Assembly: GCA_965242925.1 (NCBI GenBank)
Contig: CBDEUM010000030.1
Span: forward strand, 1-64,000
Length of the DNA stretch: 64,000 bases
Reading direction: 5' to 3'
From: Roseibacillus sp.
Lineage (GTDB): Bacteria > Verrucomicrobiota > Verrucomicrobiia > Verrucomicrobiales > Akkermansiaceae
Below, one piece after another: positions 1-64,000 of the stretch (position 1 is its first letter; each line of letters starts with the position of its first letter). The position numbers and the translations under genes are program-made. The notes beneath the pieces are model-generated. The model was not told the DNA's origin. It worked only from the letters and a program-made list of their open reading frames with translations, and made no database searches.

Positions 1-381
1 GGGGTTGAGATTGTGATCCCGCAACCACTGGGGGCTGCGGTGGAAGGGAATGACGCCATTCTCGTTCTCCCGGTGGGGGTAACCGGGTTCATTACTGATC
101 CAGATTGGGATGGTCCGGAGGAAGGTGAGGGCTTCCGGCGGCACCTTGCCCAGGAAGTTCTCGAGGCCGATCCTGATCTGGGCCTCGATCTTCTTCTTCA
201 GTTCGGCGTCCTTGGCGATGGAGAGTTGAAGGTAGACGGTCCACCCGTGGATGGAGAGCTTCTCGTAGGTCCACTTCCGTTCCCCGTCCTTGAAGGTGAC
301 GGGGTGGGCCGCCCTGGCAGGACCTCCCGCAAGGCAGAGGGCGAGGAACAGGCCCGCGAGGAGGGTCCGGGGGGCGATCAT
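1..381 (-). CDS. Secreted hypothetical protein, probably zincin/metallopeptidase-like (partial, runs off the window edge)
   Basis: Not in the ORF track. ATG at 379-381 overlaps the TGA of the DUF1501 gene (ATGA). The frame is open to base 1: MIAPRTLLAGLFLALCLAGGPARAAHPVTFKDGERKWTYEKLSIHGWTVYLQ...FHRSPQWLRDHNLNP, with a clear signal peptide. Any catalytic motif would lie outside the window. Confidence 0.7.
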   Translation of the reverse strand, partial: MIAPRTLLAGLFLALCLAGGPARAAHPVTFKDGERKWTYEKLSIHGWTVYLQLSIAKDAELKKKIEAQIRIGLENFLGKVPPEALTFLRTIPIWISNEPGYPHRENENGVIPFHRSPQWLRDHNLNP

Positions 382-1823
382 GCGAGGATGTCCGTGAGCA
401 GTTCGCCGTGCACGTTGGTCAGGCGGCGCTGGATACCGTTGTGGTAGTAGCTCAACTTCTCGTGGTCGATGCCGAGGAGGTGCAGGACGGTGGCGTGGAA
501 ATCATGCCACGGAACCGGTTTCTCGACCGACTTGTAACCCACCTCGTCGGTGGACCCGTAGGTGATCCCCGGCTTCAGGCCCGCACCCGCCATCCAGCTG
601 GTGAAGCCGACGTGGTTGTGATCGCGCCCGGTGCCAACCTGGTCGGCGCCCGACTGGGTGAAGGGGGTCCGCCCGAACTCGGAGGTGAAGAGCACGAGGG
701 TGTCGTCCAGCATGCCACGCTGGCGCAGGTCCTTGATGAGGGCGGCCACCGGCTGGTCGATGCGGCCCGCTTCCCGGCCGTGGTTGCGCCGCATGTCCTC
801 GTGTCCGTCCCAGTTGATGCGGGGAGAACCGAAGGAGCCCCCGGAGAAAAGTTGCACGTGCCGCACCCCCCGCTCGAGGAGGCGCCGGGCGAGGAGGCAA
901 CTGCGCCCGAAGTCCCGGGTCTCGTCCTTGTTGAAGCCATACAGTTCCCGGGTGGCCTCGGTCTCCTTGTCGACGCCGGTGACCTCGGGAACCGCCAGCT
1001 GCATGTTGGCGGCCAGTTCGTAGCTCGCCATGCGGGCCGAAAAGGCGTCCTCGGAGCCGTGTTCCTTCATGTGCGCCTCGTTCATCTTCTCCAGCAGGAT
1101 GCGGCTCTCGTGGTCGACGCGCTTCTCGATCTTGCGGGCCGGGAAGAGGTTGGTGATGGCCTCCCCTTCCCCCTTGGTGCGGAAGGGCACGCCCTGGTGC
1201 ACCGCGGGCAAAAATCCGTTGGTCCAGTTACTGGTGGAACCGGCGGGCATGCCGCGGGAATCAGGAAGGACCACGTAGGTGGGGAGATTCTCGGTCTGGT
1301 TGCCCAGTCCGTAGGAGACCCACGATCCCATCACCGGGAAGCCATTGAGGCGGAAGCCGCTGCTCTCCTGGAAGGTGGCCGGGGTGTGACTGGAGGACTC
1401 GGCCACCATCGAGTTGATGACGGTCAGTTCGTCCGCCACGGTGGCGATGTTGGGAAAGAGGTCGGAGACCCAGAGCCCGCTCTTCCCACGCTGCTTGAAT
1501 TCCCAGTCGTTCTTGCGCAGGAGGCCCACTTTCCCGAAGAAGACGTCCGGCTTCTCATCGGTCTGCAGGGACTTGCCGTGCAACTCCTGGAGCCGGGGCT
1601 TGTAGTCAAAGGTGTCGACCTGGCTGAAGCCCCCGCAGAGGCAGAGGTGAATCACCCGCTTGGCCTTGGGGGCGTAATGGGATTCTACCGGTTGCGAGGC
1701 GTAGCCTTCCCGGATGAGGAGCGAGGAAAGGGCGGCCCCGGTCAGGCCTCGCTGGGTCCAGTTGAAGAAATCGCGGCGACTCGGTAAACCCCCGGGCAGT
1801 TTGCTGTTCTGGGAAAGACTCAT
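378..1823 (-). CDS. DUF1501 family protein (PVC sulfatase-like) with Tat signal
   Basis: SRRDFF twin-arginine motif; KAKRVIHLCLCGGFSQVDTFDYKP, WDGH, SEFGRTP, GRDH and RRLTNVHG motifs typical of DUF1501. Confidence 0.92.
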   Translation of the reverse strand: MSLSQNSKLPGGLPSRRDFFNWTQRGLTGAALSSLLIREGYASQPVESHYAPKAKRVIHLCLCGGFSQVDTFDYKPRLQELHGKSLQTDEKPDVFFGKVGLLRKNDWEFKQRGKSGLWVSDLFPNIATVADELTVINSMVAESSSHTPATFQESSGFRLNGFPVMGSWVSYGLGNQTENLPTYVVLPDSRGMPAGSTSNWTNGFLPAVHQGVPFRTKGEGEAITNLFPARKIEKRVDHESRILLEKMNEAHMKEHGSEDAFSARMASYELAANMQLAVPEVTGVDKETEATRELYGFNKDETRDFGRSCLLARRLLERGVRHVQLFSGGSFGSPRINWDGHEDMRRNHGREAGRIDQPVAALIKDLRQRGMLDDTLVLFTSEFGRTPFTQSGADQVGTGRDHNHVGFTSWMAGAGLKPGITYGSTDEVGYKSVEKPVPWHDFHATVLHLLGIDHEKLSYYHNGIQRRLTNVHGELLTDILA

Positions 1824-1841
1824 GACGAAAAACGCTGAGGA

Positions 1842-4481
1842 TCAGTTCAAATAGAGAAATTCATTGGCGTTGAAGAGGACCCGGCAGAAGGCTGCCAGTC
1901 CATTCTCCTTGACGAACCCAAGACCAAGATTGAGGTCCTGGGGGGTGGCGGGACGACCAAAGGCGAGTTCGAAGGCGTGTCCGATCTGCTTCTGCTCGTC
2001 CCCCGGCATGGCTTCCAGTCGCTTGGCCATTTCCTCCGACATCCGAATGACGAAGGAGGTGTTCATCAGGGAGAGCGCTCCCAGCGGAGTGGTGGTCACG
2101 CTACGCACGGGAGCTGCTGAAGAGGGATCGGGACAGTCGAGGGGGGCGAGCAGGGGGTGGACACTCCCCCGGGCCCAGGTGCGGTAGATACTGCGGCGAT
2201 TGAACTCCGGTCCCTCAGGGTCGATCGGATCGTAGACCCACGAACCCTTGTGGTTGTACATCTTGAAATCGCGGTAGCCCGGACCACCAGCCACCGGGTT
2301 GAGGGCCCCGGAAGCGGCGAGGATGGAATCGCGGATCGATTCCGCCTCCAGTCGCATCGGGGCGCGCCGCCAGAGATAGATATTGCCGGCGTCCACCTGC
2401 TGGGCCCTGACATTGGTTCGTGAGCTTTGCCGGTAGGTGGCCGAGGAGACGATGAGCTTGTGCATCTTCTTGAGGCTCCATCCCCGGGCCCGGAACTCGG
2501 CCGCGAGCCAGTCGAGGAGTTTCGGATGGGAGGGCTTCCCGCCACTGAAACCAAGATCATTGGGGGTCTTCACCAGGCCCTGTCCGAAGTGGTAGTGCCA
2601 GAGCCGGTTCGCCATCACCCGGGCAAGGAGAGGGTTGTCCTCATGGCCCACCCACTCCGCCAGTTTGCGGCGGCGCTCGCCCTCCGAGGCATTGGACTTG
2701 AGCCCGAAGTCGGAAGAAAGGCCATTGCGAAGGGACGCCACTCCGCCGGCCGATACTTCTTCTCCCTTTTCGAAGGGACTGCCTCGCACCAGGAGGTGGC
2801 GCACCGGGGCCCCCTTGGGAGTGACGGCGTAGACCTTCTTCTGTCCCTGCTTGCTGACCTCGGCGTTCAGGCGGGCGATGTCGGCCTTCCACTTCTCCCG
2901 GGTCGTCTTCTGTTCGTCGGTCAGGGCCGCGATGAGATCCGCCTCGGTGACAATCCTCACATCGGCCGAGAGCGCGATCTGCTCAGCGGTGAGGGCCCGG
3001 TCATACAGCTGGGCCCGGTCGATACGTCCCGCCAGCATGCGTTTTCCATCAGAAGAGGTTCCATGCCTCATCCCGAGGATGACCTGGCTGTTTCCGGCAC
3101 CATAGGTCACCACCCCCGTCTTGTAGCTCTTGCCGTAGGGACGCCCGTTCCGGTAACCGGTGATGGTGCCATCCTCCTGGTAGACGATGGCCATGTGGAC
3201 GAACTGGGACTGGGCCTCCTTTTCCTGATCCCCGCCAAAACTCGAGGTGCGCCGGTATCCTGAACTGCCCGACATCCAGCGGCCCGCCTCCCGTTCCCCG
3301 AACACGATGGCGTCAAAGGGCTCCCCGGAGGTTCCCTGGATTCCAATTGCTCCCCCGCCCCTCTGGCCCAGGTTGTCCAGTTTGACCCATGCTTCCAGGG
3401 TGCGGGCCTTGATGGCTTTCGTCAGGGGAGCGGTCAGGACAAAGCCCGTCTTTCCATCGACCACGAGCGCTCCCCCTTCCACCCGGGCCGTGCCTCGTGC
3501 TTCCCCGTGCAGGGCCCCGATCTCGTCACGCAGGTCCTTGTCGAAAGACCATCGTGAGACCGGTTGCGGCAGATCGCCTCTTTCATTCTTCGTTCCCTTC
3601 TCCTCCAGCTTAGCGAGAAGGCGCTTGCGCACCACCCCGTCCGCCTCGGTCAGCTTGCTGGAGAGCGCTTCGATTTCCTTGCGCTTCCCGGTCACGTTCA
3701 CCCCGGCGGGCACATTGCGATCACCGCGATGCACCCCCGCCAGGGCCGAGGCCATCTGGAAGTATTCCTTCTGCGCAATGGGATCAAACTTGTGATCGTG
3801 ACAGCGGGCACAGTTCACCGTCAGCCCGAGGAAACTCTGGGCCACCGTTCCCACGACGTCGGACATTTCATCCTCCCGCATGATCTTGCGCTGCTTGTCC
3901 CCGTTGGGCTTGAGCCCGTCGAAGGCCCCGCAGACGAGAAACCCGGTGGCGGTGATGGCACCGGGATGACCCGGTTCGAGGACATCCCCTGCGATCTGCC
4001 ACTTCACGAACTGGTCGTAGGGCATGTCCGCGTTCAGGGCATCTATCACCCAGTCCCGGTAGGTCCATGCGTTCGGTCGCAACTGATCGTATTCAAAGCC
4101 ATTGCTCTCGCCATAGCGGGCCACATCGAGCCAGTGGCGGGCCCAGCGTTCCCCATAATGCGGCGAGGCCAGCAGGACATCAATGTCAGCACCGGCACCA
4201 GGCACCGGAGGCAGGCCGGTCAGGCCATAGTGCAGCCGGCGACGGATCACCCCCTCACTCGCTTCCGGGGCCGGCTCCAGTCCCATTTCCTCAAGCTTGG
4301 AAAGGATGAAGGCATCGATGGGGTTTCTCACCCAGTCGGCTTTCTTCACGGCCGGCACCTCCGGTCGCGCCACAGGTTGTAACGACCACCAGTCCCCGCC
4401 TGCGCGCTCCTCGCCCCGGAGGACTCCTGTCAGGCTAAGCACCACCGCTGCCGGAAGCAGGATTCTGGGGAAGGTCATCAT
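1842..4481 (-). CDS. DUF1549/DUF1553 (PSCyt2/PSD1) protein with inserted LamG-like domain
   Basis: Signal peptide; NPIDAFI, HYGERWARHWLDVARY, CARCHDHKFDP, ARVMANRLWHYHFGQGLV and SHPKLLDWLA motifs; central LamG-type segment (TLEAWVK...HMAIVY...YDRALT). Confidence 0.92.
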   Translation of the reverse strand: MMTFPRILLPAAVVLSLTGVLRGEERAGGDWWSLQPVARPEVPAVKKADWVRNPIDAFILSKLEEMGLEPAPEASEGVIRRRLHYGLTGLPPVPGAGADIDVLLASPHYGERWARHWLDVARYGESNGFEYDQLRPNAWTYRDWVIDALNADMPYDQFVKWQIAGDVLEPGHPGAITATGFLVCGAFDGLKPNGDKQRKIMREDEMSDVVGTVAQSFLGLTVNCARCHDHKFDPIAQKEYFQMASALAGVHRGDRNVPAGVNVTGKRKEIEALSSKLTEADGVVRKRLLAKLEEKGTKNERGDLPQPVSRWSFDKDLRDEIGALHGEARGTARVEGGALVVDGKTGFVLTAPLTKAIKARTLEAWVKLDNLGQRGGGAIGIQGTSGEPFDAIVFGEREAGRWMSGSSGYRRTSSFGGDQEKEAQSQFVHMAIVYQEDGTITGYRNGRPYGKSYKTGVVTYGAGNSQVILGMRHGTSSDGKRMLAGRIDRAQLYDRALTAEQIALSADVRIVTEADLIAALTDEQKTTREKWKADIARLNAEVSKQGQKKVYAVTPKGAPVRHLLVRGSPFEKGEEVSAGGVASLRNGLSSDFGLKSNASEGERRRKLAEWVGHEDNPLLARVMANRLWHYHFGQGLVKTPNDLGFSGGKPSHPKLLDWLAAEFRARGWSLKKMHKLIVSSATYRQSSRTNVRAQQVDAGNIYLWRRAPMRLEAESIRDSILAASGALNPVAGGPGYRDFKMYNHKGSWVYDPIDPEGPEFNRRSIYRTWARGSVHPLLAPLDCPDPSSAAPVRSVTTTPLGALSLMNTSFVIRMSEEMAKRLEAMPGDEQKQIGHAFELAFGRPATPQDLNLGLGFVKENGLAAFCRVLFNANEFLYLN

Positions 4482-4557
4482 TGGAGGAGTCTTCCTCCCT
4501 CCTATTCTAATGGCAAGGCAAAGGCTCGCCCTAACCCCAAGAGTTCATGGCTTTCCA

Positions 4558-5526
4558 CTACCGGAAGAGGGGAAAGTTCGCACCGGCCACCAGCGAGTAG
4601 CACTCGCGGATGGTACCCACCAGCTCCCGTTGTCCCTTCTCCATGGCGTGACTTTCCATGTTACGCATGATCCGCAGGATGGTCAGGCGGGTCGGCGACT
4701 CCAACAGGTGCTCGTCGGCATCAAATCCCGGGACCGTCATGCTCAGTTCCCGCACACTGGTCTCCCGCCACCCTTCAAAGGGATTGATGATGATGTCCTT
4801 TTCAGGCTCACCAGCGGGGACCTTCCCTCCGTCATACTTGATCATGTAACGGCCCGGAATTCCCAACCCCACGACGGGAAGCTCCAACCGCCGGGAAACT
4901 GCCACCGCGATCTCCGATAGCAGAATGGGCAGTCCCTTCCTTCGCGTTATCACCCGATGCACCGAACTGTTGTCGGGGTGCTGGTAGGTGATTCTATCGC
5001 CCGCAAGGCCGTATTGATCCTTCAGGACCGCAATCAGCGCCGCCATGGCCTGGGCCGGTGGTCGGACCATCGGCTCACCCCCCTCCCCGAGTTTCTTCCG
5101 CACCGCAGCGGCTATTTCGTCGAGGGCTTCGGTGACCACTTTCTTCTCCAATTCAGGATCTAGCAGGAGAGCAATCGCCCACATGGCATGCTCCACCTCA
5201 AGATCGGCATCGGCCAGCTTGCCAATCCGCTCGAATTCTCCCCGGATGATCCCTTCCCGGATCCTGCGGACCAACTTGACCGCCCGAACCCGCTTTTCCG
5301 GGGAGTCGCTCCGGCTCGCTTCCAGGAGCGCTGGAAGAGCGTCCTTTCCAAGTCCCAGGAGTTTCTCGTCTGCTTCGTTACGCACCTCAAAACTCTCATC
5401 ATCGAGACTCTCAATGAGAGCCTCTATCCCGGGCTCGGACTCCCCGGGCACGGGAGAGCCCATTACGCCCACCACGAAGAGAACCAGTCCGAGGAAGGCC
5501 GCGTCTCTTGATCGGGGAACAGGCAT
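4558..5526 (-). CDS. SirB1/transglutaminase-like family protein with N-terminal signal/TM and HEAT repeat
   Basis: LIESLDDESFEVRNEA HEAT-like repeat; NSSVHRVITRRKGLPILLS...LGIPGRYM...INPF core of the Transglut_core2/SirB1 family. Confidence 0.75.
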   Translation of the reverse strand: MPVPRSRDAAFLGLVLFVVGVMGSPVPGESEPGIEALIESLDDESFEVRNEADEKLLGLGKDALPALLEASRSDSPEKRVRAVKLVRRIREGIIRGEFERIGKLADADLEVEHAMWAIALLLDPELEKKVVTEALDEIAAAVRKKLGEGGEPMVRPPAQAMAALIAVLKDQYGLAGDRITYQHPDNSSVHRVITRRKGLPILLSEIAVAVSRRLELPVVGLGIPGRYMIKYDGGKVPAGEPEKDIIINPFEGWRETSVRELSMTVPGFDADEHLLESPTRLTILRIMRNMESHAMEKGQRELVGTIRECYSLVAGANFPLFR

Positions 5527-5789
5527 GGGTCTTCAGCCGTGATACTTCATCAGGGGAGCAAGTGCGACCCAGATCTTAACCTCCTCGACCCCGGGCCGAT
5601 GCCACGAGTTCGTGCTGCCCACGCCCCCCGAGCATAAAAAGATTGCGGCTCCCGGCCGAAAACGGAGCAAAGTTTTTAACGATTTCTCCCAGGCCGGGAT
5701 TCCCTGCCGGATGAGCTGCATTGGCCTTGCCTTGACCGGGGGCACTCCTACTCTCGATCGCTTCCGGGGCAACCGGGAAGCACACCTTC

Positions 5790-8700
5790 ATGGACCGTCT
5801 CTTCGTCGAAAAGAAACCCGAGTTCAACTCCGCTTCCGGTCCCCTCCTCAACGACCTCAAGGTCAACCTGCAACTGGGTGGACTCGAGTCCCTGCGCATC
5901 GTCCAGCGCTACGACCTCGAGGGTCTCGAGCCCGCCCAGTTCGAGGCCGCCCGCCGCCTCATTCTCTCCGAGCCCCAGGTCGACACCACCAGTCGCGAAC
6001 TTCCCCTCGGGGATGGAGAGCAATGGTTCGCGGTCGAGTATCTGCCCGGCCAGTTTGACCAGCGTGCCGACTCGGCGGCCCAGTGCGTCCAGATCCTGAC
6101 CCAGCAGCAGCGACCCCTCATCGCCTCGGCCCAGGTCATCATCCTCAAGGGATCGCTCAGCGAAGAGGATCTCCCACGAATCAAGGAGTTCACCATCAAC
6201 ACGGTCGACTCCCGTGAATCCCCTCTTGAGCCACCCGAGACCCTCGCCCTCACTACCACTCCGCCCCCGGATGTCGAGATCCTCGCCGGTTTCCGGGAAC
6301 GCGACGAACCCGCCCTCGATGCCCTGCGCCAGGAACTGGGCCTCGCCATGAGCGTGGCCGATCTTGCCTTCTGCGGTGAATACTTCAGGGATGAGGAGCA
6401 TCGCGACCCCACTATCACGGAGATCCGGATGCTCGACACTTACTGGTCCGATCACTGTCGGCACACCACCTTCCTGACCAGCATCGAGGAGATCGCCTTC
6501 GACCCCGGCACCGAGGCCATCGAGGAGAGCTACAATCTCTACCAGGCCGCCCGCGCCGGGGTGTATGGCGACGAGGAACGTCCCATCACCATGATGGACA
6601 TCGCCCTGATGGGAATGAAGGAACTTCGCAAATCCGGCGAACTCCCCAACATCGAGGTCTCTCGAGAGATCAACGCCGCCAGCATCGTTGTTCCCGTCGA
6701 CGTCGATGGCCGGGAAGAAGAGTGGTTGGTCATGTTCAAGAACGAGACCCACAACCACCCCACCGAGATCGAGCCCTTCGGCGGAGCGGCCACCTGCCTG
6801 GGCGGCGCCATCCGCGACCCCCTCTCGGGCCGCTCCTACGTCTACCAGGCCATGCGGGTGACCGGGGCCGGCGATCCACGGGCCCCCTTCGAGCAGACCC
6901 TCCCGGGCAAACTCCCTCAGCGCAAGATCTGCCAGATTGCGGCCCAGGGTTACAGTTCCTACGGCAACCAGATAGGCCTTCCCACCGGGCAGGTTTCGGA
7001 GATCTACCATCCCGGCTATGTGGCCAAACGGATGGAGGTCGGAGCGGTCATCGCAGCTGCTCCTCGTATGAACGTCTTTCGTGGCGAACCAGCCACCGGC
7101 GACGCCATCCTCCTCATCGGCGGCCGGACCGGGCGCGACGGCGTGGGCGGAGCCACCGGTTCCTCCAAGCAGCACACCGACACCGCCCTCGAGAACAGCG
7201 CCGAGGTCCAGAAGGGCGACGCCCCCACCGAACGCAAGATCCAGCGCCTTTTCCGCAACCCGGAATTCGCGAAACGAATCAAGGTCTGCAATGACTTCGG
7301 GGCCGGAGGGGTCTCGGTGGCGATCGGGGAAATCGCCGACAGCCTCGAGATCAATCTCGACAAGGTTCCCAAGAAATACGACGGCCTCGACGGTACGGAA
7401 CTGGCCATTTCCGAGTCGCAGGAGCGCATGGCGATCCTCGTCGAGGCTGCTGACATCGACTTCTTCATCGCGGAAGCGGACAAGGAGAACCTCGAGTGCA
7501 CTCACGTGGCCGAGGTGGCCGATCATGGGCGACTCCGCATCAACTGGCGGGGTCAACCCGTCGTCGATCTCAGCCGGGCCTTCCTCGACACCAACGGGGT
7601 GCAGGGAAGCGGACGGGTCCAGGTGAGCGCCGCCCCCGCGGAAGGACCACTGGGGAACGCCCTTGGGTCTCTTCCAGAAACCGACGATCTGCAGGCAAGA
7701 TTCACTGCCATCCTCTCGGATCTCAACTCCGCCTGCCAGAAGGGACTGGGAGAAATGTTCGACGGCTCGGTGGGCGCGGGAACGGTCCTCTGGCCCTTCG
7801 GCGGCGCACACCAGTCCACCCCCCCGGATGCCATGGTCGCCAAGATTCCCCTTCTGGAGGGCGAAACCGACACCTGCACCCTCATGAGCTGGGGCTTCAA
7901 CCCCCGCATTGCGAGCTGGAGCCCCTACCACGGGGCAATTTACGCAGTCACCGAGTCGGTCTGCCGGATTGTCTCTGCCGGGGGCCGCCTCTCCGACATC
8001 CACCTCACCCTGCAGGAATATTTCGAGAAGTTGCACGACGACCCGCGTAGGTGGGGCAAGCCTTTCAGCGCCCTCCTCGGGGCCTATCACGTCCAGAATG
8101 CCCTTCGACTCGCCGCCATCGGGGGCAAGGACAGCATGTCAGGCTCCTTCAATGACCTCGATGTCCCGCCCACCCTCGTCTCCTTTGCGGTGGCCCCGGG
8201 AAGATGCAGCACCACGATTTCCCCCGAGTTCAAGCAGGCTGGCAGCATTGTCTCCCTCGTCAACGTTCCACGGGACGACCACAAGCGTCCGGATTTTGAG
8301 GCCCTCCGGAAAATCGCGGATCAACTCCATGCCCTCGCTTCCGGAGGCGGAATTCTCGCCATGCACAGTCTCGGCGAAGGAGGCCTCGCCGCGGGGCTGG
8401 TCAGGATGGCTGCCGGCAATGAACTCGGGTTCCGCGCGGGCGAGAGCCTTGACCCTGCCGACCTCTTCCATGAGCGCTACGCCGCCTTTGTGGTCGAATC
8501 CCCTGCCTCTCTTGCCCTCGAGGGGACCTTGGAGATCGGGCAGACGATTGCCGATCCCTGCATACAAATAGGGCCCGAGTCCCTTCCCCTCAATGACTTG
8601 CTCGAAACCTGGCGTGCTCCGCTGGAGGGGATCTACCGCACCCGGGCCGACTCCCCGCACCCAGGGATCGAGACCTTCCGGCATGCCGGGGGACCCCGCA

Positions 8701-9524
8701 TTGGCCCTCCTCGGAAGGGAACAGCCAAGCCCCTCGCCATCATCCCCGCCTTCCCCGGCACGAACTCTGAGTATGACTCCGCCCGCTCCATCCGGGACGC
8801 CGGCGGGGAGGCTGAGATCCTCATCTTCCGCAATCTCACCTCCCAGGCCGTCGACGAATCCCTGCAGGCCCTCGCCGAGGCCATCAGCAGAGCCCAGATC
8901 CTCTTCATTCCCGGGGGATTCAGTGCCGGGGATGAACCGGACGGATCCGGCAAGTTCATCGCCACCGTCCTACGAAGTCCCCTCGTCCGCGATGCCGTGA
9001 TGAATCTCATCGCCGGGCGGGACGGACTGGTCCTCGGGATTTGCAACGGATTCCAGGCCCTCATCAAGACCGGCCTCGTTCCCTTCGGTGAAATCCGTGA
9101 TCCCGAACCGGATGCCCCCACCCTCACCTTCAACGACATCGGGCGCCACGTATCCTGCTACGTGACCACCCGCATTGCCTCCAACCTGTCCCCGTGGCTC
9201 TCCCAGTGCAGCATAGACGACCTGTACCGGATCCCGGTCTCCCACGGAGAGGGAAAGTTCTACGCTTCACCGGAGCAGATCCGTGAACTGTCCGCCAATG
9301 GCCAGGTCGCCACCCAGTATTGCGACCACGACGGCAATCCCAGCATGGACATCCCGCACAACCCCAACGGTTCCCTCTTTGCGGTGGAAGGGATCACCAG
9401 CCCCTGCGGACGGGTTCTCGGCAAGATGGCCCACACCGAACGCCGCGGAACCGATATCGCCAGGAATATCCCGGGGGAGAAACACCAGCCCCTCTTTGAA
9501 AGCGGAGTGAGCTACTTCCAGTAG
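5790..9524 (+). CDS. purL: Phosphoribosylformylglycinamidine synthase, large single-chain (clostridial-type) form
   Basis: DTYWSDHCRH, KNETHNHPTEIEPFGGAATCLGGAIRDPLSGR, ISESQERM, GGKDSMSG; glutaminase domain PGGFSAGD, GICNGFQ, GKMAHTER. Confidence 0.97.
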   Translation: MDRLFVEKKPEFNSASGPLLNDLKVNLQLGGLESLRIVQRYDLEGLEPAQFEAARRLILSEPQVDTTSRELPLGDGEQWFAVEYLPGQFDQRADSAAQCVQILTQQQRPLIASAQVIILKGSLSEEDLPRIKEFTINTVDSRESPLEPPETLALTTTPPPDVEILAGFRERDEPALDALRQELGLAMSVADLAFCGEYFRDEEHRDPTITEIRMLDTYWSDHCRHTTFLTSIEEIAFDPGTEAIEESYNLYQAARAGVYGDEERPITMMDIALMGMKELRKSGELPNIEVSREINAASIVVPVDVDGREEEWLVMFKNETHNHPTEIEPFGGAATCLGGAIRDPLSGRSYVYQAMRVTGAGDPRAPFEQTLPGKLPQRKICQIAAQGYSSYGNQIGLPTGQVSEIYHPGYVAKRMEVGAVIAAAPRMNVFRGEPATGDAILLIGGRTGRDGVGGATGSSKQHTDTALENSAEVQKGDAPTERKIQRLFRNPEFAKRIKVCNDFGAGGVSVAIGEIADSLEINLDKVPKKYDGLDGTELAISESQERMAILVEAADIDFFIAEADKENLECTHVAEVADHGRLRINWRGQPVVDLSRAFLDTNGVQGSGRVQVSAAPAEGPLGNALGSLPETDDLQARFTAILSDLNSACQKGLGEMFDGSVGAGTVLWPFGGAHQSTPPDAMVAKIPLLEGETDTCTLMSWGFNPRIASWSPYHGAIYAVTESVCRIVSAGGRLSDIHLTLQEYFEKLHDDPRRWGKPFSALLGAYHVQNALRLAAIGGKDSMSGSFNDLDVPPTLVSFAVAPGRCSTTISPEFKQAGSIVSLVNVPRDDHKRPDFEALRKIADQLHALASGGGILAMHSLGEGGLAAGLVRMAAGNELGFRAGESLDPADLFHERYAAFVVESPASLALEGTLEIGQTIADPCIQIGPESLPLNDLLETWRAPLEGIYRTRADSPHPGIETFRHAGGPRIGPPRKGTAKPLAIIPAFPGTNSEYDSARSIRDAGGEAEILIFRNLTSQAVDESLQALAEAISRAQILFIPGGFSAGDEPDGSGKFIATVLRSPLVRDAVMNLIAGRDGLVLGICNGFQALIKTGLVPFGEIRDPEPDAPTLTFNDIGRHVSCYVTTRIASNLSPWLSQCSIDDLYRIPVSHGEGKFYASPEQIRELSANGQVATQYCDHDGNPSMDIPHNPNGSLFAVEGITSPCGRVLGKMAHTERRGTDIARNIPGEKHQPLFESGVSYFQ

Positions 9525-9602
9525 GGCCGCTACCGCACGAACGGGGGCATCATCCATGGGGCCGGAACTTGAAGGACCGTTGCCACCCTTTCCCGGCAAT
9601 CC

Positions 9603-10247
9603 CTAGGCCTTGCGCGCCTCAATTACCCCGTTTTCCATTCTCAGGACACAATCGGCCAACTGATCGGCCTCCCAGCTGCTGTGAGTGACATGCAGGACAG
9701 TGACCGCATGCTCCTTCTGTATCCTCTTGAGGAGAGCCATCATCCCCTCGCGCATGTCCTCGTCGAGAGCCGAGATGGGTTCATCGAGAAGGAGTACCCG
9801 AGGCTCCACCGCGAGGGCCCGACCAAGAGCCACCCGCTGCCTTTCTCCCCCGGAGAGTCCGTGAACACGACGTTCGAGAAGATGCGCAATTCCCAGTTCC
9901 TGCGCCAACCGTGAGACAGATTCATTGATATCATCCTTTGCTCTCCTGCGCACCTGGAGTCCGAAACCGATCTGTTCACCTACCGTCATGGTGGGGAAAA
10001 GAGCCCCGTCCTGGGGGACATAGCCGATGTTCCGATCGCCAGGCAGGCACCCGGTGACGTCCGCGCCAGCCACCATGACCCGGCCTGCCGACGGTTTGCG
10101 CAGGCCGCAGATGATTTCCACCACGGTGGTCTTTCCACAGCCGGTGGGTCCCATGAGGACGGCATAGTCCCCATCCTGAACTGCACAGTTCACACCCGTA
10201 AGTGAAAAATCATCCACTCGCCACGAGACGTTCTGAAGTTCAATCAT
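9603..10247 (-). CDS. modC: Molybdate/tungstate ABC transporter ATP-binding subunit (short, no TOBE domain)
   Basis: Walker A GPTGCGKT, signature LSGGERQR, LLLDEP, HVTH; adjacent to modB. Confidence 0.85.
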   Translation of the reverse strand: MIELQNVSWRVDDFSLTGVNCAVQDGDYAVLMGPTGCGKTTVVEIICGLRKPSAGRVMVAGADVTGCLPGDRNIGYVPQDGALFPTMTVGEQIGFGLQVRRRAKDDINESVSRLAQELGIAHLLERRVHGLSGGERQRVALGRALAVEPRVLLLDEPISALDEDMREGMMALLKRIQKEHAVTVLHVTHSSWEADQLADCVLRMENGVIEARKA

Positions 10248-10259
10248 CGTTCAAGATAG

Positions 10260-11093
10260 CTACCAGCGTTCGCCCACAAGGCGCATGGCCACCAGCACAA
10301 CCATGGCAAAGAGAACCATCAACAGGCTCACCGCGATTGCCCCTTCGAGGTTGCCCACGCTGAGCTCAAGCCAAACCGTGGTGGGCAGAACCTCCGTCTT
10401 CATCCGGGTCGCTCCGGCAAAAACGAGCACCGGGCCGAACTCCCCGAGACTGCGAGCCCATGCCACACTGGCCGCCGCTACCATTCCCTTGCCCGCCGCC
10501 GGCAGGGTCACCCGCCACATCGCCCCACCCCGTGAGCACCCTAATGTCATCGCCACGTCCTCCGGTCGCTGCGAAAGCTGATCGAAGGTTCCCCGCATGG
10601 TGCGGATGGCAAAGGCCACCCCAATCACGAACTGGGCCAGCACCACCCCGAATACCGTGTAGGTGAATGGTATGACGGAGTCGACAAAACCTCCCAGTCC
10701 TGTCTGGAACAGAATAAGCAGGCAAAGTCCAATCACCATGGGCGGAAGGACGATGGGGATGTCGAGGATCGACTCCACCAGGGCCTTGCCAAAAAACCTG
10801 CATCGCGCCAGGAGGTAGCCGATGGGGACGGCAGCGAGAAGCGACAGGAGAGCGGTCAGCGAACAGGTCAGGAGACTGAGATAGATCGAGTGCTGGATTT
10901 CACGCGACTGCAGGGCGCTGAGCAGATCCCCGGGAGTGCTGTGCACCGCGGTGGCAACCAGCATGGCCACGATGAACAGGACGTAACCCGCAGTGCTGAG
11001 GGCAAGGTAAAACCAGAAACGGGCATTCGGATCCCGGACGAGGCTCAGGATGAAGTCCCACGGACCGATGAAGAATCGCGCCAGGGAAGCCAT
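10260..11093 (-). CDS. modB: Molybdate/tungstate ABC transporter permease (NifC-like/ModB type)
   Basis: LDIPIVLPPMVIG, EAA-like EDVAMTLGCSR and WARSLGEFG motifs; several TM helices. Confidence 0.88.
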   Translation of the reverse strand: MASLARFFIGPWDFILSLVRDPNARFWFYLALSTAGYVLFIVAMLVATAVHSTPGDLLSALQSREIQHSIYLSLLTCSLTALLSLLAAVPIGYLLARCRFFGKALVESILDIPIVLPPMVIGLCLLILFQTGLGGFVDSVIPFTYTVFGVVLAQFVIGVAFAIRTMRGTFDQLSQRPEDVAMTLGCSRGGAMWRVTLPAAGKGMVAAASVAWARSLGEFGPVLVFAGATRMKTEVLPTTVWLELSVGNLEGAIAVSLLMVLFAMVVLVAMRLVGERW

Positions 11094-11096
11094 CTC

Positions 11097-12641
11097 CTAA
11101 CGCTTTTTCGGCTGAGCCAGCCAGGGTGGGATTTCCAGTTCCGAACTCTTGACGGGCTTCTGGTTCTCAATCCAGATGAAGCCACTTGCTTCAAAGCGGG
11201 CCCGGTTCTTCTGCATGAAAGCGAGGAGCCGCTCCCCGAGGAGCTTGCGCGGCGAATCGACCCGCACCGCAAACGGTTGTACCGCCCGCGCTCCTTCGTG
11301 GTTGATTTCGATGAAGTCGAGGTGCTCCTCGGCCAACTTGTAGTTCACCTTGTAGACGACAACGGCATCGAGACTCCCGGTCCGGATCTGATTGATGAGC
11401 AGATCTGCCGTGGGCACCTCGGCCCGGACGTTCCGGCGGATGGCCTCCTCCAGGGCAGACTGCTTCAACATTCCCTGGGTCATGAAACCCAACGTCGATT
11501 GCTGGGCGTTGTTGATGCCCACCTTGAGCTCAGGCCCGGCCAGATCCGCCAACGTCCGGATCCCCTTGGGGTTTCCCTTCGGCACCGCAATCCCGATCAC
11601 CGTTTCGGTGAGGAGGACGGCCTCCGGAAACGATGCCTCCACCGGGGGCACGAAGCAGATGTCACAGGCATAATAGGCATCAGGAAACCTTGGATTGGAG
11701 GCATCGTTCATGGCCTGCATGGCGGCACAGAGCACCCCGCACCCATTGAACATCGTCTCTACCGACACGCCCTCACGATCCGCAAACTCCCGCAGGGTGT
11801 CCGTAACGGCGGGACGATTCACCGCACCACTGTAGAGAATGAGGTTGGGCTTCTCCGCCCACTCATCTCCCGGGATCGCCTCGTACTTCATCCCGGCAAA
11901 GATCCTGCTGCCCTTCCCCGGAGCATTAAGATAACGCGCGAATTTGAGCGCGGAGGATGGCGATTCCGAGGCGTTGAGAACCGAAACGGTCACCTTGTCC
12001 TTGTGGGCGGTGAAGCGGGGGACCTCCACGGCCTCCAGTTTTTCGAATTGAGGAACCGTGGAGTTCCAGATCACGGCGGCATCCACCGCACCGAAGGAGA
12101 GATCCGCCGCCAGTTCCATGACGGTGGTCTTGGTGACGGTGACCTTCTCTCGCAATTCCTGCCAGCGATCACCCAGGACTTCCCTGGTGGCCTTCCCGAT
12201 ACTGGCAGTTTCCTTGTTCCCCACTGCTATCTTGAGATCCTCGCGAAAGAGATCCTCCATCCCCTTGATCCCCTTGGGATTGCCCACCTGCACCGCAATA
12301 ACCGGATACTGGTGGGCGAGGGGCAGGACCTCCTCAATCAGTTCCTTCTTCCGGGCCAGGTCGATGGCGTGTTCGTCGGCGGCAATAAAAAGATCGCCCT
12401 TCGGCGCATTCTCAATCTGGCTCAGAAGAGCAACGGTTCCGCCAAACTGGAAGTTGATCTGCACCCCGTACTCCTCCCGGTATTTCGCAGCAACCGCCTC
12501 AACCGGCTTCTTCATACCCGCCGCGCAGTAGACCGTGATGGACTTTGCGTTGGCGTTGCTCCGGCGGTCCTTGAAGTAGGTCCACACCAGGGCCCCGATC
12601 AGAAGAACGGCGGCGGTCAGGATTACGATGAGTGCCTTCAT
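11097..12641 (-). CDS. modA: Molybdate-binding protein with two tandem ModA domains and N-terminal membrane anchor
   Basis: Domain 1: TVYCAAGMKKP...FGGT...GDLFIAAD...GNPKGI. Domain 2: LYSGAVNRP...FNGCG...PDAYYACD...GNPKGI. 514 aa, about twice a normal ModA. Confidence 0.85.
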   Translation of the reverse strand: MKALIVILTAAVLLIGALVWTYFKDRRSNANAKSITVYCAAGMKKPVEAVAAKYREEYGVQINFQFGGTVALLSQIENAPKGDLFIAADEHAIDLARKKELIEEVLPLAHQYPVIAVQVGNPKGIKGMEDLFREDLKIAVGNKETASIGKATREVLGDRWQELREKVTVTKTTVMELAADLSFGAVDAAVIWNSTVPQFEKLEAVEVPRFTAHKDKVTVSVLNASESPSSALKFARYLNAPGKGSRIFAGMKYEAIPGDEWAEKPNLILYSGAVNRPAVTDTLREFADREGVSVETMFNGCGVLCAAMQAMNDASNPRFPDAYYACDICFVPPVEASFPEAVLLTETVIGIAVPKGNPKGIRTLADLAGPELKVGINNAQQSTLGFMTQGMLKQSALEEAIRRNVRAEVPTADLLINQIRTGSLDAVVVYKVNYKLAEEHLDFIEINHEGARAVQPFAVRVDSPRKLLGERLLAFMQKNRARFEASGFIWIENQKPVKSSELEIPPWLAQPKKR

Positions 12642-12680
12642 GCAGGATGCAGAGATAGTTTCGCGGAAGGATTGGGAGAA

Positions 12681-13769
12681 TCAACTTCCTTTCACTCCAC
12701 CCCTCCCCCTGACCAGACAGCAGACGGCCAGCACACCCGTCAGGGCCACCAGGGCGCTGATCACTGGTCCGACCGCAGGATGCGCCTTCAGGCGTTTTCT
12801 TTCGCCATCTGCCTCATCACCTGCAGGAATCCCGCCACCCTCGATACGCACTACTTCCGGACGAGACTCGGGTTCCTTGTCCTCTATTGGGGCAGCTTCG
12901 CCTCCGTCATTCTCCTCCGAATCCTCATCCCCTTTCTTCTCCCACTCCATTTGAGCTGCCAGCAACGCCTCGTCCCAGTCCAGCGCAATGCCAAGATCCC
13001 AGCCGGGATTCTGAAACTTCACCCGGCACGAGCAGGCCCCGAGGAGGAAGAGCGAGACTTCATCAATCCCCTCCTCATTGAGCTCACTCGAAGACCAGGC
13101 CCCGAGCACCCGCCCCCGGCCAAAGACCACCCCTCCAAAAGGCTCCTCCTTCTCAAGGAGTTCACCCTGCGGCCCCGCAAGCATACGCAGGAAAACCTGC
13201 TCTTCCGGATCGTCGCGTTTGATCTTCATGAAAGAGAATCCAACCCGCAATCCGGGACCGGGACCAAGCGTGCTCTCAGGGTCGGTTGGATCCTGCTCCG
13301 GGATGGCAGCCACCCCCTGCAGATACTCCAAACGGGCATTAAGGATCCCTTCAAATTCTCTGTCGGCGCGGTCATCCCCACTGCTCACCATGACCCAGAT
13401 CATCGACTCACCGGCCAGAATGCGTCTGGCCAGTTCCCTGCGGACAGGCGACTCAAGGAGAGCGGTGGCATTCTCGTCAAGCGAGCCGCTCCAGACAACC
13501 GGTCCGTCTTCGGGCATGAGGAGCCGCGCGGATGCTCCCGCTTCCGCCAGTGGCAGCACCTCCAGTTCGGTTCGGTTCTCATCGAGAAACTTACGCAACT
13601 CAGCCCCGGCCTTCCCCTCCATCCAACCTGCCGGCGCTTCCAGTCGATAGGGATCGGCAGGCCAGCGATCCAGAGCGTAGCGAAAGACCGGCACCGTGCA
13701 GGCAGAGGCAATCCCTCCGACCAGAGCGAGTCCCGGGAGGAGAAAAGCAAGTAATCGATTCGATAGCAT
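12681..13769 (-). CDS. Exported, C-terminally anchored hypothetical protein with Cys motifs (362 aa)
   Basis: Likely start ATG 13769 (MLSNRLLAFLLPGLALVGGIASA/CTVPVFRYALDRW), 7 nt after the upstream stop; GACSCRVKFQNPGWDL motif; acidic linker; C-terminal TM followed by a basic tail. Confidence 0.8.
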   Translation of the reverse strand: MLSNRLLAFLLPGLALVGGIASACTVPVFRYALDRWPADPYRLEAPAGWMEGKAGAELRKFLDENRTELEVLPLAEAGASARLLMPEDGPVVWSGSLDENATALLESPVRRELARRILAGESMIWVMVSSGDDRADREFEGILNARLEYLQGVAAIPEQDPTDPESTLGPGPGLRVGFSFMKIKRDDPEEQVFLRMLAGPQGELLEKEEPFGGVVFGRGRVLGAWSSSELNEEGIDEVSLFLLGACSCRVKFQNPGWDLGIALDWDEALLAAQMEWEKKGDEDSEENDGGEAAPIEDKEPESRPEVVRIEGGGIPAGDEADGERKRLKAHPAVGPVISALVALTGVLAVCCLVRGRGGVKGS

Positions 13770-13776
13770 CCTCGTC

Positions 13777-16700
13777 CTACTTTCTTCCGAATCGATGCAC
13801 CTTGCCGTCCTTGGTTGCCACGAAAAGACTGCCGTCGGCGACTGCCATGCCATCCCATACGGGCAGGGCCTCGAGTTTGAGTTCCTGGTTCTGTTCGCCA
13901 CTGGAAACCGAAACAGACAACAGCTTGCCACCCACGGCACCCTTGAGGGCCTCGTCCTGCCGTTCCAACACCTTATCAACTTCCTTATCCTTCTCCATAA
14001 TCCGTTCAAATGTGTATTCCTCGTCCATGATATCGGGAGGCCCGGCCACCAGGAGGGTGTCACCCGCCAGAACCATGCCCTGGGCGAAGAGAGGAACCTG
14101 CCGGTTCCAGTCACGCTGCACGTAGGAATTGCTGCCCCGTTGATTGCCACCTGCTTTTCCCTTTTTCGGGGGCCCTTCGGAACCAGACCGCCTGGCCCTG
14201 CCTGCCCTTACCTACCTCCACTCCGCTCAGAGCTCCATGATTCCTGCCCTGTGATTCATCCTTCGCACTCGGGGTGTCAAAGGAACAGGCCAGAACGGCC
14301 TCTTTGTTGCTCTTCCGTGCCATGAGAGGATCGGCATGGTTCTTCCTGATTTCAGCCGCACCTACCTCTCGGAAAGATACTCGCAATTCGTCAAGGAGAC
14401 CGGTGAAAGCAAACTCCGTCTTGTATTGCCCGACCGAAGACCCGGAATCCATCGCCAGGTCCAGACCCTGCGCCGGAAGTTTGGAGAGCAACCCGGTCGC
14501 CTTCCCCTCCGCAGCCAGTTCCCCGTTGAGATAGAGCTTCATCGACTTGTCCTCTCCCAGCACAGCGACCAGATGACTCCACCCCTTCTTGAGTGGTTTC
14601 TCAGCCGAGATAACGGTAAGTTTCTCGTCTGCTCGCACCTGAAAACTCGGAATCCGCTTCTTCAAGGTGAGGGCATAGCCGTTGAGAGGCCCGCCATGGG
14701 CCAGCACCACCCCGCCCGGTCCGTCTGGAAACACCCAGAGCTCCACCGTTACCGGTTTTCCCGTCGGGTCCATGCTTTCACGGGGTTTGAAGGATACGAG
14801 GGCATTGGAGCGTGCACGCCCCCCTCCAGCGCTGGGAGCGGGTGCATCCGGAGCTTCCCGATCCGCACCAAAAAGCTGATGCTCGATGGTGGTCGTCCAG
14901 CGCAGATATTTCGGGTCCCGTCCGAATCCATAGACCTTGTCCTTGTTAAAGACGAGCATGCGACCAGCGGGGGCATACTTGCCGGCCTGATGATAGCCGT
15001 TGTGTCCTCCTGCGAAGTTTCTGCCGAAAACCCAGTAGGCCCGGTGGAAGTAGGTGTCATCCAGAAACCCCATGGGCGCGAAGAGATGGGCGCCCTTTCC
15101 CTTCTGGGCCCCGCCCTGGGCGGCTGCATTTCCCGAGATCGGCCCTATTTCAAGGCGATCCCCGCTCTTCTTGTCAATTTTCTGGGAGCGCAGGTAGGTA
15201 TGCTCTCCGTCACTGCTGAGAATATCAGGCAAACCCACCTGCATCTGGAGTGTCTGCAGCCGATCCTGAATATCGCCACCGGTTTCCGGATCCCGATGAT
15301 CCATCACCCTCTCCAGCAACTTCCTTCCAGTCTTCACCTCGAGCTGAAAAAACCGCAGCCCGTGATCCAGGAAGGTGGAACGCCCAGCCACAAAGGACGC
15401 AATGCCATCCTCTACCAGCACCGTGCCATGCACCGGCCAGACGCTCTCAATCTGCTCAAAGGCCATGAGCCGGCGATCAACAGGTGCCGCGCGAAACTTC
15501 CAGATGAGGGATCCATCCTCCGCACGCAGACAATAGACCGAGCCATCAGCAGACCCGAAAACCAGACGTCCCCTCCAGTAGGCAGGAGGAGAATCAATGC
15601 GCGCCCCAGTCGTATAACTCCACTGTTTTTCACCGGAAACCGAGGAAAGGGCATGCAGGGTATGTTGATCAATCTGCGCGACATAGACCTGATCCTTCAC
15701 AATCGTGAGGGCACTGAGACGCCCTCCAAGCTTCACCTTCCAACTCTCGTCGAGGTTGTCGACGAGATCCTGCCCCGATGCTCCACTGCGCTGGACATTG
15801 CCACGAAAGGTCGGCCAGTCATTCTCCCCGGCCACCACCTCATTCACCGGCTCACTGAAAGAGGGCCCCTTGGACAACCGGCCCTCATCCGATATTTTTC
15901 CGGGGAGCTGAAAGGTGGTCGACGCGGGAGCCAGCGCGTTAAACCCGTACAACTTGGCTTCCGGGTAGCAGGCGCAGTTATGGGGTGGTGCATAGGTCAA
16001 ACCGTTGGCAGGCATCACACCATAAAGACATCCACCCCGCACCCAGTGATTGATATCCCAGTCTTCCTTGTCGAAATCCACGAACTCAATTCCCGTGCGG
16101 GAGGGAATGAGGAACCGTTCCGTCGCCTTCGCAATATAGCAGCGGTGGTGAAACCAGTAGGTTTTCACATTTGGCGGAAACTGCTTTTTCACCTCTCCGG
16201 TGCGGGGATCCCGGCCGGTGTAGACCCCACTGTGGCCACCGCTGGTCAGGGGCGCGGACCAGACCAGCCCTCCCACCACCAGAAGATCCTGAGGTGACTG
16301 GTAACCGGAGGGATCGTGCGTGGCCTCCCAGAGCCTCTTGCCGCTGGCAAGGTCGTAGCCCTGCATCTTGTTGTCTCCTCCGGCGTAAAGGACCACGTCC
16401 CGGTAGATTACAAGCCGGGGGGCGAAGTTGAAGGGGATGAGCGTCCGGCGCCCGGCCTTCTCACTGCTCCACCGCTGCTCACCGGTCTTGCGGTTAAGGC
16501 AGATCACGTTCTCCCCGTCGTGATAGACCAGGACCTCTCCAGCCACCGAGAGGCTCAGCGGAGAAATCTTGTCCTTCTTTTCCCACAGAAGATCTCCGCT
16601 CTCGGTTCCATAGGCCCGGATGCTTCGCGGTTGGGCGTTCCAGACGAATTCGGTGCGCACCCGTGCCTGGTCCCCGACATTGTGTTTGGGGGCATAGTCC

Positions 16701-17662
16701 TTCAACTCTGACTGACCTTCCCGGATGAGGGTGAAGAGAATCCCTTCATGATGGATGATCTCCTCCGCCTTTTCCGAACCCTTGAAGACGCCACGGGTTT
16801 CGCCGCTCGCTGCATCGATATGCTCAACCGGTCCGGTAATGCTCCGCGTCACAAAGAGTCGCTCCCCATCCACCACCAGACGACGGGCCAACTGGCTGGG
16901 ACCGCTCTTCAATGGCCAGAGTTGGTTATGCCATTTCGTGATTGGACGCTTCCACAGAACCGTCCCGTTGAAGGCATCGCGCGCAATCAGTTTCCAGTCT
17001 GAAGGCAACTGGATGGATACCCTGGACCCCTCGTCCATGATGTAAAACATGCGCCCCCCACCCGAGACAAGAGCGCTCATGGAGGCCATCCGGTCGTGAT
17101 GGCGTGACCAGCGCGGACTCCCCACCCACTGCATCCGCCGAGGCGGCCCTACCACCCTGTCCCTGGCCACCGCATTCCCGGAGGGATTGTGAAAGTAGTG
17201 CGTCCAATCGTCGATCTCCTTCGGACGGGGCTTCACCGTCTTCTTCCATGCGCCATCGCGACGCACCCAGGCAACTCCCTCCGGAACCAGCACCCGTAGA
17301 ATCTCCTCTTCACTGACCCCGGCAGCCTCCTCCGCCACGATCAAATTCACAAAGTTCTCGATATAGGGCAGGGTCCTGCCATCGAACTGCTCCACTGAGA
17401 CAGCCCCGTAGAGTCCTTTGGCGCGCAATGCCGAGCGCGCCTTTTCCACCGTGGCAGGATCCACGCTCAACCCCTGTACAAGGTAGCGGTTATCCACTCG
17501 AAGGGAGGCAGTCAGGACGGGGTCCGCCGCGCCGATCTGCACGACGAGGCCACCCTTCACCCGGGAACTGCGGACAGCGTCTTCAAGCGAAGCCGGAGCG
17601 GCCAGAATGCTAGCTCCAAGAAGAGGCAGAAAAGGGAGGATATGATTAATCTTCACGGCCAT
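13777..17662 (-). CDS. Large exported protein: class I methyltransferase-like domain, PQQ/BamB-like beta-propellers and LamG; split by a +1 frameshift near 14170
   Basis: ORF 14111..17662 has a signal peptide, a GLVVQIG...LPYIENFVNLIV...ILRVLVPEG MTase-like fold, DWTHYFHN, ARDAFNGTVLW, DWPTFRGN propeller blades and LamG. ORF 13777..14121 supplies the last propeller blades (LLVAGPPD...PVWDGMAVADGSLFVATKDGKV). Removing one base of the G5 run 14168-14172 joins them into 1294 aa. Confidence 0.82.
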
Positions 17663-17784
17663 GGTTGTGCCCTAGGGCCCCTAGAGTGGGACTCCGCCCC
17701 GGCTTGCTCAACTAATCATTCCGGGAAATCTCCTGTCAGTGGACTTTTCATGCTTCAGAAAGGGGGCTAGCCTCCAGAATTCCC

Positions 17785-18060
17785 ATGAAAATCACCGTCC
17801 AGTTTCTCGGTCAGGCCCGCCAGTTGGCGGAATCCAACCGTGTGACGGTGGAAGTGCCGGAGGGAACCTCCGTGGATGCCCTCCTCCCGGGGCTTACCGC
17901 AGAGGCCTCCGAACGCCTTCTTGCCGTGTTGGTCGAGGACCAGAAACTTCACCGCAGCGTGATCGCGATCCTGAACGATGAGGCAATCGACCCAAGCGAC
18001 CAGGATCTTCTCCAGGACGGGGACGAACTCAGCCTCTTACCCCCCATGTCGGGCGGATAG
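17785..18060 (+). CDS. MoaD/ThiS-family ubiquitin-like sulfur carrier
   Basis: 91 aa; MKITVQFLGQAR start; ends LQDGDELSLLPPMSGG with C-terminal Gly-Gly. Confidence 0.92.
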   Translation: MKITVQFLGQARQLAESNRVTVEVPEGTSVDALLPGLTAEASERLLAVLVEDQKLHRSVIAILNDEAIDPSDQDLLQDGDELSLLPPMSGG

Positions 18061-18071
18061 GAATCTACCAC

Positions 18072-18842
18072 ATGGAATTGACCGGTGAAGAGCGCGCCAT
18101 CTACGAATGGCAGATCTGGGTGGACGGACTGGGCCCGTCCGGACAGGAGCGACTGAAGGCATCGACCGCCCTCGTCACCCGCGTGGGCGGACTGGGAGGA
18201 CCTCTTGCCCAATCCCTCGCCGCGGCGGGGATTGGAAAACTGATCCTCGCTCATGCGGGAAACACAAAACCAAGCGATCTCAACCGGCAGATTCTGCAAA
18301 CCCACGGTCAACTCGGGAAGTCACGCATCGAGTCCTGCCAAAGGCGCCTGCTCGATCTGAATCCCCGCCTGGAGGTCGAGGCCGTGCCAGAGAATGTTCA
18401 TGAGGGAAATGCCGCTGAGCTCGTCTCAGGGGCAGATATTGTTTTCGATTGCGCACCTCTCTTCGAGGAACGCCTCCTGCTGAACCGCGAGTGCGTCCGC
18501 CAGCACAAGCCCCTTATCGATGCCGCCATGTTCGGCCTCGAAGGCCAGCTCACCACCATCATCCCCGGCCAGACCCCCTGTCTGGCCTGCCTCTACCCCG
18601 AAATTCCACCCGGCTGGAAGCGCGAGTTTCCTGTCATCGGCGCTGTTTCCGCCACGGTGGCAAACCTGGCCGCCCTGGAAGGAATCAAGCTTCTCGCTGG
18701 CTTTGGCGAACTGCTCACTTCCAAACTTCTCGTTTATGATGCGCGTTCCATGACCTTCCGCAAGATCGCCATCCACCGCCGCGTCGATTGTGCTGTATGC
18801 AGCACGCTCACCCCGGGAACTCCTGCTGAGAAGGACGACTAA
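18072..18842 (+). CDS. HesA/MoeB/ThiF family E1-like adenylyltransferase
   Basis: GQERLK, VGGLGG nucleotide loop, DLNRQIL, Zn sites CLAC and CAVC; no rhodanese domain. Confidence 0.9.
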   Translation: MELTGEERAIYEWQIWVDGLGPSGQERLKASTALVTRVGGLGGPLAQSLAAAGIGKLILAHAGNTKPSDLNRQILQTHGQLGKSRIESCQRRLLDLNPRLEVEAVPENVHEGNAAELVSGADIVFDCAPLFEERLLLNRECVRQHKPLIDAAMFGLEGQLTTIIPGQTPCLACLYPEIPPGWKREFPVIGAVSATVANLAALEGIKLLAGFGELLTSKLLVYDARSMTFRKIAIHRRVDCAVCSTLTPGTPAEKDD

Positions 18843-18899
18843 GAACCCTCTGAACCTGCCTCACTCGGTCGAACCTGCCGCCCCCCCGGATTACTTCGG

Positions 18900-19691
18900 T
18901 TAGTCAGCCTGCTGGAGAGCGCCGGCAATCTCCTCGGCGTAGCGGGTGGCGCATTCTCCTGGTGAGCCCGCCTCCCCGTAAAGCACCCCACGGGACACAT
19001 TCACCACATTTGGCGCCTGACGCTCCGCTCCCGTCAACATCGAGAGATCGCCCCCCTGCGCGCCCAGTCCCGGAATCAGGAGCGGCACATCCGGCAATCC
19101 GGCCAGCACATCTTCGCCGGCATTCGTCAACCCCACCACCAGGCCAACCTCCGTCCCGCGCTCTTCCCCCGCAGCCCGCTCCGCGAATTCACCGACCAGC
19201 TCAAAAATCCTGCGCCCCCCGCTCTCGCGCCGCTGCAGATCATCACTGCCGGGATTCGAAGTGACCGCCAGGAGGTAGATCCCCTTCCCCGGGTAGTCGA
19301 GAAAGGGCTCCAGCGAATCGTAGCCCATGAAAGGGTTCAGGGTCACCGCATGAGCCTCGAAACCCTCGAAACAGGCCTGTGCGTAGCGACGCTGCGTTTC
19401 ACCGATATCACTGCGCTTGGCATCCAGGATGACCGGAACTCCTTCCGGGATACGCCCCATCACACGCTTCAGCATGGCCAGGCCTTCCGGACCCATTGCC
19501 TCGAAGTAGGCGATGTTCGGCTTGTAGCACGCCGTCCTCGCAAGGGTTTCCTCCACCACCTCGTCCAGGAAGCGCTCCACTTCTTCGATTTCATTGTCGT
19601 GCCGTTCAATACGCGGGTCCAGTCCAACGCAGAGATTCGATCCCGTCGCCTCGATGCGGGCCGCCAACTGATGCGAGTAGCGCACTTCCAT
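18900..19691 (-). CDS. pyrF: Orotidine-5'-phosphate decarboxylase (type 2)
   Basis: LCVGLDP, YKPNIAYFE, ILDAKRSDIGET, TSNPG, LIPGLGAQGG, NVSR. Likely start ATG 19691. Confidence 0.95.
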   Translation of the reverse strand: MEVRYSHQLAARIEATGSNLCVGLDPRIERHDNEIEEVERFLDEVVEETLARTACYKPNIAYFEAMGPEGLAMLKRVMGRIPEGVPVILDAKRSDIGETQRRYAQACFEGFEAHAVTLNPFMGYDSLEPFLDYPGKGIYLLAVTSNPGSDDLQRRESGGRRIFELVGEFAERAAGEERGTEVGLVVGLTNAGEDVLAGLPDVPLLIPGLGAQGGDLSMLTGAERQAPNVVNVSRGVLYGEAGSPGECATRYAEEIAGALQQAD

Positions 19692-19900
19692 CCGGGACAC
19701 ACCCTCACCCACACCCCCGCAGGACAAAAGCGTTTCCTTCTCAATTATTGCTTCTGCCCGGGACACCCCTGCCCGGGATGCCAATAAATTTCCTCCCTCC
19801 GGCTGCCCATGACCCCGTTCAATCGGGAAAAGCAATCTCAGATCCGGTTATGTCATTGAAAACACCAGACATTCACTTCGTCCTGTGATTCAACGGGGGA

Positions 19901-21040
19901 GTGGATTCCGTCACGGACCTTCTCCAGCAACTCGTCCGCATCCCCTCTGTCAACCCCGACGGAGATCCGGGTACGGACCGGTGCGGCGAGGAGAATCTCG
20001 CCCTCTGGCTGGGAGATTTTCTCAGTGGACACGGCTTTACCGTCACTACTGAGGAGGTGGAACCCGGTCGCCCGAACCTTCTTGCCTGCAGCCCGGGATC
20101 CGATTCCGACAGCCGTCCGCGAATCCTGCTGGGACCGCACCTCGATACCGTGGGAGTCGGAGGAATGACCATCGATCCTTTCGGCGGAGAATTGCGCAAC
20201 GGAAAACTATGGGGACGCGGTGCCTCGGACACCAAGGGCTCCATGGCCGCCATGATCTGGGGATTGATCAGGAACCGGGAAAGCCTCGCGGACCTTGCAG
20301 TGGCGGTCGACTTCGTGGCCTTCATGAGCGAGGAGTCCGGCCAGCAGGGATCCAGACACTTCGTGGAGAGGCATGGAGCAGATTACGAGTTCGCCATCGC
20401 GGGGGAGCCGACTCAACTCAACATTGTCCACACCACAAAGGGATCCCTCTGGGCCACTCTCGCAACCAGTGGATTGTCCGGCCACTCCTCCCAACCGGAA
20501 CTCGGCGACAACGCCATCATGAAACTGGTGCGCTCCCTTGACCTTCTGGAGAGCGAATTAGGGATGAGCCTGGATGATTTCACCCACCCGGTTCTCGGAC
20601 ACGCCACTATCAATGTTGGAATGATCAGGGGAGGAACCCGGGCCAACATCATCCCCGACCAGGCCTCCGCCCAGATTGATATCCGCTTTCCTCCCTCCCT
20701 GACCACGAAGGGAAGCGCCCGGGAGTTCCTGGAAGCCTTCATTGCAGAGCGCGGCCTCCCCCTGACTCTGGAGAGATGTGTCGAAAACCCGCCGATGGAG
20801 GTTCCTGTCGACAACGAATGGCTCACCCGTCTCACCGCCCTGAACCCGCAATCCCGGCTCGTCGGCGCTCCCTGGTTCTCCGACGCCGCCCACCTCAACG
20901 AAGGAGGCCTTCCCGCCATCTGCCTCGGCCCGGGTTCCATTCAGCAGGCCCATACCAGGGATGAATTCATCAGCATCGCGGACCTGGAAGCGGGAGCGGA
21001 CTACTTCTCCAGGCTCATTGCCGGCCTTGAGGCGGATTGA
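19901..21040 (+). CDS. M20 family metallohydrolase (ArgE/DapE-like)
   Basis: LVRIPSVNP, HLDTV, GRGASDTKG, SEE, GEPT, GHSS and AHTRDE motifs. Confidence 0.9.
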   Translation: MDSVTDLLQQLVRIPSVNPDGDPGTDRCGEENLALWLGDFLSGHGFTVTTEEVEPGRPNLLACSPGSDSDSRPRILLGPHLDTVGVGGMTIDPFGGELRNGKLWGRGASDTKGSMAAMIWGLIRNRESLADLAVAVDFVAFMSEESGQQGSRHFVERHGADYEFAIAGEPTQLNIVHTTKGSLWATLATSGLSGHSSQPELGDNAIMKLVRSLDLLESELGMSLDDFTHPVLGHATINVGMIRGGTRANIIPDQASAQIDIRFPPSLTTKGSAREFLEAFIAERGLPLTLERCVENPPMEVPVDNEWLTRLTALNPQSRLVGAPWFSDAAHLNEGGLPAICLGPGSIQQAHTRDEFISIADLEAGADYFSRLIAGLEAD

Positions 21041-21169
21041 ACATCACCGCATGGGGTCCGCCTGCATCCACCTGTGAAATCAGTTGCCGGATTACAACCC
21101 TGTTCCTCCTGACCGGTTCAAATCCAGACAGCATCCAGGCGAAGCAGGGAAAGCCGGAAAAGGCGGAAC

Positions 21170-21565
21170 CTACCGGGTGATCTCAACGAGTCTATCGAGA
21201 TCCCGGACAATGACCTCAATGGCCTTGAGCCGATTCCTGCGCACCTCCCGATCATCGATATGGCTGGCGATGCGGCGGGCGGCATGGGCCTTCTCCAGGC
21301 CATCCTGCGCCTTGTCGCGCACGGTATCGAAATCGCGGGTCCTGTTGGCCTTGCTCATCTCCTCGTTGAGTTTCTGTAATTCCACAAGGAAGACCTGGTA
21401 GCGCCCATTCAGCTCAGCGTCGGAGAGCGCGCTGTAGGGCGAAACCGTGATGCTTGGTGGCGGCCTGCCGGGATCCCGCGGAGAACAGGAGGACAGCCCC
21501 AGAATCAGTCCGAGAAAACAGGACAGGAATTTAGCGGGAAAGGGCATCGGGATCGGTTGGATCAT
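21170..21565 (-). CDS. Hypothetical lipoprotein
   Basis: Hydrophobic N-terminus with LSSC lipobox, Pro-rich linker and helical remainder. Start could be the second Met. Confidence 0.65.
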   Translation of the reverse strand: MIQPIPMPFPAKFLSCFLGLILGLSSCSPRDPGRPPPSITVSPYSALSDAELNGRYQVFLVELQKLNEEMSKANRTRDFDTVRDKAQDGLEKAHAARRIASHIDDREVRRNRLKAIEVIVRDLDRLVEITR

Positions 21566-21626
21566 GCAAGCCGGACAACGTCACCTCACTGGTTAAGATT
21601 GAAGCACTTCAGGTAGGATCGGGATT

Positions 21627-23573
21627 TTATTCGGGACTGGAGGGTCCCGCCTCCACCGCCTTATGGACCGAAACATCCAACAGAGACGGCGGTGGCACCA
21701 CTTCTTCCGGTATGACCGCCTGGCGATTGAGTTGCTCGCCGGTATTTTCACGCGCGATGTTATCGGTGAAGGGTCGGGCCGTGGAATGACGGTCTATCAA
21801 AATCCCGAACTTGTTGTTCTTCTCAGCCACATTCCCCTCCATCCCTGCCGTCGTTCCATCTCCCGCCACCAGGATTCCTCCCAGCAAATTACCCTGCGCG
21901 CGGTTCGCCCGCAAAACAGCCCGCGCACCATTGGAAATACTTATGCCCACTTCCCGATTTCCATCGATCGTACACTGAACCAATTCCGAGTGCACCCCCT
22001 TCGACATCAGAACCACTCCGGCAAGACCGTTGCGGGTGGCCCGAGATTTTGTGATCATCACCCGTCCGCCGCCCCACGCATCGACACCATGATGAATATT
22101 CAACTGAAAGCGACAATCTCCGGCCTCGGCGGCGCTCCCCTCACCGTATACGGCCAGCCCATCCCAGCCGCATTCTGAAACCTGCACGTTGCGCAGGCGA
22201 CCGGTTCCCCCATTGATGACCGCCACCCCGTGACCGGATCCCTTATCGATATGGCAATCTTCCAGGCTGAGCTCCGATCCATCTGCAAGAACCACCGGAT
22301 AGCGCTCCCCGGTATGCACGATTCCAGTCTGTCTCAACGTCACCGCGGCCACCCTGCTGCCGCTCGCCTCTTTGGTGGCCAGGAGGACACTGGCGCTCTC
22401 GGCATCGCACTGGATGATGGATTCGTCATGGCCCACCCCCTCCAGATCAACTTTCACGTTCAGGGTCAGAGACTCCGTGAACGTTCCCGCCCCAATCCGG
22501 ATCTTGTCGTTCGGCCGGGCGGAGGCCAGTGCCTCATTGATGGTAGCGTAGTCCCGGGGCACCATCAACAGGCGCGCATAGGCCGACATCTTGTTGTAGA
22601 GATCCTCATACTCCTTCCGCTCGTCGAGCCGGATGGCTTCACGCAAGGTTTCCAGAGCGGCTTCCGAGAACTCCCCCTGGTCCAGGGACAGAGCCTTCTC
22701 GTAAAGCTTGCGCGCGCGAATGCGCCGTTCCTCCATGATCCGCATGCCCTCCGCGGTGGCGGCCTTGAATCCTGCAAGTTGTTCATGTCCCGGGACCATT
22801 GATTCCAGCTTTGCTGTGTGCGCCGCCAGAGTGGCCCACTGCTCTTCCTGCAAGGCTTCCCGGGATTTCTCCAGCAAGACCCCAATCTGGTCGTCCATTC
22901 GCCCCTCCCTGATGACCTTGATCAGGCCTGCCACCTCGGGATGGCTCGCTTCCATGCCCTGCAACTCCTCCAGTCGGGCATTCGCTTCGTCCCAGTTGCG
23001 TTCCTCGATTGCGGCGCGGGTGGATCCCACCAGGAACCCGAGTTTCTGTCGGCGGGCTTCCTCCTTGCCTTCGGATATCCTGCGGCGCCCCTCCCTGACC
23101 CGCTCCGGGTCGTCCTCAAGATCCACCAGTTTCGAGTAGATCGACTCAGCCCGGGCCCAATCACGACTCTCGACTGCGATGCGGGCATTCCCTGCCAGAG
23201 TTTCCAGATCCTGATTGTCCCGCGACTGACGCTCCTCGATGAGATACCGGTTGCCATACCACCCGGCCGCCACCACACATCCCACCAGGAGAAGAGAGAG
23301 AATCAACCGGAGGATCATGCCCCTGGCCCGCAAAGACGGTTCACGGCTTTTCTGCTCCACCACCACCGCCAGGGCATCGTTCAATCGGTCCAACTCATCG
23401 CGAAAGCTCCCCTGGAGCTTCTCGTCCTTGGTGGTTCGGACCAATTCCTCAAGTTTCTCCGCCACCTTCCCGAAAGCCGGCAAATGAGGTGAAACGATCG
23501 CACCAGGTTCGTAGCCGAGAACCTTCATGGCATCCTCGTAACTCATCTCTTCCTGGATTTGCGCCGTTTTCAC
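21627..23573 (-). CDS. Membrane-anchored protein with helical/TPR-like stalk and right-handed parallel beta-helix domain
   Basis: Likely GTG start at 23573 overlapping the nadE TGA (GTGA); one TM; VPRDYATINEAL...GAGTFTESL followed by beta-helix repeats (GNREVGI, GNLLGGI). Confidence 0.82.
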   Translation of the reverse strand: MKTAQIQEEMSYEDAMKVLGYEPGAIVSPHLPAFGKVAEKLEELVRTTKDEKLQGSFRDELDRLNDALAVVVEQKSREPSLRARGMILRLILSLLLVGCVVAAGWYGNRYLIEERQSRDNQDLETLAGNARIAVESRDWARAESIYSKLVDLEDDPERVREGRRRISEGKEEARRQKLGFLVGSTRAAIEERNWDEANARLEELQGMEASHPEVAGLIKVIREGRMDDQIGVLLEKSREALQEEQWATLAAHTAKLESMVPGHEQLAGFKAATAEGMRIMEERRIRARKLYEKALSLDQGEFSEAALETLREAIRLDERKEYEDLYNKMSAYARLLMVPRDYATINEALASARPNDKIRIGAGTFTESLTLNVKVDLEGVGHDESIIQCDAESASVLLATKEASGSRVAAVTLRQTGIVHTGERYPVVLADGSELSLEDCHIDKGSGHGVAVINGGTGRLRNVQVSECGWDGLAVYGEGSAAEAGDCRFQLNIHHGVDAWGGGRVMITKSRATRNGLAGVVLMSKGVHSELVQCTIDGNREVGISISNGARAVLRANRAQGNLLGGILVAGDGTTAGMEGNVAEKNNKFGILIDRHSTARPFTDNIARENTGEQLNRQAVIPEEVVPPPSLLDVSVHKAVEAGPSSPE

Positions 23574-25225
23574 CTGCCGAATCTTTGGACGATAGGGATC
23601 CGTCTTCCAATCCCAAAAGCCTTCGAGGTAACACGAATTCCCGGAGCAGACTGGTGACGTTTCCATTCATTCAGGTCCACCTGACGCTGCACCCAGCGCA
23701 CCGTTTCCTCCTTAAACCCATGGCTCTCAATGATCTCCTCCGGCGAGCACTGTTTCTCCACATACAATTCGAGGATCTCGTCCAGCGCTCCGTAGGGAGG
23801 AAGACTGTCCTCGTCCTTCTGGTCGGGTCGCAGTTCAGCGCTGGGGGGTTTCTCGATTGTGTTCCAGGGAATCACCTCCCCGGCACGATTCAGCCAGCGG
23901 GCCACCTCAAAGACCCGGGTTTTGGGAAGATCGCTGATAACCGCGAGACCTCCGCACATGTCGCCATAAATCGTACAATAGCCCACCGCCAGTTCACTTT
24001 TGTTCCCGGTGGTCAGGAGGAGGTGATTATACTTGTTGGAAAGCGACATGAGATACAGACCCCGGATACGCGCTTGCATGTTCTCCTCCGTAACATCCTC
24101 GGGAAGATCCCCGAAAAGGGGTGCCATGGCCGCCTTCACCGCCTCGAAAGGCTCCCTGATGGCAACCGTATCACAGCGCATTCCGAGATTTGCGGCCAGC
24201 GCGAGCGAATCGTCCACACTCCCCCTGGAGGAATAGGCGCTCGGCATGGTCAATCCGTGGACGTTCCCTGCCCCCAGGGCCTCCACCGCCACTGCCGCGG
24301 TGAGGGCAGAATCAATTCCCCCGCTCAATCCCATGCAGGCAGTCCGGAATCCGCACTTTTCCACATAGTCGCGCACCCCCAGCACAAGAGCCCGGAAAAT
24401 CTCCTCGGGAGGTTCAGGGTCGGCAGTCTCCGGAACCGCCTCGGCTTCAGCGCCGGATTCAGGACTGATCTCGATCACGCGGACTTCCTCGAGAAAAGCC
24501 GCCAGTTGGGCTCGAAGCGCGCCCTCCCCGTCCATGACCACGGAGTTCCCATCGAAGACGAGTTGGTCATTGCCCCCGATCGAGTTGCAGTAAACCAGGG
24601 GCAAGCCGGTGCCTTTCGCCACCATGGAGAGCAACTCACGCCGCACCACGGGCTTCCCCAGATGAAACGGGGAGGCACTCAAATTGATCAGGATCTCGGC
24701 GCCGGCGGCCTGCAACTCTTCCACCGGATCCCGCTTGTAGAGCGGCCGGTGCAGATAATCTTCCGTCCACACATCTTCACAGATCGTGATCCCCAGCTTG
24801 CGACCCCGCCACTCAACCGGTTCACACCGCTCCGCCGGCTCAAAATAGCGCCGCTCGTCAAAGATGTCGTAGGTCGGCAGTAGGGTCTTGAATACCCTTG
24901 CAACGATCCCCCCATTTTCGAGAAGAGCCGCCCCGTTTCGAAAAGGTTTTCCCGGGCCCTCCCCCCGGTTGTGATCCACGTAACCGACCAGGAGCGGCAC
25001 CTCGCCAATCTCACTGCCCAGGTAATCAAGGGCCTGGAGACACTTGTCGACGAAACCAGACTTGAAGACCAGATCGCGAGGAGGATAGCCCACCAGGGCC
25101 ATTTCCGGGGTGACCACGAAGTCGGCACCCTGATCAACGGCCTCGCGATAGGCATCCACGATCCGCCTGGCGTTGGCAGGAAAGTCGCCCACCGTGCCGT
25201 TGATCTGCGCCAGTCCGATCTTCAT
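23570..25225 (-). CDS. nadE: Glutamine-dependent NAD+ synthetase
   Basis: MKIGLAQIN, TPEM, ICEDVW nitrilase domain; GLSGGIDS, ENMQARIR, TGNKSE, PPSAELRPDQKD synthetase domain. Confidence 0.97.
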   Translation of the reverse strand: MKIGLAQINGTVGDFPANARRIVDAYREAVDQGADFVVTPEMALVGYPPRDLVFKSGFVDKCLQALDYLGSEIGEVPLLVGYVDHNRGEGPGKPFRNGAALLENGGIVARVFKTLLPTYDIFDERRYFEPAERCEPVEWRGRKLGITICEDVWTEDYLHRPLYKRDPVEELQAAGAEILINLSASPFHLGKPVVRRELLSMVAKGTGLPLVYCNSIGGNDQLVFDGNSVVMDGEGALRAQLAAFLEEVRVIEISPESGAEAEAVPETADPEPPEEIFRALVLGVRDYVEKCGFRTACMGLSGGIDSALTAAVAVEALGAGNVHGLTMPSAYSSRGSVDDSLALAANLGMRCDTVAIREPFEAVKAAMAPLFGDLPEDVTEENMQARIRGLYLMSLSNKYNHLLLTTGNKSELAVGYCTIYGDMCGGLAVISDLPKTRVFEVARWLNRAGEVIPWNTIEKPPSAELRPDQKDEDSLPPYGALDEILELYVEKQCSPEEIIESHGFKEETVRWVQRQVDLNEWKRHQSAPGIRVTSKAFGIGRRIPIVQRFGR

Positions 25226-25333
25226 CTGTCTTCCTGCCCCGCACTCATTTCCACCGGGCTCCACAGTATGGCACTCCGAACCGGGCTTGGAAACAGCGAT
25301 TTGAATCCTGGATCCGGTGGGAATGTTTCGCTC

Positions 25334-26104
25334 CTACCAGAGTCCGTACTTCCCAAAGGACAGGGCATACCAGCCCATCAGAAAATTCGCCACCGCATGC
25401 ATGACCACACAGGCCAGGAGACTCCTGGTCCAGATCGCACACCCATACATCAACGTGCCCCACACGAAGGCCGCCGCCCAGTCAGCCGGGCTGTGAATAA
25501 AGACCACCAGGGCCGTCACAACCAGGTAGCTCCTCCACGAGAAAGTTCCGAAGGGAACCTTCCAGTAGTCTCCGTCCGGATTCAGAATGAAGCGCATGAG
25601 AAACCCCCGCCAGAGCAACTCCTCCACCAGGGAGACCACCACAACCGCCCGGAGAAAGCGAAAAACGGTGGCCGCCCACCAAGCCATCGGGCTCTCGAAA
25701 ACCCCTGGATTGAATCCGTCCCGGCGGGGCAGGATACCCAGGCGCTCTTTCCAGCCACCAGGTTCCTCTTCCGTCATCCCCCACCATTCATAAAGCTGGG
25801 TGGGTAGAATCCAGATTCCGATTCCGACAGCACCCAGCACGGCGCCGAGAAGCAATTTCCCCGGTTCCCATTTTAACTCGTATTGCCGCCACCAGAAAAT
25901 CACCAATCCGCCCGCGAGCAACGTCTGCAGAGGATAAATCCACTGCTCCGGATAGCGGCGCCACCAGGACAGGTAGACATGATCCCGGAAAACACTCTCC
26001 AGGGAACCCGTGAGAACGGTCAACCCTCCGCCAATCAGCATGAAGGCGACCAGGGGCACCACATGCGCAAGCGTCTGGTCTTGTCTGATCCGCGCCAGGT
26101 TCAT
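25334..26104 (-). CDS. CPBP/CAAX prenyl protease-related membrane protein
   Basis: Multi-TM; EELLWRG, FIH and HAVAN motifs of the Abi/CPBP family. Confidence 0.88.
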   Translation of the reverse strand: MNLARIRQDQTLAHVVPLVAFMLIGGGLTVLTGSLESVFRDHVYLSWWRRYPEQWIYPLQTLLAGGLVIFWWRQYELKWEPGKLLLGAVLGAVGIGIWILPTQLYEWWGMTEEEPGGWKERLGILPRRDGFNPGVFESPMAWWAATVFRFLRAVVVVSLVEELLWRGFLMRFILNPDGDYWKVPFGTFSWRSYLVVTALVVFIHSPADWAAAFVWGTLMYGCAIWTRSLLACVVMHAVANFLMGWYALSFGKYGLW

Positions 26105-27276
26105 GGCGATTCCAGGGTTCCGACGTAGCGTTCAATCCTCTCGAGTGCCTTCTTCAGTTGATCGAAGGCCGTGGCGTAGCAACACCGCAGAAAACCCTCC
26201 CCACTTGCACCGAAAGCATCGCCGGGCACTGCCGCCACGTTCTCCGCCTCTAAAAGACCCATCGCAAACTCTGCGCTGCTGAGACCGAAGCTCCGGATAT
26301 CCGGAAAGACGTAGAACGCTCCCCCGGGCGAGTGGCACTCCATGCCAATCTCGTTGAGACGCCTTACCACGAAATCGCGGCGCTCGTGATAACTCTCCCG
26401 CATGCGCTCTATCGAGGCCGCTCCGTTTTCCAGCGCCTCCAATGCTGCGGCCTGACTGGTAACAGGAGCGCACAGCATGGAATACTGGTGAATCTTCATC
26501 ATGGCATCAAGAAGCGGAGCCGGCGCACAGGCGTAGCCCAGACGAAAGCCCGTCATGGCGAAGGCCTTGGAGAATCCATGGAGCAGAATAGTGCGCTCGC
26601 GCATCCCCGGAAGGGAGGCAATCGACACATGGGCCTCGTCGTCGTAGCGCAATTCGCTGTAAATCTCATCGCTGATCACTATCAGGTCGTGCTCGACGCA
26701 GAGCCTGGCGATCCCGGCCAGATCCTCCCCACTTGCAATCCCACCAGTGGGATTGGTGGGGAAGTTGAGGATCAGAACGCGCGAACTGGGCGTGAGAACG
26801 CCCGCCAGAGCCTCGGGCTTCAGGGAGAAGTCATCCCGCTTGCGGGTTGCTACCGGCACGGGCACACCATGGGCCATCACCGTCCCCGGCATGTAACTTA
26901 CATAGCAGGGCTCGTGATAAACCACCTCGTCGCCGGGATTGATTAATGCCCGCAGGGCCAGATCGAGCGCTTCCGAGACTCCGACTGTTACAAGGACTTC
27001 ACTGGAGGGGTCATACTGCACCCCGAAAAAACTTCCCACGTAGTCGGCAATCCTGCGTCGCAACGACATCAGGCCGAGGTTGGAGGTATAGGAAGTGTGG
27101 CCACGCTCCAATGAATAGATCGCAGCCTCGCGGATATGCCAGGGCGCAGAATAGTCGGGCTCCCCCACTCCAAGAGAGATCACCTCATCGCGCCCCTGCA
27201 CGAGGTCGAAGAAGTCCCGAATGCCGGAGCGCGGCACCGCGGACACCTGCCGCGAAATTTTTGCAGGATAATCCAT
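26101..27276 (-). CDS. Class I/II PLP aminotransferase
   Basis: SLGVGEPD, NFPTNPTG, SDEIY, GFSKAFAMTGFRLG (PLP lysine). Confidence 0.93.
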   Translation of the reverse strand: MDYPAKISRQVSAVPRSGIRDFFDLVQGRDEVISLGVGEPDYSAPWHIREAAIYSLERGHTSYTSNLGLMSLRRRIADYVGSFFGVQYDPSSEVLVTVGVSEALDLALRALINPGDEVVYHEPCYVSYMPGTVMAHGVPVPVATRKRDDFSLKPEALAGVLTPSSRVLILNFPTNPTGGIASGEDLAGIARLCVEHDLIVISDEIYSELRYDDEAHVSIASLPGMRERTILLHGFSKAFAMTGFRLGYACAPAPLLDAMMKIHQYSMLCAPVTSQAAALEALENGAASIERMRESYHERRDFVVRRLNEIGMECHSPGGAFYVFPDIRSFGLSSAEFAMGLLEAENVAAVPGDAFGASGEGFLRCCYATAFDQLKKALERIERYVGTLESP

Positions 27277-27281
27277 CGCTC

Positions 27282-27767
27282 CTACGGCGCCACGGGCAAC
27301 CGCTCCGGATCTTCGTCCCCGCCAAAGGCGAAGCCGTTCTCCTTGTAGGTCTTCAGTCTGAAATGTGTGGCTGTTGAGAGCACTCCCTCCATTGTGCTCA
27401 GCTTCTCCGAGACAAACCGCGCCACCTCCATCAGGTCCTCTCCCTCCACCACAATCAGCAGATCGTATCCTCCGCTCATCAGGTAGCAGCTAAGAACCTG
27501 ATCGAACTTCGAGATGCGGGCGGCAAGGCGGTCAAAACCGCCCTCCCTCTCAGGAGTGAGCTTCACTTCGATGATCCCTACCACCACGGCCTGCCCGGTC
27601 TTCGCCGAATCAACGACCGCCTCATAGCCAAGCACCGTCCCGTCCGCCTCCCAGGCGGCAATCTGCGCCCTGACTTCGTCTGCCGACAAAGAAACGCGCT
27701 CCGCCAGCTCCGCATCGGAAGACCGCCCGTTACGTCGCAGGAGCTTGAGCAATGAATCGTTGGGCAT
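27282..27767 (-). CDS. Lrp/AsnC family transcriptional regulator
   Basis: N-terminal HTH; YLMSGGYDL and TATHFRLK in the RAM domain; 5 nt upstream of the aminotransferase. Confidence 0.92.
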   Translation of the reverse strand: MPNDSLLKLLRRNGRSSDAELAERVSLSADEVRAQIAAWEADGTVLGYEAVVDSAKTGQAVVVGIIEVKLTPEREGGFDRLAARISKFDQVLSCYLMSGGYDLLIVVEGEDLMEVARFVSEKLSTMEGVLSTATHFRLKTYKENGFAFGGDEDPERLPVAP

Positions 27768-27858
27768 GCCGGGGCGCTTCTAGGGAGAACAGGCCATCAT
27801 GGCAAGCCGTAGCTGTGGCATCCTGCATCGATCCCTTCCCCCGCAGGAAGCCTTTTCC

Positions 27859-28656
27859 TCACAGGTTCTCCGCAAAGAACCGCAGGGTGTCCACCAGGTG
27901 CGTCTCCCAGTAGGGCCACTCATGTCCACCTGGAAACTCCTCGTAGGTGTGCTCGACTTCTTCCTTCTCTAACACGGCATGAAGTTCCCGATTTGCATCG
28001 AGGAGCGAATCATCAAGACCGCAATCGAATCGCATGGGAGGCAAATCCTTCCGGTGGGCAAGAATGGATCCCAGGGCAGTCACCCTCTCCTCCGGGGTCT
28101 CGCAGAATGACAGGGACTCCTCCACGAAGGGCTCCAACTGCTCAAGCTTGGTAATCGAGGAGTGTGCCGAGATGGCATGGAACCTCGTTCCGAACTTTGC
28201 GCCCAGTCGAAGGGCCCCGAACCCGCCCATACTCAGGCCCGCAAGGAACCTCGGCGAGGACCCCGAGACGGGAGCACCAGCCTCCTCGGTGGCACGAGGC
28301 ACTTCCTCCACTATCCAGCGCTCAAAATCCTTCCCCTCATGCGGCATGTAGGCCGATCCATCTCCCCATAATCCATCGCTCGGCATGGCGAGAACAAGAG
28401 GCGGAATCTCACCTGATGCAATCAACCGCGCAGCCGTCAGGTGGGCACCCCCGTTAAAGGCCCATCCCCAGTGAGAACTATAGACCCCGTGCAGCAGAAT
28501 GACGAGTGGCAGGCTCTCCTGGAGCCCCTGAGCTTCAGGCAGAAAAAGAGAGAGGTCCGCCCGCTGCTTCAGGGCCTCGCTTTTCACGGTGACATGCCGA
28601 AGCCCCTCGCGCTCAAAACGCGGGTCACTGACCTTGATGGTTCGGAAAGCGCTCAC
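27859..28656 (-). CDS. Alpha/beta-hydrolase esterase (S-formylglutathione hydrolase/putative esterase family)
   Basis: LLHG, GLSMGG nucleophile, DCG, GGHEWPYW. Likely GTG start 28656 after GGAG. Confidence 0.88.
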   Translation of the reverse strand: MSAFRTIKVSDPRFEREGLRHVTVKSEALKQRADLSLFLPEAQGLQESLPLVILLHGVYSSHWGWAFNGGAHLTAARLIASGEIPPLVLAMPSDGLWGDGSAYMPHEGKDFERWIVEEVPRATEEAGAPVSGSSPRFLAGLSMGGFGALRLGAKFGTRFHAISAHSSITKLEQLEPFVEESLSFCETPEERVTALGSILAHRKDLPPMRFDCGLDDSLLDANRELHAVLEKEEVEHTYEEFPGGHEWPYWETHLVDTLRFFAENL

Positions 28657-28673
28657 AACACCCTCTCCAAACA

Positions 28674-29090
28674 CTACGCCGGCGGAATCTGCAACGGTTC
28701 CCTGCCTCCCCGCTTCCGAATCCAGTTCATCGCCCGCAGAACCATGGGCAGGCGAATCAGCCAGAGCTCCAGCGAGCGCTTTCCCGGAAAGTTCATCAGG
28801 GCAAGCCCGACAAGGATGGTCAGAAGCCCCTGTCCGGGCAAAGCAAGAAGAGCGATGCCCGAGATCACGAGAGCCCCTCCCCCGACATTCTTCAGTATCA
28901 ATCCCGTCCAGCGGATCATGGGATGCCGGGAGCCAAAAGTCCGGATCCGGTCCCGTCCGGGCATGAAATAATCCGCGCTCAGGAAGGAAATGGCCCAGGG
29001 AGTCAGAAAAATGGCCGCTACCACCGAAACTGCCGAAAAAGCGCCGAGAAACCAAAGAAGAATCTCATTATCCCGGAACCACTCAGTCAT
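28674..29090 (-). CDS. PGPGW-like small membrane protein
   Basis: Hydrophobic; GIALLALPGQGLLTILVGLALMNFPGK motif. Start ATG 29090. Confidence 0.8.
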   Translation of the reverse strand: MTEWFRDNEILLWFLGAFSAVSVVAAIFLTPWAISFLSADYFMPGRDRIRTFGSRHPMIRWTGLILKNVGGGALVISGIALLALPGQGLLTILVGLALMNFPGKRSLELWLIRLPMVLRAMNWIRKRGGREPLQIPPA

Positions 29091-29237
29091 CACACATCGC
29101 TGACCTCTGGCCATGGCCCTCTGAAGCCTTACCCTTCAAGCCGGATTCTCCACCCCCTCCGCAACCCACTCCTGATGCGTCCGGGCGGCCCAAGGCCGTG
29201 AGCATGAGAATGTAATAAGGTAAATTCACTGCTTTTG

Positions 29238-30131
29238 TTACCGCGTCCCACTGCCCTTCACAAGGACCTTCCGATTCCTGAGGTCGAACGAATCCCCAGT
29301 CCGTACCGTCTCCCATTTTCCTTCAACCGGCGTGTCCTTCCTCCACTTCCTGGGATCGTAGATCAGCACGGCCCCTTTCTCCTTCCCGATCACCTCGAAG
29401 CGGTCCCCCTGCACCACAATGGCAACATCCTCATCGATGCCGATCCCGAGCATGGCCGCGCGGTCGAACTCCCTGTCCATCTTCCCTTCAGGATCCTCCA
29501 GCACCTCAATCAGATCCCTCTCCCGGCCCCGGGCGATGAGATGCTGGTCAATGGCGGTATTGCGCAGGAATCCGAACCCTCGCTGCACATCACCCACCAT
29601 GATGGTGTTTCCACTGGTATCCCCCCTCGCCAGAAAGGACCCTTGGATAGTGGCTCCGGCTGAGGAACCCCCGATCACTCCACCACGCTCAAGCACCCGG
29701 TGAAACTCCTGCTCCGAACGTGTTCCTCCGTAGGCTCTGGTCAGACGCCACTGCCGCCCCCCACCGAACCATACTCCTGTGGCCCGTTTGATCGGCTTCA
29801 CGAATTCCTCCGTGTCCGCGACCTTGGGATCATGCGTATGCAGCACCGTCACCTCCGCCACTCCCAGTTTTTCCCGAGCGAAAGCGGTGACCCAGGAACG
29901 GTCATAATTGTGTTTCGGATCACTGGACGCCGCGGTGGTCACCACCACGATACGCGCCCCCTTCCCTCCCGCCAGTTCCACGAACTTGCCGAGGATGATC
30001 TCCATTTCCTTTCCGCCACCGCCCACGATGACAAGTGATCCCCTGGCCGGACCAACCACGGGGGACTCCTGGGCCATCGCCATCCCGAACAGAAGCAATA
30101 CCACCGTCAACACTCCGCTCTTCATTGTCAT
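29238..30131 (-). CDS. Cyanophycinase-like peptidase S51 with signal peptide
   Basis: LVIVGGG, WFGGGRQ, GGSSAGA serine motif, IDQH...RGR, GIDE; signal peptide MKSGVLTVVLLLFGMAMA. Confidence 0.88.
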   Translation of the reverse strand: MTMKSGVLTVVLLLFGMAMAQESPVVGPARGSLVIVGGGGKEMEIILGKFVELAGGKGARIVVVTTAASSDPKHNYDRSWVTAFAREKLGVAEVTVLHTHDPKVADTEEFVKPIKRATGVWFGGGRQWRLTRAYGGTRSEQEFHRVLERGGVIGGSSAGATIQGSFLARGDTSGNTIMVGDVQRGFGFLRNTAIDQHLIARGRERDLIEVLEDPEGKMDREFDRAAMLGIGIDEDVAIVVQGDRFEVIGKEKGAVLIYDPRKWRKDTPVEGKWETVRTGDSFDLRNRKVLVKGSGTR

Positions 30132-30270
30132 CACCCCATAACAGCCCTCGATTAGTCTGCTTTTCAAGCGCACAATTGGAAGGAACACAGGACCTGCTTG
30201 CTCATGATCGGATTTTTTCTCAAAGTCAGGCGACACACTTACAAGACACCGCCTCGGCTCCTCCACCGAC

Positions 30271-32394
30271 ATGCATCCCAGCTTCCTTGCCTTCCTCTCC
30301 TTCCTGCCCATCCTGACGGTGGCTGTCCTGCTGGTCGGGCTCCGTTGGCCGGCCAGCCGGGCCATGCCGATTTGTTACGGATTGGCAGCCGGACTCGCTC
30401 TCCTCATCTGGCAGATTCCGGTGACCAGAGTGGCCGCGTCCTCCATCAACGGCCTGGTGGTCGCCCTCAGCCTCCTCTACATTGTTTTCGGAGCCATCCT
30501 GCTCCTCAACACCCTGCGGGAAAGCGGTGGCCTCCGGGTCATTCGGCAGGGCTTCACCGACATTTCTCCCGACCGCCGCGTGCAGGTCATTGTCATCGCC
30601 TGGTTATTCGGATCCTTCATTGAAGGTTCCGCGGGCTTCGGCGCACCTGCCACCGTCGCGGTTCCCCTTCTCGTAGGACTGGGATTTCCCGCCATGGCAG
30701 CCGTGCTGGCCGGCATGATCATCCAGAGCACCCCGGTTTCCTTCGGTGCGGTAGGCACGCCCATCAAGGTAGGGGTGAGCAATGGCCTCTCGGTGGATTC
30801 CTCGCCGGCGGAAGGGGCAAGTCACAAGCTTTCCACCGACCTCGGAGTGGAGGGCTACGGGACGGCTGCCGGATTTGAAAATGGAGAAGTATTTCTCATG
30901 GATATCGGTCTGAAAGTCGCCACCCTGCACGCCCTCACCGGCCTGCTCGTTCCCCTCCTCCTCTGCGGACTCCTCACCCGCTTTTACGGAGTTAACAGAA
31001 GTTTCCTCGAAGGCCTGCGGATCTGGAAGTTCGCCCTTTTCGCCGCTCTGGCCATGATCGTGCCCTACTGGCTCGTGGCCTGGCTTCTCGGCCCGGAATT
31101 TCCATCTCTCGTCGGAGGCCTGATCGGTCTCTTCATCGTGATAACCACGGCCCGATCCGGCTTCCTTGTTCCAACCCCGGAGAAGGCCTGGGATTTCGGA
31201 ACCCGCGACCAGTGGAGTCCGGACTGGATGGGCTCCTTGCAGATCCCGGTCGAAGACCAAGATGACAACAGGCGACAGATCGGCATCTTCCACGCCTGGG
31301 CCCCTTATATCATGGTAGGGCTCCTCCTCGTTCTCACGCGCACCATCCCGGACCTCGCGGCATGGCTCAAGGGATGGTCTGTCGCAGTCCACTCACCCCT
31401 TGAAGACAGCCTCAAGCCCAAGTTCTTCCAGTTCCTGTATCTTCCCGGCGCGGTCTTCATCGTGGTTTCCATTGTCACCTTCTTCCTGCACCGCATGAAG
31501 TGGCAGGACTACCAGAAGGCCTGGCGCTCCTCCTTCAGGACCACGGTGGCGGCGTCCGTCGCTCTTGTCTTCACCGTTCCCATGGTAGAGGTCTTCATCA
31601 ACTCCGACGGCGGAGGCGCCGGCTACGCAAAGATGCCGGAAGCCCTCGCCTCCGGGGTGGCCGCCCTGGCGGGAGGAGCATGGCCCCTCCTTTCTCCCTT
31701 CATTGGCGGCCTCGGGGCCTTCGTGGCCGGTTCCAACACGGTGAGTAACATGATGCTCTCCCTCTTCCAGTTCAACACGGCCCAGGAAATCGGGGTCAAT
31801 CCGGCCTGGATCGTCGCCTTGCAGGCGGTGGGGGGGGCCGCAGGCAACATGATCTGCGTTCACAACGTGGTGGCCGCCTCCGCGGTGGCCGGCCTCGTGG
31901 GCAAGGAAGGAATGGTCATCCGCAAGACTGTCTGGGGATTCCTTTATTACGCTCTCTTCGCGGGAAGCCTCGGCTATGCCATCGTTTCCTGGAACGAGCA
32001 CGGCCTTTTCAATATCGGCACTCTCATTGTTGCGATGATCTGGGCCACCGCCATCGCTCTCATTATCCTCAGCGGTCGCCGCCGCCACCGCGTGCGAACC
32101 GCTCCCGCGCCTTCCGATCCGGGGAAATCCATCCTGCCTGTGGAAGAGAGCGAGGTGCAGGTTGCCTCAACGCGAAAGAGTGGTGAGACCCGGCCCTCAG
32201 ATCTGCCGGGGCAAGCGGAGGAACCGGGGAATCAGGCCCCCATCGAGAAGGAATCTGATTCGGAGCCAGAATCCCGAACGGAAGAAGACGGGGTTCTCGA
32301 TGAAGAAATGGATTCGGATAGATGGCTGGCCAGGCGGGAAGCTCTCCGGAAAGAGGAGGAACCGCCTCAGAATTCCTCAGATTCACCTGACTGA
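30271..32394 (+). CDS. lctP: L-lactate/glycolate permease with long acidic C-terminal tail
   Basis: [37 protein letters not shown] and [15 protein letters not shown] motifs. Confidence 0.92.
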
Positions 32395-32402
32395 CATATC
32401 CA

Positions 32403-32870
32403 ATGCTCCGGCAAGACTACATCCTCCGCGAGATCGAACGCATGGTGGAATTCTGCCTGCGTGCAGCCGGGTTGAAGAAGCCGAACGCCGTTGCCGATTT
32501 TGAGGAGTTTCTTGAGGAAAACTGCGAACTTCTCACCGGGCTTCCTCTGCAGACTCTCCTCGACACCGGGGCCCAGAAACTGGTGGCGCTGCTCTATCAT
32601 CCGGGTACCGCCAAGCTTCCACAGCTCGTTTCCTGCGGCGCCTGGATGTGCGAAGCGGCTGACGCAAGCCTGCTTTCCGGCCGATCCAGTGAGGCACGCC
32701 ACCTCTTCCTGCAGGGGGCCCAGATCCTTGGGTTCATGGCCTCCCAGCATGGACATGAGAACGAGTTCTTCCCCCTCCACAATCACCTCAGGCGCCTGCG
32801 GGAAAGACTGCCTGACTATCAGTTCGGACCCGAAGAGGAATCGAAGATTCTGGCCTTTCTTTCCCTGTAG
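32403..32870 (+). CDS. Hypothetical helical protein (DUF6483-like N-terminus)
   Basis: MLRQDYILREIER start; 8 nt after the lctP stop. Confidence 0.65.
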   Translation: MLRQDYILREIERMVEFCLRAAGLKKPNAVADFEEFLEENCELLTGLPLQTLLDTGAQKLVALLYHPGTAKLPQLVSCGAWMCEAADASLLSGRSSEARHLFLQGAQILGFMASQHGHENEFFPLHNHLRRLRERLPDYQFGPEEESKILAFLSL

Positions 32871-32955
32871 AACAGAGCTGGCCTCATCCCAGGGCACTCC
32901 GGATTCGAAACTCTGGGCTCTTGCGTCCCGGCCAGAGCCTCCCTAGCTTCCTGTC

Positions 32956-33788
32956 ATGGACATTTCCGTCGGCGATCTCATCCGCTATATCGTCACCGGG
33001 GCCATCGTGCTGGTTCTCGCCACCTTCGGAATGAAGGTTTGGAACAAGCAGAAACTGGAAAAACAAATCATCCAGGAACTGCGTGATCTGGCCCACCCCG
33101 CGACCTCCTTTGAGTCACTCTATCCTGACGACGGCCGGAGAGCGCTCTTCAAGTCGATGGGACTCCTCCACAAGACCAGGGCCGAACTCGACAAGGAACC
33201 GGTCGAGATCCTCAAGGAGGTTTTCCACGGTGACGACGATGGAGCTCTCTTTGGAGAAGCGCAGACAGGGCGCAACGCATATATCGACCCGCAGGAGGTG
33301 ATTATCAGCAAGGGCCTCCTCCGTAACTATCAATACTGCCGTGCCCTGGGACTGTTTTCCGACGGAGAAAACAGAAAAGCGCTCGCAGAGGGAGAGGCTC
33401 CTTCCATCGCCACCGGCCCTTCTTCCGGAGCGAAGGCCACCATTCGCTATATCATTGATCCGGAGGTGTCGCCGGGAGTGGAGAACCTGATTCCCAATAT
33501 GATCATTCTCCCCCCGACTTCGAGGTGCGCGAGAAACCCACTGACTTTGAGATCATGCAGGCCAAAGAGCTGATCAGAGACCTCTACAGTTCCCGTCTGA
33601 TCGAAAGAGAAGCCGAGGACCGACTTCGTCAGCACTACGACCAATTCAACAATCCTCCCGAACCCGGATCCACACCCGAACCGGAAGCCCCCCCCGAACC
33701 CAGACCAGAACCGGAAGACAAACCTGTCAGCAAGCCTGAGGAAGAAGACGTCTGTCCCTTCGACCAGCCCCTCCCTGACAATGGATGA
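32956..33788 (+). CDS. Hypothetical membrane-anchored protein; frameshifted at the C run 33510-33515
   Basis: ORF 32956..33573 (N-terminal TM) continues in the frame of 33525..33788 if one C is added (MIILPPDFEVREKPTDF), giving 277 aa with a PE-rich tail. Confidence 0.7.
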
Positions 33789-33944
33789 GGCCAATGGCCT
33801 TAATCCTCTTCCCCTCCAAGCAGACCCTCGCCCTACCAACTCTGGTAGCCGATCTCCTTCCTCTATCCCCGAAGGGATTGAAGGCTGGCGGATCGGGCCC
33901 TTGTGACCTCCCCTTCCCTCGACTATTGTCCCCAACTCCAACCG

Positions 33945-36900
33945 ATGAAACTCCCCTCCCCGTCCCGGGCAGTCACCCTGCTCGCCCTTCTCCTCTTTCT
34001 GACCACCAACACCGGTCTGCTCCCCGCCGCGGACAGCGTTATCGTTTTCAATGAAGTCCACTACCATCCCGCGGACGAGGACAACGACACCGAATGGATT
34101 GAACTGCACAGCCTGATGGGGGTCAATGTTGACGTTTCGGACTGGGAACTAGAAGGCGGGATCAACTATCGCTTTGCCAGCGGCACCGTCATTCCGGGCC
34201 ACGGCTATCTTCTCGTGGCCGCCGACCCCTCTCACCCGTCGCTCGCAGGACGCGGCGCGCGGGGACCCTTCACTGGTCGGCTCGCCAACAACGGGGAAAG
34301 CATCCGACTGGTCAACAACAACGATCGGACGATGGACGAACTGAACTACGGGGACGACGGTGACTGGCCGGTGGGAGCCGACGGACTGGGATCAACCCTC
34401 TCCAAACGCAACGAACATACATCCGAGTCCCGTCCCTTCAACTGGCTTGCCAGCCCGGAGACTGGCGGCACGCCCGGTCTCCCCAACTTCCCCGGTGATT
34501 CTCAAGGTGAGATCACCCAGGACATTGTCTTCAGCGAGATTGCGGCCGGAGACAATCCCGATTTCCAGGTCGAGCTCACCAATGTGGGCTCCGATGCCAT
34601 CGCTCTCAGCGGTTACCAGCTGCGCTCTTCAAGCGGCGCCACCCAGGAGATCCCAGGGGGCCTGCTTCAACCTGGTGGTCACCTGGCCATCACACCCTCC
34701 TTCCCCGTGACCGACGGTCACCGCCTTTCTCTTCTCCGGCCGGGCACTGAGATCCTGGCCGACGCCCGCGAGATCACCAACCGCCTGCGGGGACTCTCCA
34801 ATGGGCACTGGCTCTACCCTGACACTCCTACCTTCGGCCACCCGAACAGCTACTCCTTCAATACCGACATCGTGATCAACGAGATCATGTACAACCCAAG
34901 GCCGCTGCCCGCCACGCAACCCTCCAGCCCTGATGTCCTCGTCGATTGGGACCACTTGTGGCGCTATAACGAATCCGGCGACAATCTCGGTAATAACTGG
35001 GAGAATTCGCCCCATCCGGAGAATGGGGGGACCTGGCTCTCCGGCCAGGGTCCGCTCGGGGTGGAGTCCTCCTCGTTGACCAACGCCATCACGACTCCCC
35101 TCTCCCCGCTCGATTCAAGAAATCCACGGACCATCACCTTCTATTTTGAAACAGATTTTGAATTGAGCGAACAACAGAAGCGCGACACCACCCAGCTTGA
35201 ACTTTCCCACCAGATCGACGACGGGGCCATCTTCTATCTCAATGGGATCGAGATCGATCGCTACCAGGTCGATGACGAGCCGATCACCTCGTCCTCCACT
35301 TCCAGTGACACGGTGGGGAATGCAACGGTGATCACCACCATTCTACCCCCCTCCACCCTGACCGCCCTGCACCAGGGCACCAACCGTCTTTCGGTCGAGG
35401 TTCACCAGACCAGCGCGAACAGCTCGGACATCGTGATGGGGCTGCAGTTGGTTGCCTCTCAGGAAGGCCTGCCCCTGCGCCGCTCCAGCGATCAATGGAT
35501 AGAACTCTACAACAAGGGCACGGAGGACCTGAGCCTGGGCGGCTGGCAGTTCAGCGACGGCATCTCCTTCGACTTTCCCCCTGACACCGTCCTCCCGGCC
35601 GGTCAGTTCCTCGTGGTGGCCCGTGATGCCGCCTCCCTGGCCGCCAAGTATCCGGACCTCACCATTGCCGGAGAGTGGAATGGCGCTCTTTCGCGCAAGG
35701 GAGAACGGGTGCGCCTCATTGACGCCCACAAAAATGTCGCCGACGAGGTCCGCTTCTCCGATGGTGGACGCTGGTCCGGGCGGGCCGACGCCGCAGGCTC
35801 CAGTCTCGAACTGCGCGATCCACATGCTGACAACAGCTCTCCGGAAGCCTGGGCTCCCAGCATCGAGAATGCTCCCTGGCAGGAATTTACCTACCTGGGA
35901 CGGGGCTCCTTCACTCCCAGCAACGACCCGACCCAGTATAACGAAATGATCTTCGGACTCCTCGATGCGGGAGAGTTTCTCATCGACGATATCAGCGTAA
36001 TTGAGTCTCCAAGCGGAACGCCTCGCGAACTCATTCAAAACGGCACATTTCCACGTGATTTCTCCACCTGGCGCATGCGTGGCAACCACCGGCACGCCCG
36101 CATAATAATCGATCCCGATGACCCCGCAAACAGGGTTCTGCACGTGCGGTCCACGGGGGCCATGGAGCATATGCACAACCACGCCGAAACCACCCTCAAA
36201 TCCGGTGGCAGCTATGTCAGCCTGAGCACCTCCCAAGTCTACCAGATCAGTTTCCGCGCCCGGTGGATCAGCGGCTGCAACCAACTCAACACCCGGCTCT
36301 ACTTCAACCGCATGCCTCGTACCCACATCCTGGAGGCGCCCCAGGACTGTGGCACACCCGGAGCTCCCAATTCCCAGGCAGTTACCAATGCCGGCCCCAC
36401 CTACACCAGCCTCCGGCATTCCCCTGCCGTGCCCGCAGCCAACCAATCTGCTACGGTCCATGCTGAGATTTCAGACCCAGACGGCATCGCCTCCGTGACC
36501 CTGTTCTACTCCGTCAACGGGGCATCCTTCAGGAGCACGGGCATGACAGACCAGGGCAACGGACACTACAGCGGAACCGTTCCGCGCCAATCGGGCGGCC
36601 GCAAGGCGCAATTCTATCTCGTGGCTGAAGACTCTCTCGGAGCCACTCAGTTCATTCCGGCCGGCGGACCCGCCTCACGCGCCATCATTCCCTGGGATGA
36701 CGGACAGGCCAATCTCGACCTCGGTGCCTGCCAGCCCAACAACTTCCGCATCGTCATGACTGCCGATGACACCAGCTTCATGCACAATGTCACTGAAGTG
36801 ATGAGCAATGACCGCCTCGGATGCACAATCATCTACAATGAAAGGGATATCTACTACGACTGCGGCGTGCGCCTCAAAGGCAGCCAGCGTGGCCGCGCCA

Positions 36901-39032
36901 AGGACGTCAGGGTGGGGTTCTCGGTAAGCTTTCCGGACAACCAGCCTTTTCTTGGAGCTCACGAAACAGTGGCGGTGGATCGCTCCGGGGCGGGTGATCA
37001 GTTCAGCCAGAAGGAGATCATGGTGAAGCACATCATCAACCGGGCAGGCGGCATCCCGGGCATGGAAGACGATCTGATCCGGGTCATCGCCCCTCGCTCA
37101 AACCACACCGGTTCCGCCATGCTGATCAAGTCACGTTTTGACGATGAATGGCTGGAAAATCAGTTCCCTGACGGCGAGGACGGCACTCTCTTCGAGTATG
37201 AGCTCATCTACTACCCCACCAGCACCACCGGCGGAGTGGAGGGTCTCAAACGACCCAATCCCGACAGCGTGCGGGGTGTTTCCATGCGCCCGACCGGAGG
37301 GCGGCGCGACAAGGAAAACTACCGCTACCACTGGCAAATCGACAACAACAAGGACGCCGATGATTACGACGCCATCATCAATGCCCTCAACACCCTGGGC
37401 CTGAGCGGATCGTCCTTCCGGGACGCCTCCTACCGTGACCTTGACGTAGACCAGTGGCTCCGTTCCTTCGCCGCCCAAATCCTCTGTGGAATCGGAGACA
37501 ACTACAGCAGCGGATCGCAGCACAACGCTCTCTTCTATATCCGCCCCACCGACGGTCGGGTGCTCTACTTCCCCTGGGACATGGACTTCACGTTCAGTCG
37601 CGGGGCGAACAGCAGTCTGACCCCCAACGGAGACCTCTCCAAGCTCCTCTCCGCGAGTCCTGCCAACGAACGCGCCTACTACGGCCATCTCAAGGACATC
37701 ATTGATACCGCCTTCAACACCCGCTACATGACCGAGTGGGCCAATCATTACTCGTGTTTCCTTCCTTCCGAGAACCTCGCGAACCATCTCGGCTACATCA
37801 ACTCCCGCCGAAATTACGCCCTTAGCGCAATCAGCAGTGCAATCTCCCAGATCCCCTTCCGTATCACCACCTCGGGAGGGTCCACCACCACCGAATCTTT
37901 CATCGCACTCCGAGGTGATGCCTGGGTCGACGTTCGGGAAATTCGGCTCGCCGGCGCTACCGAATCCCTGTCTATCAGCTGGCTCGATGATAACAGCTGG
38001 GAGGTCAATGTGCCAGTCAACCCCGGCCCTAATACGATCGCCCTCCAGGCCATCGGCTTCCGCGGAGACATCCTGAGCGAACGGACCATCAACGTGACTG
38101 GAACCGGCACCCTCGTGCCCGCAACCGCCGCTACCCTCGCGATCTCTGAAGTGATGTATCATCCCGCTGCTCCCACCAGCACCGAAATCCAGGCGGGATT
38201 CCCCGATCAGGATGACTTCGAGTTCATCGAGATTTTTAATCTCAGTGAAACCCTGACGATCGACCTTACCGGACTTCGCTTCGTCAATGGAATCGACTAC
38301 CAGTTTCCGGAGTCCACTCTCGCGCCGGGCGCACACGGTCTCCTTGTCGGACGGGAGGCCGCCTTCACTCAACGTTACGGGGCCGGACACCCGGTCATCG
38401 GAAGCTACCAGAGCAGCGGGACCAGCAAACTGGCAAACCAAGGCGAACGCCTTGTCCTGCTCGATGCCTCCGGCATGCCCATCACCGACTTCACATGGAG
38501 TCACCAGGCTCCCTGGCCCACCAGCGCTGACGGACTGGGCTACTCGCTTGTCCTCATGTGTCCCGGTTCCAACGACCCCACCCTCCCAACCAGTTGGCGG
38601 ACCAGCGCATTGTCGGCGGGCAATCCCAGTGACAGCGACGCCATCGATCTGGCGGACTGGAAAAGCGCCGCAAGTGTGACCGACCTCTTCTCTGATGACG
38701 ACAACGACGGCCTGGTCGCCCTGCTCGAATTTGCGGGTGGACAGGATCCCAGCATCCCGGAAAGCGGAGGACTGATCGATCTCTTCCTGGAAAACAGTGA
38801 CGATCCGCACCCGATCATCGCCTTCCGCCAGCACATCGGTGCCGACGCGATCAGCTTTTCGGCGGAGGAATCAACCAACCTCATCGACTGGACTGCAGGT
38901 CCGTCCTACCTTGGGCGGATCAACAATGGCGACGGCACGAGTTCCATCCTGTTCCGTGGCTCACAACCCTCCTCGGCGCTCCAAACGGGCTACCTTCGCA
39001 TTATCGCCAGGGAGAAACCGGTCTCGCCCTGA
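33945..39032 (+). CDS. Secreted multi-lamin-tail-domain / CotH kinase protein
   Basis: Signal peptide from ATG 33945; repeated LTD motifs (FNEVHYHP..EWIEL, INEIMYNP, ISEVMYHP..EFIEI); CotH motifs GVRLKG, DNY...HN, PWDMD; Verrucomicrobia-type C-terminal domain. Confidence 0.9.
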   Translation: MKLPSPSRAVTLLALLLFLTTNTGLLPAADSVIVFNEVHYHPADEDNDTEWIELHSLMGVNVDVSDWELEGGINYRFASGTVIPGHGYLLVAADPSHPSLAGRGARGPFTGRLANNGESIRLVNNNDRTMDELNYGDDGDWPVGADGLGSTLSKRNEHTSESRPFNWLASPETGGTPGLPNFPGDSQGEITQDIVFSEIAAGDNPDFQVELTNVGSDAIALSGYQLRSSSGATQEIPGGLLQPGGHLAITPSFPVTDGHRLSLLRPGTEILADAREITNRLRGLSNGHWLYPDTPTFGHPNSYSFNTDIVINEIMYNPRPLPATQPSSPDVLVDWDHLWRYNESGDNLGNNWENSPHPENGGTWLSGQGPLGVESSSLTNAITTPLSPLDSRNPRTITFYFETDFELSEQQKRDTTQLELSHQIDDGAIFYLNGIEIDRYQVDDEPITSSSTSSDTVGNATVITTILPPSTLTALHQGTNRLSVEVHQTSANSSDIVMGLQLVASQEGLPLRRSSDQWIELYNKGTEDLSLGGWQFSDGISFDFPPDTVLPAGQFLVVARDAASLAAKYPDLTIAGEWNGALSRKGERVRLIDAHKNVADEVRFSDGGRWSGRADAAGSSLELRDPHADNSSPEAWAPSIENAPWQEFTYLGRGSFTPSNDPTQYNEMIFGLLDAGEFLIDDISVIESPSGTPRELIQNGTFPRDFSTWRMRGNHRHARIIIDPDDPANRVLHVRSTGAMEHMHNHAETTLKSGGSYVSLSTSQVYQISFRARWISGCNQLNTRLYFNRMPRTHILEAPQDCGTPGAPNSQAVTNAGPTYTSLRHSPAVPAANQSATVHAEISDPDGIASVTLFYSVNGASFRSTGMTDQGNGHYSGTVPRQSGGRKAQFYLVAEDSLGATQFIPAGGPASRAIIPWDDGQANLDLGACQPNNFRIVMTADDTSFMHNVTEVMSNDRLGCTIIYNERDIYYDCGVRLKGSQRGRAKDVRVGFSVSFPDNQPFLGAHETVAVDRSGAGDQFSQKEIMVKHIINRAGGIPGMEDDLIRVIAPRSNHTGSAMLIKSRFDDEWLENQFPDGEDGTLFEYELIYYPTSTTGGVEGLKRPNPDSVRGVSMRPTGGRRDKENYRYHWQIDNNKDADDYDAIINALNTLGLSGSSFRDASYRDLDVDQWLRSFAAQILCGIGDNYSSGSQHNALFYIRPTDGRVLYFPWDMDFTFSRGANSSLTPNGDLSKLLSASPANERAYYGHLKDIIDTAFNTRYMTEWANHYSCFLPSENLANHLGYINSRRNYALSAISSAISQIPFRITTSGGSTTTESFIALRGDAWVDVREIRLAGATESLSISWLDDNSWEVNVPVNPGPNTIALQAIGFRGDILSERTINVTGTGTLVPATAATLAISEVMYHPAAPTSTEIQAGFPDQDDFEFIEIFNLSETLTIDLTGLRFVNGIDYQFPESTLAPGAHGLLVGREAAFTQRYGAGHPVIGSYQSSGTSKLANQGERLVLLDASGMPITDFTWSHQAPWPTSADGLGYSLVLMCPGSNDPTLPTSWRTSALSAGNPSDSDAIDLADWKSAASVTDLFSDDDNDGLVALLEFAGGQDPSIPESGGLIDLFLENSDDPHPIIAFRQHIGADAISFSAEESTNLIDWTAGPSYLGRINNGDGTSSILFRGSQPSSALQTGYLRIIAREKPVSP

Positions 39033-39114
39033 TCCCGTCCTCCGGAGTTCGGCTCAGGCCTCGCTTTCCTCCGGGAAAATGAACGGCCCGGGCTGGGACT
39101 GAAGGAAACGGGCA

Positions 39115-40086
39115 TCACTCCATCTCCTCGGCGGCTACCGCCGCCAGAGCCGGGATGACTCCGCGCTCTTCCGAATCAGCCTGAATGAGACGCGTGATCT
39201 CCAACGCCACTTCCAGGGCCGCGGCCCCCTGCTGCCCCGTCACCTCAGGCTCCTTCTGTCCGCGCACCGTATCGACGAAGGCCTTGAGTTCCGCTACCAG
39301 TGGCTCGGAGGGATCGACCTCCACCTCGGCCTGTTGAATTCCTCCCGATTCGATCCAGGAGATCTTTCCATTTTGTTCCTGATAATCGAGCGAGAGATAG
39401 CAGTTCTCCTGAAAGACCCGGATCTTGCGCATCCGTTCCGGACTGATTCGGCTGGCCGTGATGTTGGCCACGCATCCGTTTTCGAACCGCACCCGCGCAT
39501 TGGCTATATCCTCGTGCCGGGTGAGAACCGGAACCCCTACCGCATCGATGTTGGTCACCGGTGAACGCACAAGGTGAAGGATCACCTCCAGATCATGAAT
39601 CATGAGATCGAGCACCACTCCGATATCGAGACTGCGGTTGGGGAATGGCGAGAGACGATGCGCTTCGATGAAGCGAGGGCGGTCCAGGCGTTCCTCAAGT
39701 TGCCGCAGGATGGGATTGAAGCGTTCGATATGGCCTACCTGGAGCAAACGTCCAGTGGCCCCCGCAATCCGGAGAAGTTCCTCGGCCTCGGCTTCATTTC
39801 CCGCAATCGGCTTTTCCACCAGGACATGGGCTCCGAGGCGCATCAAGGCACCACCCACCTCGAGATGATGCTCGGTGGGCACCGCTACGCTGACCGCCTC
39901 ACAGCGCTCCGCCAGGGCCTCCAGGGAATCCACCACCTCGCCCCCGAATTCAGCGGCCACGATCTGGGCCCGTGCCGGATCCACATCGAAAACAGCCTCC
40001 ATCCGCACCCCTTCCAGGAGACCGTAAACCCTGGCATGATTGCGGCCCATAGACCCTGCCCCTGCAACGCCCGCACGTATTTCCAT
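39115..40086 (-). CDS. Gfo/Idh/MocA oxidoreductase (GnnA-like)
   Basis: GAGSMG, LVEKPI, VGHIERFNP, DLMIHDL, TASRIS motifs. Start ATG 40086. Confidence 0.9.
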   Translation of the reverse strand: MEIRAGVAGAGSMGRNHARVYGLLEGVRMEAVFDVDPARAQIVAAEFGGEVVDSLEALAERCEAVSVAVPTEHHLEVGGALMRLGAHVLVEKPIAGNEAEAEELLRIAGATGRLLQVGHIERFNPILRQLEERLDRPRFIEAHRLSPFPNRSLDIGVVLDLMIHDLEVILHLVRSPVTNIDAVGVPVLTRHEDIANARVRFENGCVANITASRISPERMRKIRVFQENCYLSLDYQEQNGKISWIESGGIQQAEVEVDPSEPLVAELKAFVDTVRGQKEPEVTGQQGAAALEVALEITRLIQADSEERGVIPALAAVAAEEME

Positions 40087-40194
40087 GCCACTTGTTCGCA
40101 GAATCAGGGCTTTGCCGCAAGCCCCGCCCTGTCTCGGATCTTGCCAGAATAAAGATCCTAAGGTTTCCTCAGGGCAATTCGTTAACAGATCAGA

Positions 40195-41658
40195 ATGAGT
40201 CTTCACGCCCAAATCAACCCCGAAGCGGAAGCGCGCCTTGAAGCCCAGCGGAGGAACTCCGTCATCACTTCGGTGGTGATCGCCCTCCTTGTCATGGCCC
40301 TCGTGATCCTCGTCCTTCTCTTCATCCTCCTGCCCAATCTCCTTATCAAGTCCCCCACCATCGTGACTTATCAGGCTGGAGCACCGGAGGAGGACACCAT
40401 GGACCAGAAGGAAGTGAATCCCCAGGTGCAGCGCAAACCTTCCGCGCCATCCTCCTCCACGGCCCGGGTGATTGCCTCCACCACCCCCTCCCCAACAGCG
40501 GTGCCCGTCCCGGAAACGGAAGCCGAACCAAATCTCGATTTCGGAAGCGGCGACGACTTCGGACAGGGCTGGGGGAACGGTGGTGACGGCGGTGGCGGTG
40601 GTTTTGGAAACATCCCCGTAACCATGCGCAAGCGCTGCTCCCCGCAGGACCGCCTCCAGCGTCTCAAGGAGAATGGCGGCAACGAAAAGTGCGAGGAATC
40701 AGTCGTCAAGGCCCTGCGCTACCTCAAGGAGACCCAGGGCGGGGACGGTTCCTGGGGCGGAGGCACCAAGGTTGCCTACACCGGCCTTGCGCTGCTTGCC
40801 TACCTTGGACACTGCGAAACACCCCTTTCCGAAGAATTCGGTGAAACCGTGACCGCCGCGATCATCTTTCTGGTCGACAACAACCAGAAGAACAAGGGGC
40901 GCATGGCCTCCAACCTCCAGGACAAGCACTGGTGTTACTCCCACGCCATCGCAGCCTACGCCATCGCGGAAGCCTACACTTTCTGCAGCCAGCTGGGCAT
41001 CAAGCTCCCTAACCTGAAGGAGAGCGCACAGCTGGGCATCCAGTGGATCATCGACAACCAGAACAAATCCGGGGGCTGGGACTACTCCTATGAAGAAGCG
41101 GGCGGGCGCGGCGGCGACATGTCCATCACTGCCTGGCAACTCCAGGCCCTCAAGGCAGGCAAGCACACCGGGCTCGAGTTCCGCAACATGAATGGCTGCG
41201 TCCGCGATGCCCTCAGTTACTGCGAACGATGCCAGGCGGCAGATGGAGGATTCGGCTATTCCGGTCCCACCCCCCTCGGTGACGGGCATTCCACCCTCGT
41301 GGGTGCCGGCACACTGTGCTTCCAGCAGCACAAGGGCGCGTCCAATTCCAACGCTCGCAAGGGCATCAAGTACATCGATAAGAAATCCCAGTTCGACTAC
41401 AAGGTCGGTCCCTGCAACCTGTACGAACACTACTACTCCAGCCAGGCAGCCATAAACAATGGCGGAAAGAGCTGGGTGAAGTACAACGAGATGTTCCGGG
41501 ACCAACTCCTCGATTCTCAGAACAACGACGGCTCCTGGCCCGCACCGCCCAAGCCCGGTCCCGCGGCCCGCAACGATCCCGTTTACGTCACCGCTCTTGC
41601 CACTCTCATGCTGGAGGTCTACTACCGCTTTCTGCCTGGCACAGCAGCCGGCAAGTAA
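40195..41658 (+). CDS. Membrane-anchored prenyltransferase/squalene oxidase repeat protein
   Basis: TM, Pro/Gly linker, then QW-like repeats (QGGDGSW, QNKSGGWDY, QAADGGFGY, QNNDGSW) and LMLEVYYR end. Confidence 0.85.
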   Translation: MSLHAQINPEAEARLEAQRRNSVITSVVIALLVMALVILVLLFILLPNLLIKSPTIVTYQAGAPEEDTMDQKEVNPQVQRKPSAPSSSTARVIASTTPSPTAVPVPETEAEPNLDFGSGDDFGQGWGNGGDGGGGGFGNIPVTMRKRCSPQDRLQRLKENGGNEKCEESVVKALRYLKETQGGDGSWGGGTKVAYTGLALLAYLGHCETPLSEEFGETVTAAIIFLVDNNQKNKGRMASNLQDKHWCYSHAIAAYAIAEAYTFCSQLGIKLPNLKESAQLGIQWIIDNQNKSGGWDYSYEEAGGRGGDMSITAWQLQALKAGKHTGLEFRNMNGCVRDALSYCERCQAADGGFGYSGPTPLGDGHSTLVGAGTLCFQQHKGASNSNARKGIKYIDKKSQFDYKVGPCNLYEHYYSSQAAINNGGKSWVKYNEMFRDQLLDSQNNDGSWPAPPKPGPAARNDPVYVTALATLMLEVYYRFLPGTAAGK

Positions 41659-41798
41659 GGTCGATCGCAGGACGCTCAAAAACTGCACAACCCTTCACCC
41701 TCCTTCCGAGCTCCGGAATGCCGTTGGATCCTCTGGCGAGGCGGGTGCACCTTCACGGTTCTGCTTGAGTCCTGCGGAGAAAGGTGCTTTGTATCTCT

Positions 41799-42299
41799 AT
41801 GCCTCGATCATTCGCCTTCGCCATCATCATGGCGGCTGCGCTCCTCCCGGACACTCTTGCCGCAGCCGGAAAGAAAGCGCCTGATCTGAGCGTCAGTTTC
41901 CACCTCCAGGCTGAACCGGGTGATCGCCGGGCATTCAAGCAATTGACCGCGGGAAAGGAAGTGCTGTTCAGCAAATCCGCGGAAATCAACACCAAGGATA
42001 TCGTGGCCTTCCGCCCCTTTCCTGCCGACGACGGGAATTCCTACGGGATGGTCTTCCAGCTCAACAAGACGGCCTCCAACCGGCTCCGCAACATGAGCAC
42101 GGCCCATCAGGACAAACTCCTTCTCGCCGTGATCAATGGGCAGGTCCGCGATGCGGTTCTGATTGACAAGCCGATCAATGACGGGCTCATCGTCATCTGG
42201 AAGTGGGTTTCTCTTACTGAGGTCAAGCTCGCCGACCAGCATGTCCCGCGTATCGGCGAAGATCTCAAGACCTGGAAGAAGAGAATCAAAAAGAAGTAG
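41799..42299 (+). CDS. Secreted hypothetical protein, SecD/SecF P1 head-like
   Basis: Signal peptide; MVFQLN...L..MSTAHQDKLLLAVING...I..PI..G resembles the SecDF head subdomain. Confidence 0.65.
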   Translation: MPRSFAFAIIMAAALLPDTLAAAGKKAPDLSVSFHLQAEPGDRRAFKQLTAGKEVLFSKSAEINTKDIVAFRPFPADDGNSYGMVFQLNKTASNRLRNMSTAHQDKLLLAVINGQVRDAVLIDKPINDGLIVIWKWVSLTEVKLADQHVPRIGEDLKTWKKRIKKK

Positions 42300-43345
42300 T
42301 GACTCACCTTCATTTCCGCGTCGGACTCCACCTCGTGCTTGCCTTCGCGCTGTCCTTCCTCTGCCCGGGACAGGCTCTCAAACTCCAGTTACCCACCGAT
42401 AACCGGGCCCTTCTCGACAACAATCCCGAGAAGTTCTACATGTACGTTTATCGCACCTTCGAGGGCGAGACAAGCAAGCCCTGGCAGGGCGGCGGATATG
42501 GATTTGTCCGCAACCTCCGGCGCACCCAGCAGGGAGTGGTGCCCACCCGCTTCCACGAGGGCATCGACATCCAGCCCGTCAAGCGCGACTCCGCCGGACG
42601 CCCACTCGATGACGTCAGGGCCATTGCCCTGGGCCGTGTCGTTTACGTTCAGGGCAGTGCCGGTGGTAGCAATTACGGAAAATACGTGGTGGTCGAACAC
42701 GACTGGGGTAATGGCCCTCTCCTGAGTCTATACGCTCACCTGGCCAGCGCCTCAGTGAAGGAGGGCCAACGCATCCCCGCTGGACATGTGGTGGGGCGCA
42801 TGGGTTACACCGGCGCCGGCCTCAACCGGGAGCGAGCCCACGTCCACCTTGAACTGAACATTCTCCTCTCGCTCCAGTTTGACGCCTGGCACAAGATGAA
42901 GTTCAACACCCGGAACACCCACGGCATCCATAATGGCATGAACCTTGCCGGTCTCGATGTCGCCAGCCTGCTCCTGGCGCACCATCGCGACCCCGGCATC
43001 ACCCTCCCCGGGTTCCTCGAACGCACCCCCATCTACTACAAGGTCACCTGTCCGCGCCGAGGCAAACTTGAATTGACTGATCGCTACCCGTGGATCCGAC
43101 GTGGCGCTCATCACAGGCCCAGTCCCTCCTGGGAAATTTCCTTTACCCCAGCCGGTTTCCCGCTCGCTATCGCGCCCAGCCACCGCGAAGTCCCCAAACC
43201 CCTCGTCACCTACGTACGCACCACCCAGTCGCGCCACGAATACTTCACCCTGTCCCGCGTCACCGGCAGCGGGCGCCGTGCCTCCCTCACCCGCAGCGGT
43301 CTGCAGCACCTCTCTCTCATCACCGGAGAATTCTCCAAGCAGTAA
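42299..43345 (+). CDS. M23 family metallopeptidase
   Basis: HEGID, YGKYVVVEH, YAHL and HVH motifs; signal peptide. Confidence 0.9.
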   Translation: MTHLHFRVGLHLVLAFALSFLCPGQALKLQLPTDNRALLDNNPEKFYMYVYRTFEGETSKPWQGGGYGFVRNLRRTQQGVVPTRFHEGIDIQPVKRDSAGRPLDDVRAIALGRVVYVQGSAGGSNYGKYVVVEHDWGNGPLLSLYAHLASASVKEGQRIPAGHVVGRMGYTGAGLNRERAHVHLELNILLSLQFDAWHKMKFNTRNTHGIHNGMNLAGLDVASLLLAHHRDPGITLPGFLERTPIYYKVTCPRRGKLELTDRYPWIRRGAHHRPSPSWEISFTPAGFPLAIAPSHREVPKPLVTYVRTTQSRHEYFTLSRVTGSGRRASLTRSGLQHLSLITGEFSKQ

Positions 43346-43435
43346 CAGGGATTTCAGGCGGAGCCTGCCTTCTGCCCCGCCTTATGTTATGCTCCGCGGG
43401 GTTGCCATTCCAATCGTTCACTTTCCTGCCGGATC

Positions 43436-44506
43436 ATGTCCCTCGACCATCTAGAGTCCGTCTCACTCCCAGTCGACTTCTCCGAGTTCGACGAGGTGAT
43501 CGACGTGCGCACTCCGCTTGAGTTCGAGGAAGACCACCTGCCTGGTGCACGGAATCTCCCGGTCCTCGATAACGAGCAACGGGTGAAAATCGGCGTGCTC
43601 TACCGGGAAAGTCCGTTCAAGGGCCGCAAACTCGGCGCCCGCTACATCAGTGAGTCCATCGCCAGCCATCTCGCCGGCCCCCTGAGCGGAGTTGAGCCCG
43701 GCTGGAAACCCCTGATCTACTGCTGGCGCGGCGGACAACGTTCGGCGGCCTTCGCCACTGTCCTGCGTTCGATCGGCTGGCGTGCCAGAACCCTGGAAGG
43801 CGGATACAAGGCCTATCGCCGCTTCGTGATGGACGACCTCGTTCGGCGGCTCGCCAATCCCGAATTGCAATTTCGCATCATCAGCGGCCTGACCGGCACA
43901 GGAAAGACGCGCCTCCTCGAAGCCCTGCAAAGGGAAGGTACGCAGGTCATCGACCTGGAGGCGATGGCCAACCATCGCGGCTCACTCCTTGGCATGGTTG
44001 GGCCTCAGCCGGGTCAACGCCGCTTCGAGAACCGCCTGCACGCAGCCTTGAGTCAATTCGACCCGGACCGCCCCATTTTTGCAGAGGCTGAATCCAGTCG
44101 TATTGGAAGCGTCTACCTTCCGCCCGCTCTCTGGAAGCAATTCGCCGCTTCACGCGTGATCGAACTCACCCTGCCTGTCCCGGAGCGAGTAAAACTGCTT
44201 CTGGAAGACTACCGGCACTTCCTCCAGGAACCGGAAGCCCTCTCCAGCCTCCTCGAACTGCTGGGTAAGCTGCGCGGACATGCGCAGGTCTCGGACTGGC
44301 AGGACCAGATCGCACAGGGTACCTGGCCTGAATTTGTCACCTCCCTGCTGGAGAACCACTATGACCTCTGCTACCGCCGACCGGGTTCGCCGGCCTCCAA
44401 CTACCAGGCGCCGGCAGAACAGTACGCCCTGCCGGACTGCTCCATGGAAAGCTACCACCGGGCCGCCCTCCAGCTAAGGGAATCCGAAGCTGCCTTCTCT
44501 TCATGA
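43436..44506 (+). CDS. mnmH: tRNA 2-selenouridine synthase
   Basis: Rhodanese domain (IDVRTPLEF, YCWRGGQRS, GGYKAYR) plus P-loop GLTGTGKT, DLEAMANHRGS and EAESSRIG. Confidence 0.95.
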   Translation: MSLDHLESVSLPVDFSEFDEVIDVRTPLEFEEDHLPGARNLPVLDNEQRVKIGVLYRESPFKGRKLGARYISESIASHLAGPLSGVEPGWKPLIYCWRGGQRSAAFATVLRSIGWRARTLEGGYKAYRRFVMDDLVRRLANPELQFRIISGLTGTGKTRLLEALQREGTQVIDLEAMANHRGSLLGMVGPQPGQRRFENRLHAALSQFDPDRPIFAEAESSRIGSVYLPPALWKQFAASRVIELTLPVPERVKLLLEDYRHFLQEPEALSSLLELLGKLRGHAQVSDWQDQIAQGTWPEFVTSLLENHYDLCYRRPGSPASNYQAPAEQYALPDCSMESYHRAALQLRESEAAFSS

Positions 44507-45318
44507 CGCCGCTCTTCGACGCGCACAATCACCTCCACGACGAACGACTTCTGCATCGCCTGCCCGAGCTCCTGCCGGCCATGCGGGAGGCCCGGATCGG
44601 GCATTGCATCGTCAACGGCACCTGTCAGGACGACTGGCCCCGTGTAATCTCACTGGCCCGACGGTATCCCGATCTGGTGCAGCCCTCCCTGGGCCTTCAC
44701 CCCTGGAAGATCGAAGGCCGCAGTCCTGACTGGCTGGAAAAACTGAAGTGCACCCTCGCCCAGCACTCCGGAACAATCTTCCTCGGTGAATGCGGCCTTG
44801 ACCGATGGATGAAAGAACCTCATTTCGAGGAACAAAGGGAGATATTCACGCTCCAGCTCAATCTCGCGGCGGAACACAACCTGCCACTCTCAATCCACTG
44901 TCTCCAGGCCTGGGGCCCTCTCATGGAGATCCTCCGCACCAGCAAATGCCCCGCCCGTGGCTTTCTTCTGCATTCCTACGGCGGCTCGGGCGAGCTCGTC
45001 CCCGCCCTCGCCTCGCTTGGCGCCCGATTCTCCTTTTCGGGCTATTTTCTCCAGGAGCACAAGGAAAAGGTTCGCGCCGCCTTCCGGAAGGTTCCGCCCG
45101 ATCGTCTCCTCGTCGAAACCGATGCTCCAGACATGCTCCCCCCGGACCGGCACCAGGAGCACCTCCTCCGCGACCACGAAGGCCAACCCCTCAATCATCC
45201 GGCCAACCTGCCCCAGATCGTCAGTGGTCTGGCACACGTGCTGGGGCAGGCTGAATCCGACCTCCGAGTTCTCCTTGCCGACAATTTTCGCCGATTTTTC
45301 GGCCTGGAAACCCTCTGA
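44503..45318 (+). CDS. tatD: TatD family hydrolase
   Basis: DAHNH, GLHPW, GECGLD, SIHC, LHS and ETDAPD motifs; ATGA overlap with mnmH. Confidence 0.92.
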   Translation: MTPLFDAHNHLHDERLLHRLPELLPAMREARIGHCIVNGTCQDDWPRVISLARRYPDLVQPSLGLHPWKIEGRSPDWLEKLKCTLAQHSGTIFLGECGLDRWMKEPHFEEQREIFTLQLNLAAEHNLPLSIHCLQAWGPLMEILRTSKCPARGFLLHSYGGSGELVPALASLGARFSFSGYFLQEHKEKVRAAFRKVPPDRLLVETDAPDMLPPDRHQEHLLRDHEGQPLNHPANLPQIVSGLAHVLGQAESDLRVLLADNFRRFFGLETL

Positions 45319-45391
45319 GTGAAACCCTGGCAGATTGGAGGGCCCCCGGGGATTTCGATAGAATTGCCTCTCAGACTTTGTAAGGTCCATC

Positions 45392-47674
45392 ATGTCCTTG
45401 CTCCGACGGTTTTCGTTTCTCGTCCTCCCAATCACCCTCATCTCCTCCCTCGCCGGCCAGCAGGGCGACCGGCAGGGTCACAACATGACCAGCTTTGTCC
45501 CTGAAGATGTGATTCCGCCAGCGCCCTTCCTCAAGGTTGAGGATGCCCTCAAGTCCTTCCAACTCGCTCCCGGCTTCATCATCGAGGAGGTCGCTTCCGA
45601 ACCCCTGGTCGACATGCCATGCATGCTCAAATTCGACGGCGACGGGCAGATGTGGATCTGCGAACTGGTCGGATACATGCCCGATGTGGATGGCAAAGGT
45701 GAGAACATTGCCCAGGGGCGCATCGTCATCCTGGCGGACAGTGACAATGATGGCAGGGCGGACAAGCGCTCGATTTTCCTCGAGAAACTTCTTCTCCCCC
45801 GCAGCCTCTACCTTCTCGATGACGGCATCCTGTGGGCCAACCAGGAGAGCCTGTTCTTCCAAGGCCGTAACGGCAACAAACCGGTTGGTGAACGGGTATT
45901 GGTGGATAAGGACTACGCACGGGGAGGCAACGTGGAGCACAAAGCCAACAGTCTCGTCCTCGGACTCGATAACTGGATCTACAACGCCAAGTCGGATCGC
46001 CGCTATAAAAGAACCAAGGACGGATGGGTCATGGAAAAAACCCATTTCCGCGGGCAATGGGGCATCGACCGTGACGACTATGGACGCCTCTTCCACAACA
46101 GCAACAGCACCCTCCTGGTCGGAGATTACACCTTCCCCAATGCCGTTTACGGAAACACAAACTCCAAGATGAAAGCGGGGATCGCGGCCCGCATCAGCGA
46201 CAACCGGGTCTGGCCCATCCGTGTCACACCCGGGGTCAACCGCGGCTACCAGCGCAACACCGTCTCACCTGAGAACTACAAACTCATCAATGCCACCGGC
46301 GCTTCCGGTCTCACTGTCTTCCGCGGCCACGGCCTCGGCAGAGACCTCTATGGAACCGCCTTCATCACCGAGGCCACTGGCCACCTGGTCAAGGCGATCA
46401 GCTACGAGGACGGAAACGGCAAACTGGTCGGCAAACACACCTTCGGCGAGAAGGAATTCCTCGCCTCCACTGACGAGCGCTTCCGCCCGGTCAATGCCTA
46501 TACCGCCCCAGACAACTCCCTCTACATCCTGGACATGTACCACGGGATCATCCAGCACCGGACCTATGTCACTTCCTACCTGCGCAAGCAGATCCTGAGC
46601 CGTGGACTCGACAAGCCTGGCAGCGGACATGGTCGCATCTATCGTCTGCGCCACAAGAACCAGGACCGGGGCCCGGCCCCCGGTCTCCAAAAACTCTCCG
46701 CCATCGAACTGACGAGCTACCTCAACCATCCCAATGGCTGGTGGCGGGACACGGCACAACGCCTCATCGTCGAGCGCGGCAATGAAACGACGAGGGACGC
46801 CCTTGAGGGGGTCCTGCAGGACGGCAAGCCTCTCGCCCGCCTGCACGCGCTCTGGAGCCTTGAAGGCCTCGACCTTCTCAAGGCCGGTCATATTGCAAGG
46901 GCTCTCAAGACCGGCGACGAGAAACTTTCCTCCTCTGCCCTCATGGCAGGCCTCTCGCTCGGCGAACGTGACAAGAACTCCCTCCTCCCTGCCCTTGCCT
47001 CCTTCAAGGCTGGCCGTGAGTCCTCTATCTACAAGGCTCGACTCCTCGCGGAGATCGGCACCTCCCAAGCCCTCGACGCCCTGGTGGCAGAACTCAAGCT
47101 CAATGGTGGCCATCCCCTCGTCCGGGAAGCAGCCTTCACGGGTCTCAAGGACCGTGAAGCGGTTTTCCTGGGCGTCAATAACGGACGCTACAATGAGGCC
47201 AACCTGGACAAGTGGCTGCAGGAGGCCCTCCGGAAGAACTCCAGGCAGATCAAACCACCCACCATCAAGGGCGAACACCTCGCTTCCTTCCAACGTGGAG
47301 AGAAACTCTACATGGGACGTGTCGCCTGCATAGGTTGCCACGGCGCCGAGGGCACCGGCCTTCCAAATCTCGGCCCTCCCCTCGACGAATCGGACTGGGT
47401 CAACGGTGACACCAAACGACTCGCCAAGGTCCTGCTGCACGGCCTACAGGGCCCCATCACGGTTTCCGGCCAGCCCTATTCCCCGCCCGCAGCCATGCCT
47501 GGCCTCTCCATGAACCCGACTATCTCGGACAGGGACATTGCCGATATCCTCACCTTTATCCGCCATGCCTGGAGCAACCGTTCCGGGAAGGTGGAGGAAT
47601 CCTTCATCAAGGAATACCGCGAGACTACCAGAAAACAGGGCGGGGTGCCGTATACTGAGAAAGAACTGAATTAG
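45392..47674 (+). CDS. PVC-type membrane-bound dehydrogenase-like propeller / HEAT / cytochrome c protein
   Basis: VASEPLV, GLDNWIY, FLASTDERFRPV, GRIYR, WWRDTAQRL; heme motif CIGCH with distal MP. Confidence 0.9.
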   Translation: MSLLRRFSFLVLPITLISSLAGQQGDRQGHNMTSFVPEDVIPPAPFLKVEDALKSFQLAPGFIIEEVASEPLVDMPCMLKFDGDGQMWICELVGYMPDVDGKGENIAQGRIVILADSDNDGRADKRSIFLEKLLLPRSLYLLDDGILWANQESLFFQGRNGNKPVGERVLVDKDYARGGNVEHKANSLVLGLDNWIYNAKSDRRYKRTKDGWVMEKTHFRGQWGIDRDDYGRLFHNSNSTLLVGDYTFPNAVYGNTNSKMKAGIAARISDNRVWPIRVTPGVNRGYQRNTVSPENYKLINATGASGLTVFRGHGLGRDLYGTAFITEATGHLVKAISYEDGNGKLVGKHTFGEKEFLASTDERFRPVNAYTAPDNSLYILDMYHGIIQHRTYVTSYLRKQILSRGLDKPGSGHGRIYRLRHKNQDRGPAPGLQKLSAIELTSYLNHPNGWWRDTAQRLIVERGNETTRDALEGVLQDGKPLARLHALWSLEGLDLLKAGHIARALKTGDEKLSSSALMAGLSLGERDKNSLLPALASFKAGRESSIYKARLLAEIGTSQALDALVAELKLNGGHPLVREAAFTGLKDREAVFLGVNNGRYNEANLDKWLQEALRKNSRQIKPPTIKGEHLASFQRGEKLYMGRVACIGCHGAEGTGLPNLGPPLDESDWVNGDTKRLAKVLLHGLQGPITVSGQPYSPPAAMPGLSMNPTISDRDIADILTFIRHAWSNRSGKVEESFIKEYRETTRKQGGVPYTEKELN

Positions 47675-47727
47675 CATGACCGGGATCGCCCTGGTCGATC
47701 GCCATCAGGAGACACGATCCTCCCCAG

Positions 47728-48705
47728 CTATTCCGCCCACTGTCCCACGCGCCGGAACTTTTCGTAACGCGCATTCAGCATTTCCTCATCCGATAAAGCC
47801 TCCAGCTCATCGATATGGCTGACAAGCGCAGCCTTGAGATTACCGGCCGCTGACCGGGCATCGTGATGCGCTCCCCCCTTCGGCTCGGGAACCACCTCGT
47901 CAATCAAGCTCATCCCGGCCAGATCCTCCGCCGTCAACTTCATCGCTTCGGCCGCCTCCGGTGCATGCTTACGGTGCTTCCAGAGGATGGCGGCACACCC
48001 TTCCGGACTGATCACCGAGTAGTAGGCGTTCTCCAGCATGAGAATGCGGTCGGCCACTCCTACCCCGAGAGCGCCTCCTGAGCCACCCTCGCCGACCACC
48101 GCCACCACGATTGGCGTTCTCAGATCCATCATCTCCCGCAGATTCCGCGCGATTGCCTCCGCGATATTCCGTTCCTCCGCCCCGATTCCCGGAAACGCGC
48201 CCGGGGTGTCAATCAACGAAACAACCGGAATCCTGAACTTCTCTGCCAGCTTCATGAGGCGCAGCGCCTTGCGGTATCCCTCGGGATGCGCACTGCCGAA
48301 GTTCCGCTCCAGGTTCTCCTTTGTGTTGCGGCCCTTCTGGTGCCCGATCACTACACAGCGCCGTCCATCAAGCAGGGCGAATCCACCTGGCATGGCCCGA
48401 TCGTCTCCCACCAGGCGGTCCCCATGGAGTTCGCAGAAGTCATCAAAAGCTTCGTTAAGGTAATCGAGCATGAAGGGACGGCTGATATGCCTCGCAATCA
48501 GCACACGCTGCCATGGCGTCAGGTTCTCGTAAATGCGGTTCCGCACCTCCGCCAGCTTCGCCTCCAGAGCTGCGATCTCCGCGCTGAGATCAAGCTCCTG
48601 GGAGCACGCCTTCTCGCGCATATCCTCCAACTCACTCTCGAGCTCCGCTATGGGTTTCTCGAAATCAAGTGGTTGGGGGCGCCCGCTACTGTCGTTCATT
48701 GACAC
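47728..48705 (-). CDS. accA: Acetyl-CoA carboxylase carboxyltransferase alpha subunit
   Basis: LDFEKPI, ELHGDR, PEGYRKALR, IDTPGA, GEGGSGGA, YSVISPEGCA. Confidence 0.98.
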   Translation of the reverse strand: MSMNDSSGRPQPLDFEKPIAELESELEDMREKACSQELDLSAEIAALEAKLAEVRNRIYENLTPWQRVLIARHISRPFMLDYLNEAFDDFCELHGDRLVGDDRAMPGGFALLDGRRCVVIGHQKGRNTKENLERNFGSAHPEGYRKALRLMKLAEKFRIPVVSLIDTPGAFPGIGAEERNIAEAIARNLREMMDLRTPIVVAVVGEGGSGGALGVGVADRILMLENAYYSVISPEGCAAILWKHRKHAPEAAEAMKLTAEDLAGMSLIDEVVPEPKGGAHHDARSAAGNLKAALVSHIDELEALSDEEMLNARYEKFRRVGQWAE

Positions 48706-48710
48706 ATATC

Positions 48711-49592
48711 TTACTGGTTACCGAAGCGAACTTCCACCTCGTTCCCGACTCTCAATAAGAGAGCCAACTCCTCCATGTCGGCTTCCGAAAGAAAAAAACC
48801 CCTTCCCGTGTCATCCTCCTCCGCCACCCCGCCCTGGCGCAACTGCAGGCCGCGGTGATCGAGAATGAGCACCTTTCTGGCGGTCCGGTAGCTCTGGAAC
48901 TTCACTGGTGAAACCCTTCGCCCATTCTTCAGAAGGCCGATTTTCTGCCCAATCCTGGATCGCAACTCCCCTCGCGAACCCCGGGCCCTGGCGTGGAGCA
49001 GGTTGTAGGCCTTCAGGAGACGTCCCTTCTTGTACAAGCTCAGCAGCTTGCGGGACACGTCGATCTTGATGTTGAATTTCAGGGGCAGCAGCACCAGTTC
49101 ATCTCCGGGGTAGAGCTTGTCCATCCTCTGCAACCCGTTCATATGCATGATGCAATCCAGGGTGGTCTCATGCTTGGCCGCTATCTTGGTGAAGTTGTCT
49201 CCGGATCTCACCTCATACATCGTCTTTCCCTCCATCACTTCCGTGGAGAGCAGATCGTCGAGATTCAACTCGCCCAGAATCCGGCGAGCTTCGCCCGCCG
49301 AGGACGAAGACGGGTAGACCCCCACCAGAAATTCAAGTTTTTCACGCGCTTTCTCGAACTGACCGGTTGCTAGCAACTCCCTTCCCCGCTCGAAGGCAAT
49401 TTCTCCGGGCTCCACTGTCGGGACCCTCTCCAGATCCTCCGGGGTTTCCCGCAACTGAGGCACGGCGGTCTCCTTCTTCAGCCGTTCAACCAGCGTCACC
49501 GTCGCGCCCAGCACTCCCAGCACCAGCAGGGCGGCAAGAACCTTGACGAGAGACATCATAATCTGCAGCACCCTAGTGTCCTGGAGGGACAT
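48711..49592 (-). CDS. TM + TPR + LysM protein with degenerate L,D-transpeptidase-like domain
   Basis: YEVRSGDNFTKIA...LYPGDELVL LysM; IKIDVSRKLLSLY...LKAY and L..GNEVEV YkuD-like ends. Confidence 0.8.
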   Translation of the reverse strand: MSLQDTRVLQIMMSLVKVLAALLVLGVLGATVTLVERLKKETAVPQLRETPEDLERVPTVEPGEIAFERGRELLATGQFEKAREKLEFLVGVYPSSSSAGEARRILGELNLDDLLSTEVMEGKTMYEVRSGDNFTKIAAKHETTLDCIMHMNGLQRMDKLYPGDELVLLPLKFNIKIDVSRKLLSLYKKGRLLKAYNLLHARARGSRGELRSRIGQKIGLLKNGRRVSPVKFQSYRTARKVLILDHRGLQLRQGGVAEEDDTGRGFFLSEADMEELALLLRVGNEVEVRFGNQ

Positions 49593-49641
49593 TCACTGGA
49601 CTAATCGTCTTCATCATCTGGCGAATTGGTCTGACAGGGCA

Positions 49642-50160
49642 TTAAAGCAATCCCTTGCGCTTGAAATCAAACGCATTGATCTCCGAACTCTTGTCCACGA
49701 TCTCGCAGATGAAGCGCAGAAGGCTGATCTCCCACGCATCGTCCACTCCTTCGATCACAACCTGCATCGGGTTGCCCGCCCGCCGCGCGTCATCAAGCAC
49801 CCGATCCCGCACCGCCTCCATGGAGTCGTGCAGCAACTCCTCCCGGACCTCCCCGCGCTTGAACTGGTAATTCAGGAAGGCGATCTTCGCTCCGTGCTCC
49901 TGGAGCCACTGATGGAATTTCTCTGCATCGTCACCAAAGCCCTCGAACTCGATTCCATTATAAGCCTCAGGCTTGATGATGGTCGGCTGATTGGCTTCGA
50001 CCTCCCCGCTTCGGATCCGGACCTGCCCCACCGAGTCCATCAATTCGCTCAGGAGAAGAAACTCAAAGCGCGTGTTCCCGAAAGTATCGATCCGGCGGTC
50101 CGGCTCATACAGCACACTGGTCGTCTCCAGCGCGTATTGGATATCATCGGGGGAATACAT
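49642..50160 (-). CDS. Hypothetical protein
   Basis: 172-aa ORF with ATG and normal codon usage, co-oriented between acpP and the LysM gene. Confidence 0.75.
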   Translation of the reverse strand: MYSPDDIQYALETTSVLYEPDRRIDTFGNTRFEFLLLSELMDSVGQVRIRSGEVEANQPTIIKPEAYNGIEFEGFGDDAEKFHQWLQEHGAKIAFLNYQFKRGEVREELLHDSMEAVRDRVLDDARRAGNPMQVVIEGVDDAWEISLLRFICEIVDKSSEINAFDFKRKGLL

Positions 50161-50202
50161 TCTCGGCCCTCATCATCCCCTACCCTGCCCCCTCTGACAA
50201 CG

Positions 50203-50230
50203 AAAAGGGCAGGTCCTTATGGACCCACCC
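50203..50230 (-). terminator. Probable intrinsic terminator after acpP
   Basis: Minus strand GGGTGGGTCC-ATAA-GGACCTGCCC-TTTT: 10-bp stem with two G-U pairs, then a short U tract. Confidence 0.65.
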
Positions 50231-50258
50231 CATACCTTGATCAATAGACGCAACTTCC

Positions 50259-50498
50259 TCAGGTGGCGGACTTATCCACGTAGTCTATAATATCACCAAC
50301 CGCCACCAGCTTCTCGGCCTGATCGTCCGGAACTTCGATCTCGAATGCCTCCTCGACGGCCATCACCAATTCCACCGCATCGAGGGAATCGGCCCCCAGA
50401 TCCTCAATCATTTTCGACTCCCGGGTCACCTGATCGGCGTTCACTCCGAGCTGTTCCACTATGATGCCCCTGACCTTCTCTTCACTTGATTCTGACAT
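50259..50498 (-). CDS. acpP: Acyl carrier protein
   Basis: [20 protein letters not shown] phosphopantetheine site; 79 aa. Confidence 0.98.
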
Positions 50499-50567
50499 GT
50501 ATCCTTCGCAATTGGTTTCTTGTTTCTGGCTTTAACCATCCTTGGCTCACTTGGCAACTCTGAAAAT

Positions 50568-51464
50568 CTACTCCTTGGGCCCATTCTCCTCTGAACCGTC
50601 CTCCCCCCGGGACTCTCCGGCGTCTTCTGCCCCGCTCTCCACCTCGTCCTCTCTCGACTCAATCAACTCGATCAGTTCGCCCCTGAAATTATCGAGAATG
50701 CGCTGGAAGAGGGCTTCCGCAGGAGATCCCTCCTCCGGTTTGAATTGTCCGTAGACCATCCCGTCGATCTTGGATTTCCTGAGTGCGCTCTCCTCCGGAG
50801 CTCCTTTCTCCCGATAGAAGAGGTAAGCCAACCCCTTGGTTCCCCACTTCCGCACATCAATCCTGCGCACCAGGCTGAAGGGAATCCTTGCTCCGTCCGG
50901 CGCATAATAGGCTTCGGCGTCCACCTTCATCGTGCGTCGCGACGTCCGGATCAGAAAAAATCCCGTGATCAACAGGAGAACTCCGCTCCCGATTCCATAA
51001 TACAGCTGCTCCTGAATCTTGGCCGCTTCATAACTCTTCTTGGGGATGGAAGAACTCCAACCCCTCTCATCAGTGTATTTCGCCCACAGGGGCGGGATCG
51101 CCTTTTTACCCTCTTCCTCCATAGCCTTCCCGTAACCGGCATAGTCATTCAGGACAACTGGCCATCTGGCATCATGTTCCACCTCCTCGGGAAGGATAAT
51201 GTCCCCCACGATCTGCTCGGGAAAGATCCTTTCGGCCTCTGCTTCCCTCCGCCAGTCCTCCGCGCTCCACTCTTTCTCACCAAACCGCTCCTTGGCTGTT
51301 TCGAAAGCCTTGTAGGTGTAATAGATCTCGTTTTTCTTGGGCCACCCGACCTTCCAGTCCTTCAAAAACAACACCAGAAACACCCCAAACATCAGGACCA
51401 TCGCCCCAGCCCTGAGATAGAACCACCTGGTGGGACGGCATTCAATGGTCTCCACTTCACTCAT
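50568..51464 (-). CDS. Hypothetical two-TM membrane protein
   Basis: Likely start ATG 51464; two TM helices flanking a loop; PH-like C-terminal part and acidic tail. Confidence 0.72.
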   Translation of the reverse strand: MSEVETIECRPTRWFYLRAGAMVLMFGVFLVLFLKDWKVGWPKKNEIYYTYKAFETAKERFGEKEWSAEDWRREAEAERIFPEQIVGDIILPEEVEHDARWPVVLNDYAGYGKAMEEEGKKAIPPLWAKYTDERGWSSSIPKKSYEAAKIQEQLYYGIGSGVLLLITGFFLIRTSRRTMKVDAEAYYAPDGARIPFSLVRRIDVRKWGTKGLAYLFYREKGAPEESALRKSKIDGMVYGQFKPEEGSPAEALFQRILDNFRGELIELIESREDEVESGAEDAGESRGEDGSEENGPKE

Positions 51465-51707
51465 TGCCGCTCCGAAGGTGCCGCTCCCGCCCCACTTGAT
51501 CAAGCGTTCAATCCGCTACCTTATGCATTTTCAGGATATTTTCCGACTATCCGGTCCCATCTTCCCATCGACGCGTCAGGGCAAGCACCTCCTCCCAGCC
51601 CTCCGCTTCATCGTGAGGATGCGGTTTCCGGTTCCCGGTTTCTTCGGAAACCCGGCTCAAAGCTCCCTTTTCCCCTTTGACATTGCCCTCCGCAAATCCG
51701 ACCTCTC

Positions 51708-52871
51708 TTGTCCTTGAGTTTCGCAGCCCGCTTCGCAGACCCGGATCGCCCGCTTTCTCCGCTCCTGCGGCGGTTTGCGTCCCTTCTGACTCCTCTCCAT
51801 CCGGACGAACAGGAATCCCGGGCACGGAAAAGCTCGGCTCTCTCCCGGCGTCACTTCGGACGCACGATGCGCCTCTTTGCGCCGCTCTACCTATCCAACG
51901 AGTGTGTAAACAACTGCAGCTACTGTGGATTCTCACGCGATAATCCCATCCTACGGACAACCCTCACCCTGGATCAGGTGGCCACCGAGGCCCGGCACCT
52001 CCATTCGCTCGGGTTCCGCAACCTTCTCCTCGTGGCTGGCGAACATCCCAAATTCGTCTCAGAGGGTTACCTGCAGGATTGCCTGCGCCTCCTCTCCCCC
52101 TCTGTTCCCACCCTCGGAATCGAGGTCGGTCCCATGGAGGACGAACAATATGCGGAACTGGTCGCTTGCGGAGCGGAAGGCCTGGTCGTTTACCAGGAAA
52201 CTTATCACCGGGAAACCTACCAACACCTCCATACCGCCGGACCCAAGAAACAGTTCGATTGGCGCCTCGACTGCCCTGAGCGTGCCTATGCGGGCGGTTT
52301 CCGGCGCATTGGAATCGGCGCTCTCTTCGGCCTCGCCGACTGGCGCACCGAAGCCCTCTCACTTGCCGCCCACCTCGAGTACCTTTACAAGCACTGCTGG
52401 AAGGCACAATTCACCATCTCCTTCCCACGCCTGCGACCTCATGCCGGGAATCACCGGCACCGGGTCGACCCTGGATTGACCCTCACCGATCGGCAACTCG
52501 TTCAACTCATCTGTGCCTTTCGCCTTACCTTCCCCCCGATCGGCATCGTTCTTTCCACCAGGGAACCGGCCACCCTCCGCGACCGCCTCTTTCCCCTCGG
52601 TGTCACGCACGTTTCCGCTGGCTCCCACACCGAACCGGGCGGCTACACCGGCGCAGGCACAGATGACCTCCACCACACCATCAGGGGAAGACGGATTGAG
52701 ATCGATCCCACGGAGCATACGGCCGACTGCTCCCAGGCCCGGGCCACTCCTCAGTTTGAGATAGCCGACGAACGTTCGACCAAAGCCGTTGCTGAACAAC
52801 TCCGCCGCCAGGGATTCGATCCCGTCTGGAAAGACTGGGATCGTGAAATTCTTACGCCTGCCCCAGCCTGA
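51708..52871 (+). CDS. thiH: 2-iminoacetate synthase (radical SAM)
   Basis: FAPLYLSNECVNNCSYCGF, YQETY, GALFGL, SFPRLRP, LSTRE, QFEIADER, PVWKDWD. TTG start at 51708 or 51714. Confidence 0.95.
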   Translation: MSLSFAARFADPDRPLSPLLRRFASLLTPLHPDEQESRARKSSALSRRHFGRTMRLFAPLYLSNECVNNCSYCGFSRDNPILRTTLTLDQVATEARHLHSLGFRNLLLVAGEHPKFVSEGYLQDCLRLLSPSVPTLGIEVGPMEDEQYAELVACGAEGLVVYQETYHRETYQHLHTAGPKKQFDWRLDCPERAYAGGFRRIGIGALFGLADWRTEALSLAAHLEYLYKHCWKAQFTISFPRLRPHAGNHRHRVDPGLTLTDRQLVQLICAFRLTFPPIGIVLSTREPATLRDRLFPLGVTHVSAGSHTEPGGYTGAGTDDLHHTIRGRRIEIDPTEHTADCSQARATPQFEIADERSTKAVAEQLRRQGFDPVWKDWDREILTPAPA

Positions 52872-52887
52872 CTCCTTCCCCTCCGAG

Positions 52888-53088
52888 ATGCAGATTATCC
52901 TCAACGGCAGGGCACACACACTCGAATGCCAGGCCACCGTCGCCGACCTCCTCGAGTCTCTTGACCTCGCCCTGAAGCCGGTGGTGACGGAACTGGACGG
53001 TCAGGCACTGCCCCGTGGCGATCACAACTCCACCGCCCTCTCGGAGGGAGCCCGCGTGGAAATCATCGTTCTCGCCGCCGGCGGTTAG
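52888..53088 (+). CDS. thiS: Sulfur carrier ThiS
   Basis: MQIILNG...VEIIVLAAGG, 66 aa, 16 nt after thiH. Confidence 0.93.
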   Translation: MQIILNGRAHTLECQATVADLLESLDLALKPVVTELDGQALPRGDHNSTALSEGARVEIIVLAAGG

Positions 53089-53151
53089 GCCCTCACCACA
53101 GGAATTCCTGGCTCCTCCTGCTGTTGCCCCCCATTACCAAGTCCGGCATCC

Positions 53152-53883
53152 TCAACCCCGGTTCCGCCACTTCTCCACTCCCCCTAACAGGGCCTTCACC
53201 AAATCCACCGCTTCGTCCTTCTCCGGGTTCTCCAGGGATTCGGCCAAATCAAGCCATTCCCGGTGCAGTGAATCATAGTTTGTCAGGCCGAGCAGAAACT
53301 CCTGCCCGGGAAAAAAGCTCTCTTCTCTCACCTGCTCCTCCGCCTTCACCAACCGTGCCGCCAGTTTCGCCGACCACTCGTAGTTCTGCAGATCCTCCGC
53401 CATCAACATCCCAGCCAGCAGGCAGAAGGGATACTCCTGGACCACCCATCCACTCGGTGCCCGGTAATCCTCCATCTCCTTTGCCAGATCCGGAAACACA
53501 TCCAGCAAAACAGATGTCAGCTCACGGTTCGCTATCGACCGCGCCGACTGCACCAGAGAGCAGCAGACGTAATTGACAATCACCACCGGATCGAGGCCCG
53601 GCTCCTTGAGAAGGAACTTCGCCGCCACGGCCCCGCAAAACAATTTAAAGCGCACGAAACGGCCCTCCTGCGACGATTGCTCCGGACTCCCCCGCTGGGC
53701 GATCCCGAAGACCTCGAACCATTCCGGATCAACCGCGTCGGGAATCTCCTTCCGGGAGCGCACCCCGCTGCACAGATCCACGTAACTCATGTCGCCCGGG
53801 TCCTCGGGACAAAAGGCCCGGAAGTCCTCATCCCTCACTTCGCCACACGCGAACTCAAAGAGATCATCAAACCTGGACTTCAC
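53152..53883 (-). CDS. Hypothetical helical protein
   Basis: 243-aa ORF with GTG start filling the gap between thiS and the lipid kinase; no motif recognised. Confidence 0.65.
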   Translation of the reverse strand: MKSRFDDLFEFACGEVRDEDFRAFCPEDPGDMSYVDLCSGVRSRKEIPDAVDPEWFEVFGIAQRGSPEQSSQEGRFVRFKLFCGAVAAKFLLKEPGLDPVVIVNYVCCSLVQSARSIANRELTSVLLDVFPDLAKEMEDYRAPSGWVVQEYPFCLLAGMLMAEDLQNYEWSAKLAARLVKAEEQVREESFFPGQEFLLGLTNYDSLHREWLDLAESLENPEKDEAVDLVKALLGGVEKWRNRG

Positions 53884-53946
53884 TGCATCGCGATTCTGGA
53901 ATTTCCCCCCGAAAGGGGAAGGTTAATCTAATCTCCACCACCACTG

Positions 53947-54882
53947 TCAACTGGCTCCGGGGCTAAGATTCGACAGCACCTGCTCCCACCAGTTCTTCCC
54001 CCGTTCCTCCGGGGCCAGAACCCGCAACTTCTCGGTCATGGCCTTGAACATCACCTTCCTGGTCCGGCCCCACAATTCGCCGTCCACCTCCACTGGTACC
54101 TCCCGGTCGCATTCCACGGCAAGGCCGGAAGTCTGATAATACTCCACCACCTTTCCATCCGCCTCGAAGCCTCCCCGCGCCAACGTTCCCAGCGACCCCA
54201 GGGCCGCCTTGTAGCCCGCTTCCTTATAGACCAGAACATCCAGAAGATCGTCCGCGTTGTCCGCTTTCCCGAAAAGTCGTAACTGCCCCCCATAGAGCGC
54301 CCCGTTGCCCAGCAGGACACAGGCCCCCTCCACGACATGCCCCTCGTCAAAATAAACCTTCATCCGTGGAGGCCTGGATCCAAGCACCTTGACCGCCGAG
54401 AGAATATACGCCAGCGGCCCCAGTCGCCGCTTCGCGTCGCTCGTGGTCTCCTCGATGACCTGCGCATCAAAACCCACCCCCGCCATCTGCACGAAGGGGG
54501 TCCCCTCCATCTCAAAGAGATCCACTTCCTTCACATGTCCCGCATCGATCACCTCCAGTGCTCCCGCCAGATGCCCGAAGGGAATGTTCAGTTCACGCGC
54601 AAAGACATTCATCGTTCCCGTGGGCAGGATTCCCAGCACGGTCTCTGAACCGCTCAATCCCCCCACCACGGCATTGAGCGTGCCGTCTCCACCCGCCGCC
54701 ACCACGACTTCCTCTCCCTCCTCGGAAAAACGCCGGGCCAGCTCCGCCGCTTCCTCCGCACTGTTGGTGGCATAAATCGCAAATCGCGTCGCATGCTCCA
54801 TCACGAAGTGCCGCGCCCGCCGCGCCCGCTCACTTCGAGCCCTCGGATTCAGGATCAGAGGATACCTTGGCACCATGCTCAC
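53947..54882 (-). CDS. Diacylglycerol/lipid kinase family protein (YegS/BmrU-like)
   Basis: ILNP, AGGDGT, LPTGTMNVFA, GVGFDA, VDGE motifs. Confidence 0.92.
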   Translation of the reverse strand: MSMVPRYPLILNPRARSERARRARHFVMEHATRFAIYATNSAEEAAELARRFSEEGEEVVVAAGGDGTLNAVVGGLSGSETVLGILPTGTMNVFARELNIPFGHLAGALEVIDAGHVKEVDLFEMEGTPFVQMAGVGFDAQVIEETTSDAKRRLGPLAYILSAVKVLGSRPPRMKVYFDEGHVVEGACVLLGNGALYGGQLRLFGKADNADDLLDVLVYKEAGYKAALGSLGTLARGGFEADGKVVEYYQTSGLAVECDREVPVEVDGELWGRTRKVMFKAMTEKLRVLAPEERGKNWWEQVLSNLSPGAS

Positions 54883-54990
54883 GCCTCATATTTTCCACAA
54901 TCCCGCCCCTTAACCAATTCCCAACTTGTCCTCCCTCTCAATTCCCGGACTCTCCACCCTGCAATCAGGACTGAAACTGCCTGCTCACGA

Positions 54991-55566
54991 TCAAGTCCTG
55001 CTCGGCAGGACCCCGAATCGCTCCAACTCGTCCGCTACCCGCACCATCGGCAAGCCCACCACGTTGTCACGGTCCCCCTCCACCTTATCCACCAGCATCT
55101 CCCCATGCTCCTGGATCGCGTAGGCTCCTGCCTTGTCGATCACGTTGACTCGCTGCATGTAGTCCTTGATGACATCTTCCCCGAACCTCAGGAACCGCAC
55201 CCAGGCCACCTCAAAGAAGACGTGCTCCTCCGCCCCGTAACTCACACACACGCCTGTGCATACTTCGTGCACCCGCCCTGACAAGCGCTCCAGCATGCAC
55301 GCCGCCTCCATGATATCACGCGGTTTTCCCATGACTTCTCCTCCCAACCCCACAAGCGTGTCGGCTCCTAACACAACAGCCTCGGGATGCTGCTGCGAAA
55401 TCTCCCTGGCCTTCAATGCGGCATTGGCCACACAGAGCCTCCGAAAGGGATACTTCCCCGGCGGCCACTCCTCCACCTCGGCCGGTTCCACTTTGAATTC
55501 GTACCCGGCTTTCGACAGCAAGTCACTCCGACGCGGAGACCCGGACGCCAGAATAAATCGCTCCAT
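54991..55566 (-). CDS. maf: Maf family nucleoside triphosphate pyrophosphatase
   Basis: ILASGSPRR, LGADT, GKP, DKAGAYAIQ, NVVGLP. Start ATG 55566. Confidence 0.95.
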   Translation of the reverse strand: MERFILASGSPRRSDLLSKAGYEFKVEPAEVEEWPPGKYPFRRLCVANAALKAREISQQHPEAVVLGADTLVGLGGEVMGKPRDIMEAACMLERLSGRVHEVCTGVCVSYGAEEHVFFEVAWVRFLRFGEDVIKDYMQRVNVIDKAGAYAIQEHGEMLVDKVEGDRDNVVGLPMVRVADELERFGVLPSRT

Positions 55567-55574
55567 GCGCCCCT

Positions 55575-56054
55575 TTAACTCGCAGCGATCGCGTAGATCA
55601 GAATCAACAGGACCAAGGTCGCCACGCCCACTGACACAATCAGGGTCTTCATCGTGACCCCCTTGAGCATATCCCGTCCACTCACCGCATCCTCCCTGCG
55701 CGGATCTGCCTCCACGAACATTCTGCGGACTTCCGCCTCCCCTAACTCCGACTCCTGTTTCCCGGGAGGCACTCCTTCCGTGTTCTTTGACGTCCCCTCC
55801 TTCTTCGGATCTCGAGGGGGCAAATCCTCCCCTGCCATGGACAAGCGAACCACTTCCTGCTTGCTCTTCCCGCTCGGCATCATGGGCATGTTGAGGCGGT
55901 GAAGCGCCACCTGACTTCCGCAATCTGGACACGACGCCCGGGTCGCCGTCCGCGACATCATGAACCAATTACCGCACTTCCAACACTTCACTCGTTCAGT
56001 GGAGTCGGGGTGGGACTTCATTTCTCCCATCGGCCGCACACGTATACCCATCAA
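55575..56054 (-). CDS. Zinc-ribbon protein with C-terminal TM helix
   Basis: CWKC...CPDC pair, disordered linker, C-terminal hydrophobic helix. Start uncertain. Confidence 0.65.
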   Translation of the reverse strand: MMGIRVRPMGEMKSHPDSTERVKCWKCGNWFMMSRTATRASCPDCGSQVALHRLNMPMMPSGKSKQEVVRLSMAGEDLPPRDPKKEGTSKNTEGVPPGKQESELGEAEVRRMFVEADPRREDAVSGRDMLKGVTMKTLIVSVGVATLVLLILIYAIAAS

Positions 56055-56058
56055 ATTT

Positions 56059-56087
56059 TTTCTATTTGGTGACTATCAACCTGTCAA
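56059..56087 (-). promoter_or_regulatory. Putative sigma70 promoter for the zinc-ribbon/maf/kinase unit
   Basis: Minus strand TTGACA-17 nt-TAGAAA in an AT-rich stretch. Confidence 0.4.
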
Positions 56088-56251
56088 CACATGGACCTGT
56101 TACTTATTCACAGTTCATCAACACTCTCCTCCCACGGAATCGGTCAACCCCACCGAGGAATCCGTGAACAGTCCGAATCCCGGGATCCAAGCAGGATTCG
56201 CTCATCTTACCCTTTCGTATTTTCCCTTGCCATCCCTCCTCTTCTGAATAC

Positions 56252-56265
56252 TGTTCATTAGAACA
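56252..56265. promoter_or_regulatory. LexA (SOS) box, Verrucomicrobia type
   Basis: TGTTC-ATTA-GAACA matches the TGTTC-N4-GAACA motif described for Verrucomicrobia LexA. Its last A is the A of the imuA ATG. Candidate TTGCCA(56227)-16 nt-TACTGT(56249) promoter overlaps it. Confidence 0.88.
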
Positions 56266-56957
56266 TGGATGAGCGGAGCCCTGCTGTCATTCGAAGTCGG
56301 ATAGTCACCCTCCCGGCTCTACGCCAGCAATTGCGTGAAAAATTCCCCGAAGCACACCGGGAGAGTGACTATCCCCCTTCCCTTTCTTCCTCCTCCTCCC
56401 GCCTCCCCGCCTTCCCCACCGGAGCCCTTTCCGAACTCACCCCTGTTCTCCCCGCTTCCGGTCTCTCCCTCATCCTCGCCGAACTTCTCCAGGAAAATCA
56501 CCCAGAATCATCTCTTACAACCACTGCCCCCCATCTCCCGCCTGCTGGCAGAAAACTCCTCGCCCTCATCGATGGCCGGGACTCCTTTGATCCTGCTTCC
56601 TACAGCGCGGACTCCTGTTCCCGCCTGCTCTGGATTCGTTGTCGGAATGGGGATGAATCCCTGCGCTGCTGCGATCTCCTTCTGCACGACGCCAGCCTCC
56701 CCCTGCTCATCCTCGATCTTCTCCTCAATCCTCTCGAGGAACTTCGCCGCATCCCCAGTTCGTCCTGGTACCGTCTCCGCAATCTTGCCAGGCAGTCCGG
56801 AACATCCCTTCTCATCTTTACTCCCAGGCACCTCATCCCCTGCGCTTCCCTTCACCTCACTTTCAACTCCGCCTTCACTCTCGCTGATCTCGAACGTAAT
56901 CGGGATGAACTGAAGATCGTCTGTGACCGCGAAGAGACTGCTGTTCGGAGTTCCTGA
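56265..56957 (+). CDS. imuA: ImuA-like RecA/SulA-fold protein
   Basis: GALSEL, LIDGRDSFDP, RLLWIRC, LLILDL; degenerate Walker A; first gene of the cassette. Confidence 0.8.
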   Translation: MDERSPAVIRSRIVTLPALRQQLREKFPEAHRESDYPPSLSSSSSRLPAFPTGALSELTPVLPASGLSLILAELLQENHPESSLTTTAPHLPPAGRKLLALIDGRDSFDPASYSADSCSRLLWIRCRNGDESLRCCDLLLHDASLPLLILDLLLNPLEELRRIPSSSWYRLRNLARQSGTSLLIFTPRHLIPCASLHLTFNSAFTLADLERNRDELKIVCDREETAVRSS

Positions 56958-57003
56958 GAGAAATCGACGGGCAAGGAAACTTTTCCCAACCTTCCCACTC
57001 CAC

Positions 57004-58599
57004 TTGTACTCCTCCCTTCACATTCCCTCCTTTCCTCTCTCTGTTCTCCTCCGTGACAGTCCCGGGATCACCGCCGAACCGGCAGCCCTTGTCAACTCGG
57101 AGACTGATCCTTCTTCCAGAACTTCCTCCACCCGCGCAACACCTCTTCTTCTCGCTGTCAACACTGCCGCCTCCCGCCACCGCATTGCCCCGGGTCTCAC
57201 CGTCACCCGTGCTCTCGCACGCTGTCCACAACTCATTCTTCTCGCTCCTGATCCTTCCCTCGAGCGCCTCCACCAGAACGCCTTCCGGGAATACGTCTCT
57301 TCTCTCGGACCCGACTTTGAAGAGACCGCCCCGGGCACCTTTCTACTCGATCTCCTTTCTATTTCCCACGCCCTCACCTCCCCCCTCGCCTGGACCGAAC
57401 AAGCCCTCCGCAAGGCCACTCGACTTCGTCTTCCTCTCCATCTCGCCATCGCTCCCACTCCAGATCTTGCCCTCCTCGTCGGGCGCAGCCGTGCCCTGCG
57501 TTCCACTCTCACCTTCCATCCGGAACCGGTGTTCAACAGTGTCCCGCATTCCGTTTTCAGCATTCAGGCCATTGCCGATCTGCCTGTCTCTTCTCTGCAA
57601 ACTGACCACGGCAAACTGACCACGGACCCGAAACTCCTTCAACTCTGGGGCATCGACACCCTGGGAGCCCTCGCCGCCCTCCCACGCCAGGGACTCGCAG
57701 AACGACTCGGCCCCGGGGTGATCCGCCTCCACGACATTCTGCACGGCAAATACCACCGTCTCCTCAACCTGCATCGCCCCCCACAGCAATTCACCATAAC
57801 CCGCGAACTTGAACATCCCCTCGAGAGCCTTGAACCGCTCCTCTTCGTCCTGCGCCGCGGCCTCGACTCCCTCTGCTCCCGCCTTCGTTCCTCCCAGCGC
57901 GCCGCCATCTCCTCCAAACTCACCCTCACTTTCGCCGACGGCAACCTGCACTTGCGTGAACTGCGCCTTCCCGAACCCACCTGCACCCCCTCCACTCTCC
58001 TTCGCCTTCTCCACACCCACCTGGACACCGTCCGCGCTCCCGCTCCCGTCGTGGCATGGTCCCTCCTCCTCACTCCCACCTTGCCCGGCGAAGCTCAACA
58101 CCACCTCTTCGATCGCTCCCTGCGAGACCCTCACAGATTCGCCGATACCCTCGCACGCCTGGAAGCCCTTCTCGGTCCTGGTCGACTCGGCACTCCCCGT
58201 TCCATCGACACTCATCGGCCGGATTCGTTCCAAATGGAAGACCCTCTGTGCAGCCGGACATCTAGGATTGCGCCTCCCCCCGGGGGAGGACCACTTCCAA
58301 TCTTTGACCACGACAGCATCCAGGCGGCCCTGCCTCTGAAACGCTATCGCCCCGCCCTTCCTGTTCATGTTGCCTGCGAACCCGGCGCTCGCTTCCCCCG
58401 CCCCCTCGCCCTCCTGACCGGACCACACCGTGGCTCCATTGCAGCTGTTCACGGCCCCTTTCCTCTCTCGGGCCACTGGTGGAATTCCCCCGAACACTGG
58501 CAACGCGTCGAATGGGATCTTCAGCTCGCCAACCAAACCCTCCTCCGTCTCACCTGTCAATCTCCCGGAGACTGGCTCCTTGAGGGCATCTACGAATGA
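57004..58599 (+). CDS. imuB: ImuB, inactive Y-family polymerase homolog
   Basis: Likely TTG start (MYSSLHIPSFPL); A...GLTVTRALARCP, LWGIDTLGALAALP, DTHRPD, GPFPLSGHWW, WLLEGIYE. Confidence 0.88.
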   Translation: MYSSLHIPSFPLSVLLRDSPGITAEPAALVNSETDPSSRTSSTRATPLLLAVNTAASRHRIAPGLTVTRALARCPQLILLAPDPSLERLHQNAFREYVSSLGPDFEETAPGTFLLDLLSISHALTSPLAWTEQALRKATRLRLPLHLAIAPTPDLALLVGRSRALRSTLTFHPEPVFNSVPHSVFSIQAIADLPVSSLQTDHGKLTTDPKLLQLWGIDTLGALAALPRQGLAERLGPGVIRLHDILHGKYHRLLNLHRPPQQFTITRELEHPLESLEPLLFVLRRGLDSLCSRLRSSQRAAISSKLTLTFADGNLHLRELRLPEPTCTPSTLLRLLHTHLDTVRAPAPVVAWSLLLTPTLPGEAQHHLFDRSLRDPHRFADTLARLEALLGPGRLGTPRSIDTHRPDSFQMEDPLCSRTSRIAPPPGGGPLPIFDHDSIQAALPLKRYRPALPVHVACEPGARFPRPLALLTGPHRGSIAAVHGPFPLSGHWWNSPEHWQRVEWDLQLANQTLLRLTCQSPGDWLLEGIYE

Positions 58600-58659
58600 A
58601 GTCCGCCTGATCCCGGAAGGGCCAGGCGAAGGCAGAGTCTTTCGAACCTTTGACCGAAC

Positions 58660-61600
58660 TTGTTTACCGAACTCCACGCCCGCTCCTCCTTCTCCTTCCT
58701 CCGGGGTGCCAGCCAACCGGAGGATCTTGTCCACCGTGCAGCGGAACTTGGCTATCAGACCATCGCTCTCCTCGACCATATGGGAGTCCAGGGATCCGCC
58801 CGGGCCCACTTCACTGCTCAACAGCACGGCCTCCGCTCCCTCGTGGGAGCCACCGCTGAATTGCCGAATCCTCAATCTCAAATCGCACATCTTGAAATCC
58901 CCCTCCTCGTCAAGAATCGCACCGGTTACCAGAATCTCTGTCGCCTCCTCACGGATCTGCATTGTGTCAACAACACAAGCAGTTCGACGGCATCCCCATC
59001 GCAGGGCACAAAATCCGGAGCCGAAATTCCCTTTCCTCCCGCATTTTGCTCTCAAACCAAAGGCCTGATTGCCCTCCTGACTCCCGAATCCCTCCCCGAT
59101 TTAACAAAAGCCAACCTTCTCGAAACCGCTATCTGGCTCCGCGACACCTTCGGGCCGGAAAACCTCTACCTCACTCTCACTCGGCACCATATCCGCGGTG
59201 AAGAACGACGCAACCGCCTCCTGATCGATCTCGCCGGTCACCTCAAACTCCCCCTCCTCGCATCCAACGCCCCGCTTTTCGCCCGCCGCCGCGATCGCCT
59301 CCTCGCTGACGCCTTCACCTGTCTGCGCCACCACACCACCCTCGACCAGGCGGGCACCCTCCTGGAAGCCAACCCAGAGCGCCACCTCAAGTCCCCCTCG
59401 CAGGTCACCGCCCTCTTCCACGATCACTCCGAAGCTCTCCACAACACCCAGCTCCTCGCTGATCGCCTTGAGTTCACCCTCACAAACCTGGGTTACAGGT
59501 TCCCCTCCTATCATGAAAACGGACATCCACTCCCTCCCGGGAAAGAAGCCGGACTTCTCCGTGAACTCACCTTCCGCGGAGCCCGTCAGCGTTATGGCAA
59601 AGTCGGATCCAGGATCCGTCGGCAACTTGAGCATGAACTGGCGCTCATCATTCGACTCGGTTTCTCAGGCTACTTCCTCATCGTCTGGGAACTGGTGCAG
59701 TTTGCCAGGTCCCAGGGCATTCTCTGCCAGGGACGTGGCTCGGCCGCCAACTCTGCAGTTTGCTACTGCCTTGAAATCACCGCCTGTGACCCCATCAGCA
59801 GCGACCTCCTCTTCGAGCGCTTCCTCTCCGAAAACCGCAAGTCCTGGCCAGATATCGACATAGACTTCCCTTCCGGTGAACGGCGCGAAGCCGTCATCCA
59901 GCATGTCTACCGGAAATACGCCCCCCGCGGTGCAGCGATGACCGCCAACGTCATCACCTACCGACCGCGATCGGCATTCCGCGAGATGTCCAGGATCCTT
60001 GGCTTCCCCGACTCAATCGCTGATCGCTTCTCCGGCCTCTCCTCCTCTCCCGGAATCCATCCTGACCACGATGGCAGATCACAACATCCCAGGCTGGATA
60101 TTGAAGACCTTGAATCAGGCGCGCCCCTGGCCGGGATCTCAATGGATAGCTGCTATCCAGAGAACCATATCGAACATCTTGAGAAAACCTTCACCCGATC
60201 CGGTGTTCCTCCCGACCATCCCCGCTTCAAACCACTCCTCCACCTTTACCATGAAGTCCTCTCCTTCCCCCGTCACCTCGGTCAGCATTCGGGCGGAATG
60301 ATCATCTGCGACAACGGACTCGACTCGATTGTCCCGCTGCAACCGGCCGCCATGCCCAACCGCACCATCGCGCAATGGGACAAGGACGATTGTGAAGACC
60401 TCGGCATCGTGAAAGTCGACCTCCTCGGCCTGGGCATGCTCGCCGCCATGGAAGACAGCCTCCGCATCTGTCACCAGCGCGGCAAGAACATCGATCTCAC
60501 CCGCATCCCCCATGACGATCCGGCTACCTACGATCTTCTCTGCCGCGCCGACACGGTAGGCACCTTCCAGGTCGAATCCCGCGCCCAGATGGCCACCCTG
60601 CCCATCATGCGGCCGAAGAACTTCTACGATCTCGTTATCGAAGTGGCCCTCATCCGTCCCGGCCCAATCGCGGGCGATCTCGTGCACCCCTATCTCAACC
60701 GCCGCAACGGTCGCGAACCGGTCGACTACATTCATCCGGATTTCCAACCCGTTCTGGGGCGCACTCTCGGTGTCCCTCTCTTCCAGGAACAGGTCCTCCG
60801 CATGGCTATGATTATCGCGGGTTTTGATGGCGCCGAGGCTGACGAACTGCGCCGTGCCATGGCCTTCAAGCGCTCCGACCAACGCATGGAGAACATTTCC
60901 AGGAAGCTGATCCTCCGCATGTCCGAGCGCAATATTGACATTGCGATCCAGGAAAAGGTGGTCAAGGCCATCGGCTCCTTTGCCCTCTACGGGTTCCCCG
61001 AAAGTCATTCCATCTCCTTTGCCCTCATTGCCTATGCATCCTGCTGGCTTAAGACCCACCATCCTGCCGAGTTCTTTGCCGGTCTCATCAACAATCAACC
61101 CATGGGATTCTACTCGGTAGCCACCCTCCTCCGTGACGCCCGCAGGCACGGTATCCGGGCCAGATCAGTCTCCGTTCTTCATTCTGCCTGGGAAACCCTC
61201 GTCCTCGACGACCAGACACTCCGTCTCGGTCTCCAACGCCTCAAAAACCTCTCCACCGCCACCGCCGAACGCCTCGTGGACACCCGCTCCCATGCCCAGT
61301 TCTCCAGCCTTCCCGACTTCCTCCGCCGCGTGCACCCTAACCGAAAGGAGCGCCGCCTCCTCGCCGCCGCCGGAGCCCTCAATGATCTCCCCGAAGTGGA
61401 ACACCGGCGGGACGGTCTCTGGCAGGTAGAAATGGACCCACAGGAAGATCTCTTCAGTCGCTCCAGTTTGCCGGCCGAACCCTACGACGCGGAAGAGTCA
61501 TCTGCCGGCAGGACTTCACAAGGCAATCGGCAATCCGCAACCCCTCTCACCCGCATGACTGCCCTGGAAAGGCTCTCCTCAGACTACGCTACCCAGGGCC

Positions 61601-62037
61601 ACACAACAGGACCTCACCCCATGTCCCTGCTCCGCAAGTCCTGGAAAGCGGAAAGCCGACGACCCTCAGCGGAAGCATCCCTCAATCTTCCTCCTTCGAG
61701 CTTCCGGGACGGGACTCTTCTCAGAGCATCCGACTTCCCCTCCATCTCTCACGGCCGGCAGATCACATGTGCCGGCCTCGTCATCTGCCGGCAGCGCCCC
61801 GGAACAGCCAAGGGACATTGTTTCATCTCCCTCGAAGATGAAACCGGCATCGCTAATCTTTTCGTTCCCCGCGACACATTCCACCATTACCAACCTGTCA
61901 TCACCACCGAACGCTTTCTCCTCTGCCATGGGCGCATGCAGATCGGTGAAGGTGACCTCCGCACTCTCTACACCACTGCGGTAGAGCCTTTGTCATTTCC
62001 TTCTGACCTCAATACTCACAGTCACGATTTTCATTAG
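58660..62037 (+). CDS. dnaE2: Error-prone DNA polymerase DnaE2
   Basis: ELHARSSFSFLRGAS PHP start, GRGSAANS, PDIDIDF, KVDLLGLG, FQVESRAQM, YGFPESHS, QPMGFY and C-terminal SHDFH signature. Confidence 0.96.
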   Translation: MFTELHARSSFSFLRGASQPEDLVHRAAELGYQTIALLDHMGVQGSARAHFTAQQHGLRSLVGATAELPNPQSQIAHLEIPLLVKNRTGYQNLCRLLTDLHCVNNTSSSTASPSQGTKSGAEIPFPPAFCSQTKGLIALLTPESLPDLTKANLLETAIWLRDTFGPENLYLTLTRHHIRGEERRNRLLIDLAGHLKLPLLASNAPLFARRRDRLLADAFTCLRHHTTLDQAGTLLEANPERHLKSPSQVTALFHDHSEALHNTQLLADRLEFTLTNLGYRFPSYHENGHPLPPGKEAGLLRELTFRGARQRYGKVGSRIRRQLEHELALIIRLGFSGYFLIVWELVQFARSQGILCQGRGSAANSAVCYCLEITACDPISSDLLFERFLSENRKSWPDIDIDFPSGERREAVIQHVYRKYAPRGAAMTANVITYRPRSAFREMSRILGFPDSIADRFSGLSSSPGIHPDHDGRSQHPRLDIEDLESGAPLAGISMDSCYPENHIEHLEKTFTRSGVPPDHPRFKPLLHLYHEVLSFPRHLGQHSGGMIICDNGLDSIVPLQPAAMPNRTIAQWDKDDCEDLGIVKVDLLGLGMLAAMEDSLRICHQRGKNIDLTRIPHDDPATYDLLCRADTVGTFQVESRAQMATLPIMRPKNFYDLVIEVALIRPGPIAGDLVHPYLNRRNGREPVDYIHPDFQPVLGRTLGVPLFQEQVLRMAMIIAGFDGAEADELRRAMAFKRSDQRMENISRKLILRMSERNIDIAIQEKVVKAIGSFALYGFPESHSISFALIAYASCWLKTHHPAEFFAGLINNQPMGFYSVATLLRDARRHGIRARSVSVLHSAWETLVLDDQTLRLGLQRLKNLSTATAERLVDTRSHAQFSSLPDFLRRVHPNRKERRLLAAAGALNDLPEVEHRRDGLWQVEMDPQEDLFSRSSLPAEPYDAEESSAGRTSQGNRQSATPLTRMTALERLSSDYATQGHTTGPHPMSLLRKSWKAESRRPSAEASLNLPPSSFRDGTLLRASDFPSISHGRQITCAGLVICRQRPGTAKGHCFISLEDETGIANLFVPRDTFHHYQPVITTERFLLCHGRMQIGEGDLRTLYTTAVEPLSFPSDLNTHSHDFH

Positions 62038-62145
62038 CCACTGAGAGATCCGGATTCCCCCCTGCGGTCGGACATGCCATCCGGACCGTTTCAGCGAACG
62101 ACATCGCCACCCCCCTCATTCCCCGGTTCCGCTCCGGAGGCGCAC

Positions 62146-62222
62146 TGGAGCCAGCTGTCGGACTCGAACCGACAACCGCTCGATTACAAATCGAGAGCTC
62201 TACCAATTGAAGCTAAGCTGGC
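62146..62222 (-). tRNA. tRNA-Thr(UGU)
   Basis: GCCAGCT/AGCTGGC acceptor stem, CTCGA-TTTGTAA-TCGAG anticodon arm, GTCGG-TTCGAGT-CCGAC T arm, encoded CCA. Confidence 0.96.
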
Positions 62223-62443
62223 TGACCTTGCGGCGGGGGCAGTATGCCCGATTACCAACCGGCGGCAAGCCGGAGGTGAGCGCATGCACTCCCTCGACAT
62301 CGCCCTGCAGGAGGCGCGCAGTCTCCCGGCAGTCGATCCCGCTGAGGTTCCGGAACTCACCCAGGAGACCTTGAACAGGCCTCCTGCGTTTCACGGCTGG
62401 AGATCACAGCATCCTCACACCAGGCGCAGGTCGGTGTTGCCCC

Positions 62444-63682
62444 CTACTGCCGCGGATCCGGTTCCAGCGGAGCAACCCCGGACCCGCCCTTGATGCGAAG
62501 ATGGGGCCAGATCATGAGAGTAGCGACGAACATGAAGACCACTCCCGCCCCCCCAACCCAGCGAGGCCCCAATATTGCAATCATCGGGAAGGCCACAAAG
62601 GGCGCTATGACCCCACGCACGCCACAGAAGAAGGTGTGCACACTCATGTACTCGGCAACCTGCTCGGCCTTTGCAAACTTCGTGACCCAGAGACTCCAGG
62701 CAATATTACCCCCGGCCCGGCCAATCCCGTGCAGGGAGATTCCGACGCAGAGAGTCCACACCTCGTGGCCAAAGAAATAGAAGAAGACTCCGCCGATGAA
62801 AAAGAGATTCAGGATCATGCGCACCGCAAAGAAATTAGCGCGATCAAATATGATTCCCCATGCCACCACGGTAATGAGAAACATGATCTCGGGAAGGGAC
62901 CCGGTGATGAATGCGATGGTGAATTCCGTGAGATGATACCCGTAGACCGGATTGGAGACATATTCCACAAAGATGGACCAGCAGAGCAGGTTCCCAAACC
63001 CCAGGATCATCCAGGAAGTGAGCATGGACCGAAAAACGTGGTCGTCTCTCACGTGCTCGAGGGCGCCAAAAAGCCGGACCTGGTTGGCTCGTTGCAGATG
63101 AACCCGGTCCATGGCCAGAACACACCCGGCCATGAGACAACAGCAGAGGGAATAAATCAGGAGAATCCAGCGAAAATCATCCAGGTTATTCTCCAGCACC
63201 TTGCCGAAGATTACGGCCACGACGAGCGCGGAGGACTTGCGCGCCACGGCGGTGGAGGCAAACAGGCGACCACGGGAACCGTCGGGATAATGCTTCCGAT
63301 AGATCTGCGACATGAGCGGGATGCTCAACGTGATGCAAACCAGTGCCACCACCATGGAGGGCAGGAAGACCCCCATCGTCTTGCCCCCTAGGGCCGCAAT
63401 AAGAAGCCCGCCTGCTGACATGAAACAGAGTATCGCCGTTCCCACATTCACAGATATTCCCGTTCTCCGCACCAGTTGAACCGGGAAAAGACTGAGAAAG
63501 AGACCGCAGCTGGAGGCTGCCACCAGAGTGGCTTTCTGCCACGCCTCCGCATGGAATACGCGCACCGCGATCAGGACCAGGAAGGTCATCGCCAGCGTCT
63601 CCACACACCCGCCCGGCCAGGCTCGCAGGTTATCGAACAGGAACGTTCGCCTCGCGGGATTTTCAGAGGGAGCGATCGGCAT
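62444..63682 (-). CDS. MFS transporter
   Basis: 412 aa, about 12 hydrophobic segments, YP..SRGRLF and WG...DR loop motifs. Confidence 0.85.
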   Translation of the reverse strand: MPIAPSENPARRTFLFDNLRAWPGGCVETLAMTFLVLIAVRVFHAEAWQKATLVAASSCGLFLSLFPVQLVRRTGISVNVGTAILCFMSAGGLLIAALGGKTMGVFLPSMVVALVCITLSIPLMSQIYRKHYPDGSRGRLFASTAVARKSSALVVAVIFGKVLENNLDDFRWILLIYSLCCCLMAGCVLAMDRVHLQRANQVRLFGALEHVRDDHVFRSMLTSWMILGFGNLLCWSIFVEYVSNPVYGYHLTEFTIAFITGSLPEIMFLITVVAWGIIFDRANFFAVRMILNLFFIGGVFFYFFGHEVWTLCVGISLHGIGRAGGNIAWSLWVTKFAKAEQVAEYMSVHTFFCGVRGVIAPFVAFPMIAILGPRWVGGAGVVFMFVATLMIWPHLRIKGGSGVAPLEPDPRQ

Positions 63683-63694
63683 CCGGGAGGGGTT

Positions 63695-63871
63695 CTAGCC
63701 GCCCTCGAGGCGCGTGGCGAGCAACCAAAAGAAGAGGGCCATCATGAGCAGCACAGCCGCGGGATCGGCACGTGCCCCCCATTCAAAGGTCCTGGTGAAC
63801 TCAGCGGTAGTCGCCAGACCTGTGCACCAATGCCCATTCGGATACAGCGGAAAGAAAGACGTCAAATTCAT
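63695..63871 (-). CDS. Possible small membrane protein
   Basis: MNLTSFF...AVLLMMALFFWLLATRLEGG, stop 12 nt before the MFS start; no recognisable family. Confidence 0.35.
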   Translation of the reverse strand: MNLTSFFPLYPNGHWCTGLATTAEFTRTFEWGARADPAAVLLMMALFFWLLATRLEGG

Positions 63872-64000
63872 GAAACCGGGCCATCCTGACTCGCGCACCA
63901 CAGAGAGCCCGGGTGCTTAACATGCCCAGCCGGGGCGGCGTAGGATTGAACTCCCCGTTCCTACCGGGAGGCCCCGCCTTCCGGGGCCGCTCCTTCCGGC

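Follow-up and report, generated by a model that had tools for sequence, protein, structure and literature searches.

A window of 64,000 nucleotides of Roseibacillus sp. DNA was analyzed by profile searches of its open reading frames, which placed all seven genes of the block where the first-pass annotation had put them (Table 1). The five minus-strand genes are separated by 7, 39, 3 and 12 nt, as described there, although the 7-nt gap holds only if a frameshift in the propeller gene is read through. A 122-nt divergent spacer parts them from the plus-strand pair, in which the MoaD-like gene ends 11 nt ahead of the E1 gene. The block is flanked by purL and pyrF as claimed, and no moa, moe, mog, molybdoenzyme or nif family was found among the 46 window ORFs scanned (11 + 35), also in agreement with the earlier description. 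An Rfam search gave no match within 9000-19500 at E <= 1, which covers the spacer, and found no Moco riboswitch; no sigma-70-like site was reported in the spacer. A simple hydropathy scan marked N-terminal hydrophobic segments in the propeller, accessory and binding proteins and five hydrophobic segments in the permease, whereas the ATPase, MoaD-like and E1 sequences showed none.

Table 1. Genes and spacer of the cluster, with its two flanking genes, in window coordinates
Feature	Position	Strand	Profile matches
purL (flank)	5790-9524		
ABC ATPase, 214 aa	9603-10247	minus	PF00005
ABC importer permease, ModB-like	10260-11093	minus	PF00528; nearest TIGR01581 and modB TIGR02141
Double ModA-like substrate-binding protein, 514 aa	11097-12641	minus	two PF13531 stretches and PF12727
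Accessory protein, 362 aa counted from ATG	12681-13769	minus	no Pfam or NCBIfam match
Propeller protein, ~1295 aa with frameshift read through	13777-17662	minus	PQQ_2 and Laminin_G_3
Divergent intergenic spacer, 122 nt	17663-17784		
MoaD/ThiS-family small protein, 91 aa, ends SGG	17785-18060	plus	PF02597
ThiF/MoeB-family E1	18072-18842	plus	PF00899
pyrF (flank)	18900-19835		

In the sequence as given, the propeller ORF stops at 14111 after 1183 aa; reading through a +1 frameshift in a G/C run at 14168-14172 would carry it to the TAG at 13777-13779. Orthologous ORFs, as called in this analysis, measure 1282-1425 aa in 42 loci, and in a 94% identical locus (L011) the propeller ORF ends 4 nt ahead of the match to the accessory gene. 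Because near-identical contigs of public runs from two studies (X1 and X3 from one, X5 from another) span this place with one base fewer, the extra base is most likely an assembly error; both contigs of a further run (X16) break there. From a Sec-type signal-like N-terminus, the protein continues with a methyltransferase-like domain, a propeller containing a C-x36-C-x17-CxC stretch, a second PQQ-like propeller, a LamG domain and C-terminal blades. Fourteen residues are invariant in 43 sequences: H155, H188, H189, H505, H506, C508, H539, C545, H561, C563, C565, H859, H873 and H887.

The cluster is real and widespread in Verrucomicrobia, combining a molybdate-type ABC importer, two exported Cys-motif proteins and a private sulfur-carrier/E1 pair. 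Its families recur jointly across Verrucomicrobiota in at least five gene orders (shuffled in genomes G400, G326, G299, G269 and G089), which bears out the proposal that these genes form a conserved functional unit. Linkage is tightest between the accessory gene and the binding-protein gene downstream of it (60 of 66 loci); the propeller gene precedes the accessory gene in 44 of 58 loci, modB/modC are linked in 28 of 54 (not following the binding protein in the other 26), and the E1 gene in 20 of the 41 loci with both flanks covered. Co-occurrence was counted over 401 sampled genomes, in which kin are not independent, so that the counts overstate the case. The cluster type of E1 occurs in 14 of these genomes, 13 of which carry the accessory, compared with a base rate of 30/401 for the accessory itself. 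This upholds the earlier assignment of the E1/MoaD-like pair to the unit and distinguishes the cluster E1 from a general MoeB. The E1 gene is found in at least four arrangements (divergent, downstream, tail-to-tail with the propeller gene and inside the operon), directly after a MoaD-like gene of the cluster type in G326, G089, G299 and G400, and one genome (G080) has two binding-protein gene copies, each with a cluster-type E1 gene within ~1.5 kb. Similarly, the propeller type was detected in 9 of the 401 genomes, all nine with the accessory. It could be argued that the working unit consists only of the accessory and binding proteins, with or without modB/modC, and that the propeller and E1/MoaD-like genes are neighbors by descent without shared function, since 14 of 58 loci lack the propeller gene beside the accessory gene and 21 of the 41 with both flanks covered lack the E1 gene. 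We regard this as improbable in view of the repeated E1 linkage, the spread of the E1 with the accessory and the confinement of the propeller type to accessory-bearing genomes, even though kinship inflates these counts.

For the importer, we found that the N-terminal half of the binding protein scores above the modA cut-off (TIGR01256, 71.1 versus 62.5) and has ModA proteins as its solved relatives, while the two halves align with each other at 23% identity (E 5e-10). Database sources label the protein as molybdate-binding, and its N-terminus is a membrane anchor or signal. The permease falls below both of its nearest cut-offs (194 versus 210.3 for TIGR01581 and 157.2 versus 182.6 for TIGR02141). 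The ATPase (PF00005, E 6.8e-33) resembles ModC and WtpC but is short, lacking the C-terminal regulatory domain; its top NCBIfam match is WtpC (231 bits against a cut-off of 440, covering positions 1-209 of 347), and it scores 170.9 against modC TIGR02142 (cut-off 285). That the best scores of permease and ATPase come from Mo/W-type models speaks for molybdate or tungstate as substrate. Speaking against it are the shortfall of both under their equivalog cut-offs, the lack of a Moco riboswitch match, the 26 of 54 loci without modB/modC after the binding protein, and the residues aligned with the anion-binding places of ModA, Gly42 and Trp192, which are unlike those of ModA; their counterparts in E. 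coli ModA are Ser12 and Tyr170, respectively.

Cysteines are conserved in the binding protein (C39, C301 and C326 invariant in 29 sequences, C305 and C329 at least 90% conserved), and its C-terminal half carries GCGxxC and CDxC motifs whose four cysteines align with the ModA anion-binding motifs. The accessory is an exported protein with a predicted tandem thioredoxin-like fold and a C-terminal transmembrane helix as membrane anchor. Its invariant cysteines (C24, C246 and C248, kept in 8/8 distant members compared) comprise the first residue of the mature protein and the pair in a CSC motif that follows the last helix. These sites in the C half and the accessory, where even the mature N-terminal residue is a cysteine, might suggest that the system takes up or handles some thiophilic metal or metalloid (Cu(I), Zn, As(III) or Hg, for example), which both proteins would pass on. 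However, the N half and the transporter are of oxyanion type, no metal-resistance or metallochaperone gene was found as a conserved neighbor in the cluster flanks scanned, and the E1 and MoaD-like pair would be left without a role, making this quite improbable.

Outside the window, the source genome encodes a full Moco pathway (moaA, moeA, moaC, moaD and moaE on contig C2) and a molybdopterin oxidoreductase. The first-pass annotation had offered two possible refutations of its reading: loss of the linkage in other genomes, where it proved conserved, and use of this MoaD/MoeB pair by a complete Moco pathway elsewhere, together with a propeller that binds no Mo, W or Fe. Such a pathway is indeed present, with its own MoaD on C2, so that the outcome is mixed. 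No further ModA- or ModB-like transporter was found in the source genome, alternative Mo/W importers being weakly tested; the assembly's one other ModB-like gene encodes a fused double permease (on C38), which, like an SBP_bac_11 match, is judged by form alone to be iron- or thiamine-type. Among the 13 sampled genomes with an orthologous double binding protein, 11 have MoaC, compared with 102/401 overall, and in 9 of these 11 the sole ModA-family matches are the two halves of that protein. Because the full Moco pathway lies elsewhere in the source genome and no other ModA-like protein accompanies it, we favor uptake of molybdate or tungstate, and tentatively regard the cluster as a verrucomicrobial ModABC-type oxyanion importer, most likely for one of these anions, within a larger system. 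In the periplasm, the double binding protein would capture the anion with a ModA-like N half and a C half whose pocket may be lined by cysteines. The membrane-anchored accessory, with its three-Cys site, would act as redox or hand-over partner of the binding protein and probably also serve the Cys-motif propeller, like a private Dsb-type oxidoreductase for one client. ModB and ModC would import the anion, and in the cytoplasm the system-specific E1 would adenylate the MoaD-type carrier, encoded alongside it in several lineages, which could then give sulfur to a step that uses the imported anion.

A role in acquiring sulfur oxyanions is a serious rival to Mo/W uptake, even if we consider it unlikely. 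Here, the exported propeller would act on a polythionate or other sulfur compound, the accessory (with a lipoprotein rhodanese in some lineages) would handle periplasmic sulfane sulfur, thiosulfate or a similar anion would enter through the importer, and its sulfur would be carried into biosynthesis as thiocarboxylate by the E1/MoaD-like pair. The system does occur in genomes where MoaC, MoeA, molybdopterin oxidoreductase and nitrogenase all went undetected: G089 (95% complete) and G317 (96%) carry the orthologous binding protein, modB and modC, and G089 and G299 carry the accessory, propeller and E1, with a full-length binding protein in G089 and only a 215-residue piece in G299. In three loci (L109, L080 and L074) the gene after that of the binding protein encodes a lipoprotein rhodanese whose loop reads CALGGRS, in G326 and G089 modC is followed by a TauE/SafE-family gene, and all three periplasmic proteins have invariant cysteines. 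The top Foldseek match of the Cys-motif propeller domain is tetrathionate hydrolase (6l8a_C, E 2.5e-14, TM 0.45/0.50), but the model is weak (pLDDT 66), BamB trails by only about tenfold in E-value, and the sequence-level score is only 28.6 bits, over generic blades. The binding protein, above the modA cut-off, reaches just 22.8 on the sulfate-binding model (cut-off 155.5), and the single permease gene matches the ModB arrangement, whereas sulfate systems of the CysTW type use two. In addition, G089 and G317 already possess SulP transporters and G089 sulfate-assimilation genes, sulfate assimilation in G326 has a cluster to itself, which includes an E1 and a ThiS, and most genomes with the double binding protein have Moco as well. 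E1/ThiS-type pairs beside sulfate ABC transporters are nevertheless a described class (PMC1779556).

The first-pass annotation had proposed instead that Mo/W uptake and thiocarboxylate sulfur feed a metal-sulfur centre, possibly pterin-free, on the propeller, which would thereby found a new class of metalloproteins. In its favor are the four cysteines and several histidines invariant in 43 propellers, the restriction of this propeller type to accessory-bearing genomes, the presence of the system without a detected Moco pathway in G089 and G299, and the precedent of HesA (PMC6361004), a member of the ThiF family connected with Mo and S in a cofactor that has no pterin. This proposal did not hold up well and appears very improbable. 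Topology is unfit for such a centre because the propeller appears to be exported by a Sec-type route, whereas ModBC import, the E1 and the carrier are placed in the cytoplasm. The propeller is also a less constant neighbor of the accessory than the binding protein is, and is unlinked in G342 and G369. Its cysteines may be plain disulfides, and since most of the four-Cys stretch is modelled at pLDDT <50, the geometry of the site is unreadable.

Among known systems, tetrathionate hydrolase of Acidithiobacillus ferrooxidans (6l8a, 7cqy), an exported, cofactor-less enzyme, resembles the cluster propeller as a PQQ-like beta-propeller and its top fold match, at only 12-14% identity and an rmsd of 5.6-8.7 A with BamB scoring nearly as high; the cluster protein is three times longer, with methyltransferase-like, second propeller and LamG parts. 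DsbL/DsbI is a dedicated periplasmic Dsb pair for a propeller enzyme, arylsulfate sulfotransferase, and the accessory is likewise a thioredoxin-fold protein encoded beside one Cys-bearing periplasmic client that it presumably serves. However, a CxxC at the canonical thioredoxin position is missing from the accessory, which bears its N-terminal Cys and CSC motif instead, comprises two thioredoxin-like domains and is itself membrane-anchored. The E1 (PF00899, E 7.4e-54) has as closest solved structures ThiF 1zfn (E 6.3e-37) and MoeB 1jw9 (8e-35), and shares with MoeB-MoaD and ThiF-ThiS (1jw9, 1zfn/1zud) the ThiF fold signature, a conserved GxGxxG motif, two CxxC pairs and a closely spaced upstream carrier of the ThiS family ending in Gly-Gly. 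This carrier (PF02597, E 4.7e-13) scores under every NCBIfam equivalog cut-off; the genome has two further ThiS-family genes. Unlike those systems, the cluster E1 has a lysine (K183) aligned with ThiF Cys184, lacks a rhodanese domain and is much rarer than MoaC, and the pair adjoins neither moaE nor thiG; the canonical moaD-moaE is on C2 and a ThiF-rhodanese gene lies ~1.4 kb from thiG on C34. HesA of nif clusters (PMC6361004) is a short ThiF/MoeB-family enzyme genetically linked to Mo and S supply for a non-Moco cofactor, to which the cluster E1 is likened by its database label (‘HesA/MoeB/ThiF family’), whereas no nif gene is in the window and nitrogenase occurs in only 2/29 genomes with the accessory. 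Class 4e of Iyer et al. 2006 (PMC1779556) comprises ThiS/MoaD-JAB-E1 clusters with sulfate/sulfite ABC transporters, and thus also a rhodanese-free E1 and small carrier encoded with an oxyanion ABC transporter; JAB, SirA, PAPS reductase, sulfurylase and sulfite reductase genes were not found in the cluster flanks scanned, and the sulfate-assimilation cluster of G326, separate from its importer cluster, is the one that resembles class 4e. Finally, the system shares with ModABC (E. coli; ModA entries 1amf, 3r26 and 4kd5) a binding-protein-dependent importer with single permease and ATPase genes and an N half that passes the modA model. It differs in that it also occurs in genomes in which Mo-using genes went undetected, in a permease and ATPase under the equivalog cut-offs, the latter lacking the C-terminal domain, in a binding protein fused from two ModA-like domains, of which the second carries four conserved cysteines, and in its constant extra periplasmic partners and private E1.

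The seven genes of the block, together with their purL and pyrF flanks, are present where the first-pass annotation had placed them (see table), with gaps of 7, 39, 3, 12 and 11 nt between the cluster genes and a divergent spacer of 122 nt. The 7-nt gap between propeller and accessory holds only after a frameshift is read through; as written, the propeller frame is broken at a five-base G/C run at 14168-14172 and stops at 14111. Orthologous propeller ORFs, as called in 42 loci, are 1282-1425 aa long. The frameshift that splits the propeller gene is likely an assembly error, because the run is one base shorter both in the 94%-identical propeller gene of another locus (L011) and in contigs that span it in three public runs, which come from two studies. 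Contigs of a fourth public run break at the site.

Genes of the cluster and two further features of the window
Feature	Position	Strand	Remarks
Short ABC ATPase	9603-10247	-	214 aa
ModB-like permease	10260-11093	-	
Double ModA-like binding protein	11097-12641	-	514 residues
Accessory	12681-13769	-	362 residues, no known family
Propeller (large PQQ_2/LamG protein)	starts 17662	-	TAG 13777-13779 if frameshift read through
ThiS/MoaD-family protein	17785-18060	+	91 residues, Gly-Gly end
ThiF-family E1	18072-18842	+	
Beta-helix/NosD-like protein	21627-23666	-	679 residues, 2.8 kb from cluster
ThiH-like radical-SAM/BATS gene, then directly a ThiS-family gene	51708-53088	+	ThiS-family gene at 52897-53088

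An Rfam search of the window returned no family at gathering score except one tRNA. A riboswitch or other RNA element at the cluster was rejected, with nothing at E <= 1 in 9000-19500, and promoter and terminator scans stayed near chance level and were uninformative. The nearby 679-residue protein carries a right-handed beta-helix/NosD-like region and a TPR repeat, and no link between it and the cluster was seen in other loci. The ThiS-family gene that follows the ThiH-like gene is the third of its family in the genome; it is a thiamine carrier distinct from the cluster's MoaD-like gene.

Taken as a whole, the cluster forms a genuine system that is conserved and uncharacterised. The accessory family was found in 573 confirmed stretches of species-representative genomes, and neighbourhood counts were taken from the 80 loci kept, the denominators being loci with enough flank. 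Most titles of these loci name Verrucomicrobiota lineages, with a minority labelled Klebsiella, Proteobacteria, Chitinophaga and others, as given in the records. Of 66 loci, 60 have the double binding protein downstream of the accessory, 56 of them at a distance of no more than 1.5 kb. The propeller is found upstream of the accessory in 44/58, and modB and modC follow the binding protein in 28/54. In 18 of 49 loci the E1 is a same-strand gene downstream, and in 8 of 51 it is upstream and divergent; of the 41 loci with both flanks, 20 have it in either position. A MoaD-like gene resembling that of the window was found by tblastn in 9 loci, all from the Roseibacillus/Akkermansiaceae group. Flanking genes vary between loci.

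The linkage that had been proposed for the block is conserved to this extent in the 80 loci, and it recurs in more distant sampled Verrucomicrobiota genomes with other gene orders. G400 has, on one strand, binding protein, modB, modC, accessory, ABC ATPase, MoaD-like and E1 genes, and G326 has binding protein, modB, modC, TauE, a ThiS-ThiF fusion, MoaD-like and E1. The MoaD-like and E1 genes of G299 stand tail-to-tail with the propeller. The order in G269 is accessory, FtsX permease, ATPase, a permuted propeller that retains the C...C...CxC stretch, two single ModA-like genes, modB and modC. In G089 the accessory is grouped with two FtsX permease genes and an ATPase, and the importer is separate and followed by TauE, with a TonB-dependent receptor and an ECF sigma factor in the ~3 kb between the accessory group and the importer. 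A defence system was considered and rejected, because PADLOC gave only generic ATPase and E1 likeness. Literature searches returned no description of this system; the text of a molybdenum comparative-genomics paper (PMC6147048) does not mention Verrucomicrobia.

To follow the components across the phylum, we used a sample of 401 genomes that are at least 85% complete; kin are non-independent in this sample, and results are given as counts, without statistics. The accessory occurs in 30 genomes and the cysteine-motif propeller in 9, all 9 of them with the accessory. Together with the neighbourhood counts, this marks the propeller as a frequent partner that co-occurs with the core genes. Because the cluster-type E1 is found in 14 genomes, 13 of which have the accessory, as against 102 with MoaC, this E1 is not the general MoeB of the phylum, and its distribution tracks this system. 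In G080 a cluster-type E1 gene lies within ~1.5 kb of each of two binding-protein gene copies. This genome carries accessory, binding protein and cluster-type E1 on each of two contigs, C7 (~49.9-58.8 kb) and C33 (~57-64 kb), as well as a canonical-looking ModA (141.6 bits) ~4.5 kb from one cluster copy and two nitrogenase gene sets on contig C8.

The most likely reading, which we hold tentatively, is a ModABC-type molybdenum/tungsten importer that has its own thiol partners in the periplasm and a sulfur-carrier arm private to it. The family scores of the importer proteins count in its favour. Residues 40-241 of the binding protein pass modA TIGR01256 (71.1 bits, cut-off 62.5), as do the orthologues in 10 of 15 genomes. 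The permease falls below the cut-offs of modB (TIGR02141, 157.2 vs 182.6) and of TIGR01581 (194 vs 210.3) and the ATPase below that of modC (TIGR02142, 170.9 vs 285). The two halves of the binding protein are related (E 5e-10). Its C39, within YCAAG, is invariant, and in the C half the motifs NGCGxxC and YACDxC, with C301 and C326 invariant and C305 and C329 at least 90% conserved, align with the places of ModA's anion-binding motifs. The anion-contacting residues of E. coli ModA are Ser12, Ser39 and Tyr170. At those places the N half has Gly42, Thr68 and Trp192 (by sequence alignment to 4kd5 and half-to-half), and Cys301 of the C half takes the place of Ser39 in the sequence alignment. Complex prediction for binding protein and accessory gave scores of 0.38, 0.01 and 0.00, which speak neither for nor against binding.

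Genome content also argues for Mo/W. The first-pass annotation had seen no moaA, moaC, moaE or moeA in the window; all four are found elsewhere in the genome, as are moaD and a molybdopterin oxidoreductase, and no other ModA- or ModB-like transporter was found in it. MoaC is present in 11 of the 13 genomes with an orthologous double binding protein, and in 9 of these 11 the only ModA-family matches are the two halves of this protein. Counted against Mo/W, MoeA was not found and no molybdopterin oxidoreductase was over cut-off in any of the 16 accessory-positive, MoaC-negative genomes, of which only one (G301) has nitrogenase, and two MoaC-negative genomes, G089 and G317, hold the orthologous importer. 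MoaC-negative G089 and G299 both hold accessory, propeller and E1, G089 the full double binding protein as well, and no MoeA, molybdopterin oxidoreductase or nitrogenase was found in either. A TupB-type tungstate permease was over cut-off in 0 of 11 genomes but equally in 0 of 14 controls, so that the test is without shown power. Selenium uptake was rejected as a candidate: SelD passes its cut-off in no more than 8 of the 29 accessory-positive genomes, and only in 1 (G289) of the 12 among them that have the orthologous double binding protein. The only molybdopterin-oxidoreductase match of the window's genome (contig C22:63337-64608, locus L003) lies in a 951-residue frame with one in-frame TGA and may be a selenocysteine formate-dehydrogenase-type enzyme.

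The propeller bears on the main rival, a sulfur-oxyanion system, which we regard as less likely. Across 43 propeller sequences, cysteines 508, 545, 563 and 565 never vary, nor do ten histidines. The protein scores far below the cut-offs for PQQ-dependent dehydrogenase (TIGR03075, 35.7 vs 480.05) and BamB (TIGR03300, 63.2 vs 285.2), with only the generic PQQ_2 repeat passing, and the ESM Atlas yielded generic PQQ_2 clusters only. Folded as a cut domain, residues 141-625 gave a weak model (pLDDT 66, and below 50 over most of the cysteine stretch), for which the top Foldseek match is tetrathionate hydrolase (E 2.5e-14), narrowly in front of BamB (~1e-12); by profile search, tetrathionate hydrolase reaches 28.6 bits over one blade region. 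This tetrathionate-hydrolase-like fold was counted against Mo/W, as were a lipoprotein rhodanese neighbour in 3 loci and TauE in 2 genomes. Sulfite reductase (NIR_SIR) was found in 5 of 5 genomes tested, PAPS reductase in 4 of 5, and SulP in 4 of 6, the window's genome and G326 being those without it; this pattern speaks neither for nor against the importer as the sulfate transporter of the cell. The N-terminus of the propeller (residues ~30-135, window ~17260-17570) contains a class-I methyltransferase-like domain, matched by Methyltransf_25 at E 3e-6 in an orthologue (L049:1612-5577). Such a domain is odd in a periplasmic protein because no SAM access is expected there.

The accessory has a thioredoxin fold, and its family counts 3417 representatives at 50% identity, with unnamed clusters only in the ESM Atlas. 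Its sole invariant cysteines are C24, C246 and C248 (22 sequences), and each of the 8 distant members compared retains the motifs AC[TS][IV]PVFRYALDRW and GACSCxVKxxNPGWD. Cleavage at the AxA-type site that closes the signal peptide would leave the invariant Cys24 as first residue of the mature protein; a C-terminal TM helix is predicted as membrane anchor. A second paralogue in the window's genome (contig C13:209480-210454; L091:11376-12488, minus strand) is 33% identical and keeps both cysteine motifs; its neighbours are PQQ-like fragments and a protein of 938 residues that belongs to no known family, and there is no ABC importer near. Similar paralogue pairs occur in loci L044 and L046.

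A self-contained, Moco-independent pathway, which we consider improbable, would have an oxyanion (Mo/W or a sulfur species) taken up and joined to protein-thiocarboxylate sulfur by the private E1 and carrier, after a periplasmic cysteine-protein relay of undescribed type had acted on the substrate before import. That relay would consist of the three-cysteine thioredoxin-like accessory, the cysteine-lined binding domain and the cysteine-motif propeller. Were the anion Mo/W, biology would have a third way of using molybdenum in addition to Moco and FeMo-co. The pterin-free metal-sulfur centre on the propeller that the first-pass annotation had proposed gained no direct support and is very improbable. 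It also faces a topological problem: the propeller would be exported, whereas import would lead to the cytoplasm, where E1 and carrier would lie.

Under the public pipeline labels 'molybdate ABC transporter', 'hypothetical protein', 'BamB/PQQ-like protein' and 'HesA/MoeB/ThiF family', this conserved system is obscured. It offers for study a natural double ModA whose second pocket is predicted to be lined with cysteines, a new family of thioredoxin fold that has its cysteine site at the N-terminus, and a ThiF-type enzyme distributed with a transporter rather than with Moco or thiamine genes. Knowing the substrate would show in what way many Verrucomicrobia, which are common in soil, lakes and seawater, acquire molybdenum, or else could reveal a new periplasmic route for handling sulfur or metal.

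Compared with known systems, the cluster proteins differ at defined points. The window's ATPase, which matches only positions 5-213 of the 353-position TIGR02142 model, lacks the C-terminal regulatory domain of ModC, and the accessory, unlike thioredoxins, has no CxxC and no invariant Cys at the start of its first helix. The MoaD-like protein (PF02597, 49.9 bits; ending ...PPMSGG) is below the TIGR01682 cut-off (34.7 vs 66.15) and, in contrast to MoaD proper, is not paired with moaE; a moaE-adjacent moaD lies on contig C2. Unlike HesA, the cluster E1 is not within or beside nif genes, no nif family being found among the 46 window ORFs scanned; PF00148 passes its cut-off in 2 of the 29 accessory-positive genomes. 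On contig C34 of the window's genome, the ThiF-plus-rhodanese (MoeZ-like) gene (L093:5981-7114, plus strand) lies ~1.4 kb from thiG and is interrupted by an in-frame TGA exactly at the conserved-Cys place of MoeB/ThiF (…GTVPT-TGA-EEAGVLG…); it may encode a selenocysteine version of this enzyme. The cluster E1 has a ThiF domain (PF00899, 182.8 bits) without a rhodanese domain and is under all NCBIfam equivalog cut-offs (e.g. moeB TIGR02355, 156.4 vs 376.55). Its G39-G43 (GxGxxG) and the two CxxC pairs C170, C173 and C240, C243 are at least 95% conserved in 20 sequences, whereas at the place of ThiF Cys184 and MoeB Cys187 it has a Lys, K183, which aligns with the Cys of ThiF 1zfn.
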